Shown here: positions 1 to 64,000 of the stretch, one piece after another
How positions within the stretch are numbered: position 1 is the stretch's first letter
How the letters are laid out: the number at the start of each line of letters is the position of its first letter
Origin: a bacterium
GTDB taxonomy: Bacteria > J088 > JAWLBW01
DNA: 64,000 nucleotides
Reading direction: 5' to 3'
Assembly (NCBI GenBank): GCA_041690355.1
Contig: JAWLHK010000002.1
Span: 186,001-250,000, forward strand
Notes under the pieces: model-generated
The model's database searches: none
What the model was told of the DNA's origin: nothing
Seen by the model: the letters and a program-made list of their open reading frames with translations, nothing else
Program-made: the position numbers and the translations under genes

Positions 1-256
1 CGAGCCGTTGCAGCGCCGACCGAAACCGTTCCTGATCGCGCGCGAGCAGGGCCGCCTCTGTGGCGCCGACGGCCGCAGAAACGCTCTGTGCGTAAATCGA
101 GTCGGCCGTCCCGCGCAGACAGGACAGCTGCCGACGCATGCGTTCGGCACTCTCCGAATGACGAAGACGCCCGGCCGCGAGCCGGAGGTCGAGAACCGTC
201 TCGCGGATCTCGGCCTCGAACATGGCCAGGGCATCCTGCGGGACGGATGCGATCAT
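1..256 (-). CDS. HPt/CheA-P1-like helical protein, phosphoacceptor His apparently replaced (partial, runs off left edge)
   Basis: Not in ORF track. ATG at 256 overlaps the TGA of the upstream REC gene (ATGA). Manual translation MIASVPQDALAMFEAEIRETVLDLRLAAGRLRHSESAERMRRQLSCLRGTADSIYAQSVSAAVGATEAALL... stays open to position 1 and resembles the HPt pattern F..E..E.L..L....R..HxLKG.A. Confidence 0.6.
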   Translation of the reverse strand, partial: MIASVPQDALAMFEAEIRETVLDLRLAAGRLRHSESAERMRRQLSCLRGTADSIYAQSVSAAVGATEAALLARDQERFRSALQRL

Positions 257-678
257 ATGGCCATCCCCGAGAGGACGTTGCGGGCAACGGACACGGCGTG
301 GTCCCGGTCGGCCTTGGCGACAAGATGAAGCCGCGCGTGGTCGACCCCCTCGACATCGGCTCGCTCACCCGTCTTGACCATCGAGCTTACGACCATGACC
401 GGAAGCTTCGTGTCGAGCGCATGCGCGCGGGCGGCCAGCTTCCAGCCGTCGAGGCCGGGCATGTCGATGTCGGTAATGAGCAGGTCAAAGCGGATCGCCT
501 TGAGCAACTGCAGCGCCTGTTGACCGTCACGGGCCGTGACGATGCGCAGACCGGCTGTATCTGCGTGCAGAGCCTGCGCAATCTCTTCCGGGGTATCGCC
601 CTTGATCGGCGCGGCGCCAAGGGCGTACATCCACAGCGCGCGCTGGGTAGGGCTGTCGTCGACAATGAGAATTACCAT
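253..678 (-). CDS. Single-domain response regulator (CheY-like REC)
   Basis: C-terminal part of ORF 253..1374. MVILIVDDS...DLLITDIDMPGLDG...PVMVVSS...VAK. ATG 678 overlaps the EAL stop. Confidence 0.85.
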   Translation of the reverse strand: MVILIVDDSPTQRALWMYALGAAPIKGDTPEEIAQALHADTAGLRIVTARDGQQALQLLKAIRFDLLITDIDMPGLDGWKLAARAHALDTKLPVMVVSSMVKTGERADVEGVDHARLHLVAKADRDHAVSVARNVLSGMAI

Positions 679-1442
679 GTTTGACTCCCAGGGGTTGAGA
701 AGTGAGTCTGAAGCTCTTCTGGATGGACCGGAGGCTGAAAGACGAATCCCTGCACGAAGCGGAAACCAAGACGGGCCGCCGCGTCCAGATCCGCGGGCGT
801 CTCGATCCCCTCGGCATAGACGTCCACGCCGAGGCGCTCGCCGAGGGCAAGCAGCATTTCGGCCATGGCCTGCCGGCGCGGTGAGCGGGCCAGGTCGATG
901 AGCAGGGGCCGGCCGATTTTCAGAATGTCGAAGGGACCGTCGACGACGACGTCGAGGTTGGCCGACCCGCACCCGACATCGTCGAGGGCGATGCGGAAGC
1001 CGCTTGCCTGGAGGGATTCGAGGCGGCGGAAAAAGCGGCGGTCCCGGGAAGGCAGCGCATTCTCGATGATCTCGAACACGACGTTGGCGCGCGGGATCCC
1101 GAATGCGTCGCAGACGGCTTCGGCGAGGACAACGAAGTCGTCGTCGAACGTCAGGGTCCACCCATGCAGGTTGACCATGACCGGCCGCGGCTCGGCGATG
1201 CGCCGGCTCGACTCGAGGGCGGCGGTGATGCAGAGCCGGTCGATGCCCGCGATGCGGTGTTTTCTGCGCACGTACTCGAACAGGATGTCCGGCTTCTCGA
1301 GATTCGTATCGCGCGGGCCCCTTGTGAGCGCCTCGTAGGCCACGGCGCTCCAGCCCTGCTCGTCGAGTCGGCACACGGGTTGGAACCGGGTCGAGACGGC
1401 GTTGGGCCGGTAGAGCTGCTCGAGCAGATCGTTCTCAGGCAC
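672..1442 (-). CDS. Stand-alone EAL-domain c-di-GMP phosphodiesterase
   Basis: FQPV, YEALTR, VNL, FEIIE, LDDVG, LKI, AEGIET and VQG all present. Confidence 0.9.
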   Translation of the reverse strand: MPENDLLEQLYRPNAVSTRFQPVCRLDEQGWSAVAYEALTRGPRDTNLEKPDILFEYVRRKHRIAGIDRLCITAALESSRRIAEPRPVMVNLHGWTLTFDDDFVVLAEAVCDAFGIPRANVVFEIIENALPSRDRRFFRRLESLQASGFRIALDDVGCGSANLDVVVDGPFDILKIGRPLLIDLARSPRRQAMAEMLLALGERLGVDVYAEGIETPADLDAAARLGFRFVQGFVFQPPVHPEELQTHFSTPGSQTW

Positions 1443-1821
1443 GTGCGCCGCCCTCGAGCATGGAATGAATCTGATCGGCCAGAAAATCGAGCGGCTGGGG
1501 CTTGGCCAGGAGGAGGTTCACCCCCATGTTTCTGGCCTCGGCCATGACGGGCGCGGTGCCGAAGGCGGTCAGCAGAATGACGGGAAGTGTCGGCGCCTTG
1601 TGCCGCGCAAGCTTGATGACTTCGAGCCCCTCGGCCCCCTGGACGCCCGTCAGGCGCAGGTCGGCAATCAGCAGATCGAAGTCTTCATGCAGGATGAGGG
1701 CCGCCGCTTCTTCTTCTTCGCGGGCGCACCAGGTGCGATAGCCCCGTTTCTGGAGATACCGGCTGAGGGCGAAGAGAATCGCCTGTTCGTCGTCGACGAT
1801 GAGAATGCGGGGTTGCGTCAT
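1435..1821 (-). CDS. Single-domain response regulator
   Basis: MTQPRILIVDDE...DLLIADLRL...PVILLTA...AKP. Start trimmed to ATG 1821. Confidence 0.9.
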   Translation of the reverse strand: MTQPRILIVDDEQAILFALSRYLQKRGYRTWCAREEEEAAALILHEDFDLLIADLRLTGVQGAEGLEVIKLARHKAPTLPVILLTAFGTAPVMAEARNMGVNLLLAKPQPLDFLADQIHSMLEGGARA

Positions 1822-1836
1822 GGCGAGCGGCCATGC

Positions 1837-1852
1837 AGCGAAAGGCGTGCCA
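1837..1852 (-). promoter_or_regulatory. sigma54 (-24/-12) promoter
   Basis: Minus strand TGGCACGCCTTTCGCT versus consensus TGGCACG-N4-TTGCW, with correct GG/GC spacing. Directly upstream of the REC gene. Confidence 0.75.
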
Positions 1853-1902
1853 GCCTGCGCTCCGGGGAGAAAAGGGGCTTTCTCCCGGCGTTTTTCCACA
1901 AT

Positions 1903-1934
1903 TCGGATTCCAGATTCTAAAATCTGGAATCCGA
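1903..1934. promoter_or_regulatory. Perfect 14-bp inverted repeat, candidate enhancer (UAS) for the NtrC-type activator
   Basis: TCGGATTCCAGATT-ctaa-AATCTGGAATCCGA, 50-80 bp upstream of the sigma54 site, no U-tract. Confidence 0.6.
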
Positions 1935-1951
1935 GCGGCGCGTGGGGCGGC

Positions 1952-3301
1952 TCAGGATTCCTTGAGGCCGAACTGCTTCAGCTTGTTGTAGGCCGAGCTT
2001 CTGGAAATGCCGAGGATCTCGGCCGTAAGCTGCACGTTCTCACCGGTGTGGCGGAAGACGGAGGTAAAGTGCTCGCGCTCGATCTCGGCGAGCGTGGCCA
2101 GGCGCGGACCTTGGTGGGGTGACGTGACGGGGGGCGTCGCCGCCGAGGGAAGAACGAGGGCCTCCACGTCGACCACCGTCCCCTGCACGCGCAGGAGAGC
2201 GCGCTCGAGAACATTGCGAAGTTCACGGATGTTGCCCGGCCAGTCGTAGCGCTTCAACTTTTCCAGGGCCGCCGACGTGAGGGTGGGGGGCGAGCGGGAG
2301 AGGCCGGGTGCGAGCGCGGCTACGATCTTTTCGGCAAGAAACGGGATGTCCTCGGCCCGCTGCCGCAGCGGCGGCAGCGCGATGGGAAAGGCGCTGATCC
2401 GATAAAACAGGTCCTGCCGGAAGGCGCCCTCCGCCGCCCGTGTCTGGAGGGGATGGTGCGTGGCAAAGATGAGCCGTACATCGGCTACCTTTTCGCGAAC
2501 CGAGCCCAGGCGGCGGAACCGGCGATCTTCGATGACCTTGAGCAGTTTGGCCTGCACGCGAAGGTCGATATCGCCGATTTCGTCGAGAAAGAGAGTGCCG
2601 TGTTGGGCGACTTCGAGCAAGCCCGGTTTCGCGGCCACCGCCCCGGTGAAGGCGCCCTTCTCATGGCCGAAGAGTTCGCTCTCGAGAAACTCGGGCGTCA
2701 GGCCGGCGCAGTTCAGATCCACAAAGGGTTCTTCGCCGCGGCTGCTCTGCTCGTGCAGCCAGCGGGCGAGCACCCCTTTGCCGCTCCCGGTCTCGCCAAG
2801 CAGCAGGATCGGCCCCTGGCCCTGAAGGGCGCTCTCGGCTTCTACACGCAGCCGCTGCGAGGCCGGGCCCGGGCCCGCGAAGGGGTCCTGTTCGGCCGCG
2901 GGGCGGCTGCGCACGGCCGCGGCCTCCTTCTGCCGGCTGCGGCGCGCACTGTGCAGGCGATCGAGAATGGTGGCCAGAGAAGGGAGATCGACCGGCTTCG
3001 TCAGAAAGTGGTCTGCGCCGGCCTGCATGGCGCGCACGGCAAGGTCGACCGTCGCATGACCGGTCAGAATGATGAAGGGGATCGCTTCTTCGAGTGCGCG
3101 CACCCGTTCGAGGAGGCGCAGTGCGTCGCCGTCGGGCAAGGAGAAGTCCGAGACGATCCAGTGCGGCGGATTCGCTTCGAGCGATCGCAGCGCCGCCTCG
3201 ATCGTATCGGCCTCCTGCACGTCGATGTTGCGCCCTGCGAGAAATCGTCTGACACCGAAACGCACGGCGGCGTCGTCTTCAACCAGCAACAGAGAATTCA
3301 T
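1952..3301 (-). CDS. sigma54-dependent response regulator (NtrC family: REC-AAA+-HTH)
   Basis: MNSLLLVEDD REC, GETGSGKG Walker A, ESELFGHEKGAFTGA, LFLDEIG, WPGNIRELRN, C-terminal Fis-type HTH. Confidence 0.95.
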   Translation of the reverse strand: MNSLLLVEDDAAVRFGVRRFLAGRNIDVQEADTIEAALRSLEANPPHWIVSDFSLPDGDALRLLERVRALEEAIPFIILTGHATVDLAVRAMQAGADHFLTKPVDLPSLATILDRLHSARRSRQKEAAAVRSRPAAEQDPFAGPGPASQRLRVEAESALQGQGPILLLGETGSGKGVLARWLHEQSSRGEEPFVDLNCAGLTPEFLESELFGHEKGAFTGAVAAKPGLLEVAQHGTLFLDEIGDIDLRVQAKLLKVIEDRRFRRLGSVREKVADVRLIFATHHPLQTRAAEGAFRQDLFYRISAFPIALPPLRQRAEDIPFLAEKIVAALAPGLSRSPPTLTSAALEKLKRYDWPGNIRELRNVLERALLRVQGTVVDVEALVLPSAATPPVTSPHQGPRLATLAEIEREHFTSVFRHTGENVQLTAEILGISRSSAYNKLKQFGLKES

Positions 3302-6300
3302 GGCCGTCTGGGGGTGAAAGAGGGAGTTCCATGACGACGCGCGCGCCGCCGTCTTCGCGATTTTCGGCCGTGACGTTGCCGCCGTGGTGCTCGACGAAGC
3401 GCTGCACGATCGACAGGCCGAGTCCCGTCCCCCCGCGTCGGCGCGTGAAGAACGGCTCGAAGATCCGGTGCAGGTCGGCGGCCGGAAATCCGGGGCCTTG
3501 ATCCTCGATGACAAATCGCAACGGCCGTTCGCCGGTTCCGCGCGCAAGCCGCAGGCGCACCGTCGCGCCGGCCGGAGAGTGCTGGATCGCATTCTGAATC
3601 AGGTTTTCGAGCGCCTGCCGCAGCCGGGAGGCGTCGGCGCGAAACTTCCCGAGCCCCGGCTCTACGGACCACTCGAGGCGCACGTCGGCCGCGTGCGCGA
3701 GGGCCGAGCAGGACCGCACCGCGTCGCCGACCAGTGCGGCGGGAGCGCAATCGGCAATGTCCAGTTCGCGCGGCCGCCCGTAGTCGAGCAGCTCGCTGGC
3801 CAGCGATTGCAACCGGTCGACGGCCGAACGCAGCACGGTGACATACTCGGCGATCTCGGGAAGCTCGGCGAACTCCTGATTCATGGCGTCGAGGCAGGCC
3901 GAGATGCTGAAGAGCGGATTCCGTACTTCGTGCGACACGCCGGCGACGATGCGCCCGAGGGCCGACATGGTTTCTGCGTGCCGCACCTTCTGCTCGAGCT
4001 CGACGCGTGAGGTGACGTCGCGCGCGAGCAGAATCATGCGGCGTTCGCCGCCGGGACCTTGAAACACGGTCGCCGCGACCTCCCAGGCGCGCCCCGATTC
4101 GCAGTCGGCAACCTGACGGGCCGCGGGAGCCGACGTGGCGGCCGCCTGGTCGAGACAGATCCGGAGCGAGGCCCACGGTTCGGCCTTACCGTAGTCGGCC
4201 AGGGTATTCGAATGGGCCCGGTTTACCGAGCGTGAGCGCAGCAGGCGCCCGGCCTCGTTACTGCGCGTCAGGTGTCCGGTGGCGTCGGCGATGAATACGG
4301 GAAAGTCGACGGCGTCAAAGGTCTTGCGCCACTCCAGTTCGCTCACCTCGATGGCCGCCCGCAGGCTGCGCTCGGCCTCTTCGAGCAGGGCGCGCTGGGT
4401 CACGTCGCGCAGAAAGACCGTGAAAAGTACGGTTCCGTCCTGAATGAGCTTCGATACCGACGCTTCGGCAGGAAACTCTTCACCGCTCCTGCGGCGGCCA
4501 TGAATGCCGCGCCGCCCGTTCATCGCGCGCGACGATACCCCCTGGCCCTCGAAGCGGCGTACAGCCTCGGCGTGGGTTTCTGCATGCCGGTCGGGGAGCA
4601 GTCTGGAGAGCGGCATCCCCAGAGCTTCGTCGGCGGAATAGCCGAAGATACGCTCGGCGGCCTTGTTGAAGAGGACAATCCTATGCGCTGCATCCATGGT
4701 GATGATGGCGTCGTCGGCGAGTTCAAGAATCCCCTGCAGACGCTCGCGCGACTTCAGCAGGTCGCGCTCGGCCTTGCGCTGGTGAGTGATGTCCCGTGCG
4801 CTCCCCATGAGGTGGGTACAGCGCCCGGCGCCGTCGAAGATCGGCGTCAGCCGCGTCTCGACCTGCACCTGGCCGGCGGGGAGGGAGACCGATTCTTCGT
4901 AGACGATCGGCGCGCCGGCGTGCAGGGCTTCTCGGTACTTCCCGATCACGAATCGGGCGGCCTCGGGCGGGAGAATATCTTCGATGTACCTGCCCAGCAG
5001 CTGGTCTTCACCCAGCCCGGTCCGCTGCAGATAGGCGTTGTTCACCGATACGCAACGGAAGCGATCGTTCTCCTCGACTTCCATGAGAAAGATCAGATCG
5101 GAAGTCGCCTGGTAGATGAGCGAGAGGCGCTGTTCGCTTTCGCGCAGGGCCTTCTCGACCATGCCGCGGCGCCGGATGTCCTCGGCGAGGCGCTCGTTGG
5201 CCTCGGCGAGCTGCACGGTGCGCTCTACGACCTTGTGCTCCAGCTCCTGGCCGAGCTCCCGAAGCCACTCTTCGACGATCTTCTGTTCCGTGATCTCACT
5301 GTGCGCAATGACCGCGCGGACGGGTCCGTCGTCGGGAAATTTGGTGATGCGGACCACATACCAGGCGGTGCGTGGCGGCACGCTCAATGAATACTCGTAT
5401 ATGAACTCTTCGCGCACCCCCGCGAGAACTTCGCGCAGCCCGCGGGCGACCTCTGCGGCCGCCTCATCTCCCTGATCTGCGGCGGCATCGCACACCGACA
5501 GATAGTTGGCTCCCCCGCCTGTTGCAAGGGGATCGCCGCCGTTGCGTTCTGAAAAGCGTCGCCAGGATGCATTCGTGCGCAGGATGGCGCCGTTCTCGTC
5601 GACGATCGCAATCTGCGCCGTGAGCGCATCGACGGTCGCCTTCGCAAACCGCTCTGACTCGGCCAGCGCAGTCTCTGCGGCGCGCCGCCGCTCTTCTTCG
5701 GCAAGCAGACCGAGCATATAAGACGCGTCGGTGACCAGCCGCTCGAGGTTGCCGTGGTCAATAACCCCGGCGATGGCCTCGCGCAGCCCGCTGATGTGCA
5801 GAACGTAGCGAATCTGAGCCCCGTCCATGAGCGGAACCGCGAAGCAGAAATCTTTGCTCCTGTCTGCCTCCGAGACCAGGTAGCGTTCGCCCGCCAGCAG
5901 GCTCGTGGCCATTTCGGGGTGCGCGGCGAGCACATAGGGCTGCACCGTGGCGTGGCGCGGGTAAACGTGCTGGGGCATCACTTCGCCGCGCTGATTCAGA
6001 CGGCCGAACCAGACTCTGCGAAAACCTGCTTCTTCGACCAGGATACGGCCAAGTTCGCCGAAGAGGGCCTCGCTCGAACGGCTGCGCAGAATCGCGGCGT
6101 TGAGGATGGCGTAAAGGGTATTCAGGCGGCGCATGGCTTCGAGTCGAGCATCGGCCGCTTTGCGTTCGCGAATGTCGCGGACGATCATCTGCAAGTAGCC
6201 GTCGCTCAGCCGGCGCGCGCTGATTTCGACGTCAAGCGGACGGCTGCGCGAGACGATGCTGCGCTCTCCGCTGCAGGTCTCGCCCGCTTCGAGCCGGTGC

Positions 6301-7244
6301 AGGAGTTCGGCATCCATGAGGCCGATCTCGCCGGGATCGCGGGAGAGCAGGGTGTCGCGTGACTGCTCCAGAAGATTGCAGGCTGCAAGATTCGCGTCGA
6401 CCAGATACCTCCCGTCAGGCGAGAACAGAACGATAGCGTCGGCAGCCTGCTCGATCAGACTTCGATAGCGCTCTTCGCTTTCGCGCAGCTCCTGCCGGTT
6501 GGCCTGAATGCGTGCGGCCATGGCATCGAATGCGCTGCCGATGTGCCCCAGTTCGTCGCCGCCACTGACATCGGAGCGCGCATGGTCGTCACCATCGGCG
6601 AACGCGGCGGCGGCGCGCGCAATGCGATGAACCCGCCGGGTAAGCAGAAGATCGAGAAGCAGCCACAGGGCGAACGCTATCAGCGTGACCAGCGCCGCCG
6701 TCAGCAGCATGGTCTGCTGCGCCTCCCACAGGCTGCGCTCATTCAGGTGGGCCAGATCGAATTCGACGTACAGCGTGCCGAGCGTATTGTTACCGAGAAT
6801 GACAGGGAAGTTGGCGATCCGCAGCCCCGATTCGGCGGTCGCCCACGAAACTTCGTTCACGTCCTCGCGCAAGAGCAACGGGTGGGAAGCCAGCGCCGGC
6901 GGGCCCGCGCCGTCGGCGGCCGCCCGACGGCCGACCATATCGAGGCGGGTGGCCGCCATGACCGTCCCGTCGGGCGCGAAAAGGGCGGCCATGCGGACGT
7001 CGGGGATCGTCGCGATCAGAGCGACCTCGCGCCCCACCATCTCGTTGTCGTTGCTGCGCAGCAGGTATTCCAGTGTCGTGCGCAGCCGGTTGAGCTCGGC
7101 GGTGTGGTTGGCAAGCACGGCTTCTTCGGTGCGCTCATGCCGGAGAACCGTGAGGAGATAGGAGATGGCCCCCGAGCCCGCGAGCGAGAATACGAGCAGG
7201 CTCATGGGGATCAGAACGCGAAGCGGAGGAATCAGCCGCGTCAT
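3279..7244 (-). CDS. Membrane sensor histidine kinase with HAMP, multiple PAS and a GAF-like domain
   Basis: Two TM helices, HAMP (DELGHIGSAFDAM), several PAS/PAC units (RDI/RDVT), H-box SHEVRNPL, NAIQHS, DQGPG, FFTRRRGGTGLGL. Confidence 0.92.
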   Translation of the reverse strand: MTRLIPPLRVLIPMSLLVFSLAGSGAISYLLTVLRHERTEEAVLANHTAELNRLRTTLEYLLRSNDNEMVGREVALIATIPDVRMAALFAPDGTVMAATRLDMVGRRAAADGAGPPALASHPLLLREDVNEVSWATAESGLRIANFPVILGNNTLGTLYVEFDLAHLNERSLWEAQQTMLLTAALVTLIAFALWLLLDLLLTRRVHRIARAAAAFADGDDHARSDVSGGDELGHIGSAFDAMAARIQANRQELRESEERYRSLIEQAADAIVLFSPDGRYLVDANLAACNLLEQSRDTLLSRDPGEIGLMDAELLHRLEAGETCSGERSIVSRSRPLDVEISARRLSDGYLQMIVRDIRERKAADARLEAMRRLNTLYAILNAAILRSRSSEALFGELGRILVEEAGFRRVWFGRLNQRGEVMPQHVYPRHATVQPYVLAAHPEMATSLLAGERYLVSEADRSKDFCFAVPLMDGAQIRYVLHISGLREAIAGVIDHGNLERLVTDASYMLGLLAEEERRRAAETALAESERFAKATVDALTAQIAIVDENGAILRTNASWRRFSERNGGDPLATGGGANYLSVCDAAADQGDEAAAEVARGLREVLAGVREEFIYEYSLSVPPRTAWYVVRITKFPDDGPVRAVIAHSEITEQKIVEEWLRELGQELEHKVVERTVQLAEANERLAEDIRRRGMVEKALRESEQRLSLIYQATSDLIFLMEVEENDRFRCVSVNNAYLQRTGLGEDQLLGRYIEDILPPEAARFVIGKYREALHAGAPIVYEESVSLPAGQVQVETRLTPIFDGAGRCTHLMGSARDITHQRKAERDLLKSRERLQGILELADDAIITMDAAHRIVLFNKAAERIFGYSADEALGMPLSRLLPDRHAETHAEAVRRFEGQGVSSRAMNGRRGIHGRRRSGEEFPAEASVSKLIQDGTVLFTVFLRDVTQRALLEEAERSLRAAIEVSELEWRKTFDAVDFPVFIADATGHLTRSNEAGRLLRSRSVNRAHSNTLADYGKAEPWASLRICLDQAAATSAPAARQVADCESGRAWEVAATVFQGPGGERRMILLARDVTSRVELEQKVRHAETMSALGRIVAGVSHEVRNPLFSISACLDAMNQEFAELPEIAEYVTVLRSAVDRLQSLASELLDYGRPRELDIADCAPAALVGDAVRSCSALAHAADVRLEWSVEPGLGKFRADASRLRQALENLIQNAIQHSPAGATVRLRLARGTGERPLRFVIEDQGPGFPAADLHRIFEPFFTRRRGGTGLGLSIVQRFVEHHGGNVTAENREDGGARVVMELPLSPPDGHEFSVAG

Positions 7245-8206
7245 GGATAAACCTCGCGGACTTCGTCGCGATGCGGGATGAAGCGATCGAGCTGCGCGGG
7301 GTGATGCAGCAGCCCGCGGTTGAGCATGAATGTCTGGACGCGTTCGGCGGTCACGGAAAGCGGAGCGGGCGAGGTCGGGTCAAACGCTCCCAGGCTCTCC
7401 GGCGGATCGAAGAAGCGGATGGTGCCAAAAGCGTCTTCAGCATCGCCGATGGGCGTCCCCCGGCGTCTTTCGAGCAGCCCATGAGCCCGTGCGGGGGACA
7501 CGCGCAGAAACTGCACACCCCGGTACCAGGCGGCCACCATGCGGCGGAGCGTCTCGCGGCGGCTGTCCAGGAGCGCGCGACGGACGAGAAGGACGTCGAC
7601 GATTTCTCCGGGGAGAGAGCGGCTGTCGAACAGCTGTGTTCCCCCCAGATCGCGAAGAGCGCCGGCCATGGGCTCGAAGGTGACGACGGCATCGATCTCC
7701 GGGTCGTCAAACGCCTGGGAATGCGTTGTGGAATAGAGATCGCGAACCTTCACGTCGCCTGTCGTCAATCCGGCCGACTCGAGCGCGCGATGCAGCATGT
7801 AGGCACCTACGGCCGTCGGCTCCCGGGCCACGGTACGCCCTTTGAGGTCAGCGAGCGAACCGATACCGGCCCGGCCGATGATGGCGTCGGCCCCCTCAGA
7901 CACGCTGAGGGGGAGCAGCACGACGACGTCGGGATCCCATTGGGCCACGGTCAAGGCCTCGTCAAGGGTGAGCAGGGCCACATCGAGGAGACCGGTGCGA
8001 AACGCTCGAACCACGTCGGAATTCGCCAGGAAGTCGACCATACGCACGTCGGGAGGAAGCCAGCCCTGTTCCCTGGCCAGGTAGAACGGATCGTAGCCTG
8101 CCCAGATGATGTTTCCCATGCGCAGGGTGGGCGCGGGTTTCCGGACGCATCCGGGCAGGGAGAAAGCGAGCAGAAAGATGAGGGATACCCGCAGAATTGT
8201 GCGCAA
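7241..8206 (-). CDS. NMT1/SsuA-type periplasmic solute-binding lipoprotein
   Basis: WAGYDPFYLA, SEGADAI, LKGRTVA, DAVVTFEP, EIVDVL motifs and lipobox LPGC. Probable TTG start at 8206 behind GGAGG. Stop overlaps the kinase ATG. Confidence 0.85.
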   Translation of the reverse strand: MRTILRVSLIFLLAFSLPGCVRKPAPTLRMGNIIWAGYDPFYLAREQGWLPPDVRMVDFLANSDVVRAFRTGLLDVALLTLDEALTVAQWDPDVVVLLPLSVSEGADAIIGRAGIGSLADLKGRTVAREPTAVGAYMLHRALESAGLTTGDVKVRDLYSTTHSQAFDDPEIDAVVTFEPMAGALRDLGGTQLFDSRSLPGEIVDVLLVRRALLDSRRETLRRMVAAWYRGVQFLRVSPARAHGLLERRRGTPIGDAEDAFGTIRFFDPPESLGAFDPTSPAPLSVTAERVQTFMLNRGLLHHPAQLDRFIPHRDEVREVYP

Positions 8207-8454
8207 GCCGGTCCTCCGAAAAGGCAGGGGAAGATATTGTGCGACAATCGCGCCGAGGGGCAAAGCCACCGGATCGACTTTTGCGCGATTCCGCACCCCT
8301 TGCGGGCGGCAGGCGACTCCACCGTTACATGGCTGAATCGTGGCCTGTAACGAAACGTGCCGAAGTGCGTCGTTACGCTACGCTCTGGGCATGCCGTACG
8401 CTCCCTGCTGCCGGGGTGGGACCGAGGCCGTGGTCGCGTGTGTCGCGAGTCCGT

Positions 8455-10299
8455 TCAGAGCGGCTGAAGCTGAGCCAGAAGTGCCCGGGCAAGCGCTCCG
8501 GCATCGGGGTGGTCGGCTACCCGGGTCGTGACGACGTCGCGCTTGCGCCGGACCCACGCCTCGGCGATACGGGCGTCCTGCATTTCGCCGGGTCCCCCCG
8601 CTCCCTTTCTCGTAAGCAGCGTGGCGACGGCCTGCGTCCATTCGCCAGCTTCCGGCGAGATTGCGCGGTGCACGCGAAGGCTCTCGACCCCGTGGCCCTG
8701 CCGGATGAGAAAGAGGCGCACGAAGTCGTCTTCGGCTGCCGGCAGCACGAACACGACGTCGCCCTGGGCCGCCAGTTCCCCTTCGCGGCGGATGGTCTGG
8801 TGCACGCCGCGCAGCACCTGGTAGCGATCGCGCAGAGCCGCCGCCCGCTCGTACTGCTGCCGCTCGGCCGCCAGAATAATCTCGGCGCGCAGCTCCGTGA
8901 GCAAGCGCCGTTCGCCACCGAGAAAGGCGCGAAGCGAGGCGACCCGTTCGCCATACTCCGCCTCCGTCTCCAGAAGTGCGCAGGGGCCGCCGCAGCGGCG
9001 CATGCCGTGCTCGATGCAGGGCGAGAAGGCGGCTTGCGGCGTCAGCATCCCGCGACAGTTTCGCAGGCGGAACGTTTCGCGCAGGGCTTTCACCTCGAGG
9101 CGGCCGCCCAGGGCGAACCGGAAGGGGCCGTACGATTCCCGTTGTTCCCTGTCGCGCCCCTCTTTGCTGAAGCGCAGGCGCGGGAACGGGTCGTTCCGGT
9201 CCAGATGCAGGTATCCGTAGCGTCCCCAGGTGCGCAGCGCGTGATTGTACTCCGGCTGGCGCAGGCGGATCTCGCGCGCTTCTTCGAGCAGAGCCTCGAG
9301 TTCACTGCCGACGACGGTGTAATCGAAGTCGCGCACCTCGAGCAGCATGCGGCTCGTTTTGCCCTTCTTGGTTCCGATGAAGTAGCTGCCGAGCCGTTTG
9401 CGCAGATTCAACGCCTTGCCGACGTAGATGACCTCGCCCTTCTCATTGCGGAACCGGTAGATGCCGGGATTTTCGGGTAAGGCGCGGATGCGCTCGGGGC
9501 CCACCTTGAAGCGCAGGGCCGCACCCTGGCCCTTGGGCTTTCGATAGGCGCGCAGCCCGTCGACCGAAGAAATGCCGGCAGACTCGGCACGCCGCAGCAG
9601 CTCGACGAGGACGTCGGCCGTTACGCGGGCGTCGCCCAGGGCGCGGTGCCGATCGGAGGTGGGAATCTTCAGGCGGGCGGCCAACGCATCGAGGTTGTAG
9701 CGGGGGCCGGGGGCGAAGCTCCGCCCCAGCTTGACGGTGCACAGTTCATGACCCGCTCCCACGGGGGCCATCCCGCGCGCGCGAAAGGCGGTGTCGAGAA
9801 AGCCGAAATCGAACTTCGCGTTGTGCGCGACGCCGACGACCCCCTGGAAAAGCCGATGCAGGCGTTCGGCCACCTCGTCGAACGGGGGCGCGTCGGCAAC
9901 CATGGCGTTATCGATTCCCGTCAAACCGGTGATGAAGGGTGGTATCGTGCGGCGCGGGCGAACCAGCGTGTGCTCTTCGCCGAGCACCTTGCCGTTGCGC
10001 ACGTAGACGGCGCCGAACTCGATGATTTCGGCCGAGGCCGGATGCACGCCGGTGGTTTCGAGGTCGACGACGAGAAAGGTCGTTTCGGCGAGGGTGTCGG
10101 CGGCGGTCGTCGCCGGGCGAAGCCAGCGCACGGCGCGCCCCTCGAACTGAAGCTCGCCGGGGAGGGCGGTTTCGAGCAGTCTCCGGGCGAGATCCGGCCC
10201 CGCATCCAGGGCGAAGGCCGCCTTGCATGCCTCGACCGGATCGCATTCACCGTGCGCTTTCAGAAAGGCGCGCAACCGCTCTGCAACTGCCTGCGACAT
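8455..10299 (-). CDS. DEDDh (DnaQ/epsilon-like) exonuclease fused to UvrC-like GIY-YIG and UVR domains
   Basis: DLETTG, AHNAKFD, HRALGDA; GIYRF...IYVGKA; Cys cluster C..C..CGGPC; UVR-like YERAAALRD. Confidence 0.9.
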   Translation of the reverse strand: MSQAVAERLRAFLKAHGECDPVEACKAAFALDAGPDLARRLLETALPGELQFEGRAVRWLRPATTAADTLAETTFLVVDLETTGVHPASAEIIEFGAVYVRNGKVLGEEHTLVRPRRTIPPFITGLTGIDNAMVADAPPFDEVAERLHRLFQGVVGVAHNAKFDFGFLDTAFRARGMAPVGAGHELCTVKLGRSFAPGPRYNLDALAARLKIPTSDRHRALGDARVTADVLVELLRRAESAGISSVDGLRAYRKPKGQGAALRFKVGPERIRALPENPGIYRFRNEKGEVIYVGKALNLRKRLGSYFIGTKKGKTSRMLLEVRDFDYTVVGSELEALLEEAREIRLRQPEYNHALRTWGRYGYLHLDRNDPFPRLRFSKEGRDREQRESYGPFRFALGGRLEVKALRETFRLRNCRGMLTPQAAFSPCIEHGMRRCGGPCALLETEAEYGERVASLRAFLGGERRLLTELRAEIILAAERQQYERAAALRDRYQVLRGVHQTIRREGELAAQGDVVFVLPAAEDDFVRLFLIRQGHGVESLRVHRAISPEAGEWTQAVATLLTRKGAGGPGEMQDARIAEAWVRRKRDVVTTRVADHPDAGALARALLAQLQPL

Positions 10300-10413
10300 G
10301 CTTTACAGGCTAGCACCCGCCCGCGGCAATGGCCAACCGGGCGTCGCTCACCCGGACGCCGGAGTGACGTGCCGGATGCCGATCCTGCCCCGCAGGTGCC
10401 CGGACGCCGCGAA

Positions 10414-10944
10414 CTATTGCTTCCGGGTCAGTTCCCGCCATCGGGCATCGTCGACGACTTCCTGCCGATATCCGGCGTGGCAGGCGACGCAGTGGTCGAG
10501 GGTCCGGTTGAGGGCCGTTAGAACCGCAGCGGAATTCTGTGTTTTTGCGGCGGCGCCGATGTTGTCGGCCGTCTCATGGAAGGCGAGCGCCCGCTTCGCG
10601 AACCCGGCGGTGGCGGCCCCCATGTGCATGCACATCTGTTGCATGGCGGGACTCGTGCCCAGCTTCTTTGCCGCAGATTCGACGGTCTTGTAGTCGCTGC
10701 GGGCCAGCGCCGCGACGACTTCATTGACTGCGGCAAGGTGCTCACGCATGTTCTGCTTCTGATGTTCGGCCATCATGGGCAGCAGGTAGAGCGGCTGGCG
10801 GGTATTGTCCTGCGCCAGGCTCGACATGGGCGCCTGCGCCCCATGTCCATGGTGCCCGTGATCGGGTTCGGCATCGGCACGGACGGCAAGAAAGGCAGGC
10901 AGGGAGAGGGCAATGACGAACATTTTCCAGGCTGTTCGGTTCAA
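10414..10944 (-). CDS. Periplasmic class II (cytochrome c'-like) monoheme cytochrome c
   Basis: Signal peptide, helical body, C-terminal CVACH heme motif. Confidence 0.8.
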   Translation of the reverse strand: MNRTAWKMFVIALSLPAFLAVRADAEPDHGHHGHGAQAPMSSLAQDNTRQPLYLLPMMAEHQKQNMREHLAAVNEVVAALARSDYKTVESAAKKLGTSPAMQQMCMHMGAATAGFAKRALAFHETADNIGAAAKTQNSAAVLTALNRTLDHCVACHAGYRQEVVDDARWRELTRKQ

Positions 10945-11408
10945 GGGGCGTCCTCCGGAAAAGGATGTTTACGTTGAAGGGCTTCGTTGAGTCGGCGGAA
11001 AGCGGTAAGGACGTCACGGCGCGCTGGCCCGGGAAGACCGGCAAGGAGATCGGCGAAAAGGGATGAACTGGCCGCTTCGACTTCTGTGGCCAGCTTGCGG
11101 CCCCGTGGCGTCAAGGAGAGCACGAGCAGCCTGCCGTCGTCGGGGTCGCGCTGCATTGCGGTATGGCCCTGCAACCCCATGCGCCGGCAGAGGCGCGTCC
11201 CATTGCTCTTGTCGATCCCCAACCGGCGCGCAAGCGCAGTCGGTGTGCACCGGGTGGCGGCGCGTTCGCACGCGAGAAGAATCATCAGGGCGTGGGCGTG
11301 CGACTTCGAAAGCGGTTTCCCGCACGGCGTTACGTGATCGTTGAGGAGGCCCATCCGCCGGATGAATTCCTGAACCTCCGAGCGTAACCGAACGGCTCCC
11401 TGGCGCAT
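10941..11408 (-). CDS. MarR-family transcriptional regulator
   Basis: LARRLGIDKSNGTRL wHTH and DPDDGRLLVLSLTPRGR. Confidence 0.88.
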   Translation of the reverse strand: MRQGAVRLRSEVQEFIRRMGLLNDHVTPCGKPLSKSHAHALMILLACERAATRCTPTALARRLGIDKSNGTRLCRRMGLQGHTAMQRDPDDGRLLVLSLTPRGRKLATEVEAASSSLFADLLAGLPGPARRDVLTAFRRLNEALQRKHPFPEDAP

Positions 11409-11430
11409 ACCAGATGCTATCAGGATAATA

Positions 11431-11444
11431 GTTGCGTACGCAAC
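11431..11444. promoter_or_regulatory. Perfect palindrome over the marR -35, probable MarR operator
   Basis: GTTGCGTACGCAAC. Minus-strand TTGCGT-N18-TAGCAT lies just before the ATG at 11408. Confidence 0.6.
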
Positions 11445-11483
11445 CAGTTGGCGCGCGCTGAGCGGGCCCCATCTGCGGGAGCT

Positions 11484-12515
11484 TTACGCCAGCACGAGAA
11501 GGAGCATCCCCCCTGTGTATCCGACCAGGATGACCACCCCTTCCAATCCGATTCCCGCCAGCCCGAACTTCTCGCGGCGGATGAACCCCATCAGCGCGAC
11601 GCCGGTGAGAAAGATGGTGAGCGCCACCAGATAGGTCTGGCGCGGCGTCAAGACGTGGTAGATGGAGCCCCCCCGGTAGGCGATATCCGACAGCGCGACC
11701 AGCAGCGTGTCGAACGCATTGCCGCCGATGATGCCGCTCACCGCCAGGGTCAGGGCGCCCTGGCGCACGGCGGCGATACCCGTGACCAGCTCGGGAAGCG
11801 ACGTGGCGACGGCCGTCATGAGGGCGCCCACCGCCGTTTCGCTCAGGCCGGTCAGCACGCTCACGGCGATGCCCGTCTGCGCCACGAGCCAGCCGCTGCT
11901 TCCCAGCAGAAGCGCGAGGATCACGAACTCGGCCAGGAGGCCCCTCAGGGACATGCGTCTCGCCGTTTCGTCGGCCACGTCCACGATGGTTTCCCGGGTT
12001 CGGGCCGGGCTCCACATCGGCGATTGCCCGGCTCTGCTGACGAGCACGATGCCGTAGACGTATATGACGACCAGGAGAATCGTGGCCGGATGAACGCCGA
12101 GGACTACGACATCCGGAGTGCCCCCCGCGAGCAGCGGAATCGTGAGCAGCGTGCAGAGCAGCGCGGCCTGCATCAGCGTGGCGCTTGACGCCGCCGCATG
12201 CTCGAGGTTCGCGCGACGATACGTCAGGTCGACGACCGCCAGAAAAGCCGTCTGGGCTGCAACGCCTCCGAGCGCATTGCTGACCGCGAGCTCGGGATAG
12301 TTTTCGGCGGCGGCGACCACCGAGGCCATGATATCGGCCAACGAGGTCGAGCCGCCGAGCAGTACGGCGCCGATGACCGCTTCACCGAGCCCCGTCCGGT
12401 CGGCCAGACGGTCGGCTACCTTGGCCATCCGCCACCCGGCGATGGTGATCATGCCGGCTGCGAGTAGAAAGAGCGCCAGGTTAAGGCCGAGTGAGAGGGC
12501 TTCGAAATCGGGCAT
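11484..12515 (-). CDS. Sodium:calcium antiporter (CaCA/YrbG family)
   Basis: Two alpha-repeats STSLAD...SNALGG and ATSLPEL...IIGGNAFD; about 10 TM helices. Confidence 0.9.
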   Translation of the reverse strand: MPDFEALSLGLNLALFLLAAGMITIAGWRMAKVADRLADRTGLGEAVIGAVLLGGSTSLADIMASVVAAAENYPELAVSNALGGVAAQTAFLAVVDLTYRRANLEHAAASSATLMQAALLCTLLTIPLLAGGTPDVVVLGVHPATILLVVIYVYGIVLVSRAGQSPMWSPARTRETIVDVADETARRMSLRGLLAEFVILALLLGSSGWLVAQTGIAVSVLTGLSETAVGALMTAVATSLPELVTGIAAVRQGALTLAVSGIIGGNAFDTLLVALSDIAYRGGSIYHVLTPRQTYLVALTIFLTGVALMGFIRREKFGLAGIGLEGVVILVGYTGGMLLLVLA

Positions 12516-12760
12516 GCGGGGAGATGAAGGTTCGCTCGTACCAGCCTACGTCAAGCCGGCCGCCGGGGTAACCGGGCCGCGCGAGAATAACCCCGGATGG
12601 GAACGCCTTCTGGCGCCGGGAGGTGTCAACCCGCCCTCTTGCAGTACCGCTGTCGAAACCCCGGGTACCGTCTCCTTACCCTAGGATGAAAGCAGAGGCG
12701 CGGTTCGTCTGCGACGGCTCGGGCTATGCCCGTTTCCGGCCCCCGGGTCAGAGTGGGGGC

Positions 12761-13225
12761 ATGGAGGCAGCCGCACGCATGCGCATCCGCCTGACTCCGG
12801 CCCGGCATCCCCTGGCCGCATTTCTGGCGCTTGTCCTGTTGCTCTCGGCCGGCTTCGAGGCGCTCGGCGCCGGTCTGCGCGGCGGGTGGGGCGAATGGGG
12901 AGAAGACATTCTGTGGTATCGCGCCTCCTGCCTCATCAACGACGTGCTGCTCGCCTGGGGCGCCTGGCTGTACGGGCGCATTCTGGGCGGTCCTGCCTGG
13001 TACCGGGCCCCCGGGAGGCACCCCCGCATCGGATTCGGGCTCGTGTTGTTGGGCGGCGCGGTCTTTCTGCTCCTGCTGGGCCAGCGCTTCGAGGCGCTTT
13101 ACGAAGACGCTTCGCCGCCCTTTGCAACCGGTTGGTTTTCGGTCGCCCATCGCGCGCTGGCGCCGCTCTGGCTCTTGTCCTGGTTGCGGCGCTGCTGCGA
13201 CCGGACACCGCTGCCGCACAGCTAG
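12761..13225 (+). CDS. Hypothetical membrane protein (3-4 TM)
   Basis: Hydrophobic Trp/Leu-rich segments. 3' end overlaps the tamA start region. Confidence 0.5.
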   Translation: MEAAARMRIRLTPARHPLAAFLALVLLLSAGFEALGAGLRGGWGEWGEDILWYRASCLINDVLLAWGAWLYGRILGGPAWYRAPGRHPRIGFGLVLLGGAVFLLLLGQRFEALYEDASPPFATGWFSVAHRALAPLWLLSWLRRCCDRTPLPHS

Positions 13226-14997
13226 GCCTGCTCGAGCCCCGCCCGGAGGTGCCGATCAAGGGGGAATCGTTTCTGCTGAAGGATCCCCCGCCGCGGTTGG
13301 GACGCATCTTTTTCGAGGGGCTCGACGAGCTCGACCGCGACGACCTGCTCGAGCGCATGGCCGTCGAGCCCCGGCCCTGGTCGGTGTGGTCGGAGCCCGA
13401 AGAGGTCGATCTGCGGACCGTGCAGGATGATATCCGGCGGGTGGAGAACGTCTACCGGCGCGCCGGATATTACCAGGCGCGTGTCGAGCGCGTCGAAGTC
13501 GAAGAGCGCCCCGAGGGGTTCGTTGACCTCTACTTTTCGGTCTACGAAGGTGAGCCGCTGCGCGTGAGCAGGACGGTCGATCTGCAGTATCCCGAGCAGA
13601 CGACGCCGGCCGTCGGGCTGCGCGCGGTCAACACGCTCGATCGCGGCGATGTCTTTTCAGAAGACAACTATTTCGCTGCCGCCGAACGCATGCGGGAGTT
13701 TCTGCAGAACGTCGGCTATTACGCGGCCGCCGTCACGCCCGAGGCCTGGCTCGATCCCGACGCCTACTCGGTGTCGGTGACCTACGTCGTCTTCGACGGG
13801 CCGCGTGTACGCTTCGGTCCGATCGCGGTCGAAGGCCTGCAGTCGGTCGACGAGTCGCTCGTGCGCCGCGAGCTCGAGTTCCAGACCGGTCAGTGGTACC
13901 AGCGCCGGCGCGTCGAAGCCACCATCGACGACCTGATGGGGCTCAATCTGTTTCGCTCGGTGCGCATCGAGCCGCGCTATCCGTCGGCGGTCTCGGACCC
14001 GATGCCGATGGTGATTCGCGTCATCGAGGGCTCGGCCCAGAACGTCCGGCTCGGGGCCGGCTATGGAACCGAAGATCAGATTCGCGCCCAGGCCATCTAT
14101 CAGCATTACAACCTCCTCGGGGGCGGACGCCGGCTGCGGGCCGCGCTGCGCGTGTCGGCCATCCTTCAGACCGCCGACGTGACCTTCGTGCAACCGCACG
14201 TGCTGAGCAAATACAATCTCTTCAGCCTGTCGGCCGGCTACCGCCGCGAAGAACGCCTCGATGCCTATTCGTTCGAGCGGTTCACGCTCACGCCGCGCAT
14301 GAACCGTCGCATCAACCGGCGGCTCACTGTGTTTGCCGGCTATCTTCTCGAATACAATTTCGCCTTCGATCTGCTGGCCCCCATCCCCCTCGAAGAGCGG
14401 CGTATCGTCGAGCCGGGGCTTCTGTCGGGCCCCGTTCTGGGGGCAGAGTGGAACTCTACGGACTCCCTCCTGTTTCCCACCGAGGGCAACGTGACCCGCG
14501 CGCTGTTCTTCTACGCCGGCCGCTGGTTCGGGGGCGAATTCGATTTCTACCGCTGGACGCTCGAGTCGCGGCAATATCTGCAGCCGGCCCGGCGCTGGGT
14601 GACGACGTTACGCATACGGGTCGGCTCGGCTGAAGCCGTCGGAAGCAGTCGCGTACCCATCTACGAGAAATTCTATTCCGGGGGCGACGCAAGCATCCGC
14701 GGATACCGCCGCGACAGGCTGGGGCCGGCCATCGGGGGGCTCACGCTCGTCGAAGGGTCGCTCGAGGCGCGCCGCCGTTTCCGCCCCCAGTGGTGGATTG
14801 CCGCATTCGTCGATGCCGGCATGGTTTCTCTGAGCCCCTACGACTGGGCCGAGAATCAACTGCGCTGGGGGGTTGGCCCCGGGGTTCTCTACGAGAGCCT
14901 CGTCGGCCTGATTCACGTCTACCTGGGCGTCCCTCTCCAGCCTCGCGTCGACGAGCCCACCTGGCGGCTGCACCTCAGCATCGGGCAGGCGTTCTGA
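13132..14997 (+). CDS. tamA: TamA/BamA-family Omp85 outer membrane protein
   Basis: POTRA repeats (GYYQARV, GYYAAAV, LNLFRSV), GAGYGTE, FYSGGDASIRGY, C-terminal LSIGQAF. Start uncertain (TTG 13132 gives a signal peptide). Confidence 0.88.
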   Translation: MVFGRPSRAGAALALVLVAALLRPDTAAAQLGLLEPRPEVPIKGESFLLKDPPPRLGRIFFEGLDELDRDDLLERMAVEPRPWSVWSEPEEVDLRTVQDDIRRVENVYRRAGYYQARVERVEVEERPEGFVDLYFSVYEGEPLRVSRTVDLQYPEQTTPAVGLRAVNTLDRGDVFSEDNYFAAAERMREFLQNVGYYAAAVTPEAWLDPDAYSVSVTYVVFDGPRVRFGPIAVEGLQSVDESLVRRELEFQTGQWYQRRRVEATIDDLMGLNLFRSVRIEPRYPSAVSDPMPMVIRVIEGSAQNVRLGAGYGTEDQIRAQAIYQHYNLLGGGRRLRAALRVSAILQTADVTFVQPHVLSKYNLFSLSAGYRREERLDAYSFERFTLTPRMNRRINRRLTVFAGYLLEYNFAFDLLAPIPLEERRIVEPGLLSGPVLGAEWNSTDSLLFPTEGNVTRALFFYAGRWFGGEFDFYRWTLESRQYLQPARRWVTTLRIRVGSAEAVGSSRVPIYEKFYSGGDASIRGYRRDRLGPAIGGLTLVEGSLEARRRFRPQWWIAAFVDAGMVSLSPYDWAENQLRWGVGPGVLYESLVGLIHVYLGVPLQPRVDEPTWRLHLSIGQAF

Positions 14998-17900
14998 TGG
15001 CGCGATCGCGTGCATCCCGGTTCGCCGTGTGGGGGTTCGTCGTCCTGCTCGTGCTCATGGCCCTGCCGATTCTGCTCTGGCAGATCGATCCGGTGCGCCA
15101 GGCCTTCGTGCAGCGGGTGCTGGAGTCGATCAGCGGGAGGCTGGAGGACGGCGACATCCGCGTCGGACGGGTCGACGGCAGTCTTCTCGACGGGCTGCAG
15201 GTCGAAGATCTCGAGTACGATCGGGGCGGCGTTCGCCTCGAGATCGCGCGGGGTGAGATCGAGTACGCGCTCGCGCCGCTGTTGCGCCGACAGGCGCGCA
15301 TCGACCGGTTGCGCCTCGAGGGGGTGCGCCTGTCGCTCTCGCCCGAGCCGGCCACGAGCCCATCCGAAGCCCTCGGCCTGCGGTTGCCTTTGCGCATTGA
15401 CGCCCCCGATATCATCGTGACCGACGGCCGGGTGCGCATCGCGTCGGCGGCGGGGGAGCACGAGCTGCGCATCGACCGGTTTGCGGGTGGCATCACGGCC
15501 GAGTCCGACCGCGTCGTTCTGCGCGTCGACGATCTGCGCGGCAGCCTGGTCGAGCCCGAAGTCGACGTCGTCTCGGCGCGTGGCACCGTGGCCGCCACCT
15601 GGCGCGCGGGGGCGCCGACCCCCGCAATCGATGTCGACCGGCTTCAAGTCAAGCTGCCGCACAGCCGCCTGCACGCAGACGGGGCCGCGCGGTTCTGTGC
15701 CGGCGAGGCTGTGAATCTGGCGTTCAGGGCTGCCCCGCTCGACCCGCGGGATACGGCGGCGGTGGGCAACCCGTTTGCCGTTCCGGTCTCGGCGACCGTG
15801 CGCGCCACGGGTACGCTTGACGCCTTGCAGTGGTCTGCCGCGCTCGATTCCACAGCCGGCAATCTACGTGCCGAGGGGAGCGCCGGCGTCCCCTTCGAGG
15901 CGCGATGCCGCCCGAACTGGGCGGGAATCGACGGCGCGGCAGCGGGCACGGTCGCGGCCCTTGCGCCGGCGCAGCTGCTGAGCGCAGAGCTCCCCGATGC
16001 GGCGAGGCGTACGCTGCTCAGTCTGGACTTTGCCGGTTCGGTCACCGATGCCGGACGTCCAGGCCGCAGCCTGTCTGCGAACTTCGAGGGCCGGCGCTCT
16101 TTGCTCAGCGGGCGTCCGGTGCGCGCATTCGACGGCCGGTTAACCTGGCGCGAGCGGCGCATCGCGGGGCGGGTCGACCTCGCCACCGAGGACTCGGCGG
16201 CACAGGTGGCCGGTGAAGTCAACCTGCGCAGCGAGCGCTACGATGGAGAGATCCGGCTTGCGGGGGCCGACCCGGGGGTCTGGCTCGGTTCGCGGTGGGC
16301 GGGGGCCGTGGACGTGCGGGCCCGAATCGAAGGCGCCGGGTTCGACCCCGAGACGCTCACGGCATCGCTCGAGGTAACGGGCGGCCGGCTGCGCATCGGC
16401 GGCGTGCGCGGCCGTCGCCTCTTCTTCGACGTCAGGGCGCGGGACGGGCTGCTCACCGTGCGCCGGGGCGAACTGGACACCAACGTCGCCGACCTGCGTG
16501 TCGAAGGGACGGCCCCGCTTCGGCCCGGGCGTGAGGGGGCCCTGCGCGCGCTCGTCCGTATGGAGAATGCGCAGGCCGTCGCTGATCTGTTTCCGGGGGC
16601 GATCACCGAGCCGGTGAGCGGCCGCGCGTTCGCGCGCGTCGTTGCCGAGGGAACTCTGGAACGCATGCGGGTCGACATTCGCCTGCGGGCCGACGCACCG
16701 CGGCTGGGAGAGACCCAGGCCGGGGCCGTTTTTCTCGATGCCGAGTCGGCCGATTTCCGCCCCCGGGCCCTGGCGGGCTCCCTGCAGACCACGCTGCGCG
16801 TGCCGGGCCTCGTGGTCGGCGGCACCATGGTCGGCGATGTCGAAGCCGCCGTTTCGGTCGAAGGAGAACGCCCCCGTTTTGCCGGCACGCTGTTCGTGGC
16901 CATCGCCCGCGCCGAAGAGCGCAGCCGCCTGCGGGGGGAGTTCACCTACCGCGCGGGCCGGCAGACCATCGTGATGGATGAGCTGGCGCTCGCCTTCGGC
17001 GGCACGCGCTGGCAGAACGAGGGGCGACTCGTCATCGAAAGCCACTCGGGACCCGGGGGGCGCAACTGGACGATCGAAAACCTTGCCTTGACGAGCGAGG
17101 GGCAACGGGTCGCGCTCGACGGCTCGCTCCAGGGCGACGGGACGCTCGACGTCGAGCTGCTGCTCAACCGTCTGCAGCTCGAACCGATTGCCGATCTGAC
17201 GGCCGCCGAAGATCAACTGACCGGTGAGTTGAACGGGTCGCTGCAGCTAACCGGAACGTTCGAACGGCCGACGGTCACCGGGGCCATCTCTGCCGTAGAC
17301 CTCCGTTCGGGCACGGTCGAACTCGATGTCTTGACCGCGACCTTCGGGCTCGACGAAGGCGTGCTCGACACCGAGATCCGGCTGGTGCAGCGGGCCGGAA
17401 CCGGCATGCTGCGGGCCGATCTGCGCATCGGCGTGCCGGGCCTCACCGCCGACGACGACTGGCGCCAGGCCCCGCTCGAGGGAACCGTGCAGGCCGAAGA
17501 CCTGCGTCTTGCCCTGCTCGATGCGTGGATCGACGAGGCGACGTTTCCGGCCGGGCGAATCACGGTCGACCTGCGGGTCGCCGGCACCCTATCTGATCCG
17601 CAGGTCGAGGGGGTGGCGCAGCTGCGCGAAGGGGCCGTGCGCGTAGCCGTCACCGGCGTCACCTACGAAGACGTGCGCGGTGACCTCTTCTTTCAGCGAG
17701 GCACGGCCGCCTTGCGCAACTTCAGCGCGCGCACGGGCGAAGGCCGGCTGCTGGCACAGGCGACCGTCGATCTGACCGATCCGCTCAACCCGGGCGCGCT
17801 GGCCGGCGAGATCACGGCCCGGCGCTTTCAGGCGGTCGATACACGCCTCGCCGGAGGAACGGTGGATGCGCGCCTGTCCCTCGTGGGGTCCTGGAGAGAG

Positions 17901-18794
17901 CCCGTGCTCGTGGGGGGCATGACCATCCGCGAACTTGAAATCCGGCCGCGTTCCGGAGAACGCGAGCTGGAGCCCCTCGAGTTCTCGTTGCCCGGCCTGC
18001 ACGTGCTCGGCGAGAGCAAAGCTCCGTCCCAGGATGTCGATCGCCGCCAGGTGCGCGCCCCGTTCTTCGAGCGCGTCGCCGTGCATGTAACCATCGAGGC
18101 AGGCCGCGACGTCTGGGTGCGGGCCGACGACATGAACCTCGAGTGGCGCGGTGACCTGCTCGTCTTCAAACAGGCCGGCGAAGAGTACCTGCGTCTCGTC
18201 GGCGATCTGGAGTCGGTGCGGGGCTTCGTGGTCGTCCAGGGGCGGCGCCTGCGCCTCGAGCGGGGACTCGTGACGTTTATGGGGACGGCGGTGCTCGACC
18301 CGCGCCTCGATCTGAACCTCTCCTACGAAACGCCCGAGTACGACATCACGGCCCGGGTGCGCGGGACGATTGCCATGCCGCGCATCGAACTGAGCAGCGA
18401 TCCGCCGCTCGAAGACGCCGACGTCCTGGCGGTGCTGCTCTTCGGCCGACCCTTCAGCGAGCTCGACCAGGGGGAGCAGACGGCCATGCGCGACCGCGTG
18501 GGTGCCGCCGTCGGCGGGGTGGCCGCCGGGCAGCTGACCCGCCTGCTCGGAGCCCGCCTGCCCATCGACGTTCTGGAGGTGCGCACCGGCGACGCGACCA
18601 CCGAGGGGCCGGGATTCGGCGTCGGAAAATACGTCACCGAAGACATCTTCGTCCAGTACGTGCAGCGCTTCGGCGCCGACGCCGACAGCGAGTTGCGGCT
18701 GGAGTATTATTTCGCACGCCGCTGGCTCGTCGTTTCGAGCGTGGGCACGTCGGGCGAAAGCGCCGTAGACGTGTTCTGGGAAACGGCCTTCTGA
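14997..18794 (+). CDS. tamB: Translocation and assembly module TamB
   Basis: N-terminal TM anchor, long beta-rich repeats, DUF490-like C-terminus (DPRLDL...P.IELSSDPPL..DVLAVLLFG...VGKYVTE). TGATG coupling to tamA. Confidence 0.9.
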   Translation: MARSRASRFAVWGFVVLLVLMALPILLWQIDPVRQAFVQRVLESISGRLEDGDIRVGRVDGSLLDGLQVEDLEYDRGGVRLEIARGEIEYALAPLLRRQARIDRLRLEGVRLSLSPEPATSPSEALGLRLPLRIDAPDIIVTDGRVRIASAAGEHELRIDRFAGGITAESDRVVLRVDDLRGSLVEPEVDVVSARGTVAATWRAGAPTPAIDVDRLQVKLPHSRLHADGAARFCAGEAVNLAFRAAPLDPRDTAAVGNPFAVPVSATVRATGTLDALQWSAALDSTAGNLRAEGSAGVPFEARCRPNWAGIDGAAAGTVAALAPAQLLSAELPDAARRTLLSLDFAGSVTDAGRPGRSLSANFEGRRSLLSGRPVRAFDGRLTWRERRIAGRVDLATEDSAAQVAGEVNLRSERYDGEIRLAGADPGVWLGSRWAGAVDVRARIEGAGFDPETLTASLEVTGGRLRIGGVRGRRLFFDVRARDGLLTVRRGELDTNVADLRVEGTAPLRPGREGALRALVRMENAQAVADLFPGAITEPVSGRAFARVVAEGTLERMRVDIRLRADAPRLGETQAGAVFLDAESADFRPRALAGSLQTTLRVPGLVVGGTMVGDVEAAVSVEGERPRFAGTLFVAIARAEERSRLRGEFTYRAGRQTIVMDELALAFGGTRWQNEGRLVIESHSGPGGRNWTIENLALTSEGQRVALDGSLQGDGTLDVELLLNRLQLEPIADLTAAEDQLTGELNGSLQLTGTFERPTVTGAISAVDLRSGTVELDVLTATFGLDEGVLDTEIRLVQRAGTGMLRADLRIGVPGLTADDDWRQAPLEGTVQAEDLRLALLDAWIDEATFPAGRITVDLRVAGTLSDPQVEGVAQLREGAVRVAVTGVTYEDVRGDLFFQRGTAALRNFSARTGEGRLLAQATVDLTDPLNPGALAGEITARRFQAVDTRLAGGTVDARLSLVGSWREPVLVGGMTIRELEIRPRSGERELEPLEFSLPGLHVLGESKAPSQDVDRRQVRAPFFERVAVHVTIEAGRDVWVRADDMNLEWRGDLLVFKQAGEEYLRLVGDLESVRGFVVVQGRRLRLERGLVTFMGTAVLDPRLDLNLSYETPEYDITARVRGTIAMPRIELSSDPPLEDADVLAVLLFGRPFSELDQGEQTAMRDRVGAAVGGVAAGQLTRLLGARLPIDVLEVRTGDATTEGPGFGVGKYVTEDIFVQYVQRFGADADSELRLEYYFARRWLVVSSVGTSGESAVDVFWETAF

Positions 18795-18923
18795 CCGCGC
18801 CTCGACGGCGTCCGTCGATGTGCCTCGACTGCCCGGTAGCGCTCGCACCCTGAACCTCCCGTGGTTGCTTACCACAGCTCCCATGATTATCTTTCATGGC
18901 AGGGAAGGAGAATCGCGCGGGGG

Positions 18924-18952
18924 TTGACAACCCCGGGATCGGGCATTACAAT
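18924..18952 (+). promoter_or_regulatory. Near-consensus sigma70 promoter of the sigma factor gene
   Basis: TTGACA-N17-TACAAT. Confidence 0.8.
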
Positions 18953-19097
18953 CTTGAAATCCTCTCGGGGGACGTGTGCCTGCACTCGGGGCTGACGTAA
19001 ACGTCTGAAAATCCACGGAGTTTTCGTGCGCTTCGGAGCGGGGCTTCGAAGTCCGAGGGACTGTATCGTCCTGAATACACAGAGCTTTTTAGAAAAC

Positions 19098-21035
19098 ATG
19101 GCCAAAAAGACCACATCGAAGGGTTCGAACACCACCGGCGCCTCGAAAGGGACCAGCCGGACGAAAGCGGGATCCAAACCGACCGCCCAAGAGCTTGCCC
19201 GGGCCGAGCATAAGGCGAAGACGCCTGCCGGCACACACGAAGGCAAAGCCGGGCGCAAAACCACTCCCCGCGACACGACCACGACCAAAGCTGCGCCCAA
19301 GGCCTCGCTGGCCCGGACGGCAGCTGCCGAACAGGAACGCCCGGCCCGCCGGGGCCGCAAGGCCACTGATGCGGTTGCCGCAGAAGACGCCGCCGCCGCC
19401 CGCGGGCGCGTGACCGGCAAGATCTCGTACCGCGAGCTCAAGGAAGCCCTTCCGCCGGAGACAGAAGTCGACCTCGCAGAAGAGCCCATCGACATCCAGG
19501 AACTCTTCGTCGATTACGACTACGAGCTCATTGAGGATGAAGAGGCGGCCGAGGAGGTCGAAGAAGAAGAGGCTGCCGAAGAGAAGTCTCTTTATCCCGA
19601 AGACGAGAAGCACCTCAACTCCATCAGCCTCTACTTCAAGGAGATGGGCGAAATTCCGCTCATCTCTCAGGAAGTCGAGGTCGAGCTCTCGAAGAAGATC
19701 CGCGGCGGCGAAGACGCCATCCGCACGATTCTTTCGGAGAACGTCTATTTCATCGCCCGTTTCTGCGAAGAGCTGAGCCGGTACGACACGCTCGAGTCGA
19801 GCGTCAAGAATCTGCTTCTCGTGCGGGAAGAAGGCGACGACGACGACGAAGAGGGGGGCAGCACCTCGAGCGGCGACGAGAGCGCCATCGCTGAGATGGT
19901 CGGCAAGGCCGACAAGATTCTCAAGACGCAGGCCGAGGTCGAGCGTCTCGAGAAAAAGATGGAAAAGGCCGAGAGCGCCAAGGAAATCGAGGCGATTTCG
20001 GAGAAGCTCGAGAAGAAACGCGTCAGCATGGTGCGCCAGATCAGCGAAGTGAAGCTCTCACGGGAGTTCATGTCGAAGATCATTCAGGAGATCAAGTTCC
20101 TCGCCCAGGAAGTCGAACGGGCCGAGCGCGACATCGAGTACTTCAATCAGAAGATCGGGCTCGTGCGCGACCCCGACGAGCTCGATCTCTGGAAGCAGAA
20201 GCTCAAGAACGCCAAAATCGTCGTCAAGGAAAACCTCGACCGCGTCTCCCTGGCCAAGAAAGACTTCCGCAAGCTGCTCGAAGAGCTCGTGCAGGCCGAA
20301 GAGCAGATCAAATTCGCGCGCAATGAGCTCATGAAGGCGAACCTGCGGCTCGTCATCTCGATTGCGAAGCGCTACATCGGACGCGGGCTGCCCCTCTCGG
20401 ATCTGATTCAGGAGGGGAACCTGGGCCTGATGAAGGCGGTCGAACGCTTCGACTTCACTAAGGGGTATAAGTTTTCGACGTATGCCACCTGGTGGATCCG
20501 GCAGGCGATCACGCGCGCCATCGCCAACAAGGCGCGCACGATCCGCATTCCCGTGCACATGCTCGACATCATCAACAACCTGCTGTCGATCAGCCGTGAG
20601 CTGCACCTGAAACTCGGGCGCGAGCCGAAGGAAGAAGAAGTGGCCGAGGCCATGAAGCTTCCGGTCGAAAAGGTGAAGGAGATCAAGAAGCTCGTGCGCG
20701 AGCCGATCTCCCTCGACGAGCCGATTCACGAAGGGGACGAGAACACAATCGCCTACTTCGTGCCCGACCAGACGAGCATGAGCCCGAGCGAGGCGACGAT
20801 CAACCGTAACCTCACCGAGCAGACGCTGAAGCTTCTGAGCACGCTGAGTCCGCGCGAAGAGAAGATCATTAAGATGCGCTTCGGCCTCGGCGGCGAAACC
20901 GAGCACACGCTCGAGGAGATCGGCCGCAGCTTCAACCTGAGCCGCGAACGCATCCGTCAGATTGAAGCCGAGGCGCTGCGCAAGCTCAAGAGCCCGATTC
21001 GCTCCCGCAAGCTGCGCGAGTTTCTCGAGTTCTGA
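19098..21035 (+). CDS. rpoD: RpoD-family sigma70 factor
   Basis: Region 1.2 [10 protein letters not shown], non-conserved region, [50 protein letters not shown]...RERIRQIE. May be a paralog (see findings). Confidence 0.85.
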
Positions 21036-21057
21036 GCTGCACCGGTTCGAATTCTTC

Positions 21058-21093
21058 AAAGGCCCATCGGAGACGATGGGCCTTTCCTTTTTT
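21058..21093 (+). terminator. Intrinsic terminator
   Basis: AAAGGCCCATCG-gaga-CGATGGGCCTTT followed by a T-tract. Confidence 0.85.
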
Positions 21094-21152
21094 CGCCTTT
21101 CCACCGGGCTCCCGCCGTCGCGCCGGGGGCCGCGCCTGTCCATCATGGACGC

Positions 21153-21425
21153 ATGGAAATACTCTGGCTACTTATCGTCGGCCTCATCGCGGGGCTCCTG
21201 GCCCGGGCCATCATGCCCGGCGACGACAGCATGGGGATTCTGCTCACCATCGTTCTCGGCATCGTCGGCGCGTTCATCGCCGGTTTTCTGGGAAGGGCGC
21301 TGGGCATTTACGAATCGACGTCGGAGGGGGGGCACATCATTGCCGCCACCATCGGCGCCATCATCCTGCTTGCCGTCGCCCGCCTGGTGAAAGGCCGCGG
21401 GCGGCATCGGCCGCATCACGCTTAG
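21153..21425 (+). CDS. GlsB/YeaQ/YmgE (transglycosylase-associated) stress membrane protein
   Basis: IVGLIAGLLARAIMPG...TIVLGIVGAFIAG...ATIGAIILL. Confidence 0.9.
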   Translation: MEILWLLIVGLIAGLLARAIMPGDDSMGILLTIVLGIVGAFIAGFLGRALGIYESTSEGGHIIAATIGAIILLAVARLVKGRGRHRPHHA

Positions 21426-21518
21426 CGTCCCTCGCGGACGACTCCACCTCGACAGTTCCGCCCCGCCTGGGGGCGGGACTGTCGGTTTTTCCTTGCGGCC
21501 GGGCCTGCATCTGCGCGA

Positions 21519-23393
21519 TCAGGCGCGCGCCTTGCCTTCGGGGGCGCAGGCGAGAAGGGCCCAGGCGGTGGTAAGCACCGGGTGCCCCCAACAGGCCGGG
21601 AGGTAGTCCCGGTCGATGGAGACGAAAGCCGCTTCGCCGGGCCAGCTGCCATCGATCGTCTGCCGATCGAGCAGCCAGGCGGCAATCCGCTGACCGTCGA
21701 CAGGGAGCGACCAGCAGCGCGCCGCGAGGACGGCCGCTATGGTCTCGAGCACGCCGCCATAGCTGCCGTCGAGCCGTTCTTCGGCACGCAGTTCTGCTTC
21801 GAGCGTCTGGCAGACACTTTGGGCCGACGCCTCGTCGATGAATCCGTGACGCCGTGCCTGCGCGAGCACGCGATGCACGAACCAGCGCGTGAGCGGCGCG
21901 ACGTAGAAGGGGCCCTCGAATTCGCCGCGCTCGGCAACGCCGCACAGCCGTTTCCAGGCGCCGGGCGGAATGCGCTCGGCCTGGCCCTGCTCGAGCAGGC
22001 CCCAGATCGCATTGGCGGCGGTTCCGGGACAATCGTTCCCCTGCCAGACGATACCCTCGGGAGAGGGGCCCATCCAGGTGCGTACCCCCTCGTCGACAAG
22101 ATTGTCGAGCAGGAGAGCAGTGTCGGCTGCGCGGATTTCAGCCGCAAGCCGCGCCCCGAAGTAGCCGAGCACCAGTCCGGTATCGTCGGCGTCGGGAGGG
22201 ATGGTACGCTCGTGCGGGTAGTACCGCCAGCCATCGGGGTCGCGCAGGCGCTGCAGCTTCTCCCATTCGTCGTGTGCCGGGCGCCCCCACGCCTGCAATG
22301 CGGCGAGCCTGAAGATGGCCGGATACAGATCGGCGCGGACCCGCGGCTTCCCGAACAGCCCCCACCGGTGAACCTCGGCGGCCCCGGTCGCCTCCTCGAG
22401 ATACGCGAGGGCGCGCTCGACGCCATTCTCCGGGGTCAGGGCGGGAAGTGCGCGGGGACGGTCAAGCATACCGAGTGTCTCGCGTATCGTGGCCGCCGTA
22501 GCCAGAAACCAGGCGACGGCGGGTTCGAACCCCGAGGCCTCGGTAACGTCATCGATGAGCCGTGCCCAGGCCTCGCGCACGGAGAATTCTGCGTCCTGCA
22601 GGGCGATCATGGCCGATGCCGCCGCCTGAAAGCGCATCTCTGCCTGCACGTCGGGGCGCGAACGCAATCGGGAAGCGAGCAGCCTGAAGGGGCGCTTTCC
22701 GTATAGGGGAGCGAGAACGCGCGTCCACTTGCCCGCGATGAAGTCGCCCGAGCGCGGCTTCAGGTAAACGTCGAACACGTCGCTCAGGTCCTGGAGGGCG
22801 GCGCCGAAGCGCAGCCCGAATGCCTCGAACGGTCTGGTCGGACGGTCTGCCGCACGGGCGGCGACGGCGAAGAACAGCGCGAATTCGGCCCCGGCCTTGT
22901 CGAGGTGGATGGCGTCGGTGTCCGGCACCCGGGGACGATCGGTGGCGTCGAGGTCGCGGTTCTGGCCGCCGGCCATGATGAGGCCGAAGTGCAGGGCCGC
23001 CTCCAGGATCTCCGGGGTGATCGCGGCGGCTGCACGGTGGGCGAGCATGAGCAGGGCGCAAGCGTCGTTGGCGCGCGCGCCGGGCGCGTCGCCGTCGTCG
23101 ATGTCGTCGGCGACGTCGGCCGCGGCCCAGAGCAGGGTGCAGAAGATCCCGGCGGCATCGACCCGTTCCTGGGAAGCGCCCAGCGAGCGGGCCATGCGCA
23201 CCGCGAAGAGCGCGGGCGAGCCTCCGGTATGCCCGGGGGGCGTGAGAACGCGCTTTCGAAGTCGCGCGAGGAGCCCGGCCTCGACGGGGGCGCGTTGCAG
23301 ATGGGTCTCGACGGCGCTGTTCAACATGGACAGCAGCCCGGCTTCTTCGGTAAGCCAGCGTTCTTCATCATGAGCCGTCGTATGCATGTTCAT
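21519..23393 (-). CDS. Bifunctional ComQ-like (isoprenoid-synthase fold) prenyltransferase fused to a class II terpene cyclase beta-domain
   Basis: N-half: ADVADDIDDGD with no downstream RRG, GQNRDL, KAG, degenerate second motif LQDLSDVFD, SGDFIAGKWT. C-half: PPDADDTG (DXDD) and QW-like RDPDGW, RLDGSY, QTIDGSW. Alternative start 23387. Confidence 0.75.
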   Translation of the reverse strand: MNMHTTAHDEERWLTEEAGLLSMLNSAVETHLQRAPVEAGLLARLRKRVLTPPGHTGGSPALFAVRMARSLGASQERVDAAGIFCTLLWAAADVADDIDDGDAPGARANDACALLMLAHRAAAAITPEILEAALHFGLIMAGGQNRDLDATDRPRVPDTDAIHLDKAGAEFALFFAVAARAADRPTRPFEAFGLRFGAALQDLSDVFDVYLKPRSGDFIAGKWTRVLAPLYGKRPFRLLASRLRSRPDVQAEMRFQAAASAMIALQDAEFSVREAWARLIDDVTEASGFEPAVAWFLATAATIRETLGMLDRPRALPALTPENGVERALAYLEEATGAAEVHRWGLFGKPRVRADLYPAIFRLAALQAWGRPAHDEWEKLQRLRDPDGWRYYPHERTIPPDADDTGLVLGYFGARLAAEIRAADTALLLDNLVDEGVRTWMGPSPEGIVWQGNDCPGTAANAIWGLLEQGQAERIPPGAWKRLCGVAERGEFEGPFYVAPLTRWFVHRVLAQARRHGFIDEASAQSVCQTLEAELRAEERLDGSYGGVLETIAAVLAARCWSLPVDGQRIAAWLLDRQTIDGSWPGEAAFVSIDRDYLPACWGHPVLTTAWALLACAPEGKARA

Positions 23394-23407
23394 CCTGGAA
23401 GAAAAAG

Positions 23408-25477
23408 TCAGTGAAGCGAGCGACCGTGAGCATCCGACCGGGATGCCACGGCGTGCAGCTGCCGGCGCAGCTCTTCGAGCGCAATCGGCTTCTGCAGGAC
23501 ACGCACGCCGGGCGGGAGGTCGGCCAGTTCAGCCGTCCCCGGGGGGAGCGCGGTCAGAAACAGGAACCGCTCGCGCAGCGCATCCGGCGCGGCGCGTAAG
23601 AGTTCGGGGCCGGTGCCGTCACCGAGACGGATGTCGCAGAGTACGGCCGAAAACGGCTGTTTCAGATATGGGAGCGCCTCGTGAACCGAAGCGGCGGTCG
23701 TGACGGCGAAATCGCGCAGGACGTTGCGGAACAGGGTGAGGGTCCGCACCTCGTCGTCGACGATGAGAATCGGTCGCCGTTCCCGGGTTTCGATGTTCCC
23801 GGCCAGCGGCAGAGAAAGCGTGAAGGTGCTCCCCTCGTTTTCTTTCGAGTAGACCCGCAGCTGCCCGCCGTGTTCGGTGGCGATGTGGTAGCTCACGCTG
23901 AGCCCCAGGCCGGTACCGCTGCCGGGCGACTTCGTGGTGAAGAAGGGGTCGAAAATGCGCCGAAGCCGGTCGGCGGGAATTCCCGCGCCATTGTCCTCGA
24001 CCGAGAGCGTGCCGCTGATCTCGTCGGAGACCACGCGCACGATGATCCGATTCTCGTCGCGCGGACGCTCGGGAAGGGCCTGCCGCGCATTGATGAGCAG
24101 GTTGAGCAGCACCTGCACGATTTCGTCGGGTCGGCAGGAGACCATGACCGGTCGATCGGGAACTTCGACCTGCAGCTGGGTCAGGTGATGAAAATCCGCG
24201 GCGACGAGACGGTGTACGCGCTGTACGAGCTCGACGAGATCGACGGCCTCGAAAGTCCTTGACGGGGTCGGATGCGAAAGCCGCTTCAGCCCCTGGACGA
24301 TGCTGGCCACCTGGGCAAACCCGCTCTGAATGTCTTCGAGCGGCGACCGGTAGCTTTCTGGCAGGTCTTCGCGGGAAAGCAGATATTCGAGGTTGCCGGA
24401 GATGTACGTGAGCGGATTATTGATCTCGTGTGCGACCCCGGCAGACAGCGTACCCATGGCAACCATGCGATCGGCGAGCGCAAAGTGTTCCTGTAGCTCG
24501 CGGTTCTTGCGTTCGAACTCGACGCGATCCGTGGCGTCCTGGGCGAGAACGGCAAAGCGCCGCTCCTGATCGCGCAGGGGGAGCGGGACGATGCGGATGT
24601 CGAGGTATCGCTCCGACTCGGTGGCCGGCTGTCCATAAATGGAGGCGGGAACTCCGGTGGCCTCGATGCGTCGCAGCACCTCGTAAAGGTCGGCGATTTC
24701 GAGCGAGCCATCCTGGCGCCGCAGACCGGGGGCCTGCCCCGACTCCCGGTAGGTCAGGCAGAGGCCGTTGCGATCCATGACGTACAGGGCCGCCGTGGCC
24801 TGCTCGAGGGTCGACAGCCAGTCTTTTTCGACGTCGCGCAGACGCCGCTCGGCATCCAGATTCACGCGTGTAAGGTTGAGCTCGTGCTCCGACTTCATCG
24901 CGAGCTCCAGAAGTCCGATCTGCTTGACCCGTTCCGAGCCGAAGAATCCGGCCAGAACGACCGACAGCCCCGCGAGCGACCAGAGCATCGGTCGTTCACC
25001 GGCCACGGGCAGCTCGCTGTGGTATGCGAACGCGACCACGACCAGAATCGGGGCCGCGACCCCCGCCAGGACGCTCGGGTGGTTTCCCGCGCTCTGGGCC
25101 AGAAGAACGGCCATGAGGATGTAGAACGCCCCGAGATAGGTATGCCCGCCAGACGCGAGGGCAACCTCGATACACAGGCCGGCAAGGAAAATCTCGCTTT
25201 CGAGCCAGTTTGCGGCGCTGTAGGCCAGAGAGTCGAATCCATAGTGATCATATATCCATCGTGTGGTCGCCATGGCGATCGCGAAGACGCCGAACACAAA
25301 CAGGGTCGGTTCAGCGGGAAGCGGCAACCATCCGATTACCGCCAGCCCGGCCACGATGGCCAGGACGGCCACCCCCTGAAAGAAGAACGTTCGGCTTCTT
25401 CCGTGGGCGTGATAGGCCGGGTCGAGCGCCGGGGGGATGATTCTCGCGAGCTTCTTCGCAAAAGAGCCAGGATTCAT
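23408..25477 (-). CDS. Hybrid sensor histidine kinase (about 6 TM, PAS-like, HisKA, HATPase, REC)
   Basis: Hydrophobic N-terminal ~180 aa, [32 protein letters not shown]-terminal ILIVDDE...LCD...QKP. Confidence 0.92.
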
Positions 25478-25659
25478 TGAAATTCCCGCAGGGGTGCACA
25501 GACAAGAATTGTTACAGAAATCGACGAAAAGCGGGCCGAATGTTACGAACTGTAACGTAACGGCCAGCCGTCGTCACATTGCGGGAAGCTTTGCGGCGGG
25601 CCGACTAGCATGCGTTGGCAACCGGACATGATGTTCGGGGTTCTCTGAGGAGAGTTGCC

Positions 25660-25749
25660 ATGACGCTCAAGAAACTTGCCGCCGCCATTCTTGCCTCGAC
25701 CACCAACGCCCCCACCGCGCCGAACGATACCATCGCCTACTATCCCTGA
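25660..25749 (+). CDS. 29-aa peptide MTLKKLAAAILASTTNAPTAPNDTIAYYP, putative signal/RiPP precursor
   Basis: Below the ORF-track length cutoff. GAGGAG (25647-25652) 7 nt before ATG, almost all codons end in C/G, terminator follows the stop. Confidence 0.7.
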   Translation: MTLKKLAAAILASTTNAPTAPNDTIAYYP

Positions 25750-25757
25750 ACCAGACG

Positions 25758-25798
25758 GGGCCCGTCTGCCGCGACAAGGGCGACGGGCCCTGCTTTTT
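25758..25798 (+). terminator. Intrinsic terminator after the peptide gene
   Basis: GGGCCCGTC...GACGGGCCC stem followed by TGCTTTTT. Confidence 0.6.
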
Positions 25799-25860
25799 CG
25801 TCGGTTGACCCCGCCGGCGCAGTGCCTTTCGCGGTAATTCTCCGCCTTACCCCATTGGGC

Positions 25861-25889
25861 TTGCCAACGTTGCAACAGCTGACTATGCT
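25861..25889 (+). promoter_or_regulatory. sigma70-type promoter of the OmpR-family gene (leaderless geometry)
   Basis: TTGCCA-N17-TATGCT, 6 nt before the GTG at 25896. Confidence 0.6.
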
Positions 25890-25895
25890 AATGCC

Positions 25896-26615
25896 GTGCA
25901 GCGTTTTTACCCGGCCGGGGATCTCGGGCGACTCCTTCTCGTAGAGGATGATCCGCGAATCGTGCGGATGCTCGCTCGCTACTTCGGCGAGCGGGGCGTG
26001 CAGGTGCACGCGACCGACGACCCGGTCACCGTTTGCGCCTCCATCGAGGAGGCGCGGCCCGACCTCATCCTGCTCGACTGGGTGATGCCTGAGCGCAGCG
26101 GCCTCGACGTGCTCCGCGAGATCCGCCGCCATGCCCGCTTCGTCGATATTCCCGTCATCATGCTGACGGCCCGCGCCGAAGAACTCGACCGGGTCGAGGG
26201 CCTGCTTACCGGCGCCGACGACTATGTCGTCAAACCCTTCAGCCTGGCCGAACTCGACGCGCGCATCGTCAGCGTCATGCGCCGGTATCGCCGCCGCGCT
26301 CTCCCGTACCGGGATGAGTATCTCGAAATCGATGTCGACCGCAAACGGCTCGTGTCGGGCGGGACACCGCGTACCCTGAGCGCTCAGGAGTGGGGTCTGC
26401 TCGAACTCCTCCTGCGCAGCGACGGCGTGGTTACCCGGCAGCAGATCGTCGATACGGTCTGGGGGCCGGGATTCGCCGTCACGCCGCGGGCGGTCGACGT
26501 CATGGTGGCCCGGCTGCGCCGCGCCATGGAGCCCGAGCCCGAATTCCCCCGCTATCTGCTGACCGAGCGCGGCACGGGGTACCGCTTCTGCCGCCGGCGC
26601 GATCGGCTGGACTGA
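25896..26615 (+). CDS. OmpR/PhoB-family DNA-binding response regulator
   Basis: LLVEDD...LLDWVMP...MLTAR...GADDYVVKPF; wHTH RAVDVMVARLRR...TERGTGY. Confidence 0.92.
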   Translation: MQRFYPAGDLGRLLLVEDDPRIVRMLARYFGERGVQVHATDDPVTVCASIEEARPDLILLDWVMPERSGLDVLREIRRHARFVDIPVIMLTARAEELDRVEGLLTGADDYVVKPFSLAELDARIVSVMRRYRRRALPYRDEYLEIDVDRKRLVSGGTPRTLSAQEWGLLELLLRSDGVVTRQQIVDTVWGPGFAVTPRAVDVMVARLRRAMEPEPEFPRYLLTERGTGYRFCRRRDRLD

Positions 26616-26642
26616 ATGCGCGCCACCCGCTAGACTCTGGGC

Positions 26643-27965
26643 ATGATGCGCCTGTCCGGATGCCTTCTGTCCGCCTGCCTCCTCCTCTCCTGCAGTTCGC
26701 CCGTTCCGCCTCCGGCAGACCGGGAGAACGACGTGAAGCCGGTTTCCGTGGCCGAACGTCTCGCGGCCCGTTACGGCATCGAACCGCTCGATTATGCCCG
26801 CGAAGAGTACTGGGGGTGCGGGATCACGCCCGGCGCAGACGCCTGCGCGCTCGACGCACAGGTGGCACGGCTCGTGACCGACGGCACGGTGCGCCTGACC
26901 GCGTTGCCGACCCTCGAGCAACCGCCGGTCGACTGTTTCTACATCTACCCCACGGTCGCGCCCGATCCGTCCGTCGACGAACACGGCGCCTTTCGCAGCG
27001 TCGAGCAGCCGCGGCTTGTCATGCAGCTGCAGGCGGCCTGGTTCGGACGCGTCTGCCGCGTGTTCGCCCCCTTTTACCGGCAGGCGACGATCGATCGCTA
27101 CCTGAAGCACGATGAGGAGTCGAAGGAGATCTTCCGCACTGCCTTTGTGGATGTGGCGGCCGCCTTCGAACACTTTCTGGCCGCGTGGAACGGGAACCGG
27201 CCGCTCGTGATCCTGGGGCACAGCCAGGGGGCGCAGATGGCCTCCTATCTGCTGCATCTCTACTTCGACGGCGCCACCACGGTCACGCGCGTCGCGGGGA
27301 GCCATACGAGCGACGCCCTGCGCCGCCGGCTTCTCGTGGCCATGCCCATCGGGTTTCACGTCTTCGTACCCGCGGGAGAACCGGTCGGCGGCTCCTTCTC
27401 GCACCTGCCGCTGTGCGAGCAGGATGCCGATCGGGGGTGCGTCATCAGCTACCGGAGCTATGCCGATGGCGAGCCCTACCATACGGCCTGGGCGACCGGA
27501 TGGATCGATGAGCAGCTGGCCGCCGAAGGGCTCCTCTACCGGACCTACGAGAAACAGTCCGATCGCCTCGCGTGCGTCAATCCTGCGCGACTCGCCCTCG
27601 ACGCTGCGAACGGGGCATTGGCGCTGGACACCGAGGGAAATGCGGCGCCCGCGGGGGCCCGTGTGCTGGATGGATCGATGATTCCCGAAGCGATGAGCAA
27701 CGTCGCCGGCCGGTTTCCCGAGGCCAAGGGGTTCTGGCTCGAGACGCCCGGCCGTTACACCGCCGCCTGCCGCGAAGACGAGAACGGAGAGCAGTATCTC
27801 GGCATCGGGTTCCACCAGCCGGCCACGACCGCCTGGCCCGGCGGAGACCTGCGGGGCGACCCGCTGGCCGCCGGGCTGCCGACCTCTGCGCTGGGTCTGC
27901 ACCTCATCGATTTCAATCACGCCCTCGGCGACCTGATCGATCACGTGCGCGTTCGGATCCCCTGA
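26643..27965 (+). CDS. DUF3089-type alpha/beta-hydrolase lipoprotein
   Basis: Lipobox LLSC, DCFYIYPT, VFAPFYRQA, nucleophile elbow GHSQG, C-terminal LH..D. Confidence 0.8.
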   Translation: MMRLSGCLLSACLLLSCSSPVPPPADRENDVKPVSVAERLAARYGIEPLDYAREEYWGCGITPGADACALDAQVARLVTDGTVRLTALPTLEQPPVDCFYIYPTVAPDPSVDEHGAFRSVEQPRLVMQLQAAWFGRVCRVFAPFYRQATIDRYLKHDEESKEIFRTAFVDVAAAFEHFLAAWNGNRPLVILGHSQGAQMASYLLHLYFDGATTVTRVAGSHTSDALRRRLLVAMPIGFHVFVPAGEPVGGSFSHLPLCEQDADRGCVISYRSYADGEPYHTAWATGWIDEQLAAEGLLYRTYEKQSDRLACVNPARLALDAANGALALDTEGNAAPAGARVLDGSMIPEAMSNVAGRFPEAKGFWLETPGRYTAACREDENGEQYLGIGFHQPATTAWPGGDLRGDPLAAGLPTSALGLHLIDFNHALGDLIDHVRVRIP

Positions 27966-28026
27966 GCCCCCGCTCCGGCGCCTCCCGCTCTCGGCGCCGC
28001 GTCTGCTCGGGTTTAGCATGGGACGC

Positions 28027-29391
28027 ATGTACTTTCGCGATCGCACGGATGCTGGAAAACAGCTGGCGGCGGCCCTTCTGCGTCTGCGTCCCGAGCGTCC
28101 GGTGGTGCTCGCGCTCCCGCGCGGCGGCGTGCCGGTCGCCTATGAGGTCGCCGCGGCGCTGGACGCTCCACTGGACGTGCTCGTCGCCCGGAAACTCGGG
28201 GCGCCCAGCCAGCCCGAGTTCGGCTTCGGCGCCATCGCCCCCGACGCACTCTATCTCGACCCGCACACGGTGCGGATGCTGCGGCTGGGCGACGCCGAGA
28301 TCGAGGAAATCGTCGGCCGTGAGAGCCGCGAGCTCGAGCGGCGCGAACGGGCCTACCGCAACGGACGCCCGCCGGCCGATGTCTCCGGCCGCACGGTCAT
28401 TCTCGTGGATGACGGACTGGCGACCGGCGTCACCATGCGCGCGGCCATACGCTCGGTCAAGGCGCGCAACCCCGGCCGCATCGTCGTGGCCGTGCCCGTG
28501 GGGGCGCCCGAAACCGTGCAGGAGATCGAGCTCGAAGTGAGCGAGATCATCTGTCTCAATCAGCCTTGGGATTTCTCGGCCGTCGGCGTCTGGTACGAAG
28601 ACTTCCGCCAGACGGAAGATCAGGAGGTCATCGAGCTGCTTGAGAAGGCGCCCCGCGGACAGCCGCAGCCGCCTGCGCAGGGGGCAGGGGGAATCGCCGG
28701 CTACGATGTAACGATACCGGCGGGCGGCCATGTCATTCTTCCGGGCAACCTGCACGTGCCGGCCGCGGCGGTCGGCGTCGTGGCCTTCGCGCACGGCAGC
28801 GGCAGCAGCCGGTTCAGCACACGCAACCGGTATGTCGCCCGCGTGCTGCAGGACGCGGGCGTCGCGACGCTGCTCTTCGACCTGCTTACCGCCGAAGAAG
28901 AAGAGGAAGATCGCTACACGGCCCACCTGCGCTTCGATATTGATTTGCTCTCCGAACGGCTCCTTGCCGCCGTGAACTGGCTCGATCAGGATGTGCGCAC
29001 GTCGGGCCTGCCCGTCGGCCTTTTCGGTGCCAGCACCGGCGGGGCGGCGGCCATCCGGGCGGCGGCCGAAGACGAGCGGGTCAAAGCCGTGGTCTCCCGC
29101 GGGGGCAGGCCTGATCTGGCGGGGAATGCGCTCGAACGCATTCTGGCGCCCACGCTGCTGCTGGTCGGCGAGAACGATCCGGTCGTCCTCGAACTGAACG
29201 AGGCGGCCTTTGCGACGATGCGCGCGCACAAGCGGCTCACGCTCATCCCGCGCGCGACCCACCTCTTTGAAGAGCCCGGAACCCTCGAGCAGGCAGCCGC
29301 CGCCGCGCGTGACTGGTTCGTGCGCCACCTCGAAGCCCCTTCGCCCGAAGTCCGTCCCGGCCGCGCGCCGGGCCGCGAAGCCCGCGAGTAG
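28027..29391 (+). CDS. Phosphoribosyltransferase-like domain fused to a dienelactone-hydrolase-like domain
   Basis: FRDRTDAG, LPRGGVPVA, VDDGLATG; FAHGSGSSRFS.RN, FGASTG, VSRGGRPDL, ATHLFEEPG. Confidence 0.88.
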   Translation: MYFRDRTDAGKQLAAALLRLRPERPVVLALPRGGVPVAYEVAAALDAPLDVLVARKLGAPSQPEFGFGAIAPDALYLDPHTVRMLRLGDAEIEEIVGRESRELERRERAYRNGRPPADVSGRTVILVDDGLATGVTMRAAIRSVKARNPGRIVVAVPVGAPETVQEIELEVSEIICLNQPWDFSAVGVWYEDFRQTEDQEVIELLEKAPRGQPQPPAQGAGGIAGYDVTIPAGGHVILPGNLHVPAAAVGVVAFAHGSGSSRFSTRNRYVARVLQDAGVATLLFDLLTAEEEEEDRYTAHLRFDIDLLSERLLAAVNWLDQDVRTSGLPVGLFGASTGGAAAIRAAAEDERVKAVVSRGGRPDLAGNALERILAPTLLLVGENDPVVLELNEAAFATMRAHKRLTLIPRATHLFEEPGTLEQAAAAARDWFVRHLEAPSPEVRPGRAPGREARE

Positions 29392-29413
29392 CATCCGACA
29401 CGCAGGAGACGCC

Positions 29414-30796
29414 ATGACCCGCATGAGACCTTGGGACCAGCCGCAACCGATGCCGCCGCAGCGGGATCGCAGCGGCGGAGCCTGGGGTGCGTGGATCGGA
29501 CGCCACGGCCTGCCCCTGCGCGCAGAGGACGACCTCCGTCCGCTGTTCCGCGACATAGGCTCGGCGCGCTATGTGCTCATCGGCGAGGCCTCGCACGGCA
29601 CGGCGGAATTCTACCTGTGGCGCGCGGCCATCACGGCCCGGCTCATCCGCGACTACGGGTTTTCGTTTGTCGCCGTCGAAGGAGACTGGCCCGACTGCTA
29701 CCGCATCAACCGGTACGTGCGCGGCATGGACGGCGGCGGTCACGGCGCGCGTCAGGTGCTGCACGCCTTCGAGCGCTGGCCGACGTGGATGTGGGCGAAT
29801 CGCGAGACCCTCCGGTTTCTCGACTGGCTGCGCGGGTGGAACGAGGATCGTCCCTTCGAGCAGCGGGCGGGTTTCTACGGCCTTGACGTCTACAGCCTCT
29901 GGGACTCGCTGGCCGCCGTCATGGGCTATCTGGAACGGCACGACGGCGCCGCCCTGCAGGCCGCCCGCACGGCAAGCTCGTGCTTCGAGCCGTACGGAGA
30001 ATCCATCGAGTCTTATGCCGAATCGACCGCCTTGGTTCCCGCCGGCTGCGAGCAGGAGGTCATCACCCTGCTGACCCGGATGCGCGAGGAGCGCCCGGCG
30101 CTGGCCGGCGACGACCCGGAGGCCTATTTCGATGCAGAGCAGAATGCGCTCGTGACGCGCAACGCCGAGCTCTACTACCGGGCCATGGTGCGCCGGGGGA
30201 GCAGCTCCTGGAACATCCGTGACCATCACATGGTTTCGACGCTCGAGCGCCTGATGCACCACTACGGGGATCACCATCGAAACGGGAGCGCGCCCAAGGC
30301 CGTCGTCTGGGCCCACAACACGCACGTCGGCGACGCCCGCGCGACCGACATGGCGCCAGCGGGCATGGTCAACGTCGGGCAGCTCGTGCGCGAACGGCAC
30401 CATGAAGACGGGGTCTACATCATCGGCTTCTCGAGCCATCGGGGAACGGTGGTCGCAGCCGACGAGTGGGGCGCGCCGGCCGAACGGATGCGAGTGCCGA
30501 AGGCGCGGCCGGGGAGCTTCGACGACCTGCTTCACCGGTCCTTCGGCGGTGACGGCATGCTGCTCCTGGAGGGCGCGGCCGACGACGACCTGCTTTTGCA
30601 GCCGCACGGGCACCGGGCCATCGGCGTGGTCTACCATCCGGATTTCGAAGCCTACGGCAACTATGCCGTCACCTCGCTCCCTCTCCGGTACGACGCGCTC
30701 CTGCACATCGACCACACCCACGCCCTGCGGCCCCTGCACACGACGCCGCATGACGACGTCCACGACCTGCCCGAAACCTATCCCTTCGGGCTGTGA
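29414..30796 (+). CDS. Erythromycin esterase family protein
   Basis: IGEASHGT.EFY, AVEGDWPD, RWPTWMW.N, SWNIRD.HM, WAHNTHVGDARAT; AGGAG RBS. Confidence 0.9.
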   Translation: MTRMRPWDQPQPMPPQRDRSGGAWGAWIGRHGLPLRAEDDLRPLFRDIGSARYVLIGEASHGTAEFYLWRAAITARLIRDYGFSFVAVEGDWPDCYRINRYVRGMDGGGHGARQVLHAFERWPTWMWANRETLRFLDWLRGWNEDRPFEQRAGFYGLDVYSLWDSLAAVMGYLERHDGAALQAARTASSCFEPYGESIESYAESTALVPAGCEQEVITLLTRMREERPALAGDDPEAYFDAEQNALVTRNAELYYRAMVRRGSSSWNIRDHHMVSTLERLMHHYGDHHRNGSAPKAVVWAHNTHVGDARATDMAPAGMVNVGQLVRERHHEDGVYIIGFSSHRGTVVAADEWGAPAERMRVPKARPGSFDDLLHRSFGGDGMLLLEGAADDDLLLQPHGHRAIGVVYHPDFEAYGNYAVTSLPLRYDALLHIDHTHALRPLHTTPHDDVHDLPETYPFGL

Positions 30797-30845
30797 TTCG
30801 GAGGCGCAGGCGGCCGCAGAACCGGGGTGCGGTCGCGCGCACAGC

Positions 30846-30875
30846 TTGAGGCGATGCCCTCGGCTCCCGTATAAT
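30846..30875 (+). promoter_or_regulatory. sigma70 promoter of the mnmA operon
   Basis: TTGAGG-N18-TATAAT. Confidence 0.55.
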
Positions 30876-30907
30876 GTTGGAATGACCTTTTTCCGGGGAC
30901 GTTCCGC

Positions 30908-31984
30908 ATGGCCCGCGTAGTCGTAGCCATGAGCGGCGGCGTCGACAGTTCGGTGGCGGCCCTTCTGCTCAAGGAGCAGGGGCACGACGTCATCGGCATC
31001 TCCATGCAGCTTCATGACGCTTCGTACGGCACGAACGGCCGGTTCGATACCTGCTGTTCGCTGGACGACTTCGCCGACGCGCGCCGCGTGTGCGATCGGA
31101 TCGGCGTGCCGTTCTACGTCATGAACTACGAGGATGAGTTCCGCAAGCGGGTCATCGATCCGTTCATCGCCGAGTACCGCGCCGGACGCACCCCGAACCC
31201 TTGCGCACTCTGCAACCAATGGCTCAAGTTCGACCATCTGGTCGCGCACGGCAATGCCCTCGAGGCCGACTTCGTCGCCACGGGGCACTATGCCCGCCGG
31301 CTCGAAGAAGAGGGCGAGATCGTGCTGCGCAAAGGGCGCGATCCGGGTAAGGACCAGAGTTACTTTCTCTTCGGCCTCACGCCCGAACAGCTGCGGCGCG
31401 CCTGGTTTCCGCTCGGCGATCTCGTCAAGGACGACGTGCGCCGGCTCGCGGCAGAAGCGGGTCTGCGCACCGCGAGCAAGCCCGAGAGCCAGGAGATCTG
31501 CTTCGTGCCCGACCGCGACTACGCATCCTTTGTCGCGCAGAACTCTCCCGCGCCGATGCCGGCCGGCGAGGTGGTCGATACCAGCGGGCGCGTGCTCGCC
31601 ACCCACGAGGGGATTCATCAGTTCACGGTCGGTCAGCGCAAGGGGATCGGCGTCGCGGCCGGCGAGCCGATGTACGTGCGCAGCATCGACCCCGAGACGC
31701 ATCGGGTCGTCGTCGGGCGCAAAGAAGAAATTGCCGCGGCCGGCCTCGAGGCCTCGCGCGTGAACTGGCTGGCCGCCCCCCGTGCGCGGGAGGCGACGGT
31801 GCGCATCCGCTATCGGCACGGCGGGGTCGCGGGGCGCGTAACACCGTTCGACGGCGACCGCGTGCGCGTGCAGTTCGATGCGCCGTGCCCGGCCGTTTCT
31901 CCCGGGCAGGCGGCGGTCTTTTACGACGGCGATCGCGTGCTCGGCGGCGGCTGGATCGACCGCGCCCTCTGGGAGCCGGTATGA
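30908..31984 (+). CDS. mnmA: tRNA 2-thiouridylase MnmA
   Basis: AMSGGVDSS, TPNPC, ATGHYA, KDQSYFL, ESQEICF, TVGQRKG, PGQ. Confidence 0.97.
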   Translation: MARVVVAMSGGVDSSVAALLLKEQGHDVIGISMQLHDASYGTNGRFDTCCSLDDFADARRVCDRIGVPFYVMNYEDEFRKRVIDPFIAEYRAGRTPNPCALCNQWLKFDHLVAHGNALEADFVATGHYARRLEEEGEIVLRKGRDPGKDQSYFLFGLTPEQLRRAWFPLGDLVKDDVRRLAAEAGLRTASKPESQEICFVPDRDYASFVAQNSPAPMPAGEVVDTSGRVLATHEGIHQFTVGQRKGIGVAAGEPMYVRSIDPETHRVVVGRKEEIAAAGLEASRVNWLAAPRAREATVRIRYRHGGVAGRVTPFDGDRVRVQFDAPCPAVSPGQAAVFYDGDRVLGGGWIDRALWEPV

Positions 31985-33285
31985 AGCGCGTCGCCCTGGC
32001 GACGATGGGCTGCAAGGTCAACGCCTACGACTCGGCGCACATCCGGGGGACGCTCGACGGCAGTGTCCGGTTCGTCCCGTTCAGTGAAGACGCCGATGTC
32101 TATATTCTGAATTCCTGCACGGTCACGAACAACAGCGATCGCGAAGCCCGCAATCTGCTGCGCCGCGCCCGCCGGCGCAACCCGGCCGCCCAGACGATTG
32201 TCACGGGCTGCTACGCCCAGACCCGCCCGGATGAGCTGCGCGGCATGGCCGAAGTCGACTACGTGGTCGGCAATGCCGAAAAGGGGCGCATCGCCGACAT
32301 CGTACGCGGCCTCGGGGCCGGGTTTCTCCCAGACGCACACCCGGCCGAACTCGTGACTGACGTGCAGGCGCTGACCGAAGTGCGCCACGTCGACGCCGGT
32401 TTCTTCGAAGGGCAGACCCGCGGCTACCTCAAGGTGCAGGAGGGCTGCCTCTACCGCTGCTCCTACTGCATCATTCCCTATTCGCGGGGAGGGGCGAGCC
32501 GCTCCGTGCCGCTCGCGGCCGCGCGCGCCCAGGCTCAGTCGCTCGCCGAACGCGGCTACCGCGAACTGGTGCTCACCGGCGTGCACATCGGGAGCTGGGG
32601 GCACGAGTGGGACCTGGAGCTGGCCGATCTGGTCGAAGCGGTGGCTGAGGTCGATGGCATCGAGCGGGTGCGAATTTCGTCCATCGATTCCCCCGAGTTG
32701 CGCCCGCGTCTCGTCGAGCTGCTGGCAGAGCATCCGCGGGTCGCGCGGCACGCCCATGTGTGCCTGCAGAGCGGCAGCGACGGCGTGCTCCGGCGCATGG
32801 CGCGCGTCTACACGGCCGGGGAATACCGGGCCGCGGTAGAAAGCCTGGTCGCGCGCAACGCCGATATCTGCGTAGGCACCGATGTTATCGTCGGTTTTCC
32901 CGGCGAAACCAACGCCGAGTTCGCCGAAACCGAGGCGCTGCTCGCAACGGCCCCCGTGCACTACTTTCACGTCTTCACGTTTTCGCCGCGTTCGGGCACG
33001 CCGGCCGCCGAACTTCCGGGTACGGTGCATGGTGAAATCGCCCGTGAACGCAGCCGGCGACTGCGCGATCTGAGCGCCGCGCGCAAGGCCCGCTGGGCGT
33101 CAGCCTTCGTCGGGCGGCGCATGCCGGTGCTCTTCGAGCGCGACTCGGCTCCGGACAGCAGCCGCGGGCACGCGCCGAACTACCTCGACGTGCGGGTTGC
33201 CGCGCGCCTGTCGCCGGGAGACATCCGGCAGGTCGAGATCCGCTCCGTCGAGGCCGGCAAGGCCTCGGGAGTCGTCGTGCCATGA
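31981..33285 (+). CDS. mtaB: tRNA t6A37 methylthiotransferase MtaB
   Basis: GCKVN, NSCTVT, VTGCYAQ, KVQEGCLYRCSYC, LTGVHIG, TDVIVGFPGET, TRAM-like C-terminus. Confidence 0.92.
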   Translation: MKRVALATMGCKVNAYDSAHIRGTLDGSVRFVPFSEDADVYILNSCTVTNNSDREARNLLRRARRRNPAAQTIVTGCYAQTRPDELRGMAEVDYVVGNAEKGRIADIVRGLGAGFLPDAHPAELVTDVQALTEVRHVDAGFFEGQTRGYLKVQEGCLYRCSYCIIPYSRGGASRSVPLAAARAQAQSLAERGYRELVLTGVHIGSWGHEWDLELADLVEAVAEVDGIERVRISSIDSPELRPRLVELLAEHPRVARHAHVCLQSGSDGVLRRMARVYTAGEYRAAVESLVARNADICVGTDVIVGFPGETNAEFAETEALLATAPVHYFHVFTFSPRSGTPAAELPGTVHGEIARERSRRLRDLSAARKARWASAFVGRRMPVLFERDSAPDSSRGHAPNYLDVRVAARLSPGDIRQVEIRSVEAGKASGVVVP

Positions 33286-33956
33286 AAGGTCTCGATGAAT
33301 TTCAGGCGCGCCTCGGCTACGTTTTCCGGGGTCCGGCGTTGCTGATGCAGGCGCTGACGCACGCCAGCTACGGCTACGAAGCCGATCTGGCCGACAATCA
33401 GCGGCTCGAGTTTCTCGGCGACGCCGTCATCGATCTCGCCGCCAGCCACTACCTGCTCGCGACCTGCCCCGATGCCAGCGAGGGCGAACTTTCGCGCCGG
33501 CGCGCCGCCATGGTCAACGAATCGGCGCTGGCCGCCATCGCGCTGCGCCTGCAGATCGGCGACGTCCTGCGCCTCGGCAAAGGCGAACGCCGCAGCGGCG
33601 CGTCTACGCGGCCGTCCATCCTGGCCGATACCGTCGAGGCGGTGCTCGGGGCCGTCTTTCTCGACGGCGGTTACGAAGCGGCCGAACGGCTTGCGCGGAC
33701 CTGGTTTCTCAATGAACTGGGGGAGAGCTACGCCAAGGGCGATCCCAAGAGCCGGCTCCAGGAGTGGGCCCAGAAGCGGTTTAATCTGCTGCCGGTCTAC
33801 GCCATCGACGCCGAATCGGGCCCGCCGCACGAACGGCGCTACCGCGTTTCGGTTCGCGTGCGTGACGAGCTTCTCGGCGAGGGCGAAGGGCGCTCGAAGA
33901 AAGAGGCAGAACTGAATGCGGCACGCGCCGCGCTGGAGAAGGTGCCCGATGCATAG
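33282..33956 (+). CDS. rnc: Ribonuclease III
   Basis: ALTHAS, NQRLEFLGDAV, dsRBD DPKSRLQE...SKKEAE. Confidence 0.97.
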   Translation: MKGLDEFQARLGYVFRGPALLMQALTHASYGYEADLADNQRLEFLGDAVIDLAASHYLLATCPDASEGELSRRRAAMVNESALAAIALRLQIGDVLRLGKGERRSGASTRPSILADTVEAVLGAVFLDGGYEAAERLARTWFLNELGESYAKGDPKSRLQEWAQKRFNLLPVYAIDAESGPPHERRYRVSVRVRDELLGEGEGRSKKEAELNAARAALEKVPDA

Positions 33957-34827
33957 CGGATACGTGGCCCTGGTCGGCCGACCGAACGTCGGCAAGTCGA
34001 CGCTCATGAACGCTCTCCTGGGCGAGAAGATCAGTATCGTCTCTTCGCGCCCGCAGACGACGCGCAACCGGATTTCGGGAATACTCTCGAGCGAGCAGGG
34101 GCAGATTGTCTTCGTCGACACCCCGGGCATTCACGCCGGGCGCGGCGAGCTGAACAAGTATATGGTCGAGGTGGCGCTGCGCAGTCTCGGCGACGTCGAC
34201 GTCGTGGCCGTGCTCGTCGACGCCGCACGCACGCCGGGGGCCGCCGACGAGGAAATCATCACGCGCGCCTTCGCCTCGGGCCGGCCAGTCGTGCTCATCC
34301 TGAACAAGGTCGACGCGATTGACAAAGCGGCGCTCCTGCCGCTCATCGACCGCCTGCGCAGCCTGGGGGAATACGCCGACATCCTTCCGCTCTCGGCGTT
34401 GACGGGGGATGGGATCGAGCGTCTACCCGAAGTCCTCCTGCGCCTGCTGCCCGAACACCCCCCGTTTTTTCCGACCGATCAGCTCACCGAGGTGCCCGAG
34501 CGGTTCATCGCCGCCGAGCTCATCCGCGAGAAGCTGTTCGAGCTGCTGCGCGAAGAGATTCCGTACAGCACGGCCGTCGAAATCGAGAAGTTCGATGAGT
34601 CGGACCCGACGATCATCCGTGTCGCCGCCATCGTCATCGTCGAGCGTGACAGCCAGAAAGGGATCGTCATCGGAAAAGGGGGTAAGATGCTCAAGGAAGT
34701 TGGAACGCGCGCCCGGCTCGATCTGGAGAAGCTTCTGGCCACCCGCGTGTTTCTCGAAATTTTCGTCAAAGTCGTCCCTCACTGGACCCGCAACGCTTCG
34801 GACCTGAAGCGGTTCGGCTACGAGTGA
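33949..34827 (+). CDS. era: GTPase Era
   Basis: GRPNVGKST, QTTR, DTPG, NKVD, KH motif VIGKGG. Confidence 0.97.
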   Translation: MHSGYVALVGRPNVGKSTLMNALLGEKISIVSSRPQTTRNRISGILSSEQGQIVFVDTPGIHAGRGELNKYMVEVALRSLGDVDVVAVLVDAARTPGAADEEIITRAFASGRPVVLILNKVDAIDKAALLPLIDRLRSLGEYADILPLSALTGDGIERLPEVLLRLLPEHPPFFPTDQLTEVPERFIAAELIREKLFELLREEIPYSTAVEIEKFDESDPTIIRVAAIVIVERDSQKGIVIGKGGKMLKEVGTRARLDLEKLLATRVFLEIFVKVVPHWTRNASDLKRFGYE

Positions 34828-34832
34828 AGGCA

Positions 34833-34863
34833 CAGTGTTCAGTTTCAGTTTTCAGTTTTCAGT
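34833..34863. repeat. Short heptamer-type tandem repeat (CAGTTTT)n
   Basis: CAGTGTT CAGTTT CAGTTTT CAGTTTT CAGT between era and der. Confidence 0.75.
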
Positions 34864-34902
34864 CTTCGGCGAACCCCGAGGCAGAAGGCGATCCGAGTTT
34901 TC

Positions 34903-36285
34903 ATGGCGCTACCCGTCGTAACCATCATCGGCCGTACCAACGTCGGTAAGTCGACTCTTTTCAACCGCATCACGAAATCGCGGCGGGCCATCGTAGCCGA
35001 TGAGCCCGGCGTCACGCGCGATCGGCTCTTCGGGACCGCTGCGTGGCGCACCCGCCCCTTTCTGCTCGTCGATACCGGCGGATTCGAAAACCCGCACGGC
35101 GAGTACATCAAGGAGCGCATGCTAGAGCAGACGCGCACCGGCATCGAGGAGGCCGATCGGGTGCTCTTCATGGTCGACGCGCGCGCAGGCCTGCTGCCCG
35201 CCGATCGTGACGTTGCCCTCGAACTGCGCAAAAGCGGCAAGCCGATCTTTCTCGTCGTCAACAAAGTCGACGTGCAGCGCGGCATCGAAGAGCGCCTGGC
35301 CGAGTTCTATGCGCTGGGCCTGGACGCCGTTTTTCCGGTGTCTGCCGAACATGGCGAAGGCATGGACACCCTGCTCGACGCCGTGACCGACGGCTTCGAA
35401 GAGGTGCCTGAGGAGCCGGACGAGGAAGACGAAGGCCACCCCACGATTGAAGAGGCGGCCGAGGCCATGGATGCCCGTGCCGTCGAAGCGGAGGCGCGGC
35501 CGTTGCGCATCGCCATCGTAGGCCGGCCGAACGTCGGCAAGAGCTCGCTCGTCAACATGCTGCTTGGCTACGAGCGCATGGTCGTGCACGACCAGGCGGG
35601 CACGACGCGCGACGCCATCGACACCCTGCTCGAGTGGGAGGGCAGAAAGTTCGTGCTCGTCGACACGGCCGGGGTCCGGCGCAAGAGCCGGATTTCGGAA
35701 CGAGTCGAGAAGTTTTCGGTCGTCAAGGCTTTCCGCGCCATTGAGGAATGCGATGTCGGCGTGCTCGTTCTCGATGCCACCCTCGGCCCGGAAGATCAGG
35801 ATGCGCGCATCGCCGGCATGATTGTCGAAGAAGGGCGCGGCCTGGTGGTCGTCTTCAATAAGTGGGACCTTCCCGAAGGGCGGGAGCAGCGCATCAAGGA
35901 GCTGCAGGATCTGTTGCGCCGGCAGATGAAGTTCCTGCCCGATCCGCCGGTTGTCTTTGTCTCGGCCAAGACCGGGCAGCGCGTGCCGAAGATCCTCGAG
36001 CTGGCCGAGCAGGTGGGACTCGAAAACAGCAAGCGCATTCCCACGAGCAAGTTCAACGAGATGCTGCTTGCCGCAACCGAGCATCACAAGCCGCCCATGT
36101 ACGCGAACCAGAACGTGAAGTTCTACTACGCGGCGCAGATCGGTGTACGTCCGCCTACGTTCGCCTTGAAGACGAACCTGCCGCAGGGCGTGCACTTTTC
36201 CTACCAGCGGTTCATCGAGAACTGGATCCGCGATCGCTATGGATTTCAGGGCGCGCCCATCCGCCTGAAGTTCCGCAAACGCTGA
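34903..36285 (+). CDS. der: Ribosome biogenesis GTPase Der (EngA)
   Basis: Two GTPase domains (GRTNVGKST, GRPNVGKSS) and a KH-like C-terminus with PPTF. Confidence 0.97.
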   Translation: MALPVVTIIGRTNVGKSTLFNRITKSRRAIVADEPGVTRDRLFGTAAWRTRPFLLVDTGGFENPHGEYIKERMLEQTRTGIEEADRVLFMVDARAGLLPADRDVALELRKSGKPIFLVVNKVDVQRGIEERLAEFYALGLDAVFPVSAEHGEGMDTLLDAVTDGFEEVPEEPDEEDEGHPTIEEAAEAMDARAVEAEARPLRIAIVGRPNVGKSSLVNMLLGYERMVVHDQAGTTRDAIDTLLEWEGRKFVLVDTAGVRRKSRISERVEKFSVVKAFRAIEECDVGVLVLDATLGPEDQDARIAGMIVEEGRGLVVVFNKWDLPEGREQRIKELQDLLRRQMKFLPDPPVVFVSAKTGQRVPKILELAEQVGLENSKRIPTSKFNEMLLAATEHHKPPMYANQNVKFYYAAQIGVRPPTFALKTNLPQGVHFSYQRFIENWIRDRYGFQGAPIRLKFRKR

Positions 36286-36289
36286 TACA

Positions 36290-36348
36290 AGTGACGAGTG
36301 GCGAGTGACGAGTGACGAATACCGGAACGAACAACCGAAAAACCGAAA
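36290..36348. repeat. Heptamer tandem repeats (AGTGACG)x4 and (AACCGAA)x2
   Basis: AGTGACG AGTGGCG AGTGACG AGTGACG, then AACCGAA-A-AACCGAAA. Confidence 0.75.
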
Positions 36349-36367
36349 TGAACAGGCTTCGGTCTTC

Positions 36368-37270
36368 TTACTCGTCTTCGTCCAGGCCCAGCTCCCGTAA
36401 TTCTTCCGGGCTCAACTCGTAGGCGTTGTCTTCGTCGAGGATGACGGTCTCGCGTACGCGCAGTTCGAGCCGGCGCGAGGCCAGACGGCGCAGCGTAGGG
36501 TGCAACAGACCGTCGTCGGCGATCTCTTCCAGATCGACCCGGGTCAGATTGGCGACATAGCGTCCCGCGACGTCAAGCGGCGTGTCGGGGTTCTTGGCCA
36601 GCGCGCGGCCCACGGCATAGTTGTGCATCCAGCGGGCATGCAGCGCGATGCCCCGCAGCTGGTGCGCGCGCCCGGGGCGCCGGGCCGACACGGCGACCAC
36701 TTCGGCGACGCCCACGCGGGGGTTGGCCAGCACGATCCGCATGACATGCGGGTGATCGTCGTGCAGGAGCTTGGCGAGCAGATCCTTACGCCCGCTGCGC
36801 GCGAGCGCCTTGCGTTCGCCGAGGGTCAGCTCGCGCAGGTCCTTGTGGGTCCGGTACTCGGTGCGGGCGCTTTCGTCGATGGGGCGCAGCAGCTCCGAGG
36901 CGATGACGTCGCCGCGCAGGCGGGCCTGGGCCGCGGCCATGAGCATGCGGTCGCGGCCCAGCTTTTCTTCGATGGCCCGGGCGTCGCGGAAACACGCGAG
37001 CAGCTGGAGGGCGGCCTCGTGGCCGTCGCCGGCGATGTCATGCAGGCGCCCGGCCACCGAAATCAGGTCGTCTTCGGTCAGGGCGGCCAGTCGTTCGGCC
37101 ATGGCCAGCGTGCGGATGCGCGGGTCTAGGACAGAAGACAGACTGCGTACAAGCCGGTCCACATAGTCCGGAGTCCACTGCAGGGCGATGGGGGTCAGAA
37201 CCGGCTCAGGAGCCGGGCTCGGATCCGGAAGCCTCGACGCGCGGGGTGCCGATCGGTTCTTGGACATCAT
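36368..37270 (-). CDS. Hypothetical helical-repeat (HEAT/LRV-like) protein; true start probably ~37160-37200
   Basis: LTLGERKALAR...LLHDDHPHV...LANPR...ALAKNPDTP repeats and an acidic tail. Confidence 0.7.
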   Translation of the reverse strand: MMSKNRSAPRASRLPDPSPAPEPVLTPIALQWTPDYVDRLVRSLSSVLDPRIRTLAMAERLAALTEDDLISVAGRLHDIAGDGHEAALQLLACFRDARAIEEKLGRDRMLMAAAQARLRGDVIASELLRPIDESARTEYRTHKDLRELTLGERKALARSGRKDLLAKLLHDDHPHVMRIVLANPRVGVAEVVAVSARRPGRAHQLRGIALHARWMHNYAVGRALAKNPDTPLDVAGRYVANLTRVDLEEIADDGLLHPTLRRLASRRLELRVRETVILDEDNAYELSPEELRELGLDEDE

Positions 37271-38711
37271 AGAAGATGATCTGGAACGGGATGGCGTTCT
37301 GCGGTGCGACGTCGAGGTTCATGAGGCCGCCCCCGACGCTGCGGTTGAGGGTGCCGTCGATGCGCACGCGGTCGAGGCCACGGATCTCTTCGTCGTTTAG
37401 GGTGTTTCCGGCGAAGACTTCGCGCGTGCTGATGACGTTGCCCTCGGCGTCGGTCAGCGTACCCCTGACGCGGATGAAGCTGCGCGTATCGGCGTAGTCG
37501 TTGCGGACCGTGCCTTCGACGACGAAGAGGTTGTCGCCGCGGGCGCCGACAAGCATGCGTGACGCGGTGACGGTGACCGTGTGGCGAACCGGCTCGTTGA
37601 CCGGGCCCTTCTCTTCGGACTCGAGCAGGCCCGTCAGCTGATCGAGCGGCAGGGTGCGCACGAGGTCGAGCACCGGTTTCTGTACGGCCGGAACCAGCGC
37701 GACGGTGGCGCCGCCGCCCAGGATCGCCAGGAGAAGCAGGGTCAGGGCGATGGCCTTGACGGGGAACTTGCGGGCGCTTTTCTGCCCTTTGGGCTCGGGC
37801 GCCTTGGGGGGTGCGGTGCGCGGCGCATCCTCTTCCTTGAGCGCCGGCTCGAGGTTCATGCTCGCGGCCAGCTCCTCGGCGCTCGGCGTGCGCGGTTGCG
37901 GCGGCCGCGTCGACAGTGCCGCCGGTTCGGGGCGCCTGGCCTGCGGCGCCGGGGCGGGAGCCGCCGCAGGCGTATCGTCTTCGAAGAGCGCATCGAGACG
38001 GTCGGCGGTCGGCGGCGCTTTCGGCGCCGCGGGCTGCGCAGGCTGATCGAAGAGGCTGTCGATATCGGGAGGCGGCGGCGCTGCCGGCGCCTTTTTGGGG
38101 GCTTTGGGCTTGTCGAACAGCTGCGTCGCGAAGTCGTCGGCGCTGTTGTCGAGCCCCTTGCCAAAAAGATCGTCCAGGTTGTCTCTGCCGCCCCCCTTCG
38201 AGGCGGGTGAGGGCGGCGGGGGTTCAGGCGCCTGCTCGGCCTTCGAAGCGCGGATGTCGGCGACGAACTTGTCGAGCGGGTCGTCTTCTTCATCGGCCGG
38301 CCCCTGCTCGGCCGGGCTCGGAGCCGGGGCGAGATCGTCGCCCGAGCCGAAGAGCGATGAAACGTCGTCGGTATCCAGAGACGGAGCTTTGGAGGGCGTC
38401 GGCGAAAGGTCTTCGCCCGAACCGAAGAGGTCGTCGGTGCGTGCACTCCCCATCGGCCGGAGCTGGGTCTTGTAGTTGTCCATCTCGGCGCCGAAGTTGT
38501 CGCCGCCGAAGATATCGTCTTCGGGGGGCGGCGGCGGGGGCGCGGGGGCCACCGGAGCGGCCTGTGCCGGGGCCGGAGCGGTATCGCCGGCCTTGCGCTT
38601 GACGGTAAATACTTTGCTGCACTTGCCGCACTTGACCTTCGTCCCTTCGGGCTTGATCTTCTCGTCGGGTACGGAGATGCGCGTTTTACAGCTGGGGCAG
38701 GATATCTGCAT
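37206..38711 (-). CDS. Zinc-ribbon (MJ0042-type) / Pro-rich linker / TM / DUF3426-like protein
   Basis: CPSC...CGKC, long Pro/Asp linker, TM helix, C-terminal VVEGTVRN beta domain. Confidence 0.82.
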   Translation of the reverse strand: MQISCPSCKTRISVPDEKIKPEGTKVKCGKCSKVFTVKRKAGDTAPAPAQAAPVAPAPPPPPPEDDIFGGDNFGAEMDNYKTQLRPMGSARTDDLFGSGEDLSPTPSKAPSLDTDDVSSLFGSGDDLAPAPSPAEQGPADEEDDPLDKFVADIRASKAEQAPEPPPPSPASKGGGRDNLDDLFGKGLDNSADDFATQLFDKPKAPKKAPAAPPPPDIDSLFDQPAQPAAPKAPPTADRLDALFEDDTPAAAPAPAPQARRPEPAALSTRPPQPRTPSAEELAASMNLEPALKEEDAPRTAPPKAPEPKGQKSARKFPVKAIALTLLLLAILGGGATVALVPAVQKPVLDLVRTLPLDQLTGLLESEEKGPVNEPVRHTVTVTASRMLVGARGDNLFVVEGTVRNDYADTRSFIRVRGTLTDAEGNVISTREVFAGNTLNDEEIRGLDRVRIDGTLNRSVGGGLMNLDVAPQNAIPFQIIFYDVQEPIGTPRVEASGSEPGS

Positions 38712-38832
38712 GGTGCCTGAAAAGTTGCAGCTATTGTATCAATCGTTTGCTAAGCCAGCAACACCATTGGATTTCTTGCCGGTCTGTTTGCGCGGTGCGG
38801 CAGGGAGTGCTATGGTGAAAAGGCTTTGTTCT

Positions 38833-40002
38833 ATGCGCATACTTTTATATACCGGAAAAGGGGGGGTCGGCAAGACGAGCCTCTCGGCAGCTACGGCCCT
38901 CGCCGCCGCCCGTAAGGGGCACCGGGTGCTCGTGATGAGCACCGACCCCGCGCATAGCCTTTCGGATTCCTTCGACCTGCCTCTGGGACCCCGGCCCGTA
39001 TCGGTCGCTCCGAACCTCGACGCCCTCGAAATTGACGTCAACGAAGAGTTCCGCCAGCACTGGGGGGCCATCAAGGACTATCTGAGCCTCGTCCTGCGCT
39101 CGCAGGGGATGGACGAACTGGTCGCCGAGGAGATGACCGTCGTCCCGGGAATCGAAGAGCTGTTCAGCCTGCTCAGACTGCGGGAGTTCGCCCGGAGCGG
39201 CGCCTATGACGTCATCGTGCTCGACTGCGCGCCCACAGGCAATACGATGCGCCTGTTGAGCCTTCCCGAGGCGCTGCGTTGGTACATGGACCGCTACTTT
39301 CACCTCGAGCGCCGCCTGATGAAAACCTTCAGGCCTCTGGCCGAGAAGGTGATTCGCGTGCCGCTGCCCGAAGACGACGTCTTTCAGCACATCGAGAAGC
39401 TCTACGAGGGTATCGGCGAGGTGCGCGCATTGCTGGCCGACCCCGAGGTGACGAGTATCCGGCTCGTATGCAATCCGGAGAAAATGGTCATCAAAGAGAG
39501 CCAGCGCGCGCTGACCTACCTCAGCCTGTTCGGATTCACCGTCGATCTGGTCGTCATGAACAAGGTTTTTCCCGAAGAGGCGGCCGACGGATACCTCAAG
39601 GATTGGCTCGGAATTCAGGCCGGACACCTTGCCGATGCTGAACAGGGCTTTGCGCCGCTGCCTGTCGTGCGCGTACCCTTTCAGCAGCGTGAGGTCGTCG
39701 GGGTGCAGGCGCTGAATCAGCTGGCCCGCATCGTTTTCGGCCGCAGGGATCCGGCCGCCAGCCAGACCCGCTCGGTCCCCATGCGCATGGAAAAAGGGGA
39801 TGAGGGATACGTGCTCCGGCTGCACCTGCCGTTCGCCGAGCGCGACCAGCTCGACTGCTGGGTCAAGGGGGATGAGCTGATCGTCAGCATCCGCAACTTC
39901 CGGCGCAGCATCTACCTGCCGCGCTCGCTGGCCGGCCTTCCGCTGCAGAAGGCGAGCTTCAGGGACGGCTGGTTTCAAATCGATTTCGGAGCCGCCGCTT
40001 GA
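38833..40002 (+). CDS. ArsA/GET3-family ATPase with a C-terminal HSP20-like domain
   Basis: GKGGVGKT, STDPAHSL, DCAPTG, NPEKMV; C-terminal YVLRLHLPF...ELIV...RRSIYLP. Confidence 0.9.
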   Translation: MRILLYTGKGGVGKTSLSAATALAAARKGHRVLVMSTDPAHSLSDSFDLPLGPRPVSVAPNLDALEIDVNEEFRQHWGAIKDYLSLVLRSQGMDELVAEEMTVVPGIEELFSLLRLREFARSGAYDVIVLDCAPTGNTMRLLSLPEALRWYMDRYFHLERRLMKTFRPLAEKVIRVPLPEDDVFQHIEKLYEGIGEVRALLADPEVTSIRLVCNPEKMVIKESQRALTYLSLFGFTVDLVVMNKVFPEEAADGYLKDWLGIQAGHLADAEQGFAPLPVVRVPFQQREVVGVQALNQLARIVFGRRDPAASQTRSVPMRMEKGDEGYVLRLHLPFAERDQLDCWVKGDELIVSIRNFRRSIYLPRSLAGLPLQKASFRDGWFQIDFGAAA

Positions 40003-40484
40003 ACGACGTCAAACCCGAAAACGTAGATTCCTGGGTCGAGTTTCTGCGCTCGTTTGAAACGGCGCGCAGGCACTTCGGCCAGGCCTACCGGCACGCCATG
40101 CTCGGGGCCGCCGAGACGGCCCGGGCCTTCGAGCACCTGACCGCCGATCCGCGGGCGGCCGCCTTCGGTGGCGTGCCGGCCACGAGCCTGCTCGAGGTCA
40201 TCCGGCGCGGTCTGGCGCTGCTCGCCGATCGGGTTCCGGCCATTGTCGAAGCCGGCTCGATCGACCTCGCCAAGCGCGAGGGACTGATGATGGTGAAAGA
40301 GGTTCTGCTGGCCGAACTGAAACGCATCGAGCTCGACGGGGATGCGTCTGAAGAAACCCGCGCCCGGGTCGAAGCACTGCAGGCGATCCTGCGGGTGGTG
40401 GATCTGGAGCTCGAACGCCGTTCTGAATCGAACGGCAGCCACGCCGAGGCGTCGACCGCCTTCCGGCGTGTCGTCATCGAATGA
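39999..40484 (+). CDS. Hypothetical helical protein
   Basis: Translationally coupled (TTGA/ATGA) to both neighbours; ends RRVVIE. Confidence 0.7.
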   Translation: MNDVKPENVDSWVEFLRSFETARRHFGQAYRHAMLGAAETARAFEHLTADPRAAAFGGVPATSLLEVIRRGLALLADRVPAIVEAGSIDLAKREGLMMVKEVLLAELKRIELDGDASEETRARVEALQAILRVVDLELERRSESNGSHAEASTAFRRVVIE

Positions 40485-41098
40485 GGGAGAACATCGTGAC
40501 CGACGCATCCTATAAGCTCATCAAGCGCTATCCGAACCGTAAACTCTATGATACGGAGAGCAGCACCTACGTGACGCTCGACGACATCGCCAAGATGGTC
40601 AAGGCGGGCCGTGATCTGAAAATCATCGATCACAAGAGCGGGAACGACATCACCAACGTGACGCTGGCGCAGATCGTTTTCGAAGAGGGCAAGCGCAAAC
40701 GCGGCGCGCTACCCATTACGACGCTCAAGGAACTGATCACCCAGCGCGGCGAGCAGGTGCGCGACTTCGTGGACCGCATCGTGCACGAGAGCCCGCTGAG
40801 CCACGCGCGCGAAGAGGCCGAAGAGAAAGTTCAGCTCCTGCTGCGCCGCGGCGAGAGCGCGCGCGACGAGAGCACCCGGTTCTTCAAGGAACTGGTCGGC
40901 AACTACACCAAGGCCGTCGAAGACGTGCAGAAGAAGCTCGACGACCGGGTGCGCGATTTCAGCGACCGCCTGGCCGGTTTCCCCGCGGTCATCGGCGATC
41001 TGGGGCTGCTGAACGATCGCCTTTCGGCCATCGAGAAGCGGCTCGAGGAGCTGGACGGCCGGCTGCAGAAAATCGAAACGGCGCGCCAGGAAAAATAG
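40481..41098 (+). CDS. PhaR-like polyhydroxyalkanoate regulator (DNA-binding domain plus coiled/phasin-like tail)
   Basis: IKRYPNRKLYDTESSTYVTL..I...G.D...TLAQI. Confidence 0.88.
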   Translation: MRENIVTDASYKLIKRYPNRKLYDTESSTYVTLDDIAKMVKAGRDLKIIDHKSGNDITNVTLAQIVFEEGKRKRGALPITTLKELITQRGEQVRDFVDRIVHESPLSHAREEAEEKVQLLLRRGESARDESTRFFKELVGNYTKAVEDVQKKLDDRVRDFSDRLAGFPAVIGDLGLLNDRLSAIEKRLEELDGRLQKIETARQEK

Positions 41099-41123
41099 CG
41101 CTAACCCTGAAGGAGCTCTCCTC

Positions 41124-41624
41124 ATGAAGTTCGAACTGATCCACCATTTCGACGCTGAAATCGACGCGTTCGTGAAAACCGTCTATTTCGACGACAACCT
41201 CAATCAGCGCCTCCTCAAGATGAAGAACATCTCGGCGCGCGAAGTGAAGTCGATCGAAGACAAGGGCGACACCGCAGAGCGCGTCGTGTTCATCGAGGCC
41301 GCGGCTGCCATCCCCAAGGAAGCGCGCGCCATCGTCGGCGAAAAGCTCGGGTGGAACGAGCATTCGCGCCTGGATAAGCGCACGCGCACGGTTTCGTTCG
41401 AGATCAAGCCCCTCATCAAGGTTCCCCTCGACTGCCATGGCCGGTATGAGATGGTTCCCGAGGCCGACGGGCGCGTGCGCCGGGTCATCACGGGCGAGGT
41501 GAACGTCAAGGTTCCTCTCATCGGCAAGACCATCGAAAAGTTCATCGTCAAGGCCCTTACCGAGAGCTTCGAAGAAGAAGAAGTCCTGGTCAAGGAATAC
41601 CTGCGGGAAACCGCCGGCAAGTAG
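41124..41624 (+). CDS. DUF2505 / START-like protein
   Basis: AAGGAG RBS; GEVNVKVPLIGKTIEKFI C-terminal signature. Confidence 0.75.
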   Translation: MKFELIHHFDAEIDAFVKTVYFDDNLNQRLLKMKNISAREVKSIEDKGDTAERVVFIEAAAAIPKEARAIVGEKLGWNEHSRLDKRTRTVSFEIKPLIKVPLDCHGRYEMVPEADGRVRRVITGEVNVKVPLIGKTIEKFIVKALTESFEEEEVLVKEYLRETAGK

Positions 41625-41648
41625 CCCGGTCCGGTTCCGCTCTTTCTC

Positions 41649-41681
41649 GGGCCTGCGGGGGCAACCCGCAGGCCCTTCTTT
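41649..41681 (+). terminator. Intrinsic terminator
   Basis: GGGCCTGCGGG-ggcaa-CCCGCAGGCCC-TTCTTT. Confidence 0.75.
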
Positions 41682-41690
41682 GTATCCGCC

Positions 41691-42626
41691 GTGGTTACCG
41701 CAGCGCTTCGCCGCATTCCCCGTCTCGTCCAGGACGAGTTCTGGCTCTTTCTGCTGGCTTCGCTGGCCATGGCCTTCGTGTTTCCCGAATTCGGGCGCAC
41801 CTGGCTGAAGCCGCTGGCGCTGCCGGCGATTCTCGCGCAGATGTACGTCGTCATGCTCAACATCCGCCCGGCAGAGCTCGCGGCGGCCGTTCGGGCGTGG
41901 CGGCCCCTTGCGCGCGCCCTCGCCTTTCTGTTCCTGCTGACGCCGCCGCTGGCGCTGCTGGCCCGCCTGGGCTTCGGACCGGAGATCGCCCTGGGCTTCG
42001 CCATCGTCTGCACGCTGCCCTCGGGCATGAGCTCGCCGTTCTTCGCTCTGCGCTTCGGCGGTGACGCGGCGCTCGCCGTCGTCGTCACGGCGGTCAGCCA
42101 TCTGCTGCTCCCGCTCGTCGCCCCTATCTGGGTTTCGGTGCTCGCAAGCAGCAGCATGGAAGTGGACCCGGTGGAGATCTTCGTGCGCCTGCTGCAGCTC
42201 GTCGTGCTTCCGTTCGCGCTGGCGGCGCTGACACGGTGGGTCCTGGGCGAAAGGCGAACCGGTGCGCTGTATGAGCGGACCAGTTGGCTGGGCGGCGTCT
42301 TCATCATGATCGTCACTTGGGGAATCGTCGCCGAAATCACCGTCACGCCGGTCCCCCTCGCGCCCGTGGCCGGTCTCGTCCTCGCGCTGAACGGCGCCTT
42401 GTACGCGGCCGGTTATCTGCTCGGCGGCGAGGCCCGGCGCACGACGACGATGACCTCGGGCTACCGCAATGTAACCCTGGGCATGGTGCTTGCCCTGAGT
42501 GTCTGGGGCGACCCGCGGGTCGCGCTGCCCAGCGTCGTGTGGACACTGACGCACACCGTCTACGCGGTGCTCCTGCTCTTTCTGCACCGGCGCGGAGCTC
42601 GCGGGTCCGCAGAAACAATCCGGTAA
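41691..42626 (+). CDS. Bile acid:sodium symporter (BASS/Acr3) family transporter
   Basis: PSGMSS...GGDAALA, GYRNVTLG, about 9 TM helices. Confidence 0.8.
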   Translation: MVTAALRRIPRLVQDEFWLFLLASLAMAFVFPEFGRTWLKPLALPAILAQMYVVMLNIRPAELAAAVRAWRPLARALAFLFLLTPPLALLARLGFGPEIALGFAIVCTLPSGMSSPFFALRFGGDAALAVVVTAVSHLLLPLVAPIWVSVLASSSMEVDPVEIFVRLLQLVVLPFALAALTRWVLGERRTGALYERTSWLGGVFIMIVTWGIVAEITVTPVPLAPVAGLVLALNGALYAAGYLLGGEARRTTTMTSGYRNVTLGMVLALSVWGDPRVALPSVVWTLTHTVYAVLLLFLHRRGARGSAETIR

Positions 42627-42662
42627 TCGAACCGCTGGCGCCAATCCCGTACAATGATGGCC

Positions 42663-44393
42663 ATGCGGCGGGGTTCGTTTTTTCGACAGGTCTTTCTGGG
42701 CATCATGGCAACGTCGGCCCTCGCCGTGCTCGCGAGCGCGTTCGGCATCGAACGCATGCTCGAGCGGCGCATGGTCGAGACCCTGGCCGAAAACCTGCTC
42801 GTCGACGCCCGCATGCTGGCCGAGACGCTCGACGAGGGCGCTCTGCAGGAGCGTGTCGGCGTACTGCGGGAACGGTTCGGCCGGCGCATCACGGTCATCG
42901 CGCCCGACGGCAGGGTTACGGCGGAATCGGACGTGCCCGACGAGGCCGTCGCCCGCATCGAGAGTCACGCGACGCGCGCCGAGGTGCAGCAGGCCTGGCG
43001 CGAGGGGTGGGGCTGGAGCACCCGCCGCAGCGCCACCATCGATCGGGAACTGCTCTACGTCGCCTGGCGGGATGACGCGAACCGCCGCATCGTACGTCTC
43101 GCCCTTCCGCTGGGCGTGGTGGAGGAAAGCGTCGCGCGGGTTCGGGGCGGGGTGGTGACCGGCATGGGGCTGGGACTTCTTCTCGCCCTGCTGGTTGCAT
43201 GGCTCATCGCGCGGCGCATGGCGGCCGAGGTCAACGGCGTCGCGCAGGTGGCGCTCGATAGGGCGGGCGGGGCCCGCCCCCCGTTCCCCGTGACGCGGAC
43301 TGAGGAACTGGCGCGCCTCAGCGGTGCCCTGGCCGTCATGGGCCGCGAACTCGACCAGCGCGTCGACGACCTCGAGGCCGAGCATCACCGTCTGCAGACG
43401 ATTCTCGACACGATGAACGAGGGGGTCGTGCTCTGCGACGAGCAAGGGCGCATCATTCTCTTCAACCGGGCGGCGCGCGAGCAGTTCGAGGTCGAGGGCG
43501 AGGTCACCGAACGCACGTTCGTCGAAACCATCCGGGTGCCCGAGGTCGTGGCCCTGGCGGGGAGAATGCTTCGCGAGCGCGAACCCGACAGCGTGGAGTT
43601 CGACTGGCGCGGCCGCAGCATCCAGGCCAGCTTCGTTCCGCTGGTCGAAGACTTTCAAGCCGGGTTCCTGGCCGTGTTCCACGACGTCACCGTGCTGAAG
43701 CGGGCCGACCGGATCCGCCGGGATTTCGTCGCCAACGTCAGCCACGAACTGCGCACGCCGCTGGCGTCGATCGCCGGGTTCGCCGAGAGCCTGGCCGAAG
43801 GCGCCCTCGAAGACAAGGCCGTCGCAGTCAGCTTCGTCGACGGCATTCAGCGGAATGCGGAGCGCCTGGCCCGGATCATCGAGGACCTCCTTCAGCTCGG
43901 GCGCATCGAAAGCGGGCGCCTCCCGCTGGCGCCCGAGGAGCTTGGAGTCGGGCCGGCGGTGGACGCGGCCGCGCAGGTCATCAGCACATTGCGGACGAAG
44001 CGGCATGCGTTCGTGAATGCCGTCGCCGGCGACGCGAAAGTGTACGCCGATCGCAAGGCGCTCAGCCAGATCCTCGTCAACCTGATCGAGAATGCCGCCA
44101 AGTACTGTCCGCCCGAGTCGCGGATCGAAGTGTCGGCAGACGAACGGGACGGGATGCGGAGAATTCTCGTCCGGGACAACGGCCCCGGAATTCCACCGCA
44201 GGATCTGCCGCGTATCTTCGAGCGCTTCTACCGGGGAGACAAGAGCCGTAACGCCGCCGGCGAGCCGGGTACGGGGCTCGGGCTGGCCATCTGCAAGCAT
44301 CTGGCTACGGAGATGGGCGGCCGGATCGAAGCCGAGAGCGACGGAAGAGGAACAACATTCTTCCTGTTTCTCCCTCTTCATCCGCCGGTATGA
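42663..44393 (+). CDS. phoR: PhoR-like sensor histidine kinase (periplasmic domain, HAMP, PAS)
   Basis: ESHATRAEV, RRSAT, DFVANVSHELRTPL, RIFERFYRGDKSR, GTGLGLAI; heads the pst cluster. Start 42654-42663. Confidence 0.85.
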   Translation: MRRGSFFRQVFLGIMATSALAVLASAFGIERMLERRMVETLAENLLVDARMLAETLDEGALQERVGVLRERFGRRITVIAPDGRVTAESDVPDEAVARIESHATRAEVQQAWREGWGWSTRRSATIDRELLYVAWRDDANRRIVRLALPLGVVEESVARVRGGVVTGMGLGLLLALLVAWLIARRMAAEVNGVAQVALDRAGGARPPFPVTRTEELARLSGALAVMGRELDQRVDDLEAEHHRLQTILDTMNEGVVLCDEQGRIILFNRAAREQFEVEGEVTERTFVETIRVPEVVALAGRMLREREPDSVEFDWRGRSIQASFVPLVEDFQAGFLAVFHDVTVLKRADRIRRDFVANVSHELRTPLASIAGFAESLAEGALEDKAVAVSFVDGIQRNAERLARIIEDLLQLGRIESGRLPLAPEELGVGPAVDAAAQVISTLRTKRHAFVNAVAGDAKVYADRKALSQILVNLIENAAKYCPPESRIEVSADERDGMRRILVRDNGPGIPPQDLPRIFERFYRGDKSRNAAGEPGTGLGLAICKHLATEMGGRIEAESDGRGTTFFLFLPLHPPV

Positions 44394-44436
44394 GTCCGGT
44401 TATCGCCCGGTAATCTGCGCGGGTTACCTTCGCGGT

Positions 44437-44820
44437 ATGGCAAGAACCGCACCCGTGACCATCCTGATTGTCGAGGACGATCCCGACATCGCAACACTCC
44501 TCGAATATCGGCTTCGCAAGGAAGGATTCTCGGTACAGTCGGTCGACCGCGGCGACAAGGTGCTCGCAACGGTCGATTCCTGCATGCCCGACCTCATCGT
44601 TCTCGATCTTGCCCTGCCCGGGTTCAGCGGCGTTGAAGTCTGCCGCGCGCTGCGCCACCATCCGCGTGCATCGGAAACCCCCATTCTGGTCGTGACCGCC
44701 TCGGCCGACGAAGAGGAACACAGGGCCGCCCTGGCCGCGGGCGCCAGTCGTTTACTGGTCAAGCGGGGGTTTCTCAAGGCCGTGGACGGGGCGGTCACTG
44801 CGCTTCTTCCTCCTCTTTGA
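44437..44820 (+). CDS. Single-domain response regulator
   Basis: ILIVEDD...LIVLDLALP...ILVVTA. Confidence 0.85.
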   Translation: MARTAPVTILIVEDDPDIATLLEYRLRKEGFSVQSVDRGDKVLATVDSCMPDLIVLDLALPGFSGVEVCRALRHHPRASETPILVVTASADEEEHRAALAAGASRLLVKRGFLKAVDGAVTALLPPL

Positions 44821-44843
44821 CTTCGACCCGTTCTGCATGCCCT

Positions 44844-44909
44844 CTGTTACCGAGGGGTACCCCTTCTGTTACCGGACCGAATAATCCGGTAACAAACCCC
44901 CGCTATCGT
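44844..44909 (+). promoter_or_regulatory. Pho-box-like 11-bp periodic array with -10 element
   Basis: GTTAC 44846, GTACC 44857, GTTAC 44868, GAATA 44879, GTAAC 44889; -10-like TATCGT at 44904. Confidence 0.65.
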
Positions 44910-44995
44910 AATTCCTGCGAGTCGCCCTTGGGTCTGGGTTCCCTCCCACGCCTGGGGCCGGAGGTGTACCCTAATACCAAGTAACAAAGGTCAAA

Positions 44996-46168
44996 ATGAA
45001 GACGTTTGTGTTCTCCCTGGCTCTTCTGAGCCTGTCCGTACCCGTGTATGCGCTGGATGACGTCACCGCCGCGACGCGCGCCGTCGCGCCGGCCCCGGTA
45101 ACCGCCGAGGCCTCTGAAGTCATCCCGCCGTCCCCAGCCCCTGAAGCCGGGGCCGCGTCCCCTGAAGGAGCGGCCGTGGCGACGACCCCGGCCGAGCCGG
45201 CCGCGCCCGAAAAGGCAGAAAAGAAGAATCTGTTCGATCGGGTCAAGCTGTCGAGCTATGCCCAGGTGCGTTATACCCATGGGGAGGGCGCCGGCACGGC
45301 CACCAAGGCCGAAAGCGGTTTCAGCGTCCGCCGCGCCCGCCTGAAGTTCGAGCTCCGGGGGGGCGAGCTCACGAGCCTGGTCATTCAGGGGGATTTCACC
45401 CCCAAGGCGGTGGAGCTCCGCGACGCCTACGTCGACGCACGTGATCCGTGGACGAAAAAGGCATACTGGCTGCGCGCCGGCCTCTTCAAAACGCCCTACG
45501 GCTACGAAATCGAGCAGTCATCAAGCGAACGGCCGGTGCCCGAGCGTTCGACCTTCACGCGCACGGTTTTTCCGGGCGAACGCGACCTCGGGGCGGGGCT
45601 CTTCGCCAAGCGGGGCCGCCTGCGCGCAGCCGCAGCCGTCATGAACGGCGATTTCGGCGACAGCCTCTTCCCCAACCGCGACAACAACCTCGGTAAGAAC
45701 ATCGTCGGGCGGGTCGGCTTTCAGAACGACTTTCTCAACGTGGGTCTGAGCGGGGTCGGCGGCACGAACCTCGACAACGACACCGGCGGCCAGTTCTCCC
45801 AGAAAATCGGCAACGTCTACCTTCAGGCCGAGAAGGATTTCGGGATCGGCGATACCTTCGTCGCCGGCGAGTATAACCTCGGGATCACGACGCCGACCTT
45901 CGCGGGCGGGTCCGACACCAACCTCAGCGGCTGGCACGCGCTGGTCGGTCAGAATCTGGGCGCCCACAACCAGCTCGTCTACCGCATCGACGGTTTCAAT
46001 GCCGATCTCGAGAACGGAGACTGGACCCTGCGCCATGTCGTGGCGTGGAATCTGTTTCTCGACGCGAAACACGTGCGGCTGACCACTTCCTACCAGTTTC
46101 CGACCCAGGTGGCGGGAGTTTCGAAGAACGACGGTACGTTCATCGAACAGCTGCAATTCAAGTTCTAA
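44996..46168 (+). CDS. Phosphate-selective porin (OprO/OprP-like)
   Basis: Signal peptide, FSVRRARLK, LRDAYVD, GLFKTPYGYE, RDLG, C-terminal QLQFKF; pho context. Confidence 0.8.
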   Translation: MKTFVFSLALLSLSVPVYALDDVTAATRAVAPAPVTAEASEVIPPSPAPEAGAASPEGAAVATTPAEPAAPEKAEKKNLFDRVKLSSYAQVRYTHGEGAGTATKAESGFSVRRARLKFELRGGELTSLVIQGDFTPKAVELRDAYVDARDPWTKKAYWLRAGLFKTPYGYEIEQSSSERPVPERSTFTRTVFPGERDLGAGLFAKRGRLRAAAAVMNGDFGDSLFPNRDNNLGKNIVGRVGFQNDFLNVGLSGVGGTNLDNDTGGQFSQKIGNVYLQAEKDFGIGDTFVAGEYNLGITTPTFAGGSDTNLSGWHALVGQNLGAHNQLVYRIDGFNADLENGDWTLRHVVAWNLFLDAKHVRLTTSYQFPTQVAGVSKNDGTFIEQLQFKF

Positions 46169-46239
46169 CGGCTTGACGCTGGGTGAGCAACCTGTGATCC
46201 TTTAGGGATAACCCCTGACGGGAATTTTTTGGAAGAGAC

Positions 46240-46917
46240 ATGCGGACGAACGAACACATCGTCAAGCGGTACGACGAAGAGCTGGCCGAGCTGAAGAAGG
46301 AGATCCTGGCCATGGGCGGCATCGTCGAAAAGATGATCGCCGACGCCATGCGGGCCCTCATCGACGGCAACGGCGACCTTGCCCGATCGGTCATTCAGTA
46401 CGACCGTGAAGTCAATCGCAAGGAGCTCTCGGTCGACAGCATGGCGGTCAACATTCTGGCCAAGCGCCAGCCTGTTGCCCGCGATCTGCGCCTGCTGACG
46501 ATGGCGATGAAGGTCAACACCGACCTGGAGCGGATCGGCGACACGGCCGTCAACATCAGCGAACGGTCCCTCGAACTGCTCGAGGAGCCGCCGCTGAAGC
46601 CGTACGTCGATCTGCCCCGCATGAGCGCACTGACCCAGACCATGGTCAAGCAGGCGCTCGATTCGTTCGTCGAAGGTAACGTCAAGCTGGCCCAGACGGT
46701 CATCGCCAGCGACGACGAGATCGATGCTCTCTACCAGCAGATTTTCCGCGAGCTGCTCACCCACATGATGGGCGATGCGAAGACGATTACCCGGGCTATC
46801 CGGTTGCTCTTCATCGCCAAATACCTCGAGCGGATCGCCGATCACGCAACGAACATTGCCGAAATGGTCACGTACCTCATCGAGGGCGAAGACGTCCGGC
46901 ACCTGGATTCGCGCTGA
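46240..46917 (+). CDS. phoU: Phosphate signalling complex protein PhoU
   Basis: QPVARDLR, DLERIGD, DDEIDALY, LERIADHATNIAE. Confidence 0.97.
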   Translation: MRTNEHIVKRYDEELAELKKEILAMGGIVEKMIADAMRALIDGNGDLARSVIQYDREVNRKELSVDSMAVNILAKRQPVARDLRLLTMAMKVNTDLERIGDTAVNISERSLELLEEPPLKPYVDLPRMSALTQTMVKQALDSFVEGNVKLAQTVIASDDEIDALYQQIFRELLTHMMGDAKTITRAIRLLFIAKYLERIADHATNIAEMVTYLIEGEDVRHLDSR

Positions 46918-46929
46918 TCGGGTTCGTTT

Positions 46930-46963
46930 CGGTAACAATCCGGTGAAACGGGTTCGATAGACT
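46930..46963 (+). promoter_or_regulatory. Pho-box-like direct repeat and -10 of pstS
   Basis: GTAACAATCCG GTGAAAC..., TAGACT at 46958. Confidence 0.65.
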
Positions 46964-47012
46964 GAGGGATGGATCCGCAGCCTTCGAGCCGAACGCAGTC
47001 AGGAGAATATCC

Positions 47013-48122
<1,110 letters not shown>

Positions 48123-48134
48123 GTGTAGGATTTC

Positions 48135-48162
48135 GGCGGGAGGAGGGCTTTCTCCTCCCGCC
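48135..48162 (+). terminator. Hairpin between pstS and pstC (mRNA stabiliser / partial terminator)
   Basis: GGCGGGAGGAG-ggcttt-CTCCTCCCGCC, weak U-tract. Confidence 0.6.
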
Positions 48163-48176
48163 ACGTTTCGACCCGT

Positions 48177-49175
48177 ATGCACGTGCACGCCGCGCAAGGC
48201 GAAGAAAGCAAGGACGCCGCCCGAGTGGAACCAGGACCTTCTCGACGGCAGCAGATCGAGGACGCCCTTTTCCGGGGGGCGACTCGATTTTTCACGTTGC
48301 TCGTTCTCGGGCTGCTAGCCGCCATCATCGTAACGCTCGCCGTCGGAAGCCTGCCGGCGCTGCGGGCCTACGGGCTCTCGTTCTATTCGACGGCCGAGTG
48401 GAATCCGGTCACCGAAGTCTTCGGCGGTATCGTGCCCATTCTCGGCACGCTCATCACGTCGCTGCTGGCCATGCTGATCGCCGTGCCGATCAGCTTCGGC
48501 ATCGCCATCTTTCTCACGCAAATTGCGCCCAACTGGATGAAGCGGCCGCTCGGGATCACCATCGAGCTTCTGGCGGCGGTGCCGAGCATCATCTACGGCA
48601 TGTGGGGGCTGTTCGTGCTCGCCCCCTTTCTGGGCGCGCACGTTTATCCCTGGATCAACGACTACCTGGGGGCCATTCCGGGCATCGGCGTGCTCTTTCA
48701 GGGGCCGCCCATCGGCATCGGCGTGCTCACGGCCGGGATCATCCTGGCCATCATGGTCATCCCCTTCACGTCGTCGGTCATGCGTGACGTCTTCGAGGTG
48801 GTTCCCCCGCTGCTCAAGGAGTCGGCCTTCGGGCTCGGCTCGACGACGTGGGAAGTCGTCTGGCACGTGGTGCTCCCCTACACGCGCACCGGGGTGATCG
48901 GCGGCGTGCTGCTCGGCCTCGGGCGTGCCCTCGGCGAGACGATGGCCGTCACCTTCGTCATCGGCAATGCGCACCACCTGAGCGCCTCGTTGCTCATGCC
49001 GGGAAACACGATATCGGCAGCCCTGGCCAACGAATTTACCGAAGCGGTGGGCGATCTGTATACCTCGTCGCTGATTCTGCTCGGGCTCACGCTCTTCGGG
49101 ATTACCTTCGTCGTGCTCTCGATTGCCAAGATCGTTCTTCTGCGCCTCGAAAAGCGGGCAAATCGACTTTCCTGA
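48177..49175 (+). CDS. pstC: Phosphate ABC transporter permease PstC
   Basis: [25 protein letters not shown]. Confidence 0.96.
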
Positions 49176-49183
49176 GCGCCTCC

Positions 49184-50023
49184 ATGGATTCAACCCGTTA
49201 TCTGATGCGCCGCACCGTGAACGCCCTGACCATGCTGGTCTCGGCGGGCGCCATGCTCTTCGGCATCGTCTGGCTGGTGTGGATTCTGATCACCTTGCTC
49301 GACAACGGCCTCGCGGGGCTCGGGACGCATCTGTTCACCGAATCGACCCCCCCGCCGGGGAGCGCGGGCGGCCTGGCCAACGCCATCATGGGAAGTCTGA
49401 TCATGACGGGGGTGGCCACGCTCATCGGCACCCCGATCGGCATTCTGGCCGGCACCTATCTGGCTGAATTCGGTGGCGAAGGCTGGCTCGCCCGAACGAC
49501 CCGGTTCATCAACGACATTCTGCTGAGTGCCCCCTCCATCGTCATCGGTCTGTTCATCTACGGCGTCGTGGTCGCCCCCATGGGGCACTTCTCGGCGTGG
49601 GCGGGCTCCCTTGCGCTGGCGGTCATCGTCATCCCGGTCGTCGTGCGCACGACCGAGAACATGCTGCGGCTCGTGCCCAACAGCCTGCGCGAGGCCGCAA
49701 GCGCCCTGGGCGCGCCTCAGTGGAAGGTCGTGACGATGGTGGCCTACCGCGCGTCGATGGGCGGCATCATGACGGGCATCCTGCTCGCCGTGGCCCGCAT
49801 CAGCGGCGAAACGGCGCCGCTGCTCTTCACCGCCCTCAACAACCAGTTCTGGAGCACGAACCTGAACGCTCCGATGGCGAACCTGCCCGTCGTCATGTTT
49901 CAATTTGCCATGAGCCCCTACGATGACTGGCACAGCCTGGCCTGGGCGGGCGCCTTTCTCATCACCTTTGCTGTACTCGGGCTGAACATCGTCGCGCGGG
50001 TCGTGTTCCGCAAGCATATCTGA
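49184..50023 (+). CDS. pstA: Phosphate ABC transporter permease PstA
   Basis: [28 protein letters not shown]. Confidence 0.96.
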
Positions 50024-50036
50024 TAAAAGGTAAAGC

Positions 50037-50822
50037 GTGCCCCAATCCGCAGTTGAACCGATCATCGAGAATCCGAAGGTCGAAGTGCGCAATCTGCACT
50101 TCTACTACGGCGGATTCCACGCCCTGAAAGACATCAACATCCGCATTCCCGAACGCCAGGTGACCGCCTTCATCGGCCCGTCGGGCTGCGGGAAATCGAC
50201 GCTGCTGCGTACGCTCAACCGCATGTTCGAGCTGTATCCGAAGCAGAAGGCGCAGGGCGAAATTCTGCTCGACGGCAAGAACATCCTCGATGCGCGCCAG
50301 GACGTCAATCTGCTGCGGGCCCGCGTCGGCATGGTCTTTCAGAAGCCGACGCCGTTTCCCATGTCCATCTTCCGCAACGTCGCCTTCGGCGTGAACCTGT
50401 ACGAGAAGCTCTCGAACAGCGCCATGGAAGAGCGTGTCGAGTGGGCGCTGCGCAAAGCCGCCCTCTGGGACGAGGTCAAGGACAAGCTGGGGCAGGGCGG
50501 CGACAGTCTTTCGGGAGGGCAGCAGCAGCGGCTCTGTCTGGCACGAGCGCTCGCCGTCAAGCCGCAGGTGATTCTGCTCGATGAGCCGACCTCGGCGCTC
50601 GACCCGATTGCAACCGCGAACATCGAAGAGCTCATCAACGAACTCAAGGCCGATTACACGATCATCATCGTCACGCACAACATGCAGCAGGCTGCCCGCG
50701 TCTCGGACTACACCTGCTTCATGTACCTGGGCGAGGTCATCGAGTTCGGCGCTACCCAGCAGATTTTCACACGTCCCCGCAAGCGCGAAACCGAAGATTA
50801 CATCACCGGAAAATTCGGGTAA
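50037..50822 (+). CDS. pstB: Phosphate ABC transporter ATPase PstB
   Basis: [41 protein letters not shown]. Confidence 0.97.
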
Positions 50823-50863
50823 TCTTGCAGTGGTACGATGGTCAGGCAAAGAGGAAAAAGAAA

Positions 50864-51589
50864 ATGTCTGACCGTATCCTGATCGTTGATGACGAGCGCG
50901 ACCTCTGCGAAGTGCTCGCCTACAATCTGCGCAAAGAGGGGTTTCAGGTCGACGTCCTGCACGAGGGGCGGCTGGTGCTCAGCTCGCTCGAGCAGAACCG
51001 CCCGGCACTGGTCGTTCTCGACTGGATGCTGCCCGATCGCATGGGCGTCGACATTCTGAAATCCATCCGCCGCCACGACACCCTTTACGATCTGCCCGTG
51101 GTCATGCTGACCGCCCGCAGCGAAGAGGCCGACCGCGTCCTGGGCCTGGAGCTGGGGGCCGACGACTACGTGACCAAGCCGTTCAGCGTCAAGGAGCTGG
51201 TGGCCCGCGTCCGCAGCATCCGCCGCCGCGTCGGTTCGGCCATGGCCGTCTCCAAGGACGTCTATGACGACGGCGCGCTCGTCATCGACCCCTCGCGCCA
51301 GAGCGTAACCTTCGGCGGAGCCCCGGTCACCCTGACGGGGCGCGAATTCGACGTCCTCTACTTTCTCGCCCGGCATCCCGGCCGCATCTTCAGCCGCGAC
51401 CAGCTGCTCGACAACGTCTGGGGCGATGAAGTCTACGTGACCGACCGAACCGTCGACGTGCGGATTCACCGGGTGCGCACCGCGTTGTCGACCGCCGGGG
51501 CCGAAGGGGATTACATCCGCACGGTGCGCGGCAAGGGATATCTATTCGAACCTCCCCGAAGCGGGCAGGCGAGCGCCGAAGCGTCCTGA
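50864..51589 (+). CDS. phoB: PhoB-like response regulator
   Basis: LDWMLP, GADDYVTKPF, DRTVDVRIHR, TVRGKGY; follows pstB. Confidence 0.85.
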   Translation: MSDRILIVDDERDLCEVLAYNLRKEGFQVDVLHEGRLVLSSLEQNRPALVVLDWMLPDRMGVDILKSIRRHDTLYDLPVVMLTARSEEADRVLGLELGADDYVTKPFSVKELVARVRSIRRRVGSAMAVSKDVYDDGALVIDPSRQSVTFGGAPVTLTGREFDVLYFLARHPGRIFSRDQLLDNVWGDEVYVTDRTVDVRIHRVRTALSTAGAEGDYIRTVRGKGYLFEPPRSGQASAEAS

Positions 51590-51677
51590 CTGGTAGACTG
51601 TCAGGCGGCAACCTGCGGAATCGTGTGCATCTCTGTGCGCGGCTCCTGATGATCACTCCCTTCAACAAGGAGACGTC

Positions 51678-53159
51678 ATGAGCGTCGTCGCCCTTTCTTT
51701 TCTTTCCTTTCTGGCCGCCATCACCCTTCTCGGCGCCGCCTCGGTGTTCCGGTCGAAGAAGACGACCGACGACTACCTTCTCGCCAGCCGCAGCGTCGGC
51801 CCCGGCCTCACGGCCCTGTCGTCGGTCGCCACGAACAACAGCGGCTACATGTTCGTCGGCCTCGTCGGTTTCGCCTATGCGAGCGGACTCGCCGCCATGT
51901 GGCTGCAGGTCGGCTGGATTCTCGGCGACATGGTCGCCTGGGCCTGGCTTCACCGGCGTGTGCGCGAGGAGTCGGGACGCCATGAAACCGCGACGCTCCC
52001 CGCGCTGCTGGGTACGAGCCGGCACGGCCGGCGGCAGCGCAGCGTCACGGTTGCCTCGGCCCTGCTTACGCTGGTTCTGCTCGCCGCCTATGCCGCCGCG
52101 CAGCTCAATGCGGGGAGCAAGGCCCTGAACGTGCTTTTCGGCTGGGACTACGCCGTGGGGGCCGTGATCGGCGCCGCCATCGTCGTCGTCTACTGTTTCG
52201 CCGGCGGTATCCGGGCCTCGATCTGGACCGACGCCGCACAGTCGGTCGTCATGTTTCTGTCGCTCGCTGCGCTGTGCACCGTCGCGCTCGTCGAGGCGGG
52301 GGGCCCCGCGGCACTCTTCGCCCGGCTGCAAAGCATTGATCCGGCCCTCGTTACCTTGTTCCCCGAGCAGCGCCTCTTCGGCTTCGCCCCCTGGTTTCTC
52401 GGGTTCATTTTCGGCGGCTTCGGCGTCATCGGCCAGCCGCACATTCTCGTGCGCACGATGGCGCTGCGCTCGGCGAGCCTGATACCTCAGGCGCGCCGAA
52501 TCTACTTTCTCTGGTTCATCCCCTTTTCAGCCTTCTCGGTGCTCGTCGGGCTGAGCGCGCGCGCGCTGCTCCCCGAAGCGGGAACCGGGGCCTTCGATCC
52601 CGAGCTTGCGCTGCCGCAGCTCGGCATGTCGCTGCTCGCGCCGGTTGCGGTCGGCTTTCTCCTGGCCGGCCTCTTTTCGGCGACGATGTCGACGGCCGAT
52701 TCCCAGATTCTGGCCTGCTCTGCGGCGCTCACGCACGATCTGGCACCGCGCCTCGGGCGCTCGTATCTCATGACCAAACTGGGCACGCTGCTGATTGCCG
52801 GCGGCGCGCTCGCGATTGCGCTCGTCGGCCCCGACAGTGTCTTTCTTCTCGTGCTCATGGCCTGGTCGGCGCTGGCGGTAAGCCTGGGCCCGGTGCTTCT
52901 GCTGCGCCTGCTGCGCTGGCCGCTCGGACCGCGCCTCGCGATTGCGGTCATGGCCGCGGGGCTCGTCGGCGCCATCGGCTGGAAGTACGGACTGGAGCTC
53001 GACGGCGCCGTCTACGAGATTCTGCCGGGGCTCGTGACGGCATTCGCCGTGTACGCCTTCGCCTATCGGATGGGATGGGATCTGGAAGACGGGCCGCCCG
53101 AGGGAGCGCATGCGCCGGACGAGGCAGCCGCGAAGGCCCCGGGTCTGGAGGTCGGCTGA
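51678..53159 (+). CDS. putP: Sodium/proline symporter (SSS family)
   Basis: DDYLLASR, SGYMFVG, WTDAAQ, GQPHIL, ATMSTADSQIL. Confidence 0.8.
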   Translation: MSVVALSFLSFLAAITLLGAASVFRSKKTTDDYLLASRSVGPGLTALSSVATNNSGYMFVGLVGFAYASGLAAMWLQVGWILGDMVAWAWLHRRVREESGRHETATLPALLGTSRHGRRQRSVTVASALLTLVLLAAYAAAQLNAGSKALNVLFGWDYAVGAVIGAAIVVVYCFAGGIRASIWTDAAQSVVMFLSLAALCTVALVEAGGPAALFARLQSIDPALVTLFPEQRLFGFAPWFLGFIFGGFGVIGQPHILVRTMALRSASLIPQARRIYFLWFIPFSAFSVLVGLSARALLPEAGTGAFDPELALPQLGMSLLAPVAVGFLLAGLFSATMSTADSQILACSAALTHDLAPRLGRSYLMTKLGTLLIAGGALAIALVGPDSVFLLVLMAWSALAVSLGPVLLLRLLRWPLGPRLAIAVMAAGLVGAIGWKYGLELDGAVYEILPGLVTAFAVYAFAYRMGWDLEDGPPEGAHAPDEAAAKAPGLEVG

Positions 53160-53199
53160 GCGGGCGTACCGGAGGGCCGCCTGATAAAATGGCAGATCT

Positions 53200-54828
53200 A
53201 TGAAGATCTGGCTAGCGCTCGGAATCGTGGCGGCGACCCTGGTTGCAGGGGTGGCCTGGTGGATGACTCGCACCGAGGCCGGCCCTGCGTCGCCGCAGGT
53301 CGCAGCGACCCGCGCAGCGAAGCCGCCGGAACCCGTCCCGGAGCCGGCTGCAGAGCGCGTGGCGCGAGCAGAAGAAAATGTTCCGCTTGCACAGAGCCGG
53401 AGCGAGCCTGCCCCGGCGCCCGCCCGCGCCGCAGTGCCGGCACGCCCCGAACCGGCCGCCGGGGACGAGTCCGATGCGGCGCCGGTCGTGCGAGCGGAAA
53501 TGCCGGAAGGTGGCGGACCCGACACGACATCGGAACCGGCCCCGCCACCCGCCGCCGAACCGCTCCCGGAGGTTGCCGCCGCGCCGGAGCCAGCGGATCC
53601 CGAGCCGGAAGTAGTCCCCATCGCCGCCAACGCGCCCTCCAGCCCCGCCGGCGGCCACCCGGAACTCGCTGGCGAAACGGCTGAGGAATCGGTTGCGGAT
53701 TCGGCCCCGAGCGCGCCGGCCCCCGAGACGCACGCACTCGCATCTGCGCCCGCTGCTCCGCCTGCTCCGGCGGAGCCCGCTCCCACTGCGGCAGCTCCCG
53801 CTTTTGAGCCGGAGTCTGTCGCGGTCGCAGCAGACCCCGAACCGGAAACCCTGGCCCAAGCGGAACCTTCTCCCGTGCCGGTCGCAGGCGCGCAGGCCGC
53901 CGCCGTCCCCGAGACCTATGCCGCCGCCGAATCCGAGCCGGTCGCCGCGGCTCCGTCCGCCGTTCCCGTCGTCAGCACGCGCCACGAGTCCATCGAAGAG
54001 GCCATGCAGTCGGTGGCCGGCGCCATGGCCGCCGAGATCGGGCGTGACCGGGTACTCGCCGTCACGAAGCTGGCCCAGCTCAGCCCGGGGGTGCGCCGCA
54101 ATGAAACCGGCGCCATGGCCGCCGAACTGCTGACGACGGCACTCGTCAATCGGGGCGAAACGCGCGTCGTCGAGGAGGCGCAGGTCGAGCGCATTCTCGA
54201 AGAGACCCAGCTCGGCGGCCTGGGGCTCACGCAGACCGACAACGCCTCGAAAATCGGCCAGATGCTCGGTTCCGACGCCGTCGTGGTCGGTTCGGCCCGT
54301 GACGAGGGTGACGACATCATCGTGCGCACCGAACTCGTCGACAGCGGCGCACCGCTCCCGCGCAAGATCTACGAACTGCGCTTCCCGGCGCCCAAAGCGC
54401 CTGAAGCCTCCGCGGCCGAACTGACCGAGAGGCTTGTCGTCAGGACGAAGCGCGACGCCCTGTTTCGCTCGCTGGTGGTCCCCGGCTGGGGCCAGTTTTA
54501 CAACGGCGACGTCGCCAAGGGCATCATCGCGCTGACCTTGACCGGCACCTTTCTCGGGGCCTCGCTGTACGAGTACAACCAGTTCACGCTTGCGCGCGAT
54601 CTATATTACGACGCGAGTTCGGCTACCGAATCCAACGCCGCCTGGTCGCGAGCCGAAACGCACAAAACCGGCGCGTTCGTGTTCATCGGGCTCACGGCTG
54701 CCTGGTGGGGGATCGTGGCGACTGAGGCGTACGTGAACGGCACCGACACGCGCCCCGCCGAGCTCCGCCTGACCCCCACACTGGGCTCCCGAGGCGAACC
54801 GGGCATCAGCCTGGCCTGGCGCTGGTAG
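53200..54828 (+). CDS. Exported protein: Pro/Ala-rich stalk, FlgO/CsgG-like domain, DUF5683-like C-terminus
   Basis: N-terminal TM; VEEAQVERILEE.QLG..G....KIGQMLGSDAVVVGS; RSLVVPGWGQFYNG. Confidence 0.75.
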   Translation: MKIWLALGIVAATLVAGVAWWMTRTEAGPASPQVAATRAAKPPEPVPEPAAERVARAEENVPLAQSRSEPAPAPARAAVPARPEPAAGDESDAAPVVRAEMPEGGGPDTTSEPAPPPAAEPLPEVAAAPEPADPEPEVVPIAANAPSSPAGGHPELAGETAEESVADSAPSAPAPETHALASAPAAPPAPAEPAPTAAAPAFEPESVAVAADPEPETLAQAEPSPVPVAGAQAAAVPETYAAAESEPVAAAPSAVPVVSTRHESIEEAMQSVAGAMAAEIGRDRVLAVTKLAQLSPGVRRNETGAMAAELLTTALVNRGETRVVEEAQVERILEETQLGGLGLTQTDNASKIGQMLGSDAVVVGSARDEGDDIIVRTELVDSGAPLPRKIYELRFPAPKAPEASAAELTERLVVRTKRDALFRSLVVPGWGQFYNGDVAKGIIALTLTGTFLGASLYEYNQFTLARDLYYDASSATESNAAWSRAETHKTGAFVFIGLTAAWWGIVATEAYVNGTDTRPAELRLTPTLGSRGEPGISLAWRW

Positions 54829-54850
54829 ACCGGGTCTTTCTCGTACCGAG

Positions 54851-54887
54851 AGCGGGTTTCTTACGGGGAACCCGCTTCTTTTTTTTC
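54851..54887 (+). terminator. Intrinsic terminator (+ strand)
   Basis: AGCGGGTTTC...GGAACCCGCT followed by a long T-tract. Confidence 0.8.
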
Positions 54888-54907
54888 TTGTACAGGCCGC
54901 GCAGATG

Positions 54908-54943
54908 AAAAAGGCCCGGTAGACACAGACGTCTGCCGGGCCT
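54908..54943 (-). terminator. Intrinsic terminator (- strand) of the giant lipoprotein gene
   Basis: Minus strand AGGCCCGGCAGAC-loop-GTCTACCGGGCCT-TTTT. Confidence 0.75.
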
Positions 54944-54975
54944 CGGGTTTTCGAGCAGGCATGCGCCTGCCCGGC

Positions 54976-57900
54976 TTATTCCTGGATCACCTGTGACGGT
55001 CCGTGGGTTCCCGCGAAGTCGTAGAGCAACTTCAACTTCTGCGTGCCGCTCGTGTTGTCTACGTAGGTCGCGAACAGGCGGCCGTTACGGTCGACGGCAA
55101 GGGCGGGATGGTTGCCGATGTCGTTCGTGCTCGCATCCAGAACGACTTTGGCCCAGTACCCCGGGCGGTTGGTCACATACCAGAGGTCGTCGGAGCTGTC
55201 GTTGTAGTGAACGACGTGTACCTTGCCGTCTGCGTCGGCCTGAATGGCCGACTTCTGGCCGGCCTTGGTGCCGGTGTCGATGGTCGACCGCGACCACGTG
55301 CCGTCGCTCGCGCGGCTGGCATAGCGCAGCAGCGTATCGGTCGAGTCGTAATGGGCGATGTGTACCGTCCCTTCCGGCGTAACGGCGAGGCTGGCACGGT
55401 AGCCGAGATTCTTGTTCGACAGGCTTTGGCCGGTTTCCACCGTCCACGTCGTACCCTCCAGCATCGCCAGCTCGAGCGTCGCTTTGCCGTTGGCATTCAT
55501 CCCCCGGTAGGTAACGTAGAGCTTCCCGTTTCCGTCGATGCGGATGCCGGTGCGCTGCACGTAGCTCCCTTCGTCGGCGACATCGACGGTATCCACGTCA
55601 GAACGCGCCCAGAAGCCGTCCTTGTTCGTGACATACCGGATGGCGTCGTTGCCGCTGCCGTCTTCGAAGTAGTAGACGGCGTGCACTTTTCCGCCCGCAT
55701 CGACCGCCACGGATGCGCCGATGCCCGAATCGTCGACCGATTCACGGGTCTCGACCGTCCAGGCTCCGAACGTGCCCGTGGCGTAGCGCAGGTCGTTGTT
55801 GTCGTCGTCGTAGTAGAACATGTGCACGGTGCCGTCGCCGGCCACGCCGATGGAAGGCCACTCCACATCGACAACCGTATCGACCAGTTCCGATCGCCAG
55901 AGGCCGTCGGGACGGTTGGTCGCGTACTTGAGCTCTCCGGTGTTGCCCCCGCCGTCGCGGAAGGCGATGTGGAGAAACCCGAGCGAATCGACCGCCACCG
56001 CCGTGTCGTCGACGGAGGTTGCCGCCGTCAGGTCGAGCTTGTGCGTGCTGTACTCACGCCAGCGGCTGAGTACCAGATCGCCCTCGACGGCATCGTAATG
56101 GGTCGCGAACAGGGCGCCCGTGGTGTCGACGGCCAGCGAGGCGAACAAGCCCACCGAAGGCCGGTCGTCGAGCGTGCGCACGACCCAGCTGCCCGAAGTA
56201 TTCGTGGCGTAGCCGAGCCCCGCCGACCCGTTCAGGTAGGCAACGTGAACCCCGGTGGCGCTCAAGGCGAGCGAGGCATAGGCGCCCACGTCGGCTCCGC
56301 CGGTCGTCGTGATCGTCGTCAGCGTCCAGGCGCCGGGCGAGCCGCTCGCGTACTTGAGCTGGTCGGCGGCGCCGTTCTCCTTGAAATAGGCGATGTGCAC
56401 CGTGCCGGCCGCGTCGACGGCCAGTGAGTTGAACTGACCGCTGTCTCCCGTGTCTACGGTGCTCGGCGCCGAAAAGGCCGCCGACCCGGTGACGTGCGTC
56501 GCGTAGCGGAGCTCTTTCGCCCAGACGTTGTGCCAGGTGACGTGCACGGTTCCGTTCCGGTCGACGGCAATGCCGGTCGTCGCGTCGGTAACCGGCTGCA
56601 CGGCGCCGACGTGGTCGATGCGGATGGGGCTGCCCCAGACGTCGTTAATCCTCGCGACGTAACGCGTCTCGGCCGTGACGCCGTAGGCGTTGTAGAAGCT
56701 GATGTAAACGTTCTGCCAGCGGTCGACCGCGATGGACGACCAGCGACCGGCATCGGTGGCCGCATCGGCAAAGGCGGTTTCCGAAACCCATCCGCCATCC
56801 TTGTTCGTGGCGTATTTGAGCGCGCCGTTGGTCTGATCGTAGTAGGCAATGTGGGCGTTGCCGTACATGTCGACGGCAACCGAGCCGTACTGCCCCACGT
56901 CGCCGGCCGAATCGACCAGCGAGGCATCCCACGCGCCGGTGACATTGCTCATGTAGCGCAGGTCGCCCGCGGTCGCATCGTAGTAGGCGATGTGGATGCC
57001 GCCATGCGGATCGAGAGCGACGGCACTGTCGGCGCCGACGTCGTTCAGCGGATCGAGCGTCAGGTTGTCGTTGATTTCGAGCGGGAACCGGGAACGGTAG
57101 TTCAGAACGGAGCCTTCATTCGAAACGCGTACGTCAATCGACTCGTCGATCCAGACCGTGCCGACGGTACGGTCCCAGCTCGTGCTGCCCGCGAGCTGAT
57201 TGCTGAACGGGCTGCCGGTCGGGTACGGCTCGCCGTTGTGATAGGCCTGCGTGAGCGTTACGCCGGCACCCTGTTGCCCATATTCGTAGTGGTAGTTCGT
57301 GGCGTTGCGTACCCAGGTCAACCGCTCTGCCGGCCGGATCGGCGTGATGCTGAGCGTGTCGGAAACCGTGGAGGCATTGCCCAGGTCGTCATAGGCCTGC
57401 AGCTGATAACGATGGACGAGGCCGAAGTAGGCCTCGTCGGTCGTATCGCGCCAGGTCGTCGGGCAGGGGCAGACCGTGTCGACAAGCGTCAGGAACGCAC
57501 CATCGACCCCATCGACCTGGCGGCGAAGCACGATGCGCTCGAGATCGGCGGCCGCGGGAACGGTGAGGGCCAGCTCGATATCCTGATCCTTCATTTTGTA
57601 ACCGTCGCCGTCCATGTCGGCGAGGGCGATCGACGGTTTTCCCGGCGGGGTCTGGTCGAGCGTCACACTTGCGCTGACCGCCGCGGCGATTTCGTTGCCT
57701 GCCGCGTCGCGGGCGCGCGCATAGAGTGTTTTCACTCCGTCACCCGCGGCAAGGGCCCACCCGACGAGCGAAGTTGCGGGGAACCAGGTGGCGCCGCTGA
57801 ACGTGCTGCTCGTGCTGAGCTGAAGCTCGGCCACGTCGGTCGTTGCGTTGACGAAGGTCACGTCGACGTTGAGCGCGGCCGTGCGGCCGGCGAAAACGCT

Positions 57901-60900
57901 GGCGCCGGTGATATCGATGGCGAATCCCGGCGACCAGAACTGGCTGTCGACCGTGATGTCGTCATGTACGCATGTCGAGACGTTGCCGGCCGCGTCCTGG
58001 AATTCCGCATAGACCCGGCGGAGCCCCTGCGTCGTTCCCAGATCGAGCGTGGCGCTCGTATCGTAGGCAACCCACGACCCGATGGCGCAGCCCGCCTGCG
58101 AAAAACGCATCTGCACGGCGTTGCCCCCCGCCGAGAAGGTGGCCACGACCGAGGCCGGCGCATTGGTCGCCGTCGCGCCGCCGTTCAGTACGATGGAGAC
58201 CGGCGTCGGCGCGAGCGTGTCGACCTCGACGGTCGAGAACGTATCGATCGCGTGCCCCGCATTGTCGAGCAGGCGCACGTATACAAACCGGATGCCGTCG
58301 CCCGGTGCGAGTGTCCACGCGGTGACCGCAGGACTGTACGGGATGGGGGCCTGCGCAAATGTGCCGTCGTTGCTGATCTGCATCCAGGCGGCGCCGGAGC
58401 CGAAAATCTGCAGGTCGACCTGGTTCGTGGTTGCGTAGGTTGCGCCTCCGTTGAGCGTCACGGCCGGAGTCTGGGTGAAGACCGGCGGCTGGGTATCAAG
58501 GGTGATCGAATCCCAGTATTCGCCGGTCACGTTGCCCGCTGAATCGCGGAAGCGCACCCCGACGCTGCGCACCCCGTCACCCGGGCCACTGGGCAGGGCG
58601 ACATCGAGAAAGGTGCGATACGATTCCCAGGCAGACCCCGAAAAGGTTCCGTCGAAGCCGATGATCATTTCCGTCGCGCCCGTGACCGACATGGCCAGGC
58701 TCACCAGGCTGCTGATCGTGTGCGTCGCTCCGTTTTCGACCAGGATGCCGCCCGCGTATGCTTCGGGAGCCTTGAAGTCGTAAAGAATCGAGTCGCTGAC
58801 CGGTGTGCTCCAGTTACCGGCCCGGTCGCTGAAGGTTGCGCAAACGAACTGCTCGGCCTCGACGCCTGCGCCATACTGCTCGAGCTGCCAGCTCAGCGAC
58901 GCGCCGAATGCATACTCCTGCCAGGCAAGTCCGCCCGTGTTGCACGAGGGGGCCGCGCCCAGGTTGGCGATGCGCATGCGGTCGAGCCCGCTGATGGTAT
59001 CCTGCCCGTCGATGGACAGGAGCACGTTTCCGAGCGGGTCCTTGGTCAGCGCCGGGCTTGTCCGGTTGATGATGAAGCTGGTAATCGACGGGGCGGCGCG
59101 GTCGAGGACGATGCTCGTCGACGCGGCGTCGGTTTCGTTGTTGGCCTCGTCATAGAATTTCACCGCAACCGTACGCGTGCCGTCGACGGCGTCGAGCGTC
59201 CACGGATACGTAGAGGCATAGGCAAGGTACGGCTCGGTGTCGAAGGCGCCGTCGTTCGAGATACGCATGCGCAGGGCGGTGGCGTCGCTTGCAGAGAGGG
59301 TCAGGCCCACCGAGGTGCTGGTCGTGAACGCGGCCCCCGAGTTGATGGCAATGGCGGGGCTGCCGAGCGCGGGCTTGGTGCCGTCGTAGTTGATGGCATC
59401 GGAATAGATGCCGGTTTCGTTGCCCGCCGGATCGCGGAACTTCAGATAGACTGTCGCCGTCAGACCACCCGTGTTGATGACGTGGGGGAACGAAGACTGG
59501 TACGTCAGCCACTGGGCGTTCGTGAAGAACGCATCATTCGCCACGAGCATCTGGCTGGCGCCGGAGACGTCGAGGGTCATCGTCACCTGTCCGCTGTTCG
59601 TATAGGCGGCGCCGCCATTGATGAGCGGTGTGGCGTTCGCGACGGGCGCCATCGTGTCGTACTGGATGGTGTCGGTGACGGGCGTGCTCCAGTTGCCGAG
59701 CCTGTCCTGGAAGCGGGCGCAGACGACGCGCAGCCCCTCCTGGTTCGCCCCCGTCGGCGCTGCGAGCGGCCAGGCCCCGACACCGCCGGCCGTGAACGAG
59801 AGCGTCGTTCCGGTGTTCAGCGTCGTCTCGTCGCAGGGGCTCCCCGCGTTGACGTTGACGAGCTGCGCCGCCTCCACCGACGTCGACAGGTCGAGAACGG
59901 TCCAGTTCAAGGGCACCGAACCGGAGAGGGCGCGCGTATGGTCCTTACCTCCGTCGATCGTGAAGTTGGTTACGACCGGCGGCGTGGAATCCAGCAGTAC
60001 CGACGCCTGCACGGCCTGCGAATAGTTGCCGAGGCTGTCCTGAAAGCGGGCATACAGGTTCTTGACGCCGTCGCCGCTCGAGAGCGTGTAGGGGAAGTAG
60101 TTGGCGACACCCGGAGACACGGGCAGCGTGGTCGGATTGAAGAAATTCAGGTTGTTCGCAATCTGGACGTTGACCGCGTTGTCGGCCGACACGACGACGG
60201 TGATGTTCGGCGAAGCCGTCTCGGTGGCCGTAATGCTGAGGTTGGGGTTCGTGGGCCCCGCCGTCTTGATGCGCACGGTAATGGGTCCTACCGTCAGCGT
60301 GTTGCCGGCCGCGTCGAGAATCCGGGCCCAGGTCTGGCGATCTTCGCCTTCGGCGTTCGTGGGGGCGGGCACGTACCAGAGCCGGCGTCCGCTGTAGGCA
60401 TACTCTTCGGTTGCCGAGGCAAGAAACGATTCGGACGAGCTGTACTGGACGAAGAGCGGGTTTGCGTCGGTGACCTTGAGATACAGGTAATAGTACAGGT
60501 TGTTGGTCTGCGTGATCGTGGCGCCCCCCTGATCCTGGGCCTCGAACGCAGACTCGAGAACGGGCTGGGAGCGGTCGAGTGTGATAGGACGCGGGGTGGC
60601 GCTCGTGACGTTGCCGGCCGCGTCGCGCAGCTGAACGTAGACGGTGTAGTCGCCGTCAACGCCGGCAAGCGTCAGGTTGCGCACGGGCGTGAACGGCTGC
60701 CAGGTCGCGTCGCTGAAATCGGACAGCTGGCTGATGCGCATCTGCATGACGTCGCTCGCCAACACCTGAAGCGAGAGATTTTCGTTGTTGATGTACTGCT
60801 GGCTGGCCACGAAACCGCCCCCCTGAATCTGGACGTACGGCGCGGGTGGCGGGGTCTTGTCCAGCACGAGATTCAGCGAGCGGACGAGAGACAGGTTGCC

Positions 60901-62751
60901 TGCCTGATCGCGCAGCTGGGCATAGATCGTTTTGTTCCCCTCGGCAGGCGAAACGGTATAGGTCGTCGTGGCGCGATAGGCCGTCCACGGTGCCGAGGCG
61001 AAAGTCGGGTCTTCAGAAATTCGCATCTCCGAAGCGCCGGACGCAGTCAGAGTAAGGTTGATGACGTCGTCGTTGCTGAGCTGCGGGCCAGCCAGACCGT
61101 CGAACAGGGGCGCGATGGTATCGACCACTACGCTCCAGGAGACGACGTTGACCGTCGGCGTGTTTCCGGCCGCGTCGCGGATCATCGCGTAGACCGTGCG
61201 CGACTCGCCGATCGGATCGGTCGGCATGGCCACGTTCCACTGAAACGTCTCCTGGTACGGGCGCCAGTTCGATTCGGCGAAGTCGCTCGTGTTCGAGATG
61301 CGCATCGAAAGCGGGGTCTGCAGGTCGTCGGCCACGAGGCGCAGATTCAGCTGCGTGCTGCGGCTGAGAAACACCGGTGCGCCGAATCCGTCGTCGGCCT
61401 GGAACGCGGCGAGCGTCGGGTTGCCCGAGTCGAGCGTGATGGACGCCGACACCGGCGCCGAGCCGTTGCCCGCGTGGTCGAAGAAGCGGACGTAGTAGGT
61501 ATAGGTGCCGTCAGGATTCAGCGGGTCGAGAGCGGCTACCGGAACGACGAGCGCGGGCACGAAATCCTGACGTGGCGCCGCCGTCGCATCGGCGGGCGCC
61601 TGGTAGATCGCCATCCGGTCGACGCCCGCCAGCGGATCGAACGCCGTCAGGTTGACGATGATGCCGGGGTCGGTGGCGTAGAGGGCGCCGTTGTTGAGCA
61701 GAATGCCCGTATTCGTCGGCGGGGTTCTGTCGTACACGATATCGGCGGTCAGCGCGTCGGTTTCACGGCCGTCGTCGGCGATGTATTTGACGCAGATCGT
61801 CCAACGGCCTTCTGCGGGAAGCCGGTAGTCGACTTCGGCTTCGTACGGAACCGGGGCGTCGAACTCGCAATTGACCGGCCGGCCGTCGTCGCTCGTGCCG
61901 ATGGCGACCTGGTCGGCGCTGATGCCCATGAGCCGCAGGCGAACGGTGTCGGAGTCCGTATACTCGCGGCTGGTCCAGGCGCCGTTCACGCGGCCGAACA
62001 CGTCCATGTATCCGGTCAGCGGGCTGAGCGTGATCGGCTCGAGGGTGATCGATTCTTCTTCGCCCGTCACCGTGAGCGTGCCCACGACCAGGGTCACCTG
62101 CCCGGGATTCGAGGCGATGATGTTATAGCGGCCGGCGGGCACGTTGTCGAGGGTGAAGGAGCCGTCCGAAAGCGAAACCGTGCTGTAGGTGGGGAGGGGA
62201 TTCGCCAGCGGACGCAGCGACGGCCGCGCGAGCATCTGCAGCACGGGAGCCGTCGAGGTCTCCGGATCGCGTATCGAGCCGTTTTTCTCGAGCGCGACTA
62301 CGACGCCGCCCTCTTCGGTGGGGGTACGGTTGACGAGCCGCTGCACGACCGCGGTGCCGGTCACCTGAGAGCTGCGCGGCAGCAGCAGGCGCCGGTCGAG
62401 TTCGACGCGCTCAGCCAGCGGGACCCGAACCTGCTCGGCGTATTCCTGGAACGACTTTACCGAATAGCGGACGGTGTACTCGCCGGGGACGATGCCCGTG
62501 ATTTTAAAGGCACCGGCCTGATCGGTCTGCACCGTGTAGGTGTACTTTTCGTTCTGCAGAAGAACGTCGACCCCTGCGTAATCGGTCTCGCCCTGCAGTT
62601 CGACGTAGCCGAACACCGAGGCCTTGGCCTGCTTTTCGGCCGGCGCGTTCGGATCGTAGGGGCCTTCATGTTCGAGGTCGAACGAGCAGGACGTCGAAAA
62701 CAAAAACACCGCACTGAGCAGTGCGGCGGCAAAACGAGCCGTATTACGCAT
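54976..62751 (-). CDS. Giant (2591 aa) surface lipoprotein: carboxypeptidase-regulatory-like domains, about 15 Ig-like repeats, 14 beta-propeller blades
   Basis: Signal peptide with TSC lipobox; repeats D.TPP...INGGA...M.ISN...F....W..Y...DG..TVY..FRD.AGN; blades S.AVD..G..HIAYYD...L.YA. Confidence 0.88.
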   Translation of the reverse strand: MRNTARFAAALLSAVFLFSTSCSFDLEHEGPYDPNAPAEKQAKASVFGYVELQGETDYAGVDVLLQNEKYTYTVQTDQAGAFKITGIVPGEYTVRYSVKSFQEYAEQVRVPLAERVELDRRLLLPRSSQVTGTAVVQRLVNRTPTEEGGVVVALEKNGSIRDPETSTAPVLQMLARPSLRPLANPLPTYSTVSLSDGSFTLDNVPAGRYNIIASNPGQVTLVVGTLTVTGEEESITLEPITLSPLTGYMDVFGRVNGAWTSREYTDSDTVRLRLMGISADQVAIGTSDDGRPVNCEFDAPVPYEAEVDYRLPAEGRWTICVKYIADDGRETDALTADIVYDRTPPTNTGILLNNGALYATDPGIIVNLTAFDPLAGVDRMAIYQAPADATAAPRQDFVPALVVPVAALDPLNPDGTYTYYVRFFDHAGNGSAPVSASITLDSGNPTLAAFQADDGFGAPVFLSRSTQLNLRLVADDLQTPLSMRISNTSDFAESNWRPYQETFQWNVAMPTDPIGESRTVYAMIRDAAGNTPTVNVVSWSVVVDTIAPLFDGLAGPQLSNDDVINLTLTASGASEMRISEDPTFASAPWTAYRATTTYTVSPAEGNKTIYAQLRDQAGNLSLVRSLNLVLDKTPPPAPYVQIQGGGFVASQQYINNENLSLQVLASDVMQMRISQLSDFSDATWQPFTPVRNLTLAGVDGDYTVYVQLRDAAGNVTSATPRPITLDRSQPVLESAFEAQDQGGATITQTNNLYYYLYLKVTDANPLFVQYSSSESFLASATEEYAYSGRRLWYVPAPTNAEGEDRQTWARILDAAGNTLTVGPITVRIKTAGPTNPNLSITATETASPNITVVVSADNAVNVQIANNLNFFNPTTLPVSPGVANYFPYTLSSGDGVKNLYARFQDSLGNYSQAVQASVLLDSTPPVVTNFTIDGGKDHTRALSGSVPLNWTVLDLSTSVEAAQLVNVNAGSPCDETTLNTGTTLSFTAGGVGAWPLAAPTGANQEGLRVVCARFQDRLGNWSTPVTDTIQYDTMAPVANATPLINGGAAYTNSGQVTMTLDVSGASQMLVANDAFFTNAQWLTYQSSFPHVINTGGLTATVYLKFRDPAGNETGIYSDAINYDGTKPALGSPAIAINSGAAFTTSTSVGLTLSASDATALRMRISNDGAFDTEPYLAYASTYPWTLDAVDGTRTVAVKFYDEANNETDAASTSIVLDRAAPSITSFIINRTSPALTKDPLGNVLLSIDGQDTISGLDRMRIANLGAAPSCNTGGLAWQEYAFGASLSWQLEQYGAGVEAEQFVCATFSDRAGNWSTPVSDSILYDFKAPEAYAGGILVENGATHTISSLVSLAMSVTGATEMIIGFDGTFSGSAWESYRTFLDVALPSGPGDGVRSVGVRFRDSAGNVTGEYWDSITLDTQPPVFTQTPAVTLNGGATYATTNQVDLQIFGSGAAWMQISNDGTFAQAPIPYSPAVTAWTLAPGDGIRFVYVRLLDNAGHAIDTFSTVEVDTLAPTPVSIVLNGGATATNAPASVVATFSAGGNAVQMRFSQAGCAIGSWVAYDTSATLDLGTTQGLRRVYAEFQDAAGNVSTCVHDDITVDSQFWSPGFAIDITGASVFAGRTAALNVDVTFVNATTDVAELQLSTSSTFSGATWFPATSLVGWALAAGDGVKTLYARARDAAGNEIAAAVSASVTLDQTPPGKPSIALADMDGDGYKMKDQDIELALTVPAAADLERIVLRRQVDGVDGAFLTLVDTVCPCPTTWRDTTDEAYFGLVHRYQLQAYDDLGNASTVSDTLSITPIRPAERLTWVRNATNYHYEYGQQGAGVTLTQAYHNGEPYPTGSPFSNQLAGSTSWDRTVGTVWIDESIDVRVSNEGSVLNYRSRFPLEINDNLTLDPLNDVGADSAVALDPHGGIHIAYYDATAGDLRYMSNVTGAWDASLVDSAGDVGQYGSVAVDMYGNAHIAYYDQTNGALKYATNKDGGWVSETAFADAATDAGRWSSIAVDRWQNVYISFYNAYGVTAETRYVARINDVWGSPIRIDHVGAVQPVTDATTGIAVDRNGTVHVTWHNVWAKELRYATHVTGSAAFSAPSTVDTGDSGQFNSLAVDAAGTVHIAYFKENGAADQLKYASGSPGAWTLTTITTTGGADVGAYASLALSATGVHVAYLNGSAGLGYATNTSGSWVVRTLDDRPSVGLFASLAVDTTGALFATHYDAVEGDLVLSRWREYSTHKLDLTAATSVDDTAVAVDSLGFLHIAFRDGGGNTGELKYATNRPDGLWRSELVDTVVDVEWPSIGVAGDGTVHMFYYDDDNNDLRYATGTFGAWTVETRESVDDSGIGASVAVDAGGKVHAVYYFEDGSGNDAIRYVTNKDGFWARSDVDTVDVADEGSYVQRTGIRIDGNGKLYVTYRGMNANGKATLELAMLEGTTWTVETGQSLSNKNLGYRASLAVTPEGTVHIAHYDSTDTLLRYASRASDGTWSRSTIDTGTKAGQKSAIQADADGKVHVVHYNDSSDDLWYVTNRPGYWAKVVLDASTNDIGNHPALAVDRNGRLFATYVDNTSGTQKLKLLYDFAGTHGPSQVIQE

Positions 62752-62882
62752 GGAACCCTCCCCAAGAGAATGCCGATCATTCTGGCATTTTCAAGGGGAG
62801 CGCGCAACTTATCCACAGGTCGGATTGCAGAGTCCCGCGGGGGACAGTGCGGTCGGGCTCCGGCGGCCGGGGCGGTGGGAAA

Positions 62883-63653
62883 TCAGTACCTGCCGCCGAC
62901 CAGGAGATAGATGGAATCCTGATGGAAGTTTTCCATCTCGAGGGTGAAGAAGACCTGGGGGGTGACGTCGTAATCGGCGCCGAGAACGATGCCGATCCAG
63001 TCGGCGGGGCGCGTGGTCTCTGTCGTATCGGCCCCGAGCGCCTCGCCTTGGGCGTCGGCGCGGCGATTGTAGTAGGTCCAGTTCCAGTCGAGCTTGGGGC
63101 CGCCGTAGAAGGTCACCCGCCCGTCCTTGCGAGAAAAGAGCACGCTCAGCTCGTTGTGCCAGGTCTGCGCCGTCATCTCGTGGCGGGTCGAGGATTCGGT
63201 GATCAGATTGACGGGTGAGCCTGTCTGGAACCGGCCGTTTCCGGAGCTGCGTTCATAGGAACTCTGCAGCACCACACCGACCCCGAAGCCGACCGATTCG
63301 CGCTGGATCAGCGGATCGATACGCAGCCCGAGTCCGAGCATGACCCCCAATCCGCCATCGAAATCGATCAGGTCGCGCGAACGATCGCCCAGCCCCAGCG
63401 TGAACATCGGCGACAGCCACGGGAGCACGCTGTACTGAGCCCGGGCGAGCAGGCGAACCGAGTTCTCTTCGTCATAGAGATTGGGGCTGAAATCGTCGCC
63501 GCGCACCTGCCGCGAGACGTAGCCGGCGCCGCCCATGATTGAGAAGCGGTGATCGGTCGTGTAGAGCGACGCCCCGGGCCCGCCGACGGGGAGGGCGTGG
63601 GCGGCCGTCGAGGCGGCCAGAAGCAGAACGAAAGCAGCCAGGATGCGAATCAT
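62883..63653 (-). CDS. Outer membrane beta-barrel protein
   Basis: Signal peptide ending AHA, alternating amphipathic strands, C-terminal YLLVGGRY. Confidence 0.75.
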   Translation of the reverse strand: MIRILAAFVLLLAASTAAHALPVGGPGASLYTTDHRFSIMGGAGYVSRQVRGDDFSPNLYDEENSVRLLARAQYSVLPWLSPMFTLGLGDRSRDLIDFDGGLGVMLGLGLRIDPLIQRESVGFGVGVVLQSSYERSSGNGRFQTGSPVNLITESSTRHEMTAQTWHNELSVLFSRKDGRVTFYGGPKLDWNWTYYNRRADAQGEALGADTTETTRPADWIGIVLGADYDVTPQVFFTLEMENFHQDSIYLLVGGRY

Positions 63654-63708
63654 GCAGGGTCTCCGGACCGCCCGCGAAAAGCACACGGCAGGGCGGGCGG
63701 TCTGCCCG

Positions 63709-64000
63709 TTATGCTACCAGAGATCGGGGCGCACCGGCGACCCGCGCGGCGATATCCATCGCGCGCCTTCGCAGCACGCGCAACCCGGCCGTGAAGAGCA
63801 GCAGCAGCGCGAACCCGCCCGGCCCGCCGTCGCGGGCGCCGCTGGCGCAGCTGCATCCTGCCGCTACCGCGTCGGGGCCGGGCTGAAGCGCAAGGGCAGT
63901 CGAGGCGTTACCCGTATTCTGATTGTCGTGGTGGAAGCCGGCCCACTGCACGGCGTTTTTTCCGTTCTGCTGCGCCGGGCCGCGGGTTTTCCACGCGAAG
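63709..64000 (-). CDS. C-terminus of a MYXO-CTERM-sorted surface protein (partial, starts beyond the window)
   Basis: Frame open to the right edge; AAGCSCASG...GFALLLLFTAGLRVLRRR. Confidence 0.7.
   Translation of the reverse strand, partial: FAWKTRGPAQQNGKNAVQWAGFHHDNQNTGNASTALALQPGPDAVAAGCSCASGARDGGPGGFALLLLFTAGLRVLRRRAMDIAARVAGAPRSLVA

What the first reader, a model, noticed from the sequence alone, without database searches (positions are those of the whole stretch)
21519..23393. Fused ComQ-type prenyltransferase and single-domain class II terpene cyclase
Seen: first Asp-rich motif ADVADDIDDGD (~23088-23117) with no RRG after it, GQxxDL, KAG, a degenerate second motif (QDLSDVFD) and SGDFIAGKWT. 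The C-half has PPDADDTG (22182-22193) and three QW-like DGxW/Y repeats. Known: chain-elongating trans-prenyl synthases keep RRG and a second DDxxD, whereas ComQ-type aromatic prenyltransferases lose them; DXDD is the general acid of squalene-hopene and class II diterpene cyclases. Inference: the enzyme transfers a prenyl chain to an aromatic acceptor and then cyclises it. From memory, fused prenyltransferase-cyclase RiPP maturases have been reported (please verify), but not to my knowledge in a sensor-kinase cassette.
Basis: partly seen in the sequence, partly recalled or inferred. Interest (0 to 1): 0.8.

Follow-up and report, generated by a model that had tools for sequence, protein, structure and literature searches.

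The report
Peptide prenyltransferase-cyclase beside a sensor kinase
The gene encodes a two-part enzyme that probably attaches a terpene chain to a tiny neighbouring peptide and folds it into rings, and it sits with a membrane sensor kinase and a regulator, like a Bacillus pheromone system in an almost unstudied bacterial phylum.

Summary
Window 21519-23393(-) is one 624-aa ORF with every motif named. An AlphaFold model (pLDDT 95.2, pTM 0.92) gives an isoprenyl-diphosphate-synthase (IDS) helical domain joined to a single (alpha/alpha)6 barrel. It matches polyprenyl synthases and the monodomain class II cyclases 8pak/8paj and MstE.

The N domain keeps DDxxD, Lys166 and Lys222. It lacks the IPP-site residues (GGKRxRP, RRG) and has a ComQ-like pseudo-SARM, SDxxD. 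Asp403 aligns with the general acid of squalene-hopene cyclase and drimenol synthase.

A histidine kinase lies next to, or one gene from, the fusion gene in 10 of 10 loci with enough flank, down to about 30% enzyme identity.

I found an unannotated 29-codon ORF (25660-25749, +) between kinase and regulator, with a Shine-Dalgarno site and a terminator-like hairpin. The only close relative has a counterpart. A complex model places its N-half on the enzyme: 0.64 against 0.01 for the best control.

Fused prenyltransferase-cyclase RiPP maturases are published (ChrPC, NctPC), so the enzyme type is known. New here are the Trp-less peptide and the ComQXPA-like two-component cassette. Earlier notes of this scan report similar cassettes on other DNA (CPR bacteria, Myxococcota). 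No chemistry is shown.

The parts
21519..23393 (-). Fusion gene, 624 aa. P domain = residues 1-307 (window 22473-23393). Linker = 308-320. C domain = 321-624 (window 21522-22433, followed by the stop).
   Evidence: ORF. Model with pLDDT 95.2, pTM 0.92 and helix map. Foldseek matches: E. coli octaprenyl-PP synthase 3wjk (TMt 0.78), monodomain cyclases 8pak (0.66) and MstE 6sbb (0.63).
23094..23108 (-). First Asp-rich motif DDIDD (residues 96-100): the prenyl-diphosphate/Mg2+ site.
   Evidence: Position. D96, D97 and D100 are invariant in 6 of 6 close relatives. They are D in 44, 41 and 41 of 57 rows of A2. The motif aligns with the DDxxD of solved polyprenyl synthases.
22770..22784 (-). Pseudo-SARM SDVFD (residues 204-208), with Gln201 one helical turn before it.
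   Evidence: At position 204, Ser occurs in 29 and Thr in 11 of 57 rows, and Asp is not among the five commonest residues. StheQ, a ComQ homologue, has the same Q-x-x-N-D-x-x-D spacing (Q212, N215, D216, D219; passages).
22182..22193 (-). DADD (residues 401-404). Asp403 is the predicted general acid of the class II cyclase domain.
   Evidence: The profile alignment puts it on SHC YPDVDDTA and on the DLDT of drimenol synthase. The second Asp of that motif reads Asn in the chain deposited as 'AsDMS D333N mutant'. D401 is D in 52 and D403 in 53 of 57 rows.
21642..21662 (-). QW motif QTIDGSW (residues 578-584).
   Evidence: Position. Q578, D581 and G582 occur in 52, 54 and 55 of 57 rows. The motif aligns with the last QW repeat of SHC.
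23408..25477 (-). Hybrid histidine kinase, 689 aa: hydrophobic N-terminal ~190 residues, a middle region, HisKA, HATPase_c and a weak receiver domain. Its stop lies 14 nt before the fusion gene's start.
   Evidence: Pfam. N-terminal sequence and hydropathy. The strict 19-residue window called 2 segments. Reading about 6 hydrophobic stretches is my own reading of the printed sequence.
25660..25749 (+). Unannotated small ORF, 29 codons plus stop: MTLKKLAAAILASTTNAPTAPNDTIAYYP. It is the candidate precursor peptide. GAGGAGAG lies at 25647-25654, 5 nt before the ATG.
   Evidence: Sequence. GC3 is 22 of 28 codons (my count) against 0.59 GC for the intergenic region. It is single copy in the genome. 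L002 has a 28-codon ORF in the same place and orientation, with GGAGG upstream. Complex model: 0.64 against 0.01 for the best control. No Pfam-independent family: NCBIfam gave no hit.
25752..25800 (+). Two hairpins after the small ORF. The second (25777-25791) is followed by a T-run and is terminator-like.
   Evidence: Terminator scan: (1 found; shuffles gave a mean of 0.7, so weak on its own). The first hairpin, CAGACGG-GGC-CCGTCTG at 25752-25768, I read. L002 has an 11-pair hairpin plus T7 after its small ORF.
25896..26615 (+). OmpR-type response regulator, 239 aa, divergent from the kinase and on the same strand as the small ORF.
   Evidence: Pfam Response_reg 2.3e-27 and Trans_reg_C 1.9e-18. 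It is 56% identical to the regulator in the same position in L002.

Best explanation
The 624-aa protein is a bifunctional 'P-C' peptide maturase.

Step 1. The N-terminal IDS-fold domain binds an allylic prenyl diphosphate through DDIDD/Mg2+, Lys166 and Lys222. The donor is probably FPP or GGPP made by the genome's two ordinary polyprenyl synthases. The domain has lost the residues that hold IPP, so it does not elongate chains. Instead it transfers the prenyl cation to an acceptor, in the manner of ComQ.

Step 2. The acceptor is most likely the C-terminal part of the 29-aa peptide encoded at 25660-25749. Tyr27, Tyr28 or Thr24 are candidates; there is no Trp. The peptide's N-terminal half acts as a leader that docks next to the pseudo-SARM helix and the interdomain linker.

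Step 3. The C-terminal single-barrel class II cyclase protonates the distal double bond with Asp403 and cyclises the attached chain.

Step 4. The product, after trimming and export by unknown means, is the signal read by the polytopic histidine kinase co-transcribed with the enzyme. The kinase passes it to the divergently encoded OmpR-type regulator. This gives ComQXPA-like logic.

Shown: the fold, the motifs, the synteny and the existence of the small ORF. Supported by modelling: peptide binding. Inferred: every chemical step, the acceptor residue, the donor length and the signalling role.
For: Fold and homology:
- Model pLDDT 95.2, pTM 0.92, with Foldseek matches to both domain types.
- Profile matches: polyprenyl synthases E 9e-18, MstE E 2e-11 over the whole barrel, drimenol synthase E 2e-27, SHC E 1e-23.

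Non-elongating signature:
- Where solved synthases have GGKRxRP and RRG(R)P, the family profile has neither.
- The genome's own two synthases carry GGKRLRP/GGKRARP, RRGRP and DDLLD. The fusion has GGSPALF, no RRG and SDVFD.
- ComQ-type enzymes are described as FARM plus pseudo-SARM.

Precedent: ChrPC, a trans-IDS-like P domain fused to an MstE-like cyclase, prenylates a peptide Trp and then cyclises the chain (review passages).

Peptide:
- SD site, GC3 22 of 28, hairpins, and the same unit in L002.
- Complex score 0.64 (runs 0.63, 0.67, 0.64) against 0.01 for the best of 3 controls. Partner pLDDT is at least 54 and at least 71% of contacts are shared between runs. In the tool's calibration this mark was reached by 58 of 80 solved complexes and 2 of 110 mismatched pairs.
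- Peptide residues 2-16 touch enzyme residues 10, 14, 210-211, 251-255 and 298-313.

Family context:
- In 8 of 14 other loci, 36-45-aa peptides ending PRTVTL[YF] lie beside the fusion gene, up to three copies per locus.
- A kinase is adjacent in 8, and a HATPase_c protein lies within one gene in 2, of the 10 loci with at least 1.5 kb of flank. The kinase start overlaps the fusion stop by 4 nt in 5 loci.
Against: - No chemistry was or could be tested.
- The window peptide and the L002 peptide are not detectably homologous to each other or to the PRTVTL[YF] family. The family HMM does not find them, and tblastn with the window peptide finds nothing but itself. Only two loci of this subclade exist to compare.
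- The complex job lies outside its calibration: the partner has 29 residues, was folded without an alignment, and has a hydrophobic N-half that might dock unspecifically.
- All characterised trans-IDS-like peptide prenyltransferases target Trp (review). None of these peptides has Trp, and some end in Phe, a poor nucleophile.
- The N-half of the window peptide also looks like a Sec signal peptide (my reading).
- By profile the C domain is nearer to the FPP-cyclising drimenyl/drimenol synthases (E 2e-27, 1e-22) than to MstE (E 7e-13).
- The sensor domains of the window/L002 kinases are not detectably related to those of the Myxococcota loci (hhalign probability 2.7%).
- Two earlier notes of this scan on similar cassettes were later marked 'part of it fell'. 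The part is not stated.
Confidence: 0.5

Rival explanations
1. Free-terpenoid synthase. The barrel cyclises FPP or GGPP by protonation to a bicyclic diphosphate, as drimenyl or copalyl diphosphate synthases do. The IDS-like domain then ionises that diphosphate (class I chemistry), or passes the cyclic unit to a small non-peptide acceptor. The hydrophobic product is the membrane signal or lipid that the polytopic kinase senses. The small ORF is unrelated or regulatory.
For: The C-domain profile is closest to the drimenol and drimenyl-PP synthases, which act on FPP itself (E 2e-27 and 1e-22). The kinases beside the gene have membrane-embedded sensor parts with short loops, which suits a lipid ligand. 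Three Myxococcota loci add two SPFH/Band_7 genes, a family linked to membrane microdomains (the link is recalled). The peptide evidence in this subclade rests on two loci.
Against: The N domain has IDS-type motifs with a ComQ-like pseudo-SARM, not the NSE/DTE second motif of class I cyclases (the NSE/DTE rule is recalled). Conserved, multi-copy small peptides sit beside the gene in 8 of 14 other loci. The complex model favours peptide binding. The published fused P-C enzymes act on peptides.
Confidence: 0.25
2. Meroterpenoid route, as for MstE. The N domain prenylates a small aromatic metabolite such as a hydroxybenzoate, and the barrel cyclises the prenyl-arene.
For: MstE, a monodomain cyclase, acts on geranylgeranyl dihydroxybenzoate (PDB title 6sbg; PMC12324236 passages). 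The barrel aligns with MstE end to end.
Against: No aromatic-acid biosynthesis gene or UbiA-type gene lies in the cassette. The conserved partners are peptides and kinases. The complex model supports peptide binding.
Confidence: 0.1
3. Assembly-line terpene synthase of the PvCPS kind. The N domain elongates DMAPP and IPP to GGPP, and the barrel cyclises the GGPP.
For: Pfam and PDB name the N domain a polyprenyl synthase. A prenyltransferase fused to a class II cyclase is known in fungi (PvCPS; abstract of PMC12393454 in the listing; PDB 8v0f).
Against: The IPP-site residues (Lys/Arg of GGKRxRP, RRG) are absent from the whole family. The first SARM Asp is Ser or Thr. The genome has two complete ordinary synthases. 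The N domain scores below Pfam's cut-off.
Confidence: 0.05
4. The small ORF is a Sec-exported unmodified peptide, or is not a gene at all. The enzyme's conserved partner is the kinase itself, as a modified protein or a stoichiometric complex.
For: The N-half of the peptide (KK, then LAAAILA) resembles a signal peptide (my reading). Five loci couple the fusion and kinase genes by a 4-nt overlap. The terminator scan is barely above its shuffles (1 found against a mean of 0.7).
Against: The L002 counterpart is not hydrophobic, so it is not a signal peptide. The complex model binds exactly that N-half to the enzyme, with controls at 0.00-0.01. Peptides recur across the family.
Confidence: 0.07

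Closest known systems
ChrPC (and NctPC), the fused prenyltransferase-terpene cyclase RiPP maturases of Hubrich et al., Chem 2024. I know them only through passages of the review PMC13290415.
   Same: One chain carries a prenyltransferase domain and an MstE-like monodomain class II cyclase. In ChrPC the P domain is trans-IDS-like, as here. The proposed order is the same: prenyl transfer to a ribosomal peptide, then cyclisation of the chain.
   Different: ChrPC and NctPC modify Trp, and the candidate peptides here have none. The review passages I saw mention no linked histidine kinase or regulator. Direct sequence relatedness to ChrPC could not be tested because no sequence was at hand. The host here belongs to a phylum with only 5 species genomes in the collection searched.
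Bacillus ComQXPA quorum-sensing cassette (ComQ, ComX, ComP, ComA)
   Same: The four parts are an IDS-fold non-elongating prenyltransferase with FARM plus pseudo-SARM, a short peptide with an aromatic residue 2-4 positions from its C-terminus, a polytopic histidine kinase and a response regulator. All lie within 5.1 kb.
   Different: Here the enzyme has an added cyclase domain. The peptide carries Tyr, not Trp. Gene order and strands differ: peptide and regulator on one strand, kinase and enzyme on the other. The regulator is OmpR-type, whereas ComA is NarL/LuxR-type (recalled). The kinase is a hybrid with a weak receiver domain. A 2014 census found comQXPA-like loci only in Firmicutes (abstract of PMC4008528).
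MstE and the 345-aa myxobacterial monodomain cyclases (PDB 6sbb, 8pak, 8paj)
   Same: A single beta-type (alpha/alpha)6 barrel without a gamma domain. TM-scores normalised to the target are 0.62-0.66. The profile alignment covers the whole barrel. The acid motif is at the same place.
   Different: Those proteins stand alone, while here the barrel is fused behind a prenyltransferase. MstE uses DxD (PMC12324236 passage), while this protein has the full DADD. I found no paper for 8pak/8paj.
Drimenol synthase AsDMS and drimenyl diphosphate synthase SsDMS
   Same: They are the best profile matches of the C domain (E 2e-27 and 1e-22). The catalytic Asp is aligned. AsDMS also has a single barrel fused to a second catalytic domain.
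   Different: Their substrate is free FPP. The fusion partner of AsDMS is a HAD phosphatase, and SsDMS has two barrels. No peptide or kinase context is described for them.
PvCPS and fungal prenyltransferase-cyclase assembly-line synthases
   Same: An IDS-fold domain and a class II cyclase in one chain.
   Different: The PvCPS prenyltransferase is a true GGPP synthase and its cyclase is beta-gamma. Here the IPP site is missing and the cyclase is beta only.

Membership tests
Trans-IDS-like peptide prenyltransferases (ComQ / PalQ / ChrPC P-domain type) | IDS all-helical fold | tested here: met
   Model. Foldseek TMt 0.70-0.78 to polyprenyl synthases. Profile E 9e-18.
Trans-IDS-like peptide prenyltransferases (ComQ / PalQ / ChrPC P-domain type) | FARM DDxxD kept; SARM degenerate (pseudo-SARM), with a Gln one turn before it | tested here: met
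   DDIDD 96-100 and Q201-x-x-S204-D205-x-x-D208. Family counts. Feature as described.
Trans-IDS-like peptide prenyltransferases (ComQ / PalQ / ChrPC P-domain type) | Adjacent short precursor peptide whose Trp is the acceptor | tested here: not met
   A 29-aa ORF is adjacent, but it has no Trp; it has Tyr27 and Tyr28. The same holds for L002 and for the PRTVTL[YF] peptides.
Trans-IDS-like peptide prenyltransferases (ComQ / PalQ / ChrPC P-domain type) | Match to a ComQ family model (InterPro IPR033965) | not tested
   No such model is in the libraries offered. NCBIfam listed no ComQ-named family at E up to 0.1.
Trans-IDS-like peptide prenyltransferases (ComQ / PalQ / ChrPC P-domain type) | Prenyl transfer to a peptide without chain elongation | not testable with these tools
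   Needs an enzyme assay.
Chain-elongating trans-isoprenyl diphosphate synthases (PF00348) | Pfam gathering score | tested here: not met
   15.6 bits against a cut-off of 27. 36 of 57 relatives match at E up to 0.01, the best at 6e-17.
Chain-elongating trans-isoprenyl diphosphate synthases (PF00348) | IPP-site residues (GGKRxRP; RRG after FARM) and a full DDxxD SARM | tested here: not met
   Alignment to solved synthases. Comparison with the genome's own two synthases, and column counts.
Class II terpene cyclases, beta-monodomain type (MstE-like) | Single (alpha/alpha)6 barrel, no gamma domain | tested here: met
   Twelve helices between residues 321 and 616. Matches to 8pak, 8paj and 6sbb.
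Class II terpene cyclases, beta-monodomain type (MstE-like) | DxD(D) general acid at the homologous position | tested here: met
   D401-A-D403-D404 aligns with SHC DVDD and AsDMS DLDT. Conserved in 52-53 of 57 rows.
Class II terpene cyclases, beta-monodomain type (MstE-like) | Significant sequence relatedness to characterised members | tested here: met
   By profile only: E 2e-27 to 7e-13. The single sequence finds none of them and is below the cut-off of PF13243.
Fused P-C RiPP maturases (ChrPC type) | Prenyltransferase and cyclase domains in one polypeptide | tested here: met
   42 of 127 relatives carry both domains by HMMs built from A1.
Fused P-C RiPP maturases (ChrPC type) | Sequence homology to ChrPC itself | not testable with these tools
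   The paper is not held, and no ChrPC sequence was available.
Fused P-C RiPP maturases (ChrPC type) | Binds and modifies a neighbouring precursor peptide | tested here: inconclusive
   The complex model scores 0.64 against 0.01 for the best control, but the partner is under 30 residues and so outside the calibration. Modification was not tested.
ComQXPA-type peptide quorum-sensing cassette | Prenyltransferase, small peptide, polytopic histidine kinase and response regulator encoded together | tested here: met
   All lie within window 21519-26615. The same four parts occur in L002.
ComQXPA-type peptide quorum-sensing cassette | Co-directional Q-X-P-A order | tested here: not met
   Two divergent units.
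ComQXPA-type peptide quorum-sensing cassette | The secreted modified peptide activates the kinase | not testable with these tools
   Needs genetics or biochemistry.

The most novel reading that the evidence does not exclude
This would be a peptide-pheromone system outside the Firmicutes, in a barely sampled phylum and, in a second form, in Myxococcota. The signal would be a short ribosomal peptide carrying a cyclised terpenoid on a residue other than Trp (Tyr or Thr). One P-C enzyme would make it, and a membrane-embedded histidine kinase that has co-evolved with the enzyme would read it. That would extend trans-IDS-type peptide prenylation beyond Trp and give polycyclic-isoprenoid RiPPs a signalling role.
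Probability: 0.3. Interest if true: 0.85.

Novelty: new variant of a known kind. Interest (0 to 1): 0.62.

Why it matters
Fused prenyltransferase-cyclase maturases were described only in 2024. In the passages I could read they are treated as natural-product enzymes acting on Trp.

If this cassette works as proposed, it gives that chemistry a physiological role: a self-made, self-sensed lipopeptide signal. It would widen the acceptor range of IDS-fold peptide prenyltransferases beyond Trp. It would also put ComX-like signalling into Gram-negative-type lineages, where a 2014 census found no comQXPA-like locus.

The system is small (one enzyme, one 29-aa peptide, one kinase, one regulator), so it is directly testable in E. 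coli.

Earlier notes of this scan describe similar cassettes in CPR bacteria and Myxococcota. This may therefore be a widespread signalling module that has been overlooked because the peptide genes are not annotated.

Tried and rejected
- Single-sequence PDB searches gave only a marginal hit for the whole protein (3uca, E 0.021) and nothing relevant for the C domain. Profiles were needed.
- Rfam found no RNA family in the window.
- The search for related loci with the 57-row alignment failed for lack of a conserved stretch. The 6-row alignment worked.
- The metagenome scan returned only distant relatives, so the window subclade still has just one comparator, L002 (= G001).
- The HMM of the PRTVTL[YF] peptides does not find the window or L002 small ORFs.
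- No NCBIfam family matches any of the peptides. The unknown neighbour genes L004 4568-5185 and L007 7304-7912 had no match, and L007 9924-10436 had only a chance-level one (E 0.81).
- The sensor domains of the window/L002 kinases show no detectable homology to those of the Myxococcota loci.
- The ESM Atlas gave only unnamed clusters and squalene-cyclase-repeat clusters. It had no structure search for this protein.
- Sequencing runs: none was listed and no RNA holder was listed. Expression is therefore untested and read laying was not used.
- Hubrich et al. 2024 could not be read by PMC id or DOI, and supplements are closed. Whether that paper already lists kinase-linked or Trp-less clusters is unknown to me.
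- These searches found no paper describing such a cassette: 'ComQ + Myxococc + histidine kinase + prenyl' gave 0 papers. The terms gave 1 irrelevant paper. '8PAK/8PAJ' gave 2 irrelevant papers.
- A minus-strand 28-codon ORF with a Trp just upstream of the kinase (about 25543-25629) was set aside. It has no Shine-Dalgarno site and no counterpart in L002.
- L010's 95-aa ORF resembles the end of L007's 170-aa ORF only by eye. BLAST found nothing.
Full report
**1. The observation**

Window 21519-23393 (minus strand) is a single 624-aa ORF.
- ADVADDIDDGD at residues 92-102, with DDIDD at 96-100.
- No RRG anywhere.
- GQNRDL 143-148, KAG 166-168, QDLSDVFD 201-208, SGDFIAGKWT 215-224.
- PPDADDTG at 399-406, with DADD exactly at window 22182-22193.
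- One full QW motif (QTIDGSW, 578-584), plus DGSY (542-545) and DGW (387-389).

The sequence on its own is below curated cut-offs for both halves: polyprenyl_synt 15.6 bits against 27, and SQHop_cyclase_C 13.9 against 26.1. NCBIfam gave only marginal matches, and phmmer against PDB gave one weak hit.

**2. Relatives**

The word-indexed search of 5.8 billion proteins found only five relatives of similar length, at 31-44% identity. The exhaustive search of 1.84 billion cluster representatives found 125 proteins at E up to 1e-3, 19 of them below 1e-30.

I built HMMs from the six closest sequences and scanned 127 relatives:
- 42 carry both domains.
- 34 carry only the N-type domain; most are 227-376 aa and are probably ordinary synthases.
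- 50 carry only the C-type domain.
- 1 matches neither HMM.

Of the 50 C-only proteins, 21 are 521-710 aa long, with the barrel at the C-terminal end in 19 of them. For 10 of 10 of these that I scanned, the N-part has no Pfam match.

Among the 57 full-length relatives aligned as A2, 36 match polyprenyl_synt (best 6e-17) and 3 match SQHop_cyclase_C at E up to 0.01. One carries methyltransferase domains.

**3. Structure**

AlphaFold2 with A2 gave mean pLDDT 95.2 and pTM 0.92. The model has an all-helical N domain (helices between residues 10 and 307), a short linker, and twelve helices between 321 and 616.

Foldseek against PDB matched both halves:
- N half: E. coli octaprenyl diphosphate synthase (TMt 0.78) and FPP synthase (0.71).
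- C half: the 345-aa single-barrel cyclases 8pak and 8paj (0.64-0.66), MstE (0.62-0.63) and the drimenyl/drimenol synthases.

Profiles agree with this:
- A2 matches polyprenyl synthases at E 9e-18 and MstE at E 2e-11 over the whole barrel.
- A profile of the C domain plus stand-alone relatives matches drimenol synthase (2e-27), SHC (1e-23), SsDMS (1e-22), 8pak (1e-19), a 'prenylcyclase' 6ij1 (2e-16) and MstE (7e-13).

**4. Active sites**

In the profile alignment the family's 'ippDaDd' lies on SHC 'YPDVDDTA' and on AsDMS 'DDLDTT'. The second Asp of the AsDMS motif reads Asn in the chain whose entry is titled 'AsDMS D333N mutant'. Asp403 is therefore the predicted general acid. D401 and D403 are conserved in 52 and 53 of 57 rows.

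In the N domain, the alignment to solved synthases shows three differences:
- The family has nothing in place of GGKRxRP.
- It has nothing in place of RRG(R)P after the first Asp-rich motif.
- It has [S/T]DxxD where synthases have DDxxD.

It does keep DDxxD, the Lys of 'KT' (K166) and the Lys of 'GK' (K222).

The same genome encodes two ordinary synthases with all of these motifs intact. That gives an internal comparison and a likely source of FPP or GGPP.

From established knowledge of trans-IDS enzymes (recalled), the missing residues hold IPP, and the retained ones hold the allylic diphosphate and Mg2+. I infer a prenyl-transferring, non-elongating domain.

This is the pattern described for ComQ-type enzymes. 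One paper states that ComQ has the FARM and lacks the SARM (PMC10853753, passages). A preprint describes StheQ with FARM DDXXD, pseudo-SARM NDXXX and Q212 one turn before it (10.64898/2026.08.29.745113, passages). The spacing Q201-x-x-S204-D205-x-x-D208 here is the same.

**5. Context in the window**

- The fusion gene follows a 689-aa hybrid histidine kinase after a 14-nt gap. The kinase has a hydrophobic N-terminal ~190 residues, then HisKA, HATPase_c and a weak receiver domain.
- Divergent from the kinase lie an OmpR-type regulator and a DUF3089 hydrolase-like lipoprotein.
- Downstream of the fusion are a Transgly_assoc gene and the sigma-70 gene, on the other strand.

**6. Context elsewhere**

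Eight genome loci came back: six labelled Myxococcales, Myxococcota, Polyangiales or Myxococcaceae, one Bradymonadia and one unclassified 'bacterium' (L002). Six metagenome loci came back as well.

Ten loci, counting the window, have at least 1.5 kb of flank on the relevant side:
- In eight, a HisKA/HATPase_c kinase is directly adjacent: window, L002, L003, L004, L005, L008, L009, L012.
- In two (L007, L010), a HATPase_c protein lies within one gene.

In L003, L004, L005, L008 and L009 the kinase start overlaps the fusion stop by 4 nt. In L002 the called ORFs overlap by 29 nt (TTG start at 3165). The fusion's true start there may be the next ATG, a few nt before the kinase's stop.

The enzymes in these loci are 28-82% identical to one another, so the linkage is old. 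The loci are kin, however, and fall into about four or five clades, so the count overstates independence.

The window's genome belongs to a phylum with five species genomes in the collection. Two of the five carry the gene: the window's genome and G001, which holds L002.

**7. Small peptides**

Next to the fusion gene in L003 (3 copies), L004, L005, L008 (2), L009, L011, L012 (cut by the contig end) and L014 (3) there are ORFs of 36-45 codons. They have a basic helical N-part and an almost invariant end, PRTVTL[Y/F] plus 1-2 residues. No NCBIfam family matches them. This looks like a multi-copy RiPP precursor family without Trp.

That family's HMM does not find anything in the window or in L002. 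Both of those loci instead hold a small transcription unit between kinase and regulator, on the regulator's strand:
- Window: GAGGAGAG, 5 nt, then an ATG at 25660, 29 codons (MTLKKLAAAILASTTNAPTAPNDTIAYYP), a stop, and two hairpins. The second hairpin has a T-run.
- L002: GGAGG, an ATG, 28 codons ending ...LYSTP, and an 11-pair hairpin with T7.

GC3 is 22 of 28 codons in the window ORF and 19 of 27 in L002, against 0.59 GC for the window's intergenic region (the window count is mine).

The two peptides share only a 'LKK[LI]' start and an aromatic residue 2-4 positions before a C-terminal Pro. With two loci this is suggestive, not proof.

**8. Binding model**

Complex prediction was run with the six-row enzyme alignment and the 29-aa peptide:
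- Scores 0.63, 0.67 and 0.64, median 0.64, against 0.01 for the best of three controls.
- Partner pLDDT at least 54, and at least 71% of contacts shared between runs.
- In the tool's calibration this mark was reached by 58 of 80 solved complexes and 2 of 110 mismatched pairs. The tool warns that a partner under 30 residues and my own alignment lie outside that calibration.
- Peptide residues 2-16 contact enzyme residues 10, 14, 210-211 (just after the pseudo-SARM), 251-255 and 298-313 (last helix of the P domain and the linker).

This leaves residues 17-29 free, as a leader-core arrangement would need. The model supports binding; it does not show it.

**9. What is known**

The review PMC13290415 (passages) states the following:
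- NctPC is an ABBA-type prenyltransferase fused to an MstE-like cyclase. It puts geranylgeranyl on Trp and cyclises it.
- The P domain of ChrPC is trans-IDS-like and modifies an internal Trp with C10-C20 donors, after which the C domain cyclises the prenyl group.
[quoted passage not shown]'

The source, Hubrich et al., Chem 10:3224 (2024), is not held, and supplements are closed. I therefore cannot say whether kinase-linked or Trp-less clusters are already catalogued there.

A 2014 census found comQXPA-like loci in 'none outside the phylum Firmicutes' (abstract of PMC4008528). My searches found no paper on such a cassette in Myxococcota or beyond.

**10. Earlier notes of this scan**

I looked these up after I had formed my reading. 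They report the same kind of cassette in CPR/Patescibacteria with Trp peptides (for example e1-549433, e1-1573284, e1-1055642). One note reports it in Myxococcota with a Trp-less peptide (e1-4575317); that matches the loci I call L004, L005 and L009.

They are unchecked AI notes, and two are marked 'part of it fell' without saying which part. They agree with my reading but are not independent evidence. The Atlas look-alikes in Saccharimonadota and Minisyncoccota fit that picture.

**11. Verdict**

- The enzyme type (P-C maturase with an IDS-like P domain) is published, so it is not categorically new.
- This locus adds a candidate precursor without Trp, a conserved partnership with a polytopic kinase and a regulator in ComQXPA-like logic, and a host from a nearly unsampled phylum.
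- The main rival is a free-terpenoid enzyme whose product the kinase senses. It is favoured by the C domain's closeness to FPP-cyclising drimenyl synthases and by the thin peptide evidence in this subclade.
- None of the chemistry is shown.

Noticed in passing
L004 4568-7316; L005 2375-5192; L009 4704-7503: In three Myxococcota/Bradymonadia loci, two SPFH/Band_7 genes and an unknown 205-227-aa gene lie directly upstream of the peptide, fusion, kinase and hybrid-kinase genes. This hints at a link to membrane microdomains.
   Followed up: partly
L007 9936-10433; L006 10027-10290; L010 7846-8133: L006 and L007 share a Lys/Ala-rich ORF right after the fusion gene (32 aligned residues, 47% identity, E 7e-5 in a small database). 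L010 has a 95-aa ORF with a Trp near its C-end in the same place, with no significant similarity. These may be other kinds of substrate.
   Followed up: partly
Proteins P0041-P0122: 21 relatives of 521-710 aa carry the cyclase barrel (at the C-terminal end in 19) together with a further region that has no Pfam match (10 of 10 scanned). They may be P-C fusions with other prenyltransferase folds.
   Followed up: partly
Alignment A2: One of the 57 relatives carries SAM-methyltransferase domains (Methyltransf_11, E 2.4e-25) together with the barrel.
   Followed up: no
window 26643-27965 (+): A DUF3089 (alpha/beta-hydrolase-like) protein with a lipoprotein-type signal sequence starts 27 nt after the response regulator. 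It could belong to the same unit, for example in signal processing or turnover. L002's contig ends before this position, so conservation is unknown.
   Followed up: no
whole genome G000 and its phylum: The genome (4.64 Mb, 42 contigs) belongs to a phylum with only 5 species genomes in the collection searched. Two of the five carry the fusion gene.
   Followed up: partly
PDB 8pak, 8paj: The best structural matches of the barrel are 345-aa 'squalene-hopene cyclases' from Cystobacter fuscus and Archangium gephyra. They are single-barrel proteins from myxobacteria. I found no paper for them in the library.
   Followed up: partly
window 54976-62751 (-): A 2591-aa ORF. It was not examined.
   Followed up: no

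Follow-up and report, generated by a model that had tools for sequence, protein, structure and literature searches.

A 29-codon gene beside a fused prenyltransferase-terpene cyclase and a two-component system, candidate precursor of a lipid-decorated signalling peptide

What would a 29-codon open reading frame contribute to a locus that otherwise encodes a sensor kinase, a response regulator and an enzyme with the domains to attach and cyclise a terpene? The frame lies within a 64,000-nucleotide stretch of DNA (the window) from a bacterium with a 4.6 Mb genome of 65.6% GC that belongs to a very small separate phylum. The original prediction, made from the sequence of the window, took the frame for a hidden gene whose product is the precursor of a signal. 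The cassette is made up of four genes, which encode the peptide, an OmpR-type regulator, a histidine kinase with six membrane helices and a fusion of a prenyltransferase to a terpene cyclase (Table 1). The peptide and regulator genes are on the forward strand and diverge from the kinase and enzyme genes, with the peptide gene located between those of the kinase and the regulator. The 2-kb kinase gene and the opposite orientation thus separate the peptide gene from the enzyme gene. A protease or exporter gene was not evident in the cassette.

Table 1. Elements of the four-gene cassette and its divergent spacer, in window coordinates
Feature	Position	Strand	Description
Prenyltransferase-cyclase fusion, 624 aa	21519..23393	-	14 nt downstream of the kinase gene; unannotated
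Hybrid sensor histidine kinase	23408..25477	-	Six hydrophobic segments, HisKA, HATPase_c, partial receiver domain
Regulatory stretch of the divergent spacer	25503..25562	.	13-mer CAAGAATTGTTAC identical in the related genome; four GTAAC/GTTAC boxes
Shine-Dalgarno sequence GAGGAG	25647..25652	+	Exactly 7 nt before the ATG
Candidate precursor peptide gene, 29 codons	25660..25749	+	ATG at 25660, TGA at 25747-25749, product MTLKKLAAAILASTTNAPTAPNDTIAYYP
Intrinsic terminator	25753..25798	+	GC-rich hairpin and T5 run; closes a one-gene unit
Promoter-like TTGCCA-17-TATGCT	25861..25889	+	Directly before the regulator GTG; 9/12 matches, 0.1 expected in shuffles
OmpR/PhoB-type response regulator	25896..26615	+	Receiver domain and Trans_reg_C

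The signals around the peptide frame were read as originally described, with ATG following the Shine-Dalgarno sequence at the spacing given in Table 1. A Shine-Dalgarno match of at least 4 nt precedes only about 30% of the provisional gene calls in this genome. The GC content at the three codon positions is 0.48/0.55/0.79, and the third-position value compares with 0.84 for the regulator and 0.78 for the kinase, which bears out the host-like codon usage ascribed to the frame. The 61 nt from 25740 fold with an energy of -33.2 kcal/mol (z = -4.5, matched by 0 of 200 shuffles) into a hairpin that begins 4 nt past the stop codon and leads into the T5 run at 25794-25798, as expected of the predicted monocistronic unit. 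A simple terminator scan alone was not significant (1 found versus 1.0 expected), and the support for the terminator therefore rests on the folding z-score. By codon log-odds per codon, the frame ranks at the 98.6th percentile among 19,297 candidate small ORFs from unoccupied DNA of the same genome. The combination of ATG, a Shine-Dalgarno match of at least 5 nt, log-odds of at least 0.3 and a terminator is found in only 5 ORFs of 15-60 codons, and ATG with a 5-nt Shine-Dalgarno match and a terminator in only 4 ORFs of 20-40 codons across 837,861 nt of unoccupied DNA. The frame is the sole Shine-Dalgarno-led ORF on the forward strand of the spacer; an antisense frame at 25605-25688 also has an upstream GAGG. 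No convincing sigma-54 or sigma-70 promoter for the peptide gene was found by eye. The frame had been considered too short for most annotators, but the public protein collection already lists an identical 29-aa sequence from an NCBI source. Searches of Pfam and NCBIfam with the peptide returned no family, for Pfam even at E values up to 10. No paralog was found among the 19,297 small ORFs, and the tandem mini-ORFs on contig C8 were not among the best matches.

One same-family genome (G001) was present among the 41 genomes searched, and it has the same arrangement, with orthologs of the kinase (35% identity over 378 aligned residues, E = 7e-61), the regulator (54-56% identical) and the enzyme (46% identity, in the same place). 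A 28-codon ORF lies between its kinase and regulator genes, where GGAGG precedes the ATG by 5 nt and the frame ends in CCC-TGA; this spacer, too, contains no second Shine-Dalgarno-led ORF. A hairpin of -23.1 kcal/mol (z = -3.85) starts 28 nt after this stop codon and is followed by T7. The comparison of the locus at the DNA level covers these two loci. The two peptides do not have significant sequence similarity (global p = 0.21, local p = 0.28, 5,000 shuffles), and their homology is therefore argued from position. The anticipated conservation in relatives was found for the Shine-Dalgarno sequence, length, Pro-TGA ending, terminator and a Tyr near the C terminus, but not for the sequence as a whole. 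These data make it very probable that the peptide ORF is a real translated gene.

The peptide is laid out as a predicted docking helix (residues 2-16), a linker of Pro, Thr and Ala, and a C-terminal IAYYP. Neither peptide contains Trp, and Tyr is the only aromatic residue in both. The Tyr residues of the host peptide are at positions 27 and 28, and the single Tyr of the related peptide is 3 residues before the terminal Pro, which places Tyr 1-3 residues before the terminal Pro in each. An ungapped alignment has L6, S13 and T14 identical in the two peptides and I10 replaced by Val in the relative. The net charge is +1 in one and +6 in the other. The N terminus had been described as amphipathic, a description that the helical hydrophobic moment does not sustain: the value for the host peptide was reached by 61% of 2,000 shuffles, and the moment is significant in neither peptide. 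A Sec-type secreted peptide was considered and rejected, since the host peptide has only a short hydrophobic stretch (maximum 19-residue hydropathy 0.54) and the related peptide is hydrophilic with its charge of +6.

The kinase has six hydrophobic segments within residues 35-180, joined by short loops with no large outside domain, a topology that suits a membrane-borne ligand. A 39-nt block at the promoter-like element of the regulator aligns without gaps between the two genomes. The position of this promoter-like block directly before the GTG suggests that the regulator probably has its own, possibly leaderless, transcript. In the divergent spacer, GTAAC/GTTAC boxes start at 25511, 25542, 25552 and 25557. 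These are 4 boxes in 182 nt versus 0.10 expected from genome density; the related genome also has 4 in 168 nt, with the same 31-nt spacing of the first two boxes in both genomes. The box stretch is a candidate binding site for the regulator of the cassette.

Public data hold 20 further regulator proteins at 50-58% identity, after which identity drops to 46% or less. Three regulator orthologs pair with enzyme homologs, of which there are nine in all, on equal-sized contigs of 23,283, 7,131 and 37,594 nt, and these matching sizes argue that the cassette extends beyond two genomes. The two genomes form a diverged locus pair that, together with about 20 metagenomic relatives, could provide a source for reading the rules of the peptide. 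Full-length two-domain enzymes were found only in the host and the related genome in a profile search of 401 genomes, and the remaining matches were to polyprenyl synthases with housekeeping roles or to cyclase domains standing alone. A profile search of genome contigs recovered only the contig of the related genome, tblastn against plasmids gave no match, and the spacer DNA had no match outside its own genome when compared with the 41 genomes. A second match of the spacer within its own genome was discarded as a chance match within a coding region. The regulator alignment retrieved 80 metagenomic loci, all at most 45% identical, and the enzyme was encoded in 0 of the 80. The kinase sensor alignment found no relative in the metagenomes, and the sensor domain matched only itself in the public protein collection. 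A PF00432 search of the host genome gave 0 matches, a result that carries no weight since the control was likewise silent in every genome.

A prenyltransferase next to the peptide had been foreseen, and a domain of the ComQ-superfamily type is indeed present in the 624-aa protein; the cyclase fused to it had been missed. The N-terminal domain is trans-IDS-like with an intact FARM (D96-D97-x-x-D100) and an altered second motif, Q201-x-x-S204-D205-x-x-D208. The C-terminal domain, a single-barrel class II terpene cyclase, carries D401-A-D403-D404, of which D401, D403 and D404 are invariant in a 10-row alignment. The AlphaFold model of the enzyme (pLDDT 94.4, pTM 0.91) matched the trans-prenyl (octaprenyl) diphosphate synthase 3wjk_B over the N-terminal domain (target-normalised TM 0.76). 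The C-terminal domain matched the single-domain class II cyclases 8pak, 8paj and MstE (6sbb), and drimenyl diphosphate synthase. A profile search against PDB sequences matched both halves in agreement with the folds. Family-level hits for the host enzyme itself were weak in the profile search; PF00348 scored 15.6 bits, below the 27-bit cut-off, and 34.2 bits in the related ortholog. The nearest ESM Atlas clusters hold 624- and 627-aa proteins (scores 0.94 and 0.93), most commonly from Saccharimonadota and Minisyncoccota.

The alteration of the second motif is a property of the family. All 32 family rows have the FARM D-D-x-x-D and 31 have Q-x-x-[S/T]-D-x-x-D, with Gly in place of Ser/Thr in the remaining row and the upstream Gln kept in all 32. 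The first SARM position is therefore Ser or Thr, never Asp, in 31 of the 32. After S/T-D, the 11 closest relatives have Val or Ile, and 16 of the 21 more distant members have Tyr or Phe. As modelled, the enzyme has the published ChrPC-type architecture of a peptide maturase.

A complex of the peptide with the enzyme was modelled, the check that the original prediction had proposed for its tyrosines. The ipSAE was 0.63 (0.66, 0.63 and 0.63 in separate runs) compared to 0.01 for the best control. Of 80 solved complexes, 58 passed the same mark, as did 2 of 110 mismatched pairs, counts that apply only roughly here because our own alignment was used and the partner has fewer than 30 residues, shorter than any calibration partner. 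At least 68% of the contacts were common to the runs, and the pLDDT of the partner was at least 58. The modelled interface consists of peptide residues 2-3, 6-7, 9-11 and 13-16 and enzyme residues 10, 14, 210-211 (just after D205 and D208), 251-255 and 298-313. L6, I10 and S13 are among the peptide residues whose contacts carry the least error, and T14 is also part of the interface. Conservation is not enriched on the enzyme side of the interface, where the mean entropy is 2.28 versus 2.22 bits for the rest of the N-terminal domain. Peptide residues 17-29 have no confident position, and the model consequently places no Tyr in the active site. The model thus sets the N-terminal segment on the enzyme, but the entry of Y27 or Y28 into the active site was not reproduced. 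The N-terminal helix is predicted to sit on the enzyme as a leader would, and the peptide is likely to be a physical partner of the enzyme.

We read the peptide as the probable precursor of a signalling peptide that is decorated with a lipid and has Tyr where known relatives have Trp, because its gene lies between those of a sensor kinase and a regulator, beside an enzyme of the type that attaches and cyclises terpenes. Prenylation of Tyr, cyclisation, release or secretion, sensing and autoregulation are inferred steps in the following scheme. The peptide helix (about residues 2-16) would dock on the prenyltransferase domain next to its altered second Asp-rich motif, and the flexible C-terminal tail would present an aromatic side chain, that of Tyr27 or Tyr28, to the enzyme-bound prenyl diphosphate. 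The cyclase domain would protonate and then cyclise the attached isoprenoid. The lipidated peptide, whole or trimmed, could be sensed in the membrane by the kinase, which would pass the signal to the regulator and from there to the promoters with GTAAC boxes in the divergent spacer. These steps carry different weights. The odds that the peptide is a substrate of the enzyme are about even, and the same balance holds for the broader view of its gene as the peptide component of a four-gene prenyltransferase-cyclase/two-component cassette. That the product is the ligand of the kinase, a step that draws on the gene neighbourhood, is doubtful. The furthest-reaching version is a speculative and unlikely one in which the acceptor moved from Trp to Tyr, the Val/Ile by the altered motif marks a re-shaped pocket, and a Tyr-linked cyclised terpenoid peptide acts as autoinducer in a ComX-like circuit of an uncultured, high-GC, large-genome phylum. 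The original signal-precursor proposal therefore stands as to the gene, its position, the enzyme domain and the docking model. It does not stand as to kinship with ComX, as the locus is not ComQXPA and the peptide has no Trp, and its signal role is drawn from the neighbourhood only.

Several other explanations of the frame were weighed against the precursor reading. A chance ORF in a regulatory spacer, with the ORF of the related genome as an unrelated coincidence, would agree with two peptides that lack significant similarity and with the reading of two loci. A base rate of 4 per 837,861 nt corresponds to about 0.002 per 400-nt spacer, yet such a frame occupies the same place in both genomes, and the codon log-odds and the distance of the complex model from its controls also argue against chance, which is very unlikely. 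The DNA might instead encode a regulatory leader (a uORF or arrest peptide) or a small RNA, such that translation up to Pro-TGA or the RNA itself controls the terminator or the neighbours and the peptide sequence is irrelevant. Pro preceding a stop codon slows termination, and a ribosome paused at the stop codon of the host gene would cover the 5' arm of the hairpin. The peptide is also poorly conserved while the Shine-Dalgarno sequence, length, CCC-TGA and terminator are kept. However, the stem lies 4 nt past the stop codon in the host and 28 nt past it in the relative, which indicates that the overlap geometry is not conserved. The common Pro-TGA ending is weak evidence, since C-terminal Pro occurs in 9% and TGA in 67% of provisional gene calls. 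A conserved promoter-like block of its own precedes the regulator, and an attenuator leader, which combines such overlap with a next gene that has no promoter of its own, does not describe the locus. An Rfam search of 24000-27500 returned no family at E values up to 1, and the docking result is not expected of a leader indifferent to its sequence. A leader or small RNA is quite unlikely.

A different possibility accepts the peptide as real and lets it bind the enzyme or the kinase unmodified. It would then serve as a small regulatory subunit or as a modulator in a feedback loop, much as other small proteins tune sensor kinases, and the kinase would respond to a free cyclic terpenoid made by the enzyme. 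The confident placement of the N-terminal helix only, the lack of a Trp acceptor and the resemblance of the C-terminal domain to the small-molecule cyclases MstE and drimenyl diphosphate synthase all fit this arrangement, and a six-helix sensor would accommodate a free lipid equally well. Just downstream of the enzyme gene, the related genome also encodes a canonical polyprenyl synthase (PF00348, 197 bits), but a UbiE-type methyltransferase gene follows, which suggests that the synthase may be a plain quinone-pathway gene. In the accessible text of PMC13290415, a second Asp motif altered as in 31 of the 32 rows goes with transfer to a non-IPP acceptor, and the enzymes so far published with this architecture mature peptides. 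The peptide, moreover, matches no known small modulator family. An unmodified modulator is accordingly judged unlikely, and the modified precursor is retained as the working model.

The modified-precursor model has consequences for chemistry and for biology. A natural Tyr-bearing, Trp-free partner peptide would, if true, point to an acceptor chemistry that is new and of use in the lipidation of peptides. The pairing of the enzyme with a two-component system suggests that the products are signals and not antibiotics. To our knowledge, peptides with cyclised terpenes were described only in 2024. Our literature search found no description of a prenyltransferase-cyclase fusion coupled to a two-component system, although one may still be in print.

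The locus recalls ComQXPA, the quorum-sensing system of Bacillus and other Firmicutes (PMC4008528), in its cast of an isoprenoid-synthase-fold enzyme, a short variable peptide with a near-C-terminal aromatic residue, a multi-pass kinase and a regulator, and ComX is likewise hypervariable (PMC4008528). In outline, the locus shares with ComQXPA and StheQ-StheX a short, poorly conserved peptide encoded close to an IPPS-fold enzyme that has an intact FARM but a pseudo-SARM. For the ComQ homolog StheQ, a preprint describes tight in vitro binding of StheX, the peptide adjacent to it (10.64898/2026.08.29.745113). Membership in the ComQXPA family is rejected because the genes are ordered differently, the kinase and regulator are of other types, the peptide differs in length and Trp is missing; the locus departs from all five characters taken from the accessible text of PMC4008528. 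ComQXPA there comprises four adjacent genes on the same strand, whereas the enzyme and kinase genes here oppose those of the peptide and regulator. ComQ is a single-domain PF00348 protein of 286-309 aa, compared to 624 aa and two domains including a cyclase. ComX has 52-73 aa, belongs to PF05952 and carries Trp within its last 5-10 residues, whereas this peptide has 29 aa and no Trp. ComP combines HisKA_3 (PF07730) with HATPase_c, whereas HisKA (PF00512) and HATPase_c are listed for this kinase and PF07730 is not. ComA joins its receiver to a GerE-type HTH (PF00196), in contrast to the Trans_reg_C of an OmpR-type regulator. A true ComX homolog is therefore extremely improbable.

The likeness to ChrPC (Hubrich et al. 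2024, Chem 10:3224) is closer in architecture and motifs, which were compared by the published description. According to the accessible text of PMC13290415, the trans-IDS-like P domain of ChrPC prenylates a peptide residue and the C domain cyclises the prenyl group, with the SARM repurposed for acceptor recognition and a conserved Gln upstream. Both proteins, on that description, unite a trans-IDS-like prenyltransferase domain and an MstE-like single-domain class II cyclase in one polypeptide. Both keep the first Asp-rich motif and have an altered second motif with the conserved upstream Gln, and in both cases a short ribosomal peptide is encoded nearby, here one predicted to dock on the enzyme. 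The acceptor in ChrPC is an internal Trp, whereas the peptide described here has no Trp and offers only Tyr27 and Tyr28. The same text states that all characterised trans-IDS-like peptide prenyltransferases target Trp and that replacement of the Trp abolished PalQ activity (PMC13290415). The text read on ChrPC makes no mention of an arrangement like the present one, in which the enzyme gene shares an operon with that of a sensor kinase and the peptide gene stands beside a response regulator. MstE shares the fold of the C-terminal domain (target-normalised TM 0.60-0.61) and the D-x-D-D motif, and it cyclises a prenyl chain that is already on an aromatic ring, which parallels the proposed reaction on a peptide Tyr. 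MstE is a standalone enzyme that acts on a small aromatic acid, whereas the cyclase of this locus is fused to the transferase and the aromatic ring proposed for it is part of a peptide.

The 29-codon ORF between the kinase and regulator genes is very probably a real gene. It forms part of a cassette with an OmpR/PhoB-type response regulator, a six-helix membrane histidine kinase and a fused prenyltransferase-cyclase enzyme. The GAGGAG-N7-ATG start of the original prediction is borne out by the sequence, and the ORF ends in ...IAYYP before a TGA stop. Its third positions are host-like as claimed, with GC of 0.48/0.55/0.79 at the three codon positions and GC3 values of 0.84 and 0.78 for the neighbouring regulator and kinase. 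The hairpin and T-run after the stop were also recovered; RNA from position 25740 folds at -33.2 kcal/mol (z = -4.5, 0 of 200 shuffles equal) and is followed by T5. The N-terminus, described as amphipathic, is not measurably so. The peptide was thought too short for most annotators; it is present exactly in a public protein collection with an NCBI source and was therefore called by some pipeline.

Base rates were estimated in the source genome (G000; 4.64 Mb, 65.6% GC) by provisional genome-wide gene calling and listing of all short ORFs in the unoccupied 838 kb; the gene calls were home-made, making these rates approximate. The codon log-odds of the peptide ORF is at the 98.6th percentile of the 19,297 short-ORF candidates in this DNA. 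An ATG, a Shine-Dalgarno (SD) of 5 nt or longer, a terminator and log-odds of 0.3 or higher occur together in only five unoccupied ORFs of 15-60 codons, and the remaining ORFs of this set resemble real small genes. Without the codon filter, ATG, SD and terminator coincide in only four ORFs of 20-40 codons. Of 3,318 provisional gene starts, only about 30% are preceded by an SD of at least 4 nt within 3-12 nt; the figure is rough, with starts taken from longest ORFs, and is compatible with many SD-less or leaderless genes. The short-ORF list also holds tandem 25-28-aa mini-genes with strong SDs and high codon scores, whose products have no detectable relation to the peptide. Two Lys/Gly/Glu-rich ORFs (44-55 aa) in unoccupied DNA have an SD, a good codon score and a terminator, and we take them to resemble small stress-protein genes.

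Coordinates of the cassette, its neighbours and other features discussed
Feature	Sequence	Positions	Strand	Remark
624-aa enzyme gene (P0003)	window	21519-23393	-	14 nt after kinase gene
P0003 residue 206	window	~22776-22778	-	follows S/T-D of second Asp-rich motif
Hybrid histidine kinase gene	window	23408-25477	-	leftward of peptide ORF
Stretch with shared 13-mer and GTAAC/GTTAC boxes	window	25503-25562		
Stretch with shared 13-mer and GTAAC/GTTAC boxes	G001 spacer (L003)	1108-1215		
Shine-Dalgarno	window	25647-25652	+	7 nt before ATG at 25660
Peptide ORF	window	25660-25749	+	TGA ends at 25749
Promoter-like block	window	25861-25898 (region)		
OmpR/PhoB-type regulator gene	window	25896-26615	+	beyond peptide terminator and 99 nt
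DUF3089 protein gene	window			downstream of regulator
Phosphoribosyltransferase/dienelactone-hydrolase fusion gene	window	28018-29391		downstream of regulator
Erythromycin-esterase-family gene	window			downstream of regulator
Tandem mini-genes	G000 contig C8	39698-39926	-	
Lys/Gly/Glu-rich ORF	G000 contig C9	125410-125577		
Lys/Gly/Glu-rich ORF	G000 contig C37	8139-8273	-	
Polyprenyl synthase gene	G001 contig C30 (L098)	398-1339	as enzyme	after enzyme gene
UbiE-type methyltransferase gene	G001 contig C30 (L098)	1-396	as enzyme	after enzyme gene

The peptide ORF lies in a 418-nt spacer, and the two gene pairs (peptide and regulator; kinase and enzyme) are divergent in this large, high-GC genome. 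Six hydrophobic segments lie within residues 35-180 of the kinase, which is without a large external domain. Beyond the DUF3089 gene, a 457-aa fusion joins a phosphoribosyltransferase domain to a dienelactone-hydrolase-type alpha/beta hydrolase, and the longest ORF of the following erythromycin-esterase-family gene overlaps it by 182 nt.

The cassette was compared with 40 other genomes, one from the same family (G001) and three from the same phylum, which marks the source organism as isolated; its DNA was read at two loci, in G000 and G001. Identity to the G001 proteins is 35% for the kinase over its sensor half, 46% for the enzyme encoded directly downstream of it and 54-56% for the regulator. 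The G001 kinase-regulator spacer contains a 28-codon ORF, MKPSELKKIVKVSTVRKTMAGTKLYSTP, with GGAGG 5 nt before the ATG; no other ORF of that spacer is SD-led. Like its G000 counterpart it ends in CCC-TGA, and a terminator of its own (-23.1 kcal/mol, z = -3.85) runs into T7. Similarity between the two peptides is not significant (p = 0.21 global, 0.28 local). Their ungapped alignment has M1, L6, S13, T14 and A20 in common and I10 against V10, and each carries a Tyr shortly before the terminal Pro and lacks Trp. The enzyme and kinase sensor were not found in the three same-phylum genomes. Public protein data contain nine enzyme relatives at 38-46% identity and 20 regulator relatives at 50-58%, after which identity drops to 46% or less. 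Three regulator orthologs are each listed on a contig equal in length to that of an enzyme homolog (23,283, 7,131 and 37,594 nt), and the pairing therefore appears to reach beyond G000 and G001. Downstream of the enzyme gene, G001 encodes a canonical polyprenyl synthase (PF00348, 197 bits) and a UbiE-type methyltransferase; these may provide the prenyl donor or belong simply to the quinone pathway. Both are absent at the G000 locus, and the two canonical G000 synthases are on contigs C31 and C5.

The spacers also share candidate regulatory elements. The 13-mer CAAGAATTGTTAC is identical in G000 and G001, and each spacer has four GTAAC/GTTAC boxes against an expectation of 0.10. In both genomes 31 nt separate the first two boxes, and the G001 spacing is 31-32-32 nt. 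A 39-nt block before the regulator aligns free of gaps between the two genomes. The promoter-like TTGCCA-17-TATGCT ends 6 nt before the regulator GTG, no SD is present, and the regulator gene thus seems leaderless. The public call for this regulator (P0133, 215 aa) starts 24 codons downstream and would remove the first strand of the receiver domain.

The prenyltransferase of the original prediction is the 624-aa protein P0003. It has no Pfam match at the usual threshold; loose thresholds return polyprenyl_synt over residues 109-214 (E = 0.0099), SQHop_cyclase_C over residues 568-621 (E = 0.029) and a polyprenyl-transferase model of NCBIfam (E = 0.0028). In a whole-library HMMER search, 125 representatives scored E <= 0.001 and 49 scored <= 1e-10, many of them 610-690 aa and aligned end to end. 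In the ESM Atlas, the closest clusters are proteins of 624 and 627 aa, for which Saccharimonadota and Minisyncoccota are the commonest sources. The AlphaFold model, built with an alignment of 32 relatives, has a pLDDT of 94.4 and a pTM of 0.91. Foldseek matches for the first half were trans-prenyl diphosphate synthases (target-normalised TM 0.76 for octaprenyl diphosphate synthase of E. coli); those for the second half were drimenyl diphosphate synthase and the single-domain class II terpene cyclases 8pak, 8paj and MstE (6sbb). Searching PDB sequences with a profile gave the same picture. All 32 rows of the family alignment have the first Asp-rich motif, D-D-x-x-D, and most rows have D-A-D-D in the cyclase half. 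In the second motif the first Asp of the synthases is replaced by Ser/Thr in 31 rows and by Gly in the remaining one, with an invariant Gln three residues before it. In the 11 close relatives the residue after S/T-D is always Val/Ile; of 21 distant members, 16 have Tyr or Phe there.

Modelling of the peptide with P0003 gave a complex score of 0.63 (runs 0.66, 0.63 and 0.63), and the best of three controls scored 0.01. At least 68% of contacts are common to the runs, and the partner pLDDT is at least 58. Of 80 solved complexes, 58 attain the mark of this test, as do 2 of 110 mismatched pairs; these counts are only rough here because our own alignment was supplied and the calibration contained no partners under 30 residues. 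The confident interface pairs peptide residues 2-3, 6-7, 9-11 and 13-16 with enzyme residues 10, 14, 210-211, 251-255 and 298-313, a surface at the end of the transferase domain adjoining D205/D208 of the altered second motif. The contact positions of least error include L6 and S13, the same in both peptides, and I10, a Val in G001; the interface further contains T14, unchanged between the two. Conservation at the interface does not exceed that elsewhere in the domain (entropy 2.28 versus 2.22 bits). The proposed complex-prediction check placed the N-terminal part on the enzyme but not the C-terminal half with the tyrosines. We know of no solved complex of such an enzyme type with its peptide. 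For StheQ, the available part of preprint 10.64898/2026.08.29.745113 describes only docking and size-exclusion binding with the peptide. Recall of a known structure therefore seems an unlikely source of the docking score.

We propose that the peptide would partner the prenyltransferase-cyclase, most likely as its substrate. Its N-terminal helix would act as the recognition element and the Pro/Thr-rich tail would carry Tyr27 or Tyr28 to the prenyl donor, with the cyclase domain folding the chain attached to the peptide. We infer that the lipidated peptide, once released, would be sensed by the six-helix kinase, which would signal through the regulator to the promoters of the spacer.

The chief objection to the peptide as a substrate is chemical. 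Trp is the residue modified by every characterised enzyme with this fold, and its replacement abolished PalQ activity, according to the available part of PMC13290415, whereas this peptide is Trp-free. The Val/Ile for Tyr/Phe exchange after S/T-D may reflect a changed acceptor pocket, a lead with a possible bearing on the missing Trp. Alternatively, the peptide is an unmodified small partner or modulator and the enzyme makes a free terpenoid signal, which we consider unlikely. A leader peptide or small RNA is less probable still; the hairpin begins 4 nt after the stop in G000 but 28 nt after it in G001, and a conserved promoter-like block of its own precedes the regulator. There is little probability of a chance ORF. 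ORFs with an ATG, SD and terminator have a base rate of only about 0.002 per 400-nt spacer, and the positional match between G000 and G001 is for this reason the strongest evidence for a real gene. The original prediction of a signal precursor is upheld as far as a real gene beside a prenyltransferase-type enzyme is concerned; the locus departs from ComQXPA on all five criteria in the accessible part of PMC4008528, making a true ComX highly improbable.

The nearest system in the literature to our preferred reading, the peptide as enzyme substrate, is the ChrPC-type peptide maturase, for which Hubrich et al. 2024 is reportedly the primary paper. ChrPC uses its trans-IDS-like P domain to prenylate a residue of the peptide, after which the MstE-like C domain cyclises that prenyl group; the second Asp motif, with a conserved Gln upstream, has been turned over to acceptor recognition (PMC13290415, in the part available). 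The architecture and motif pattern of P0003 match this design as described in that part of the 2026 review, a likeness by description. In outline, the cassette would work like ComQXPA.
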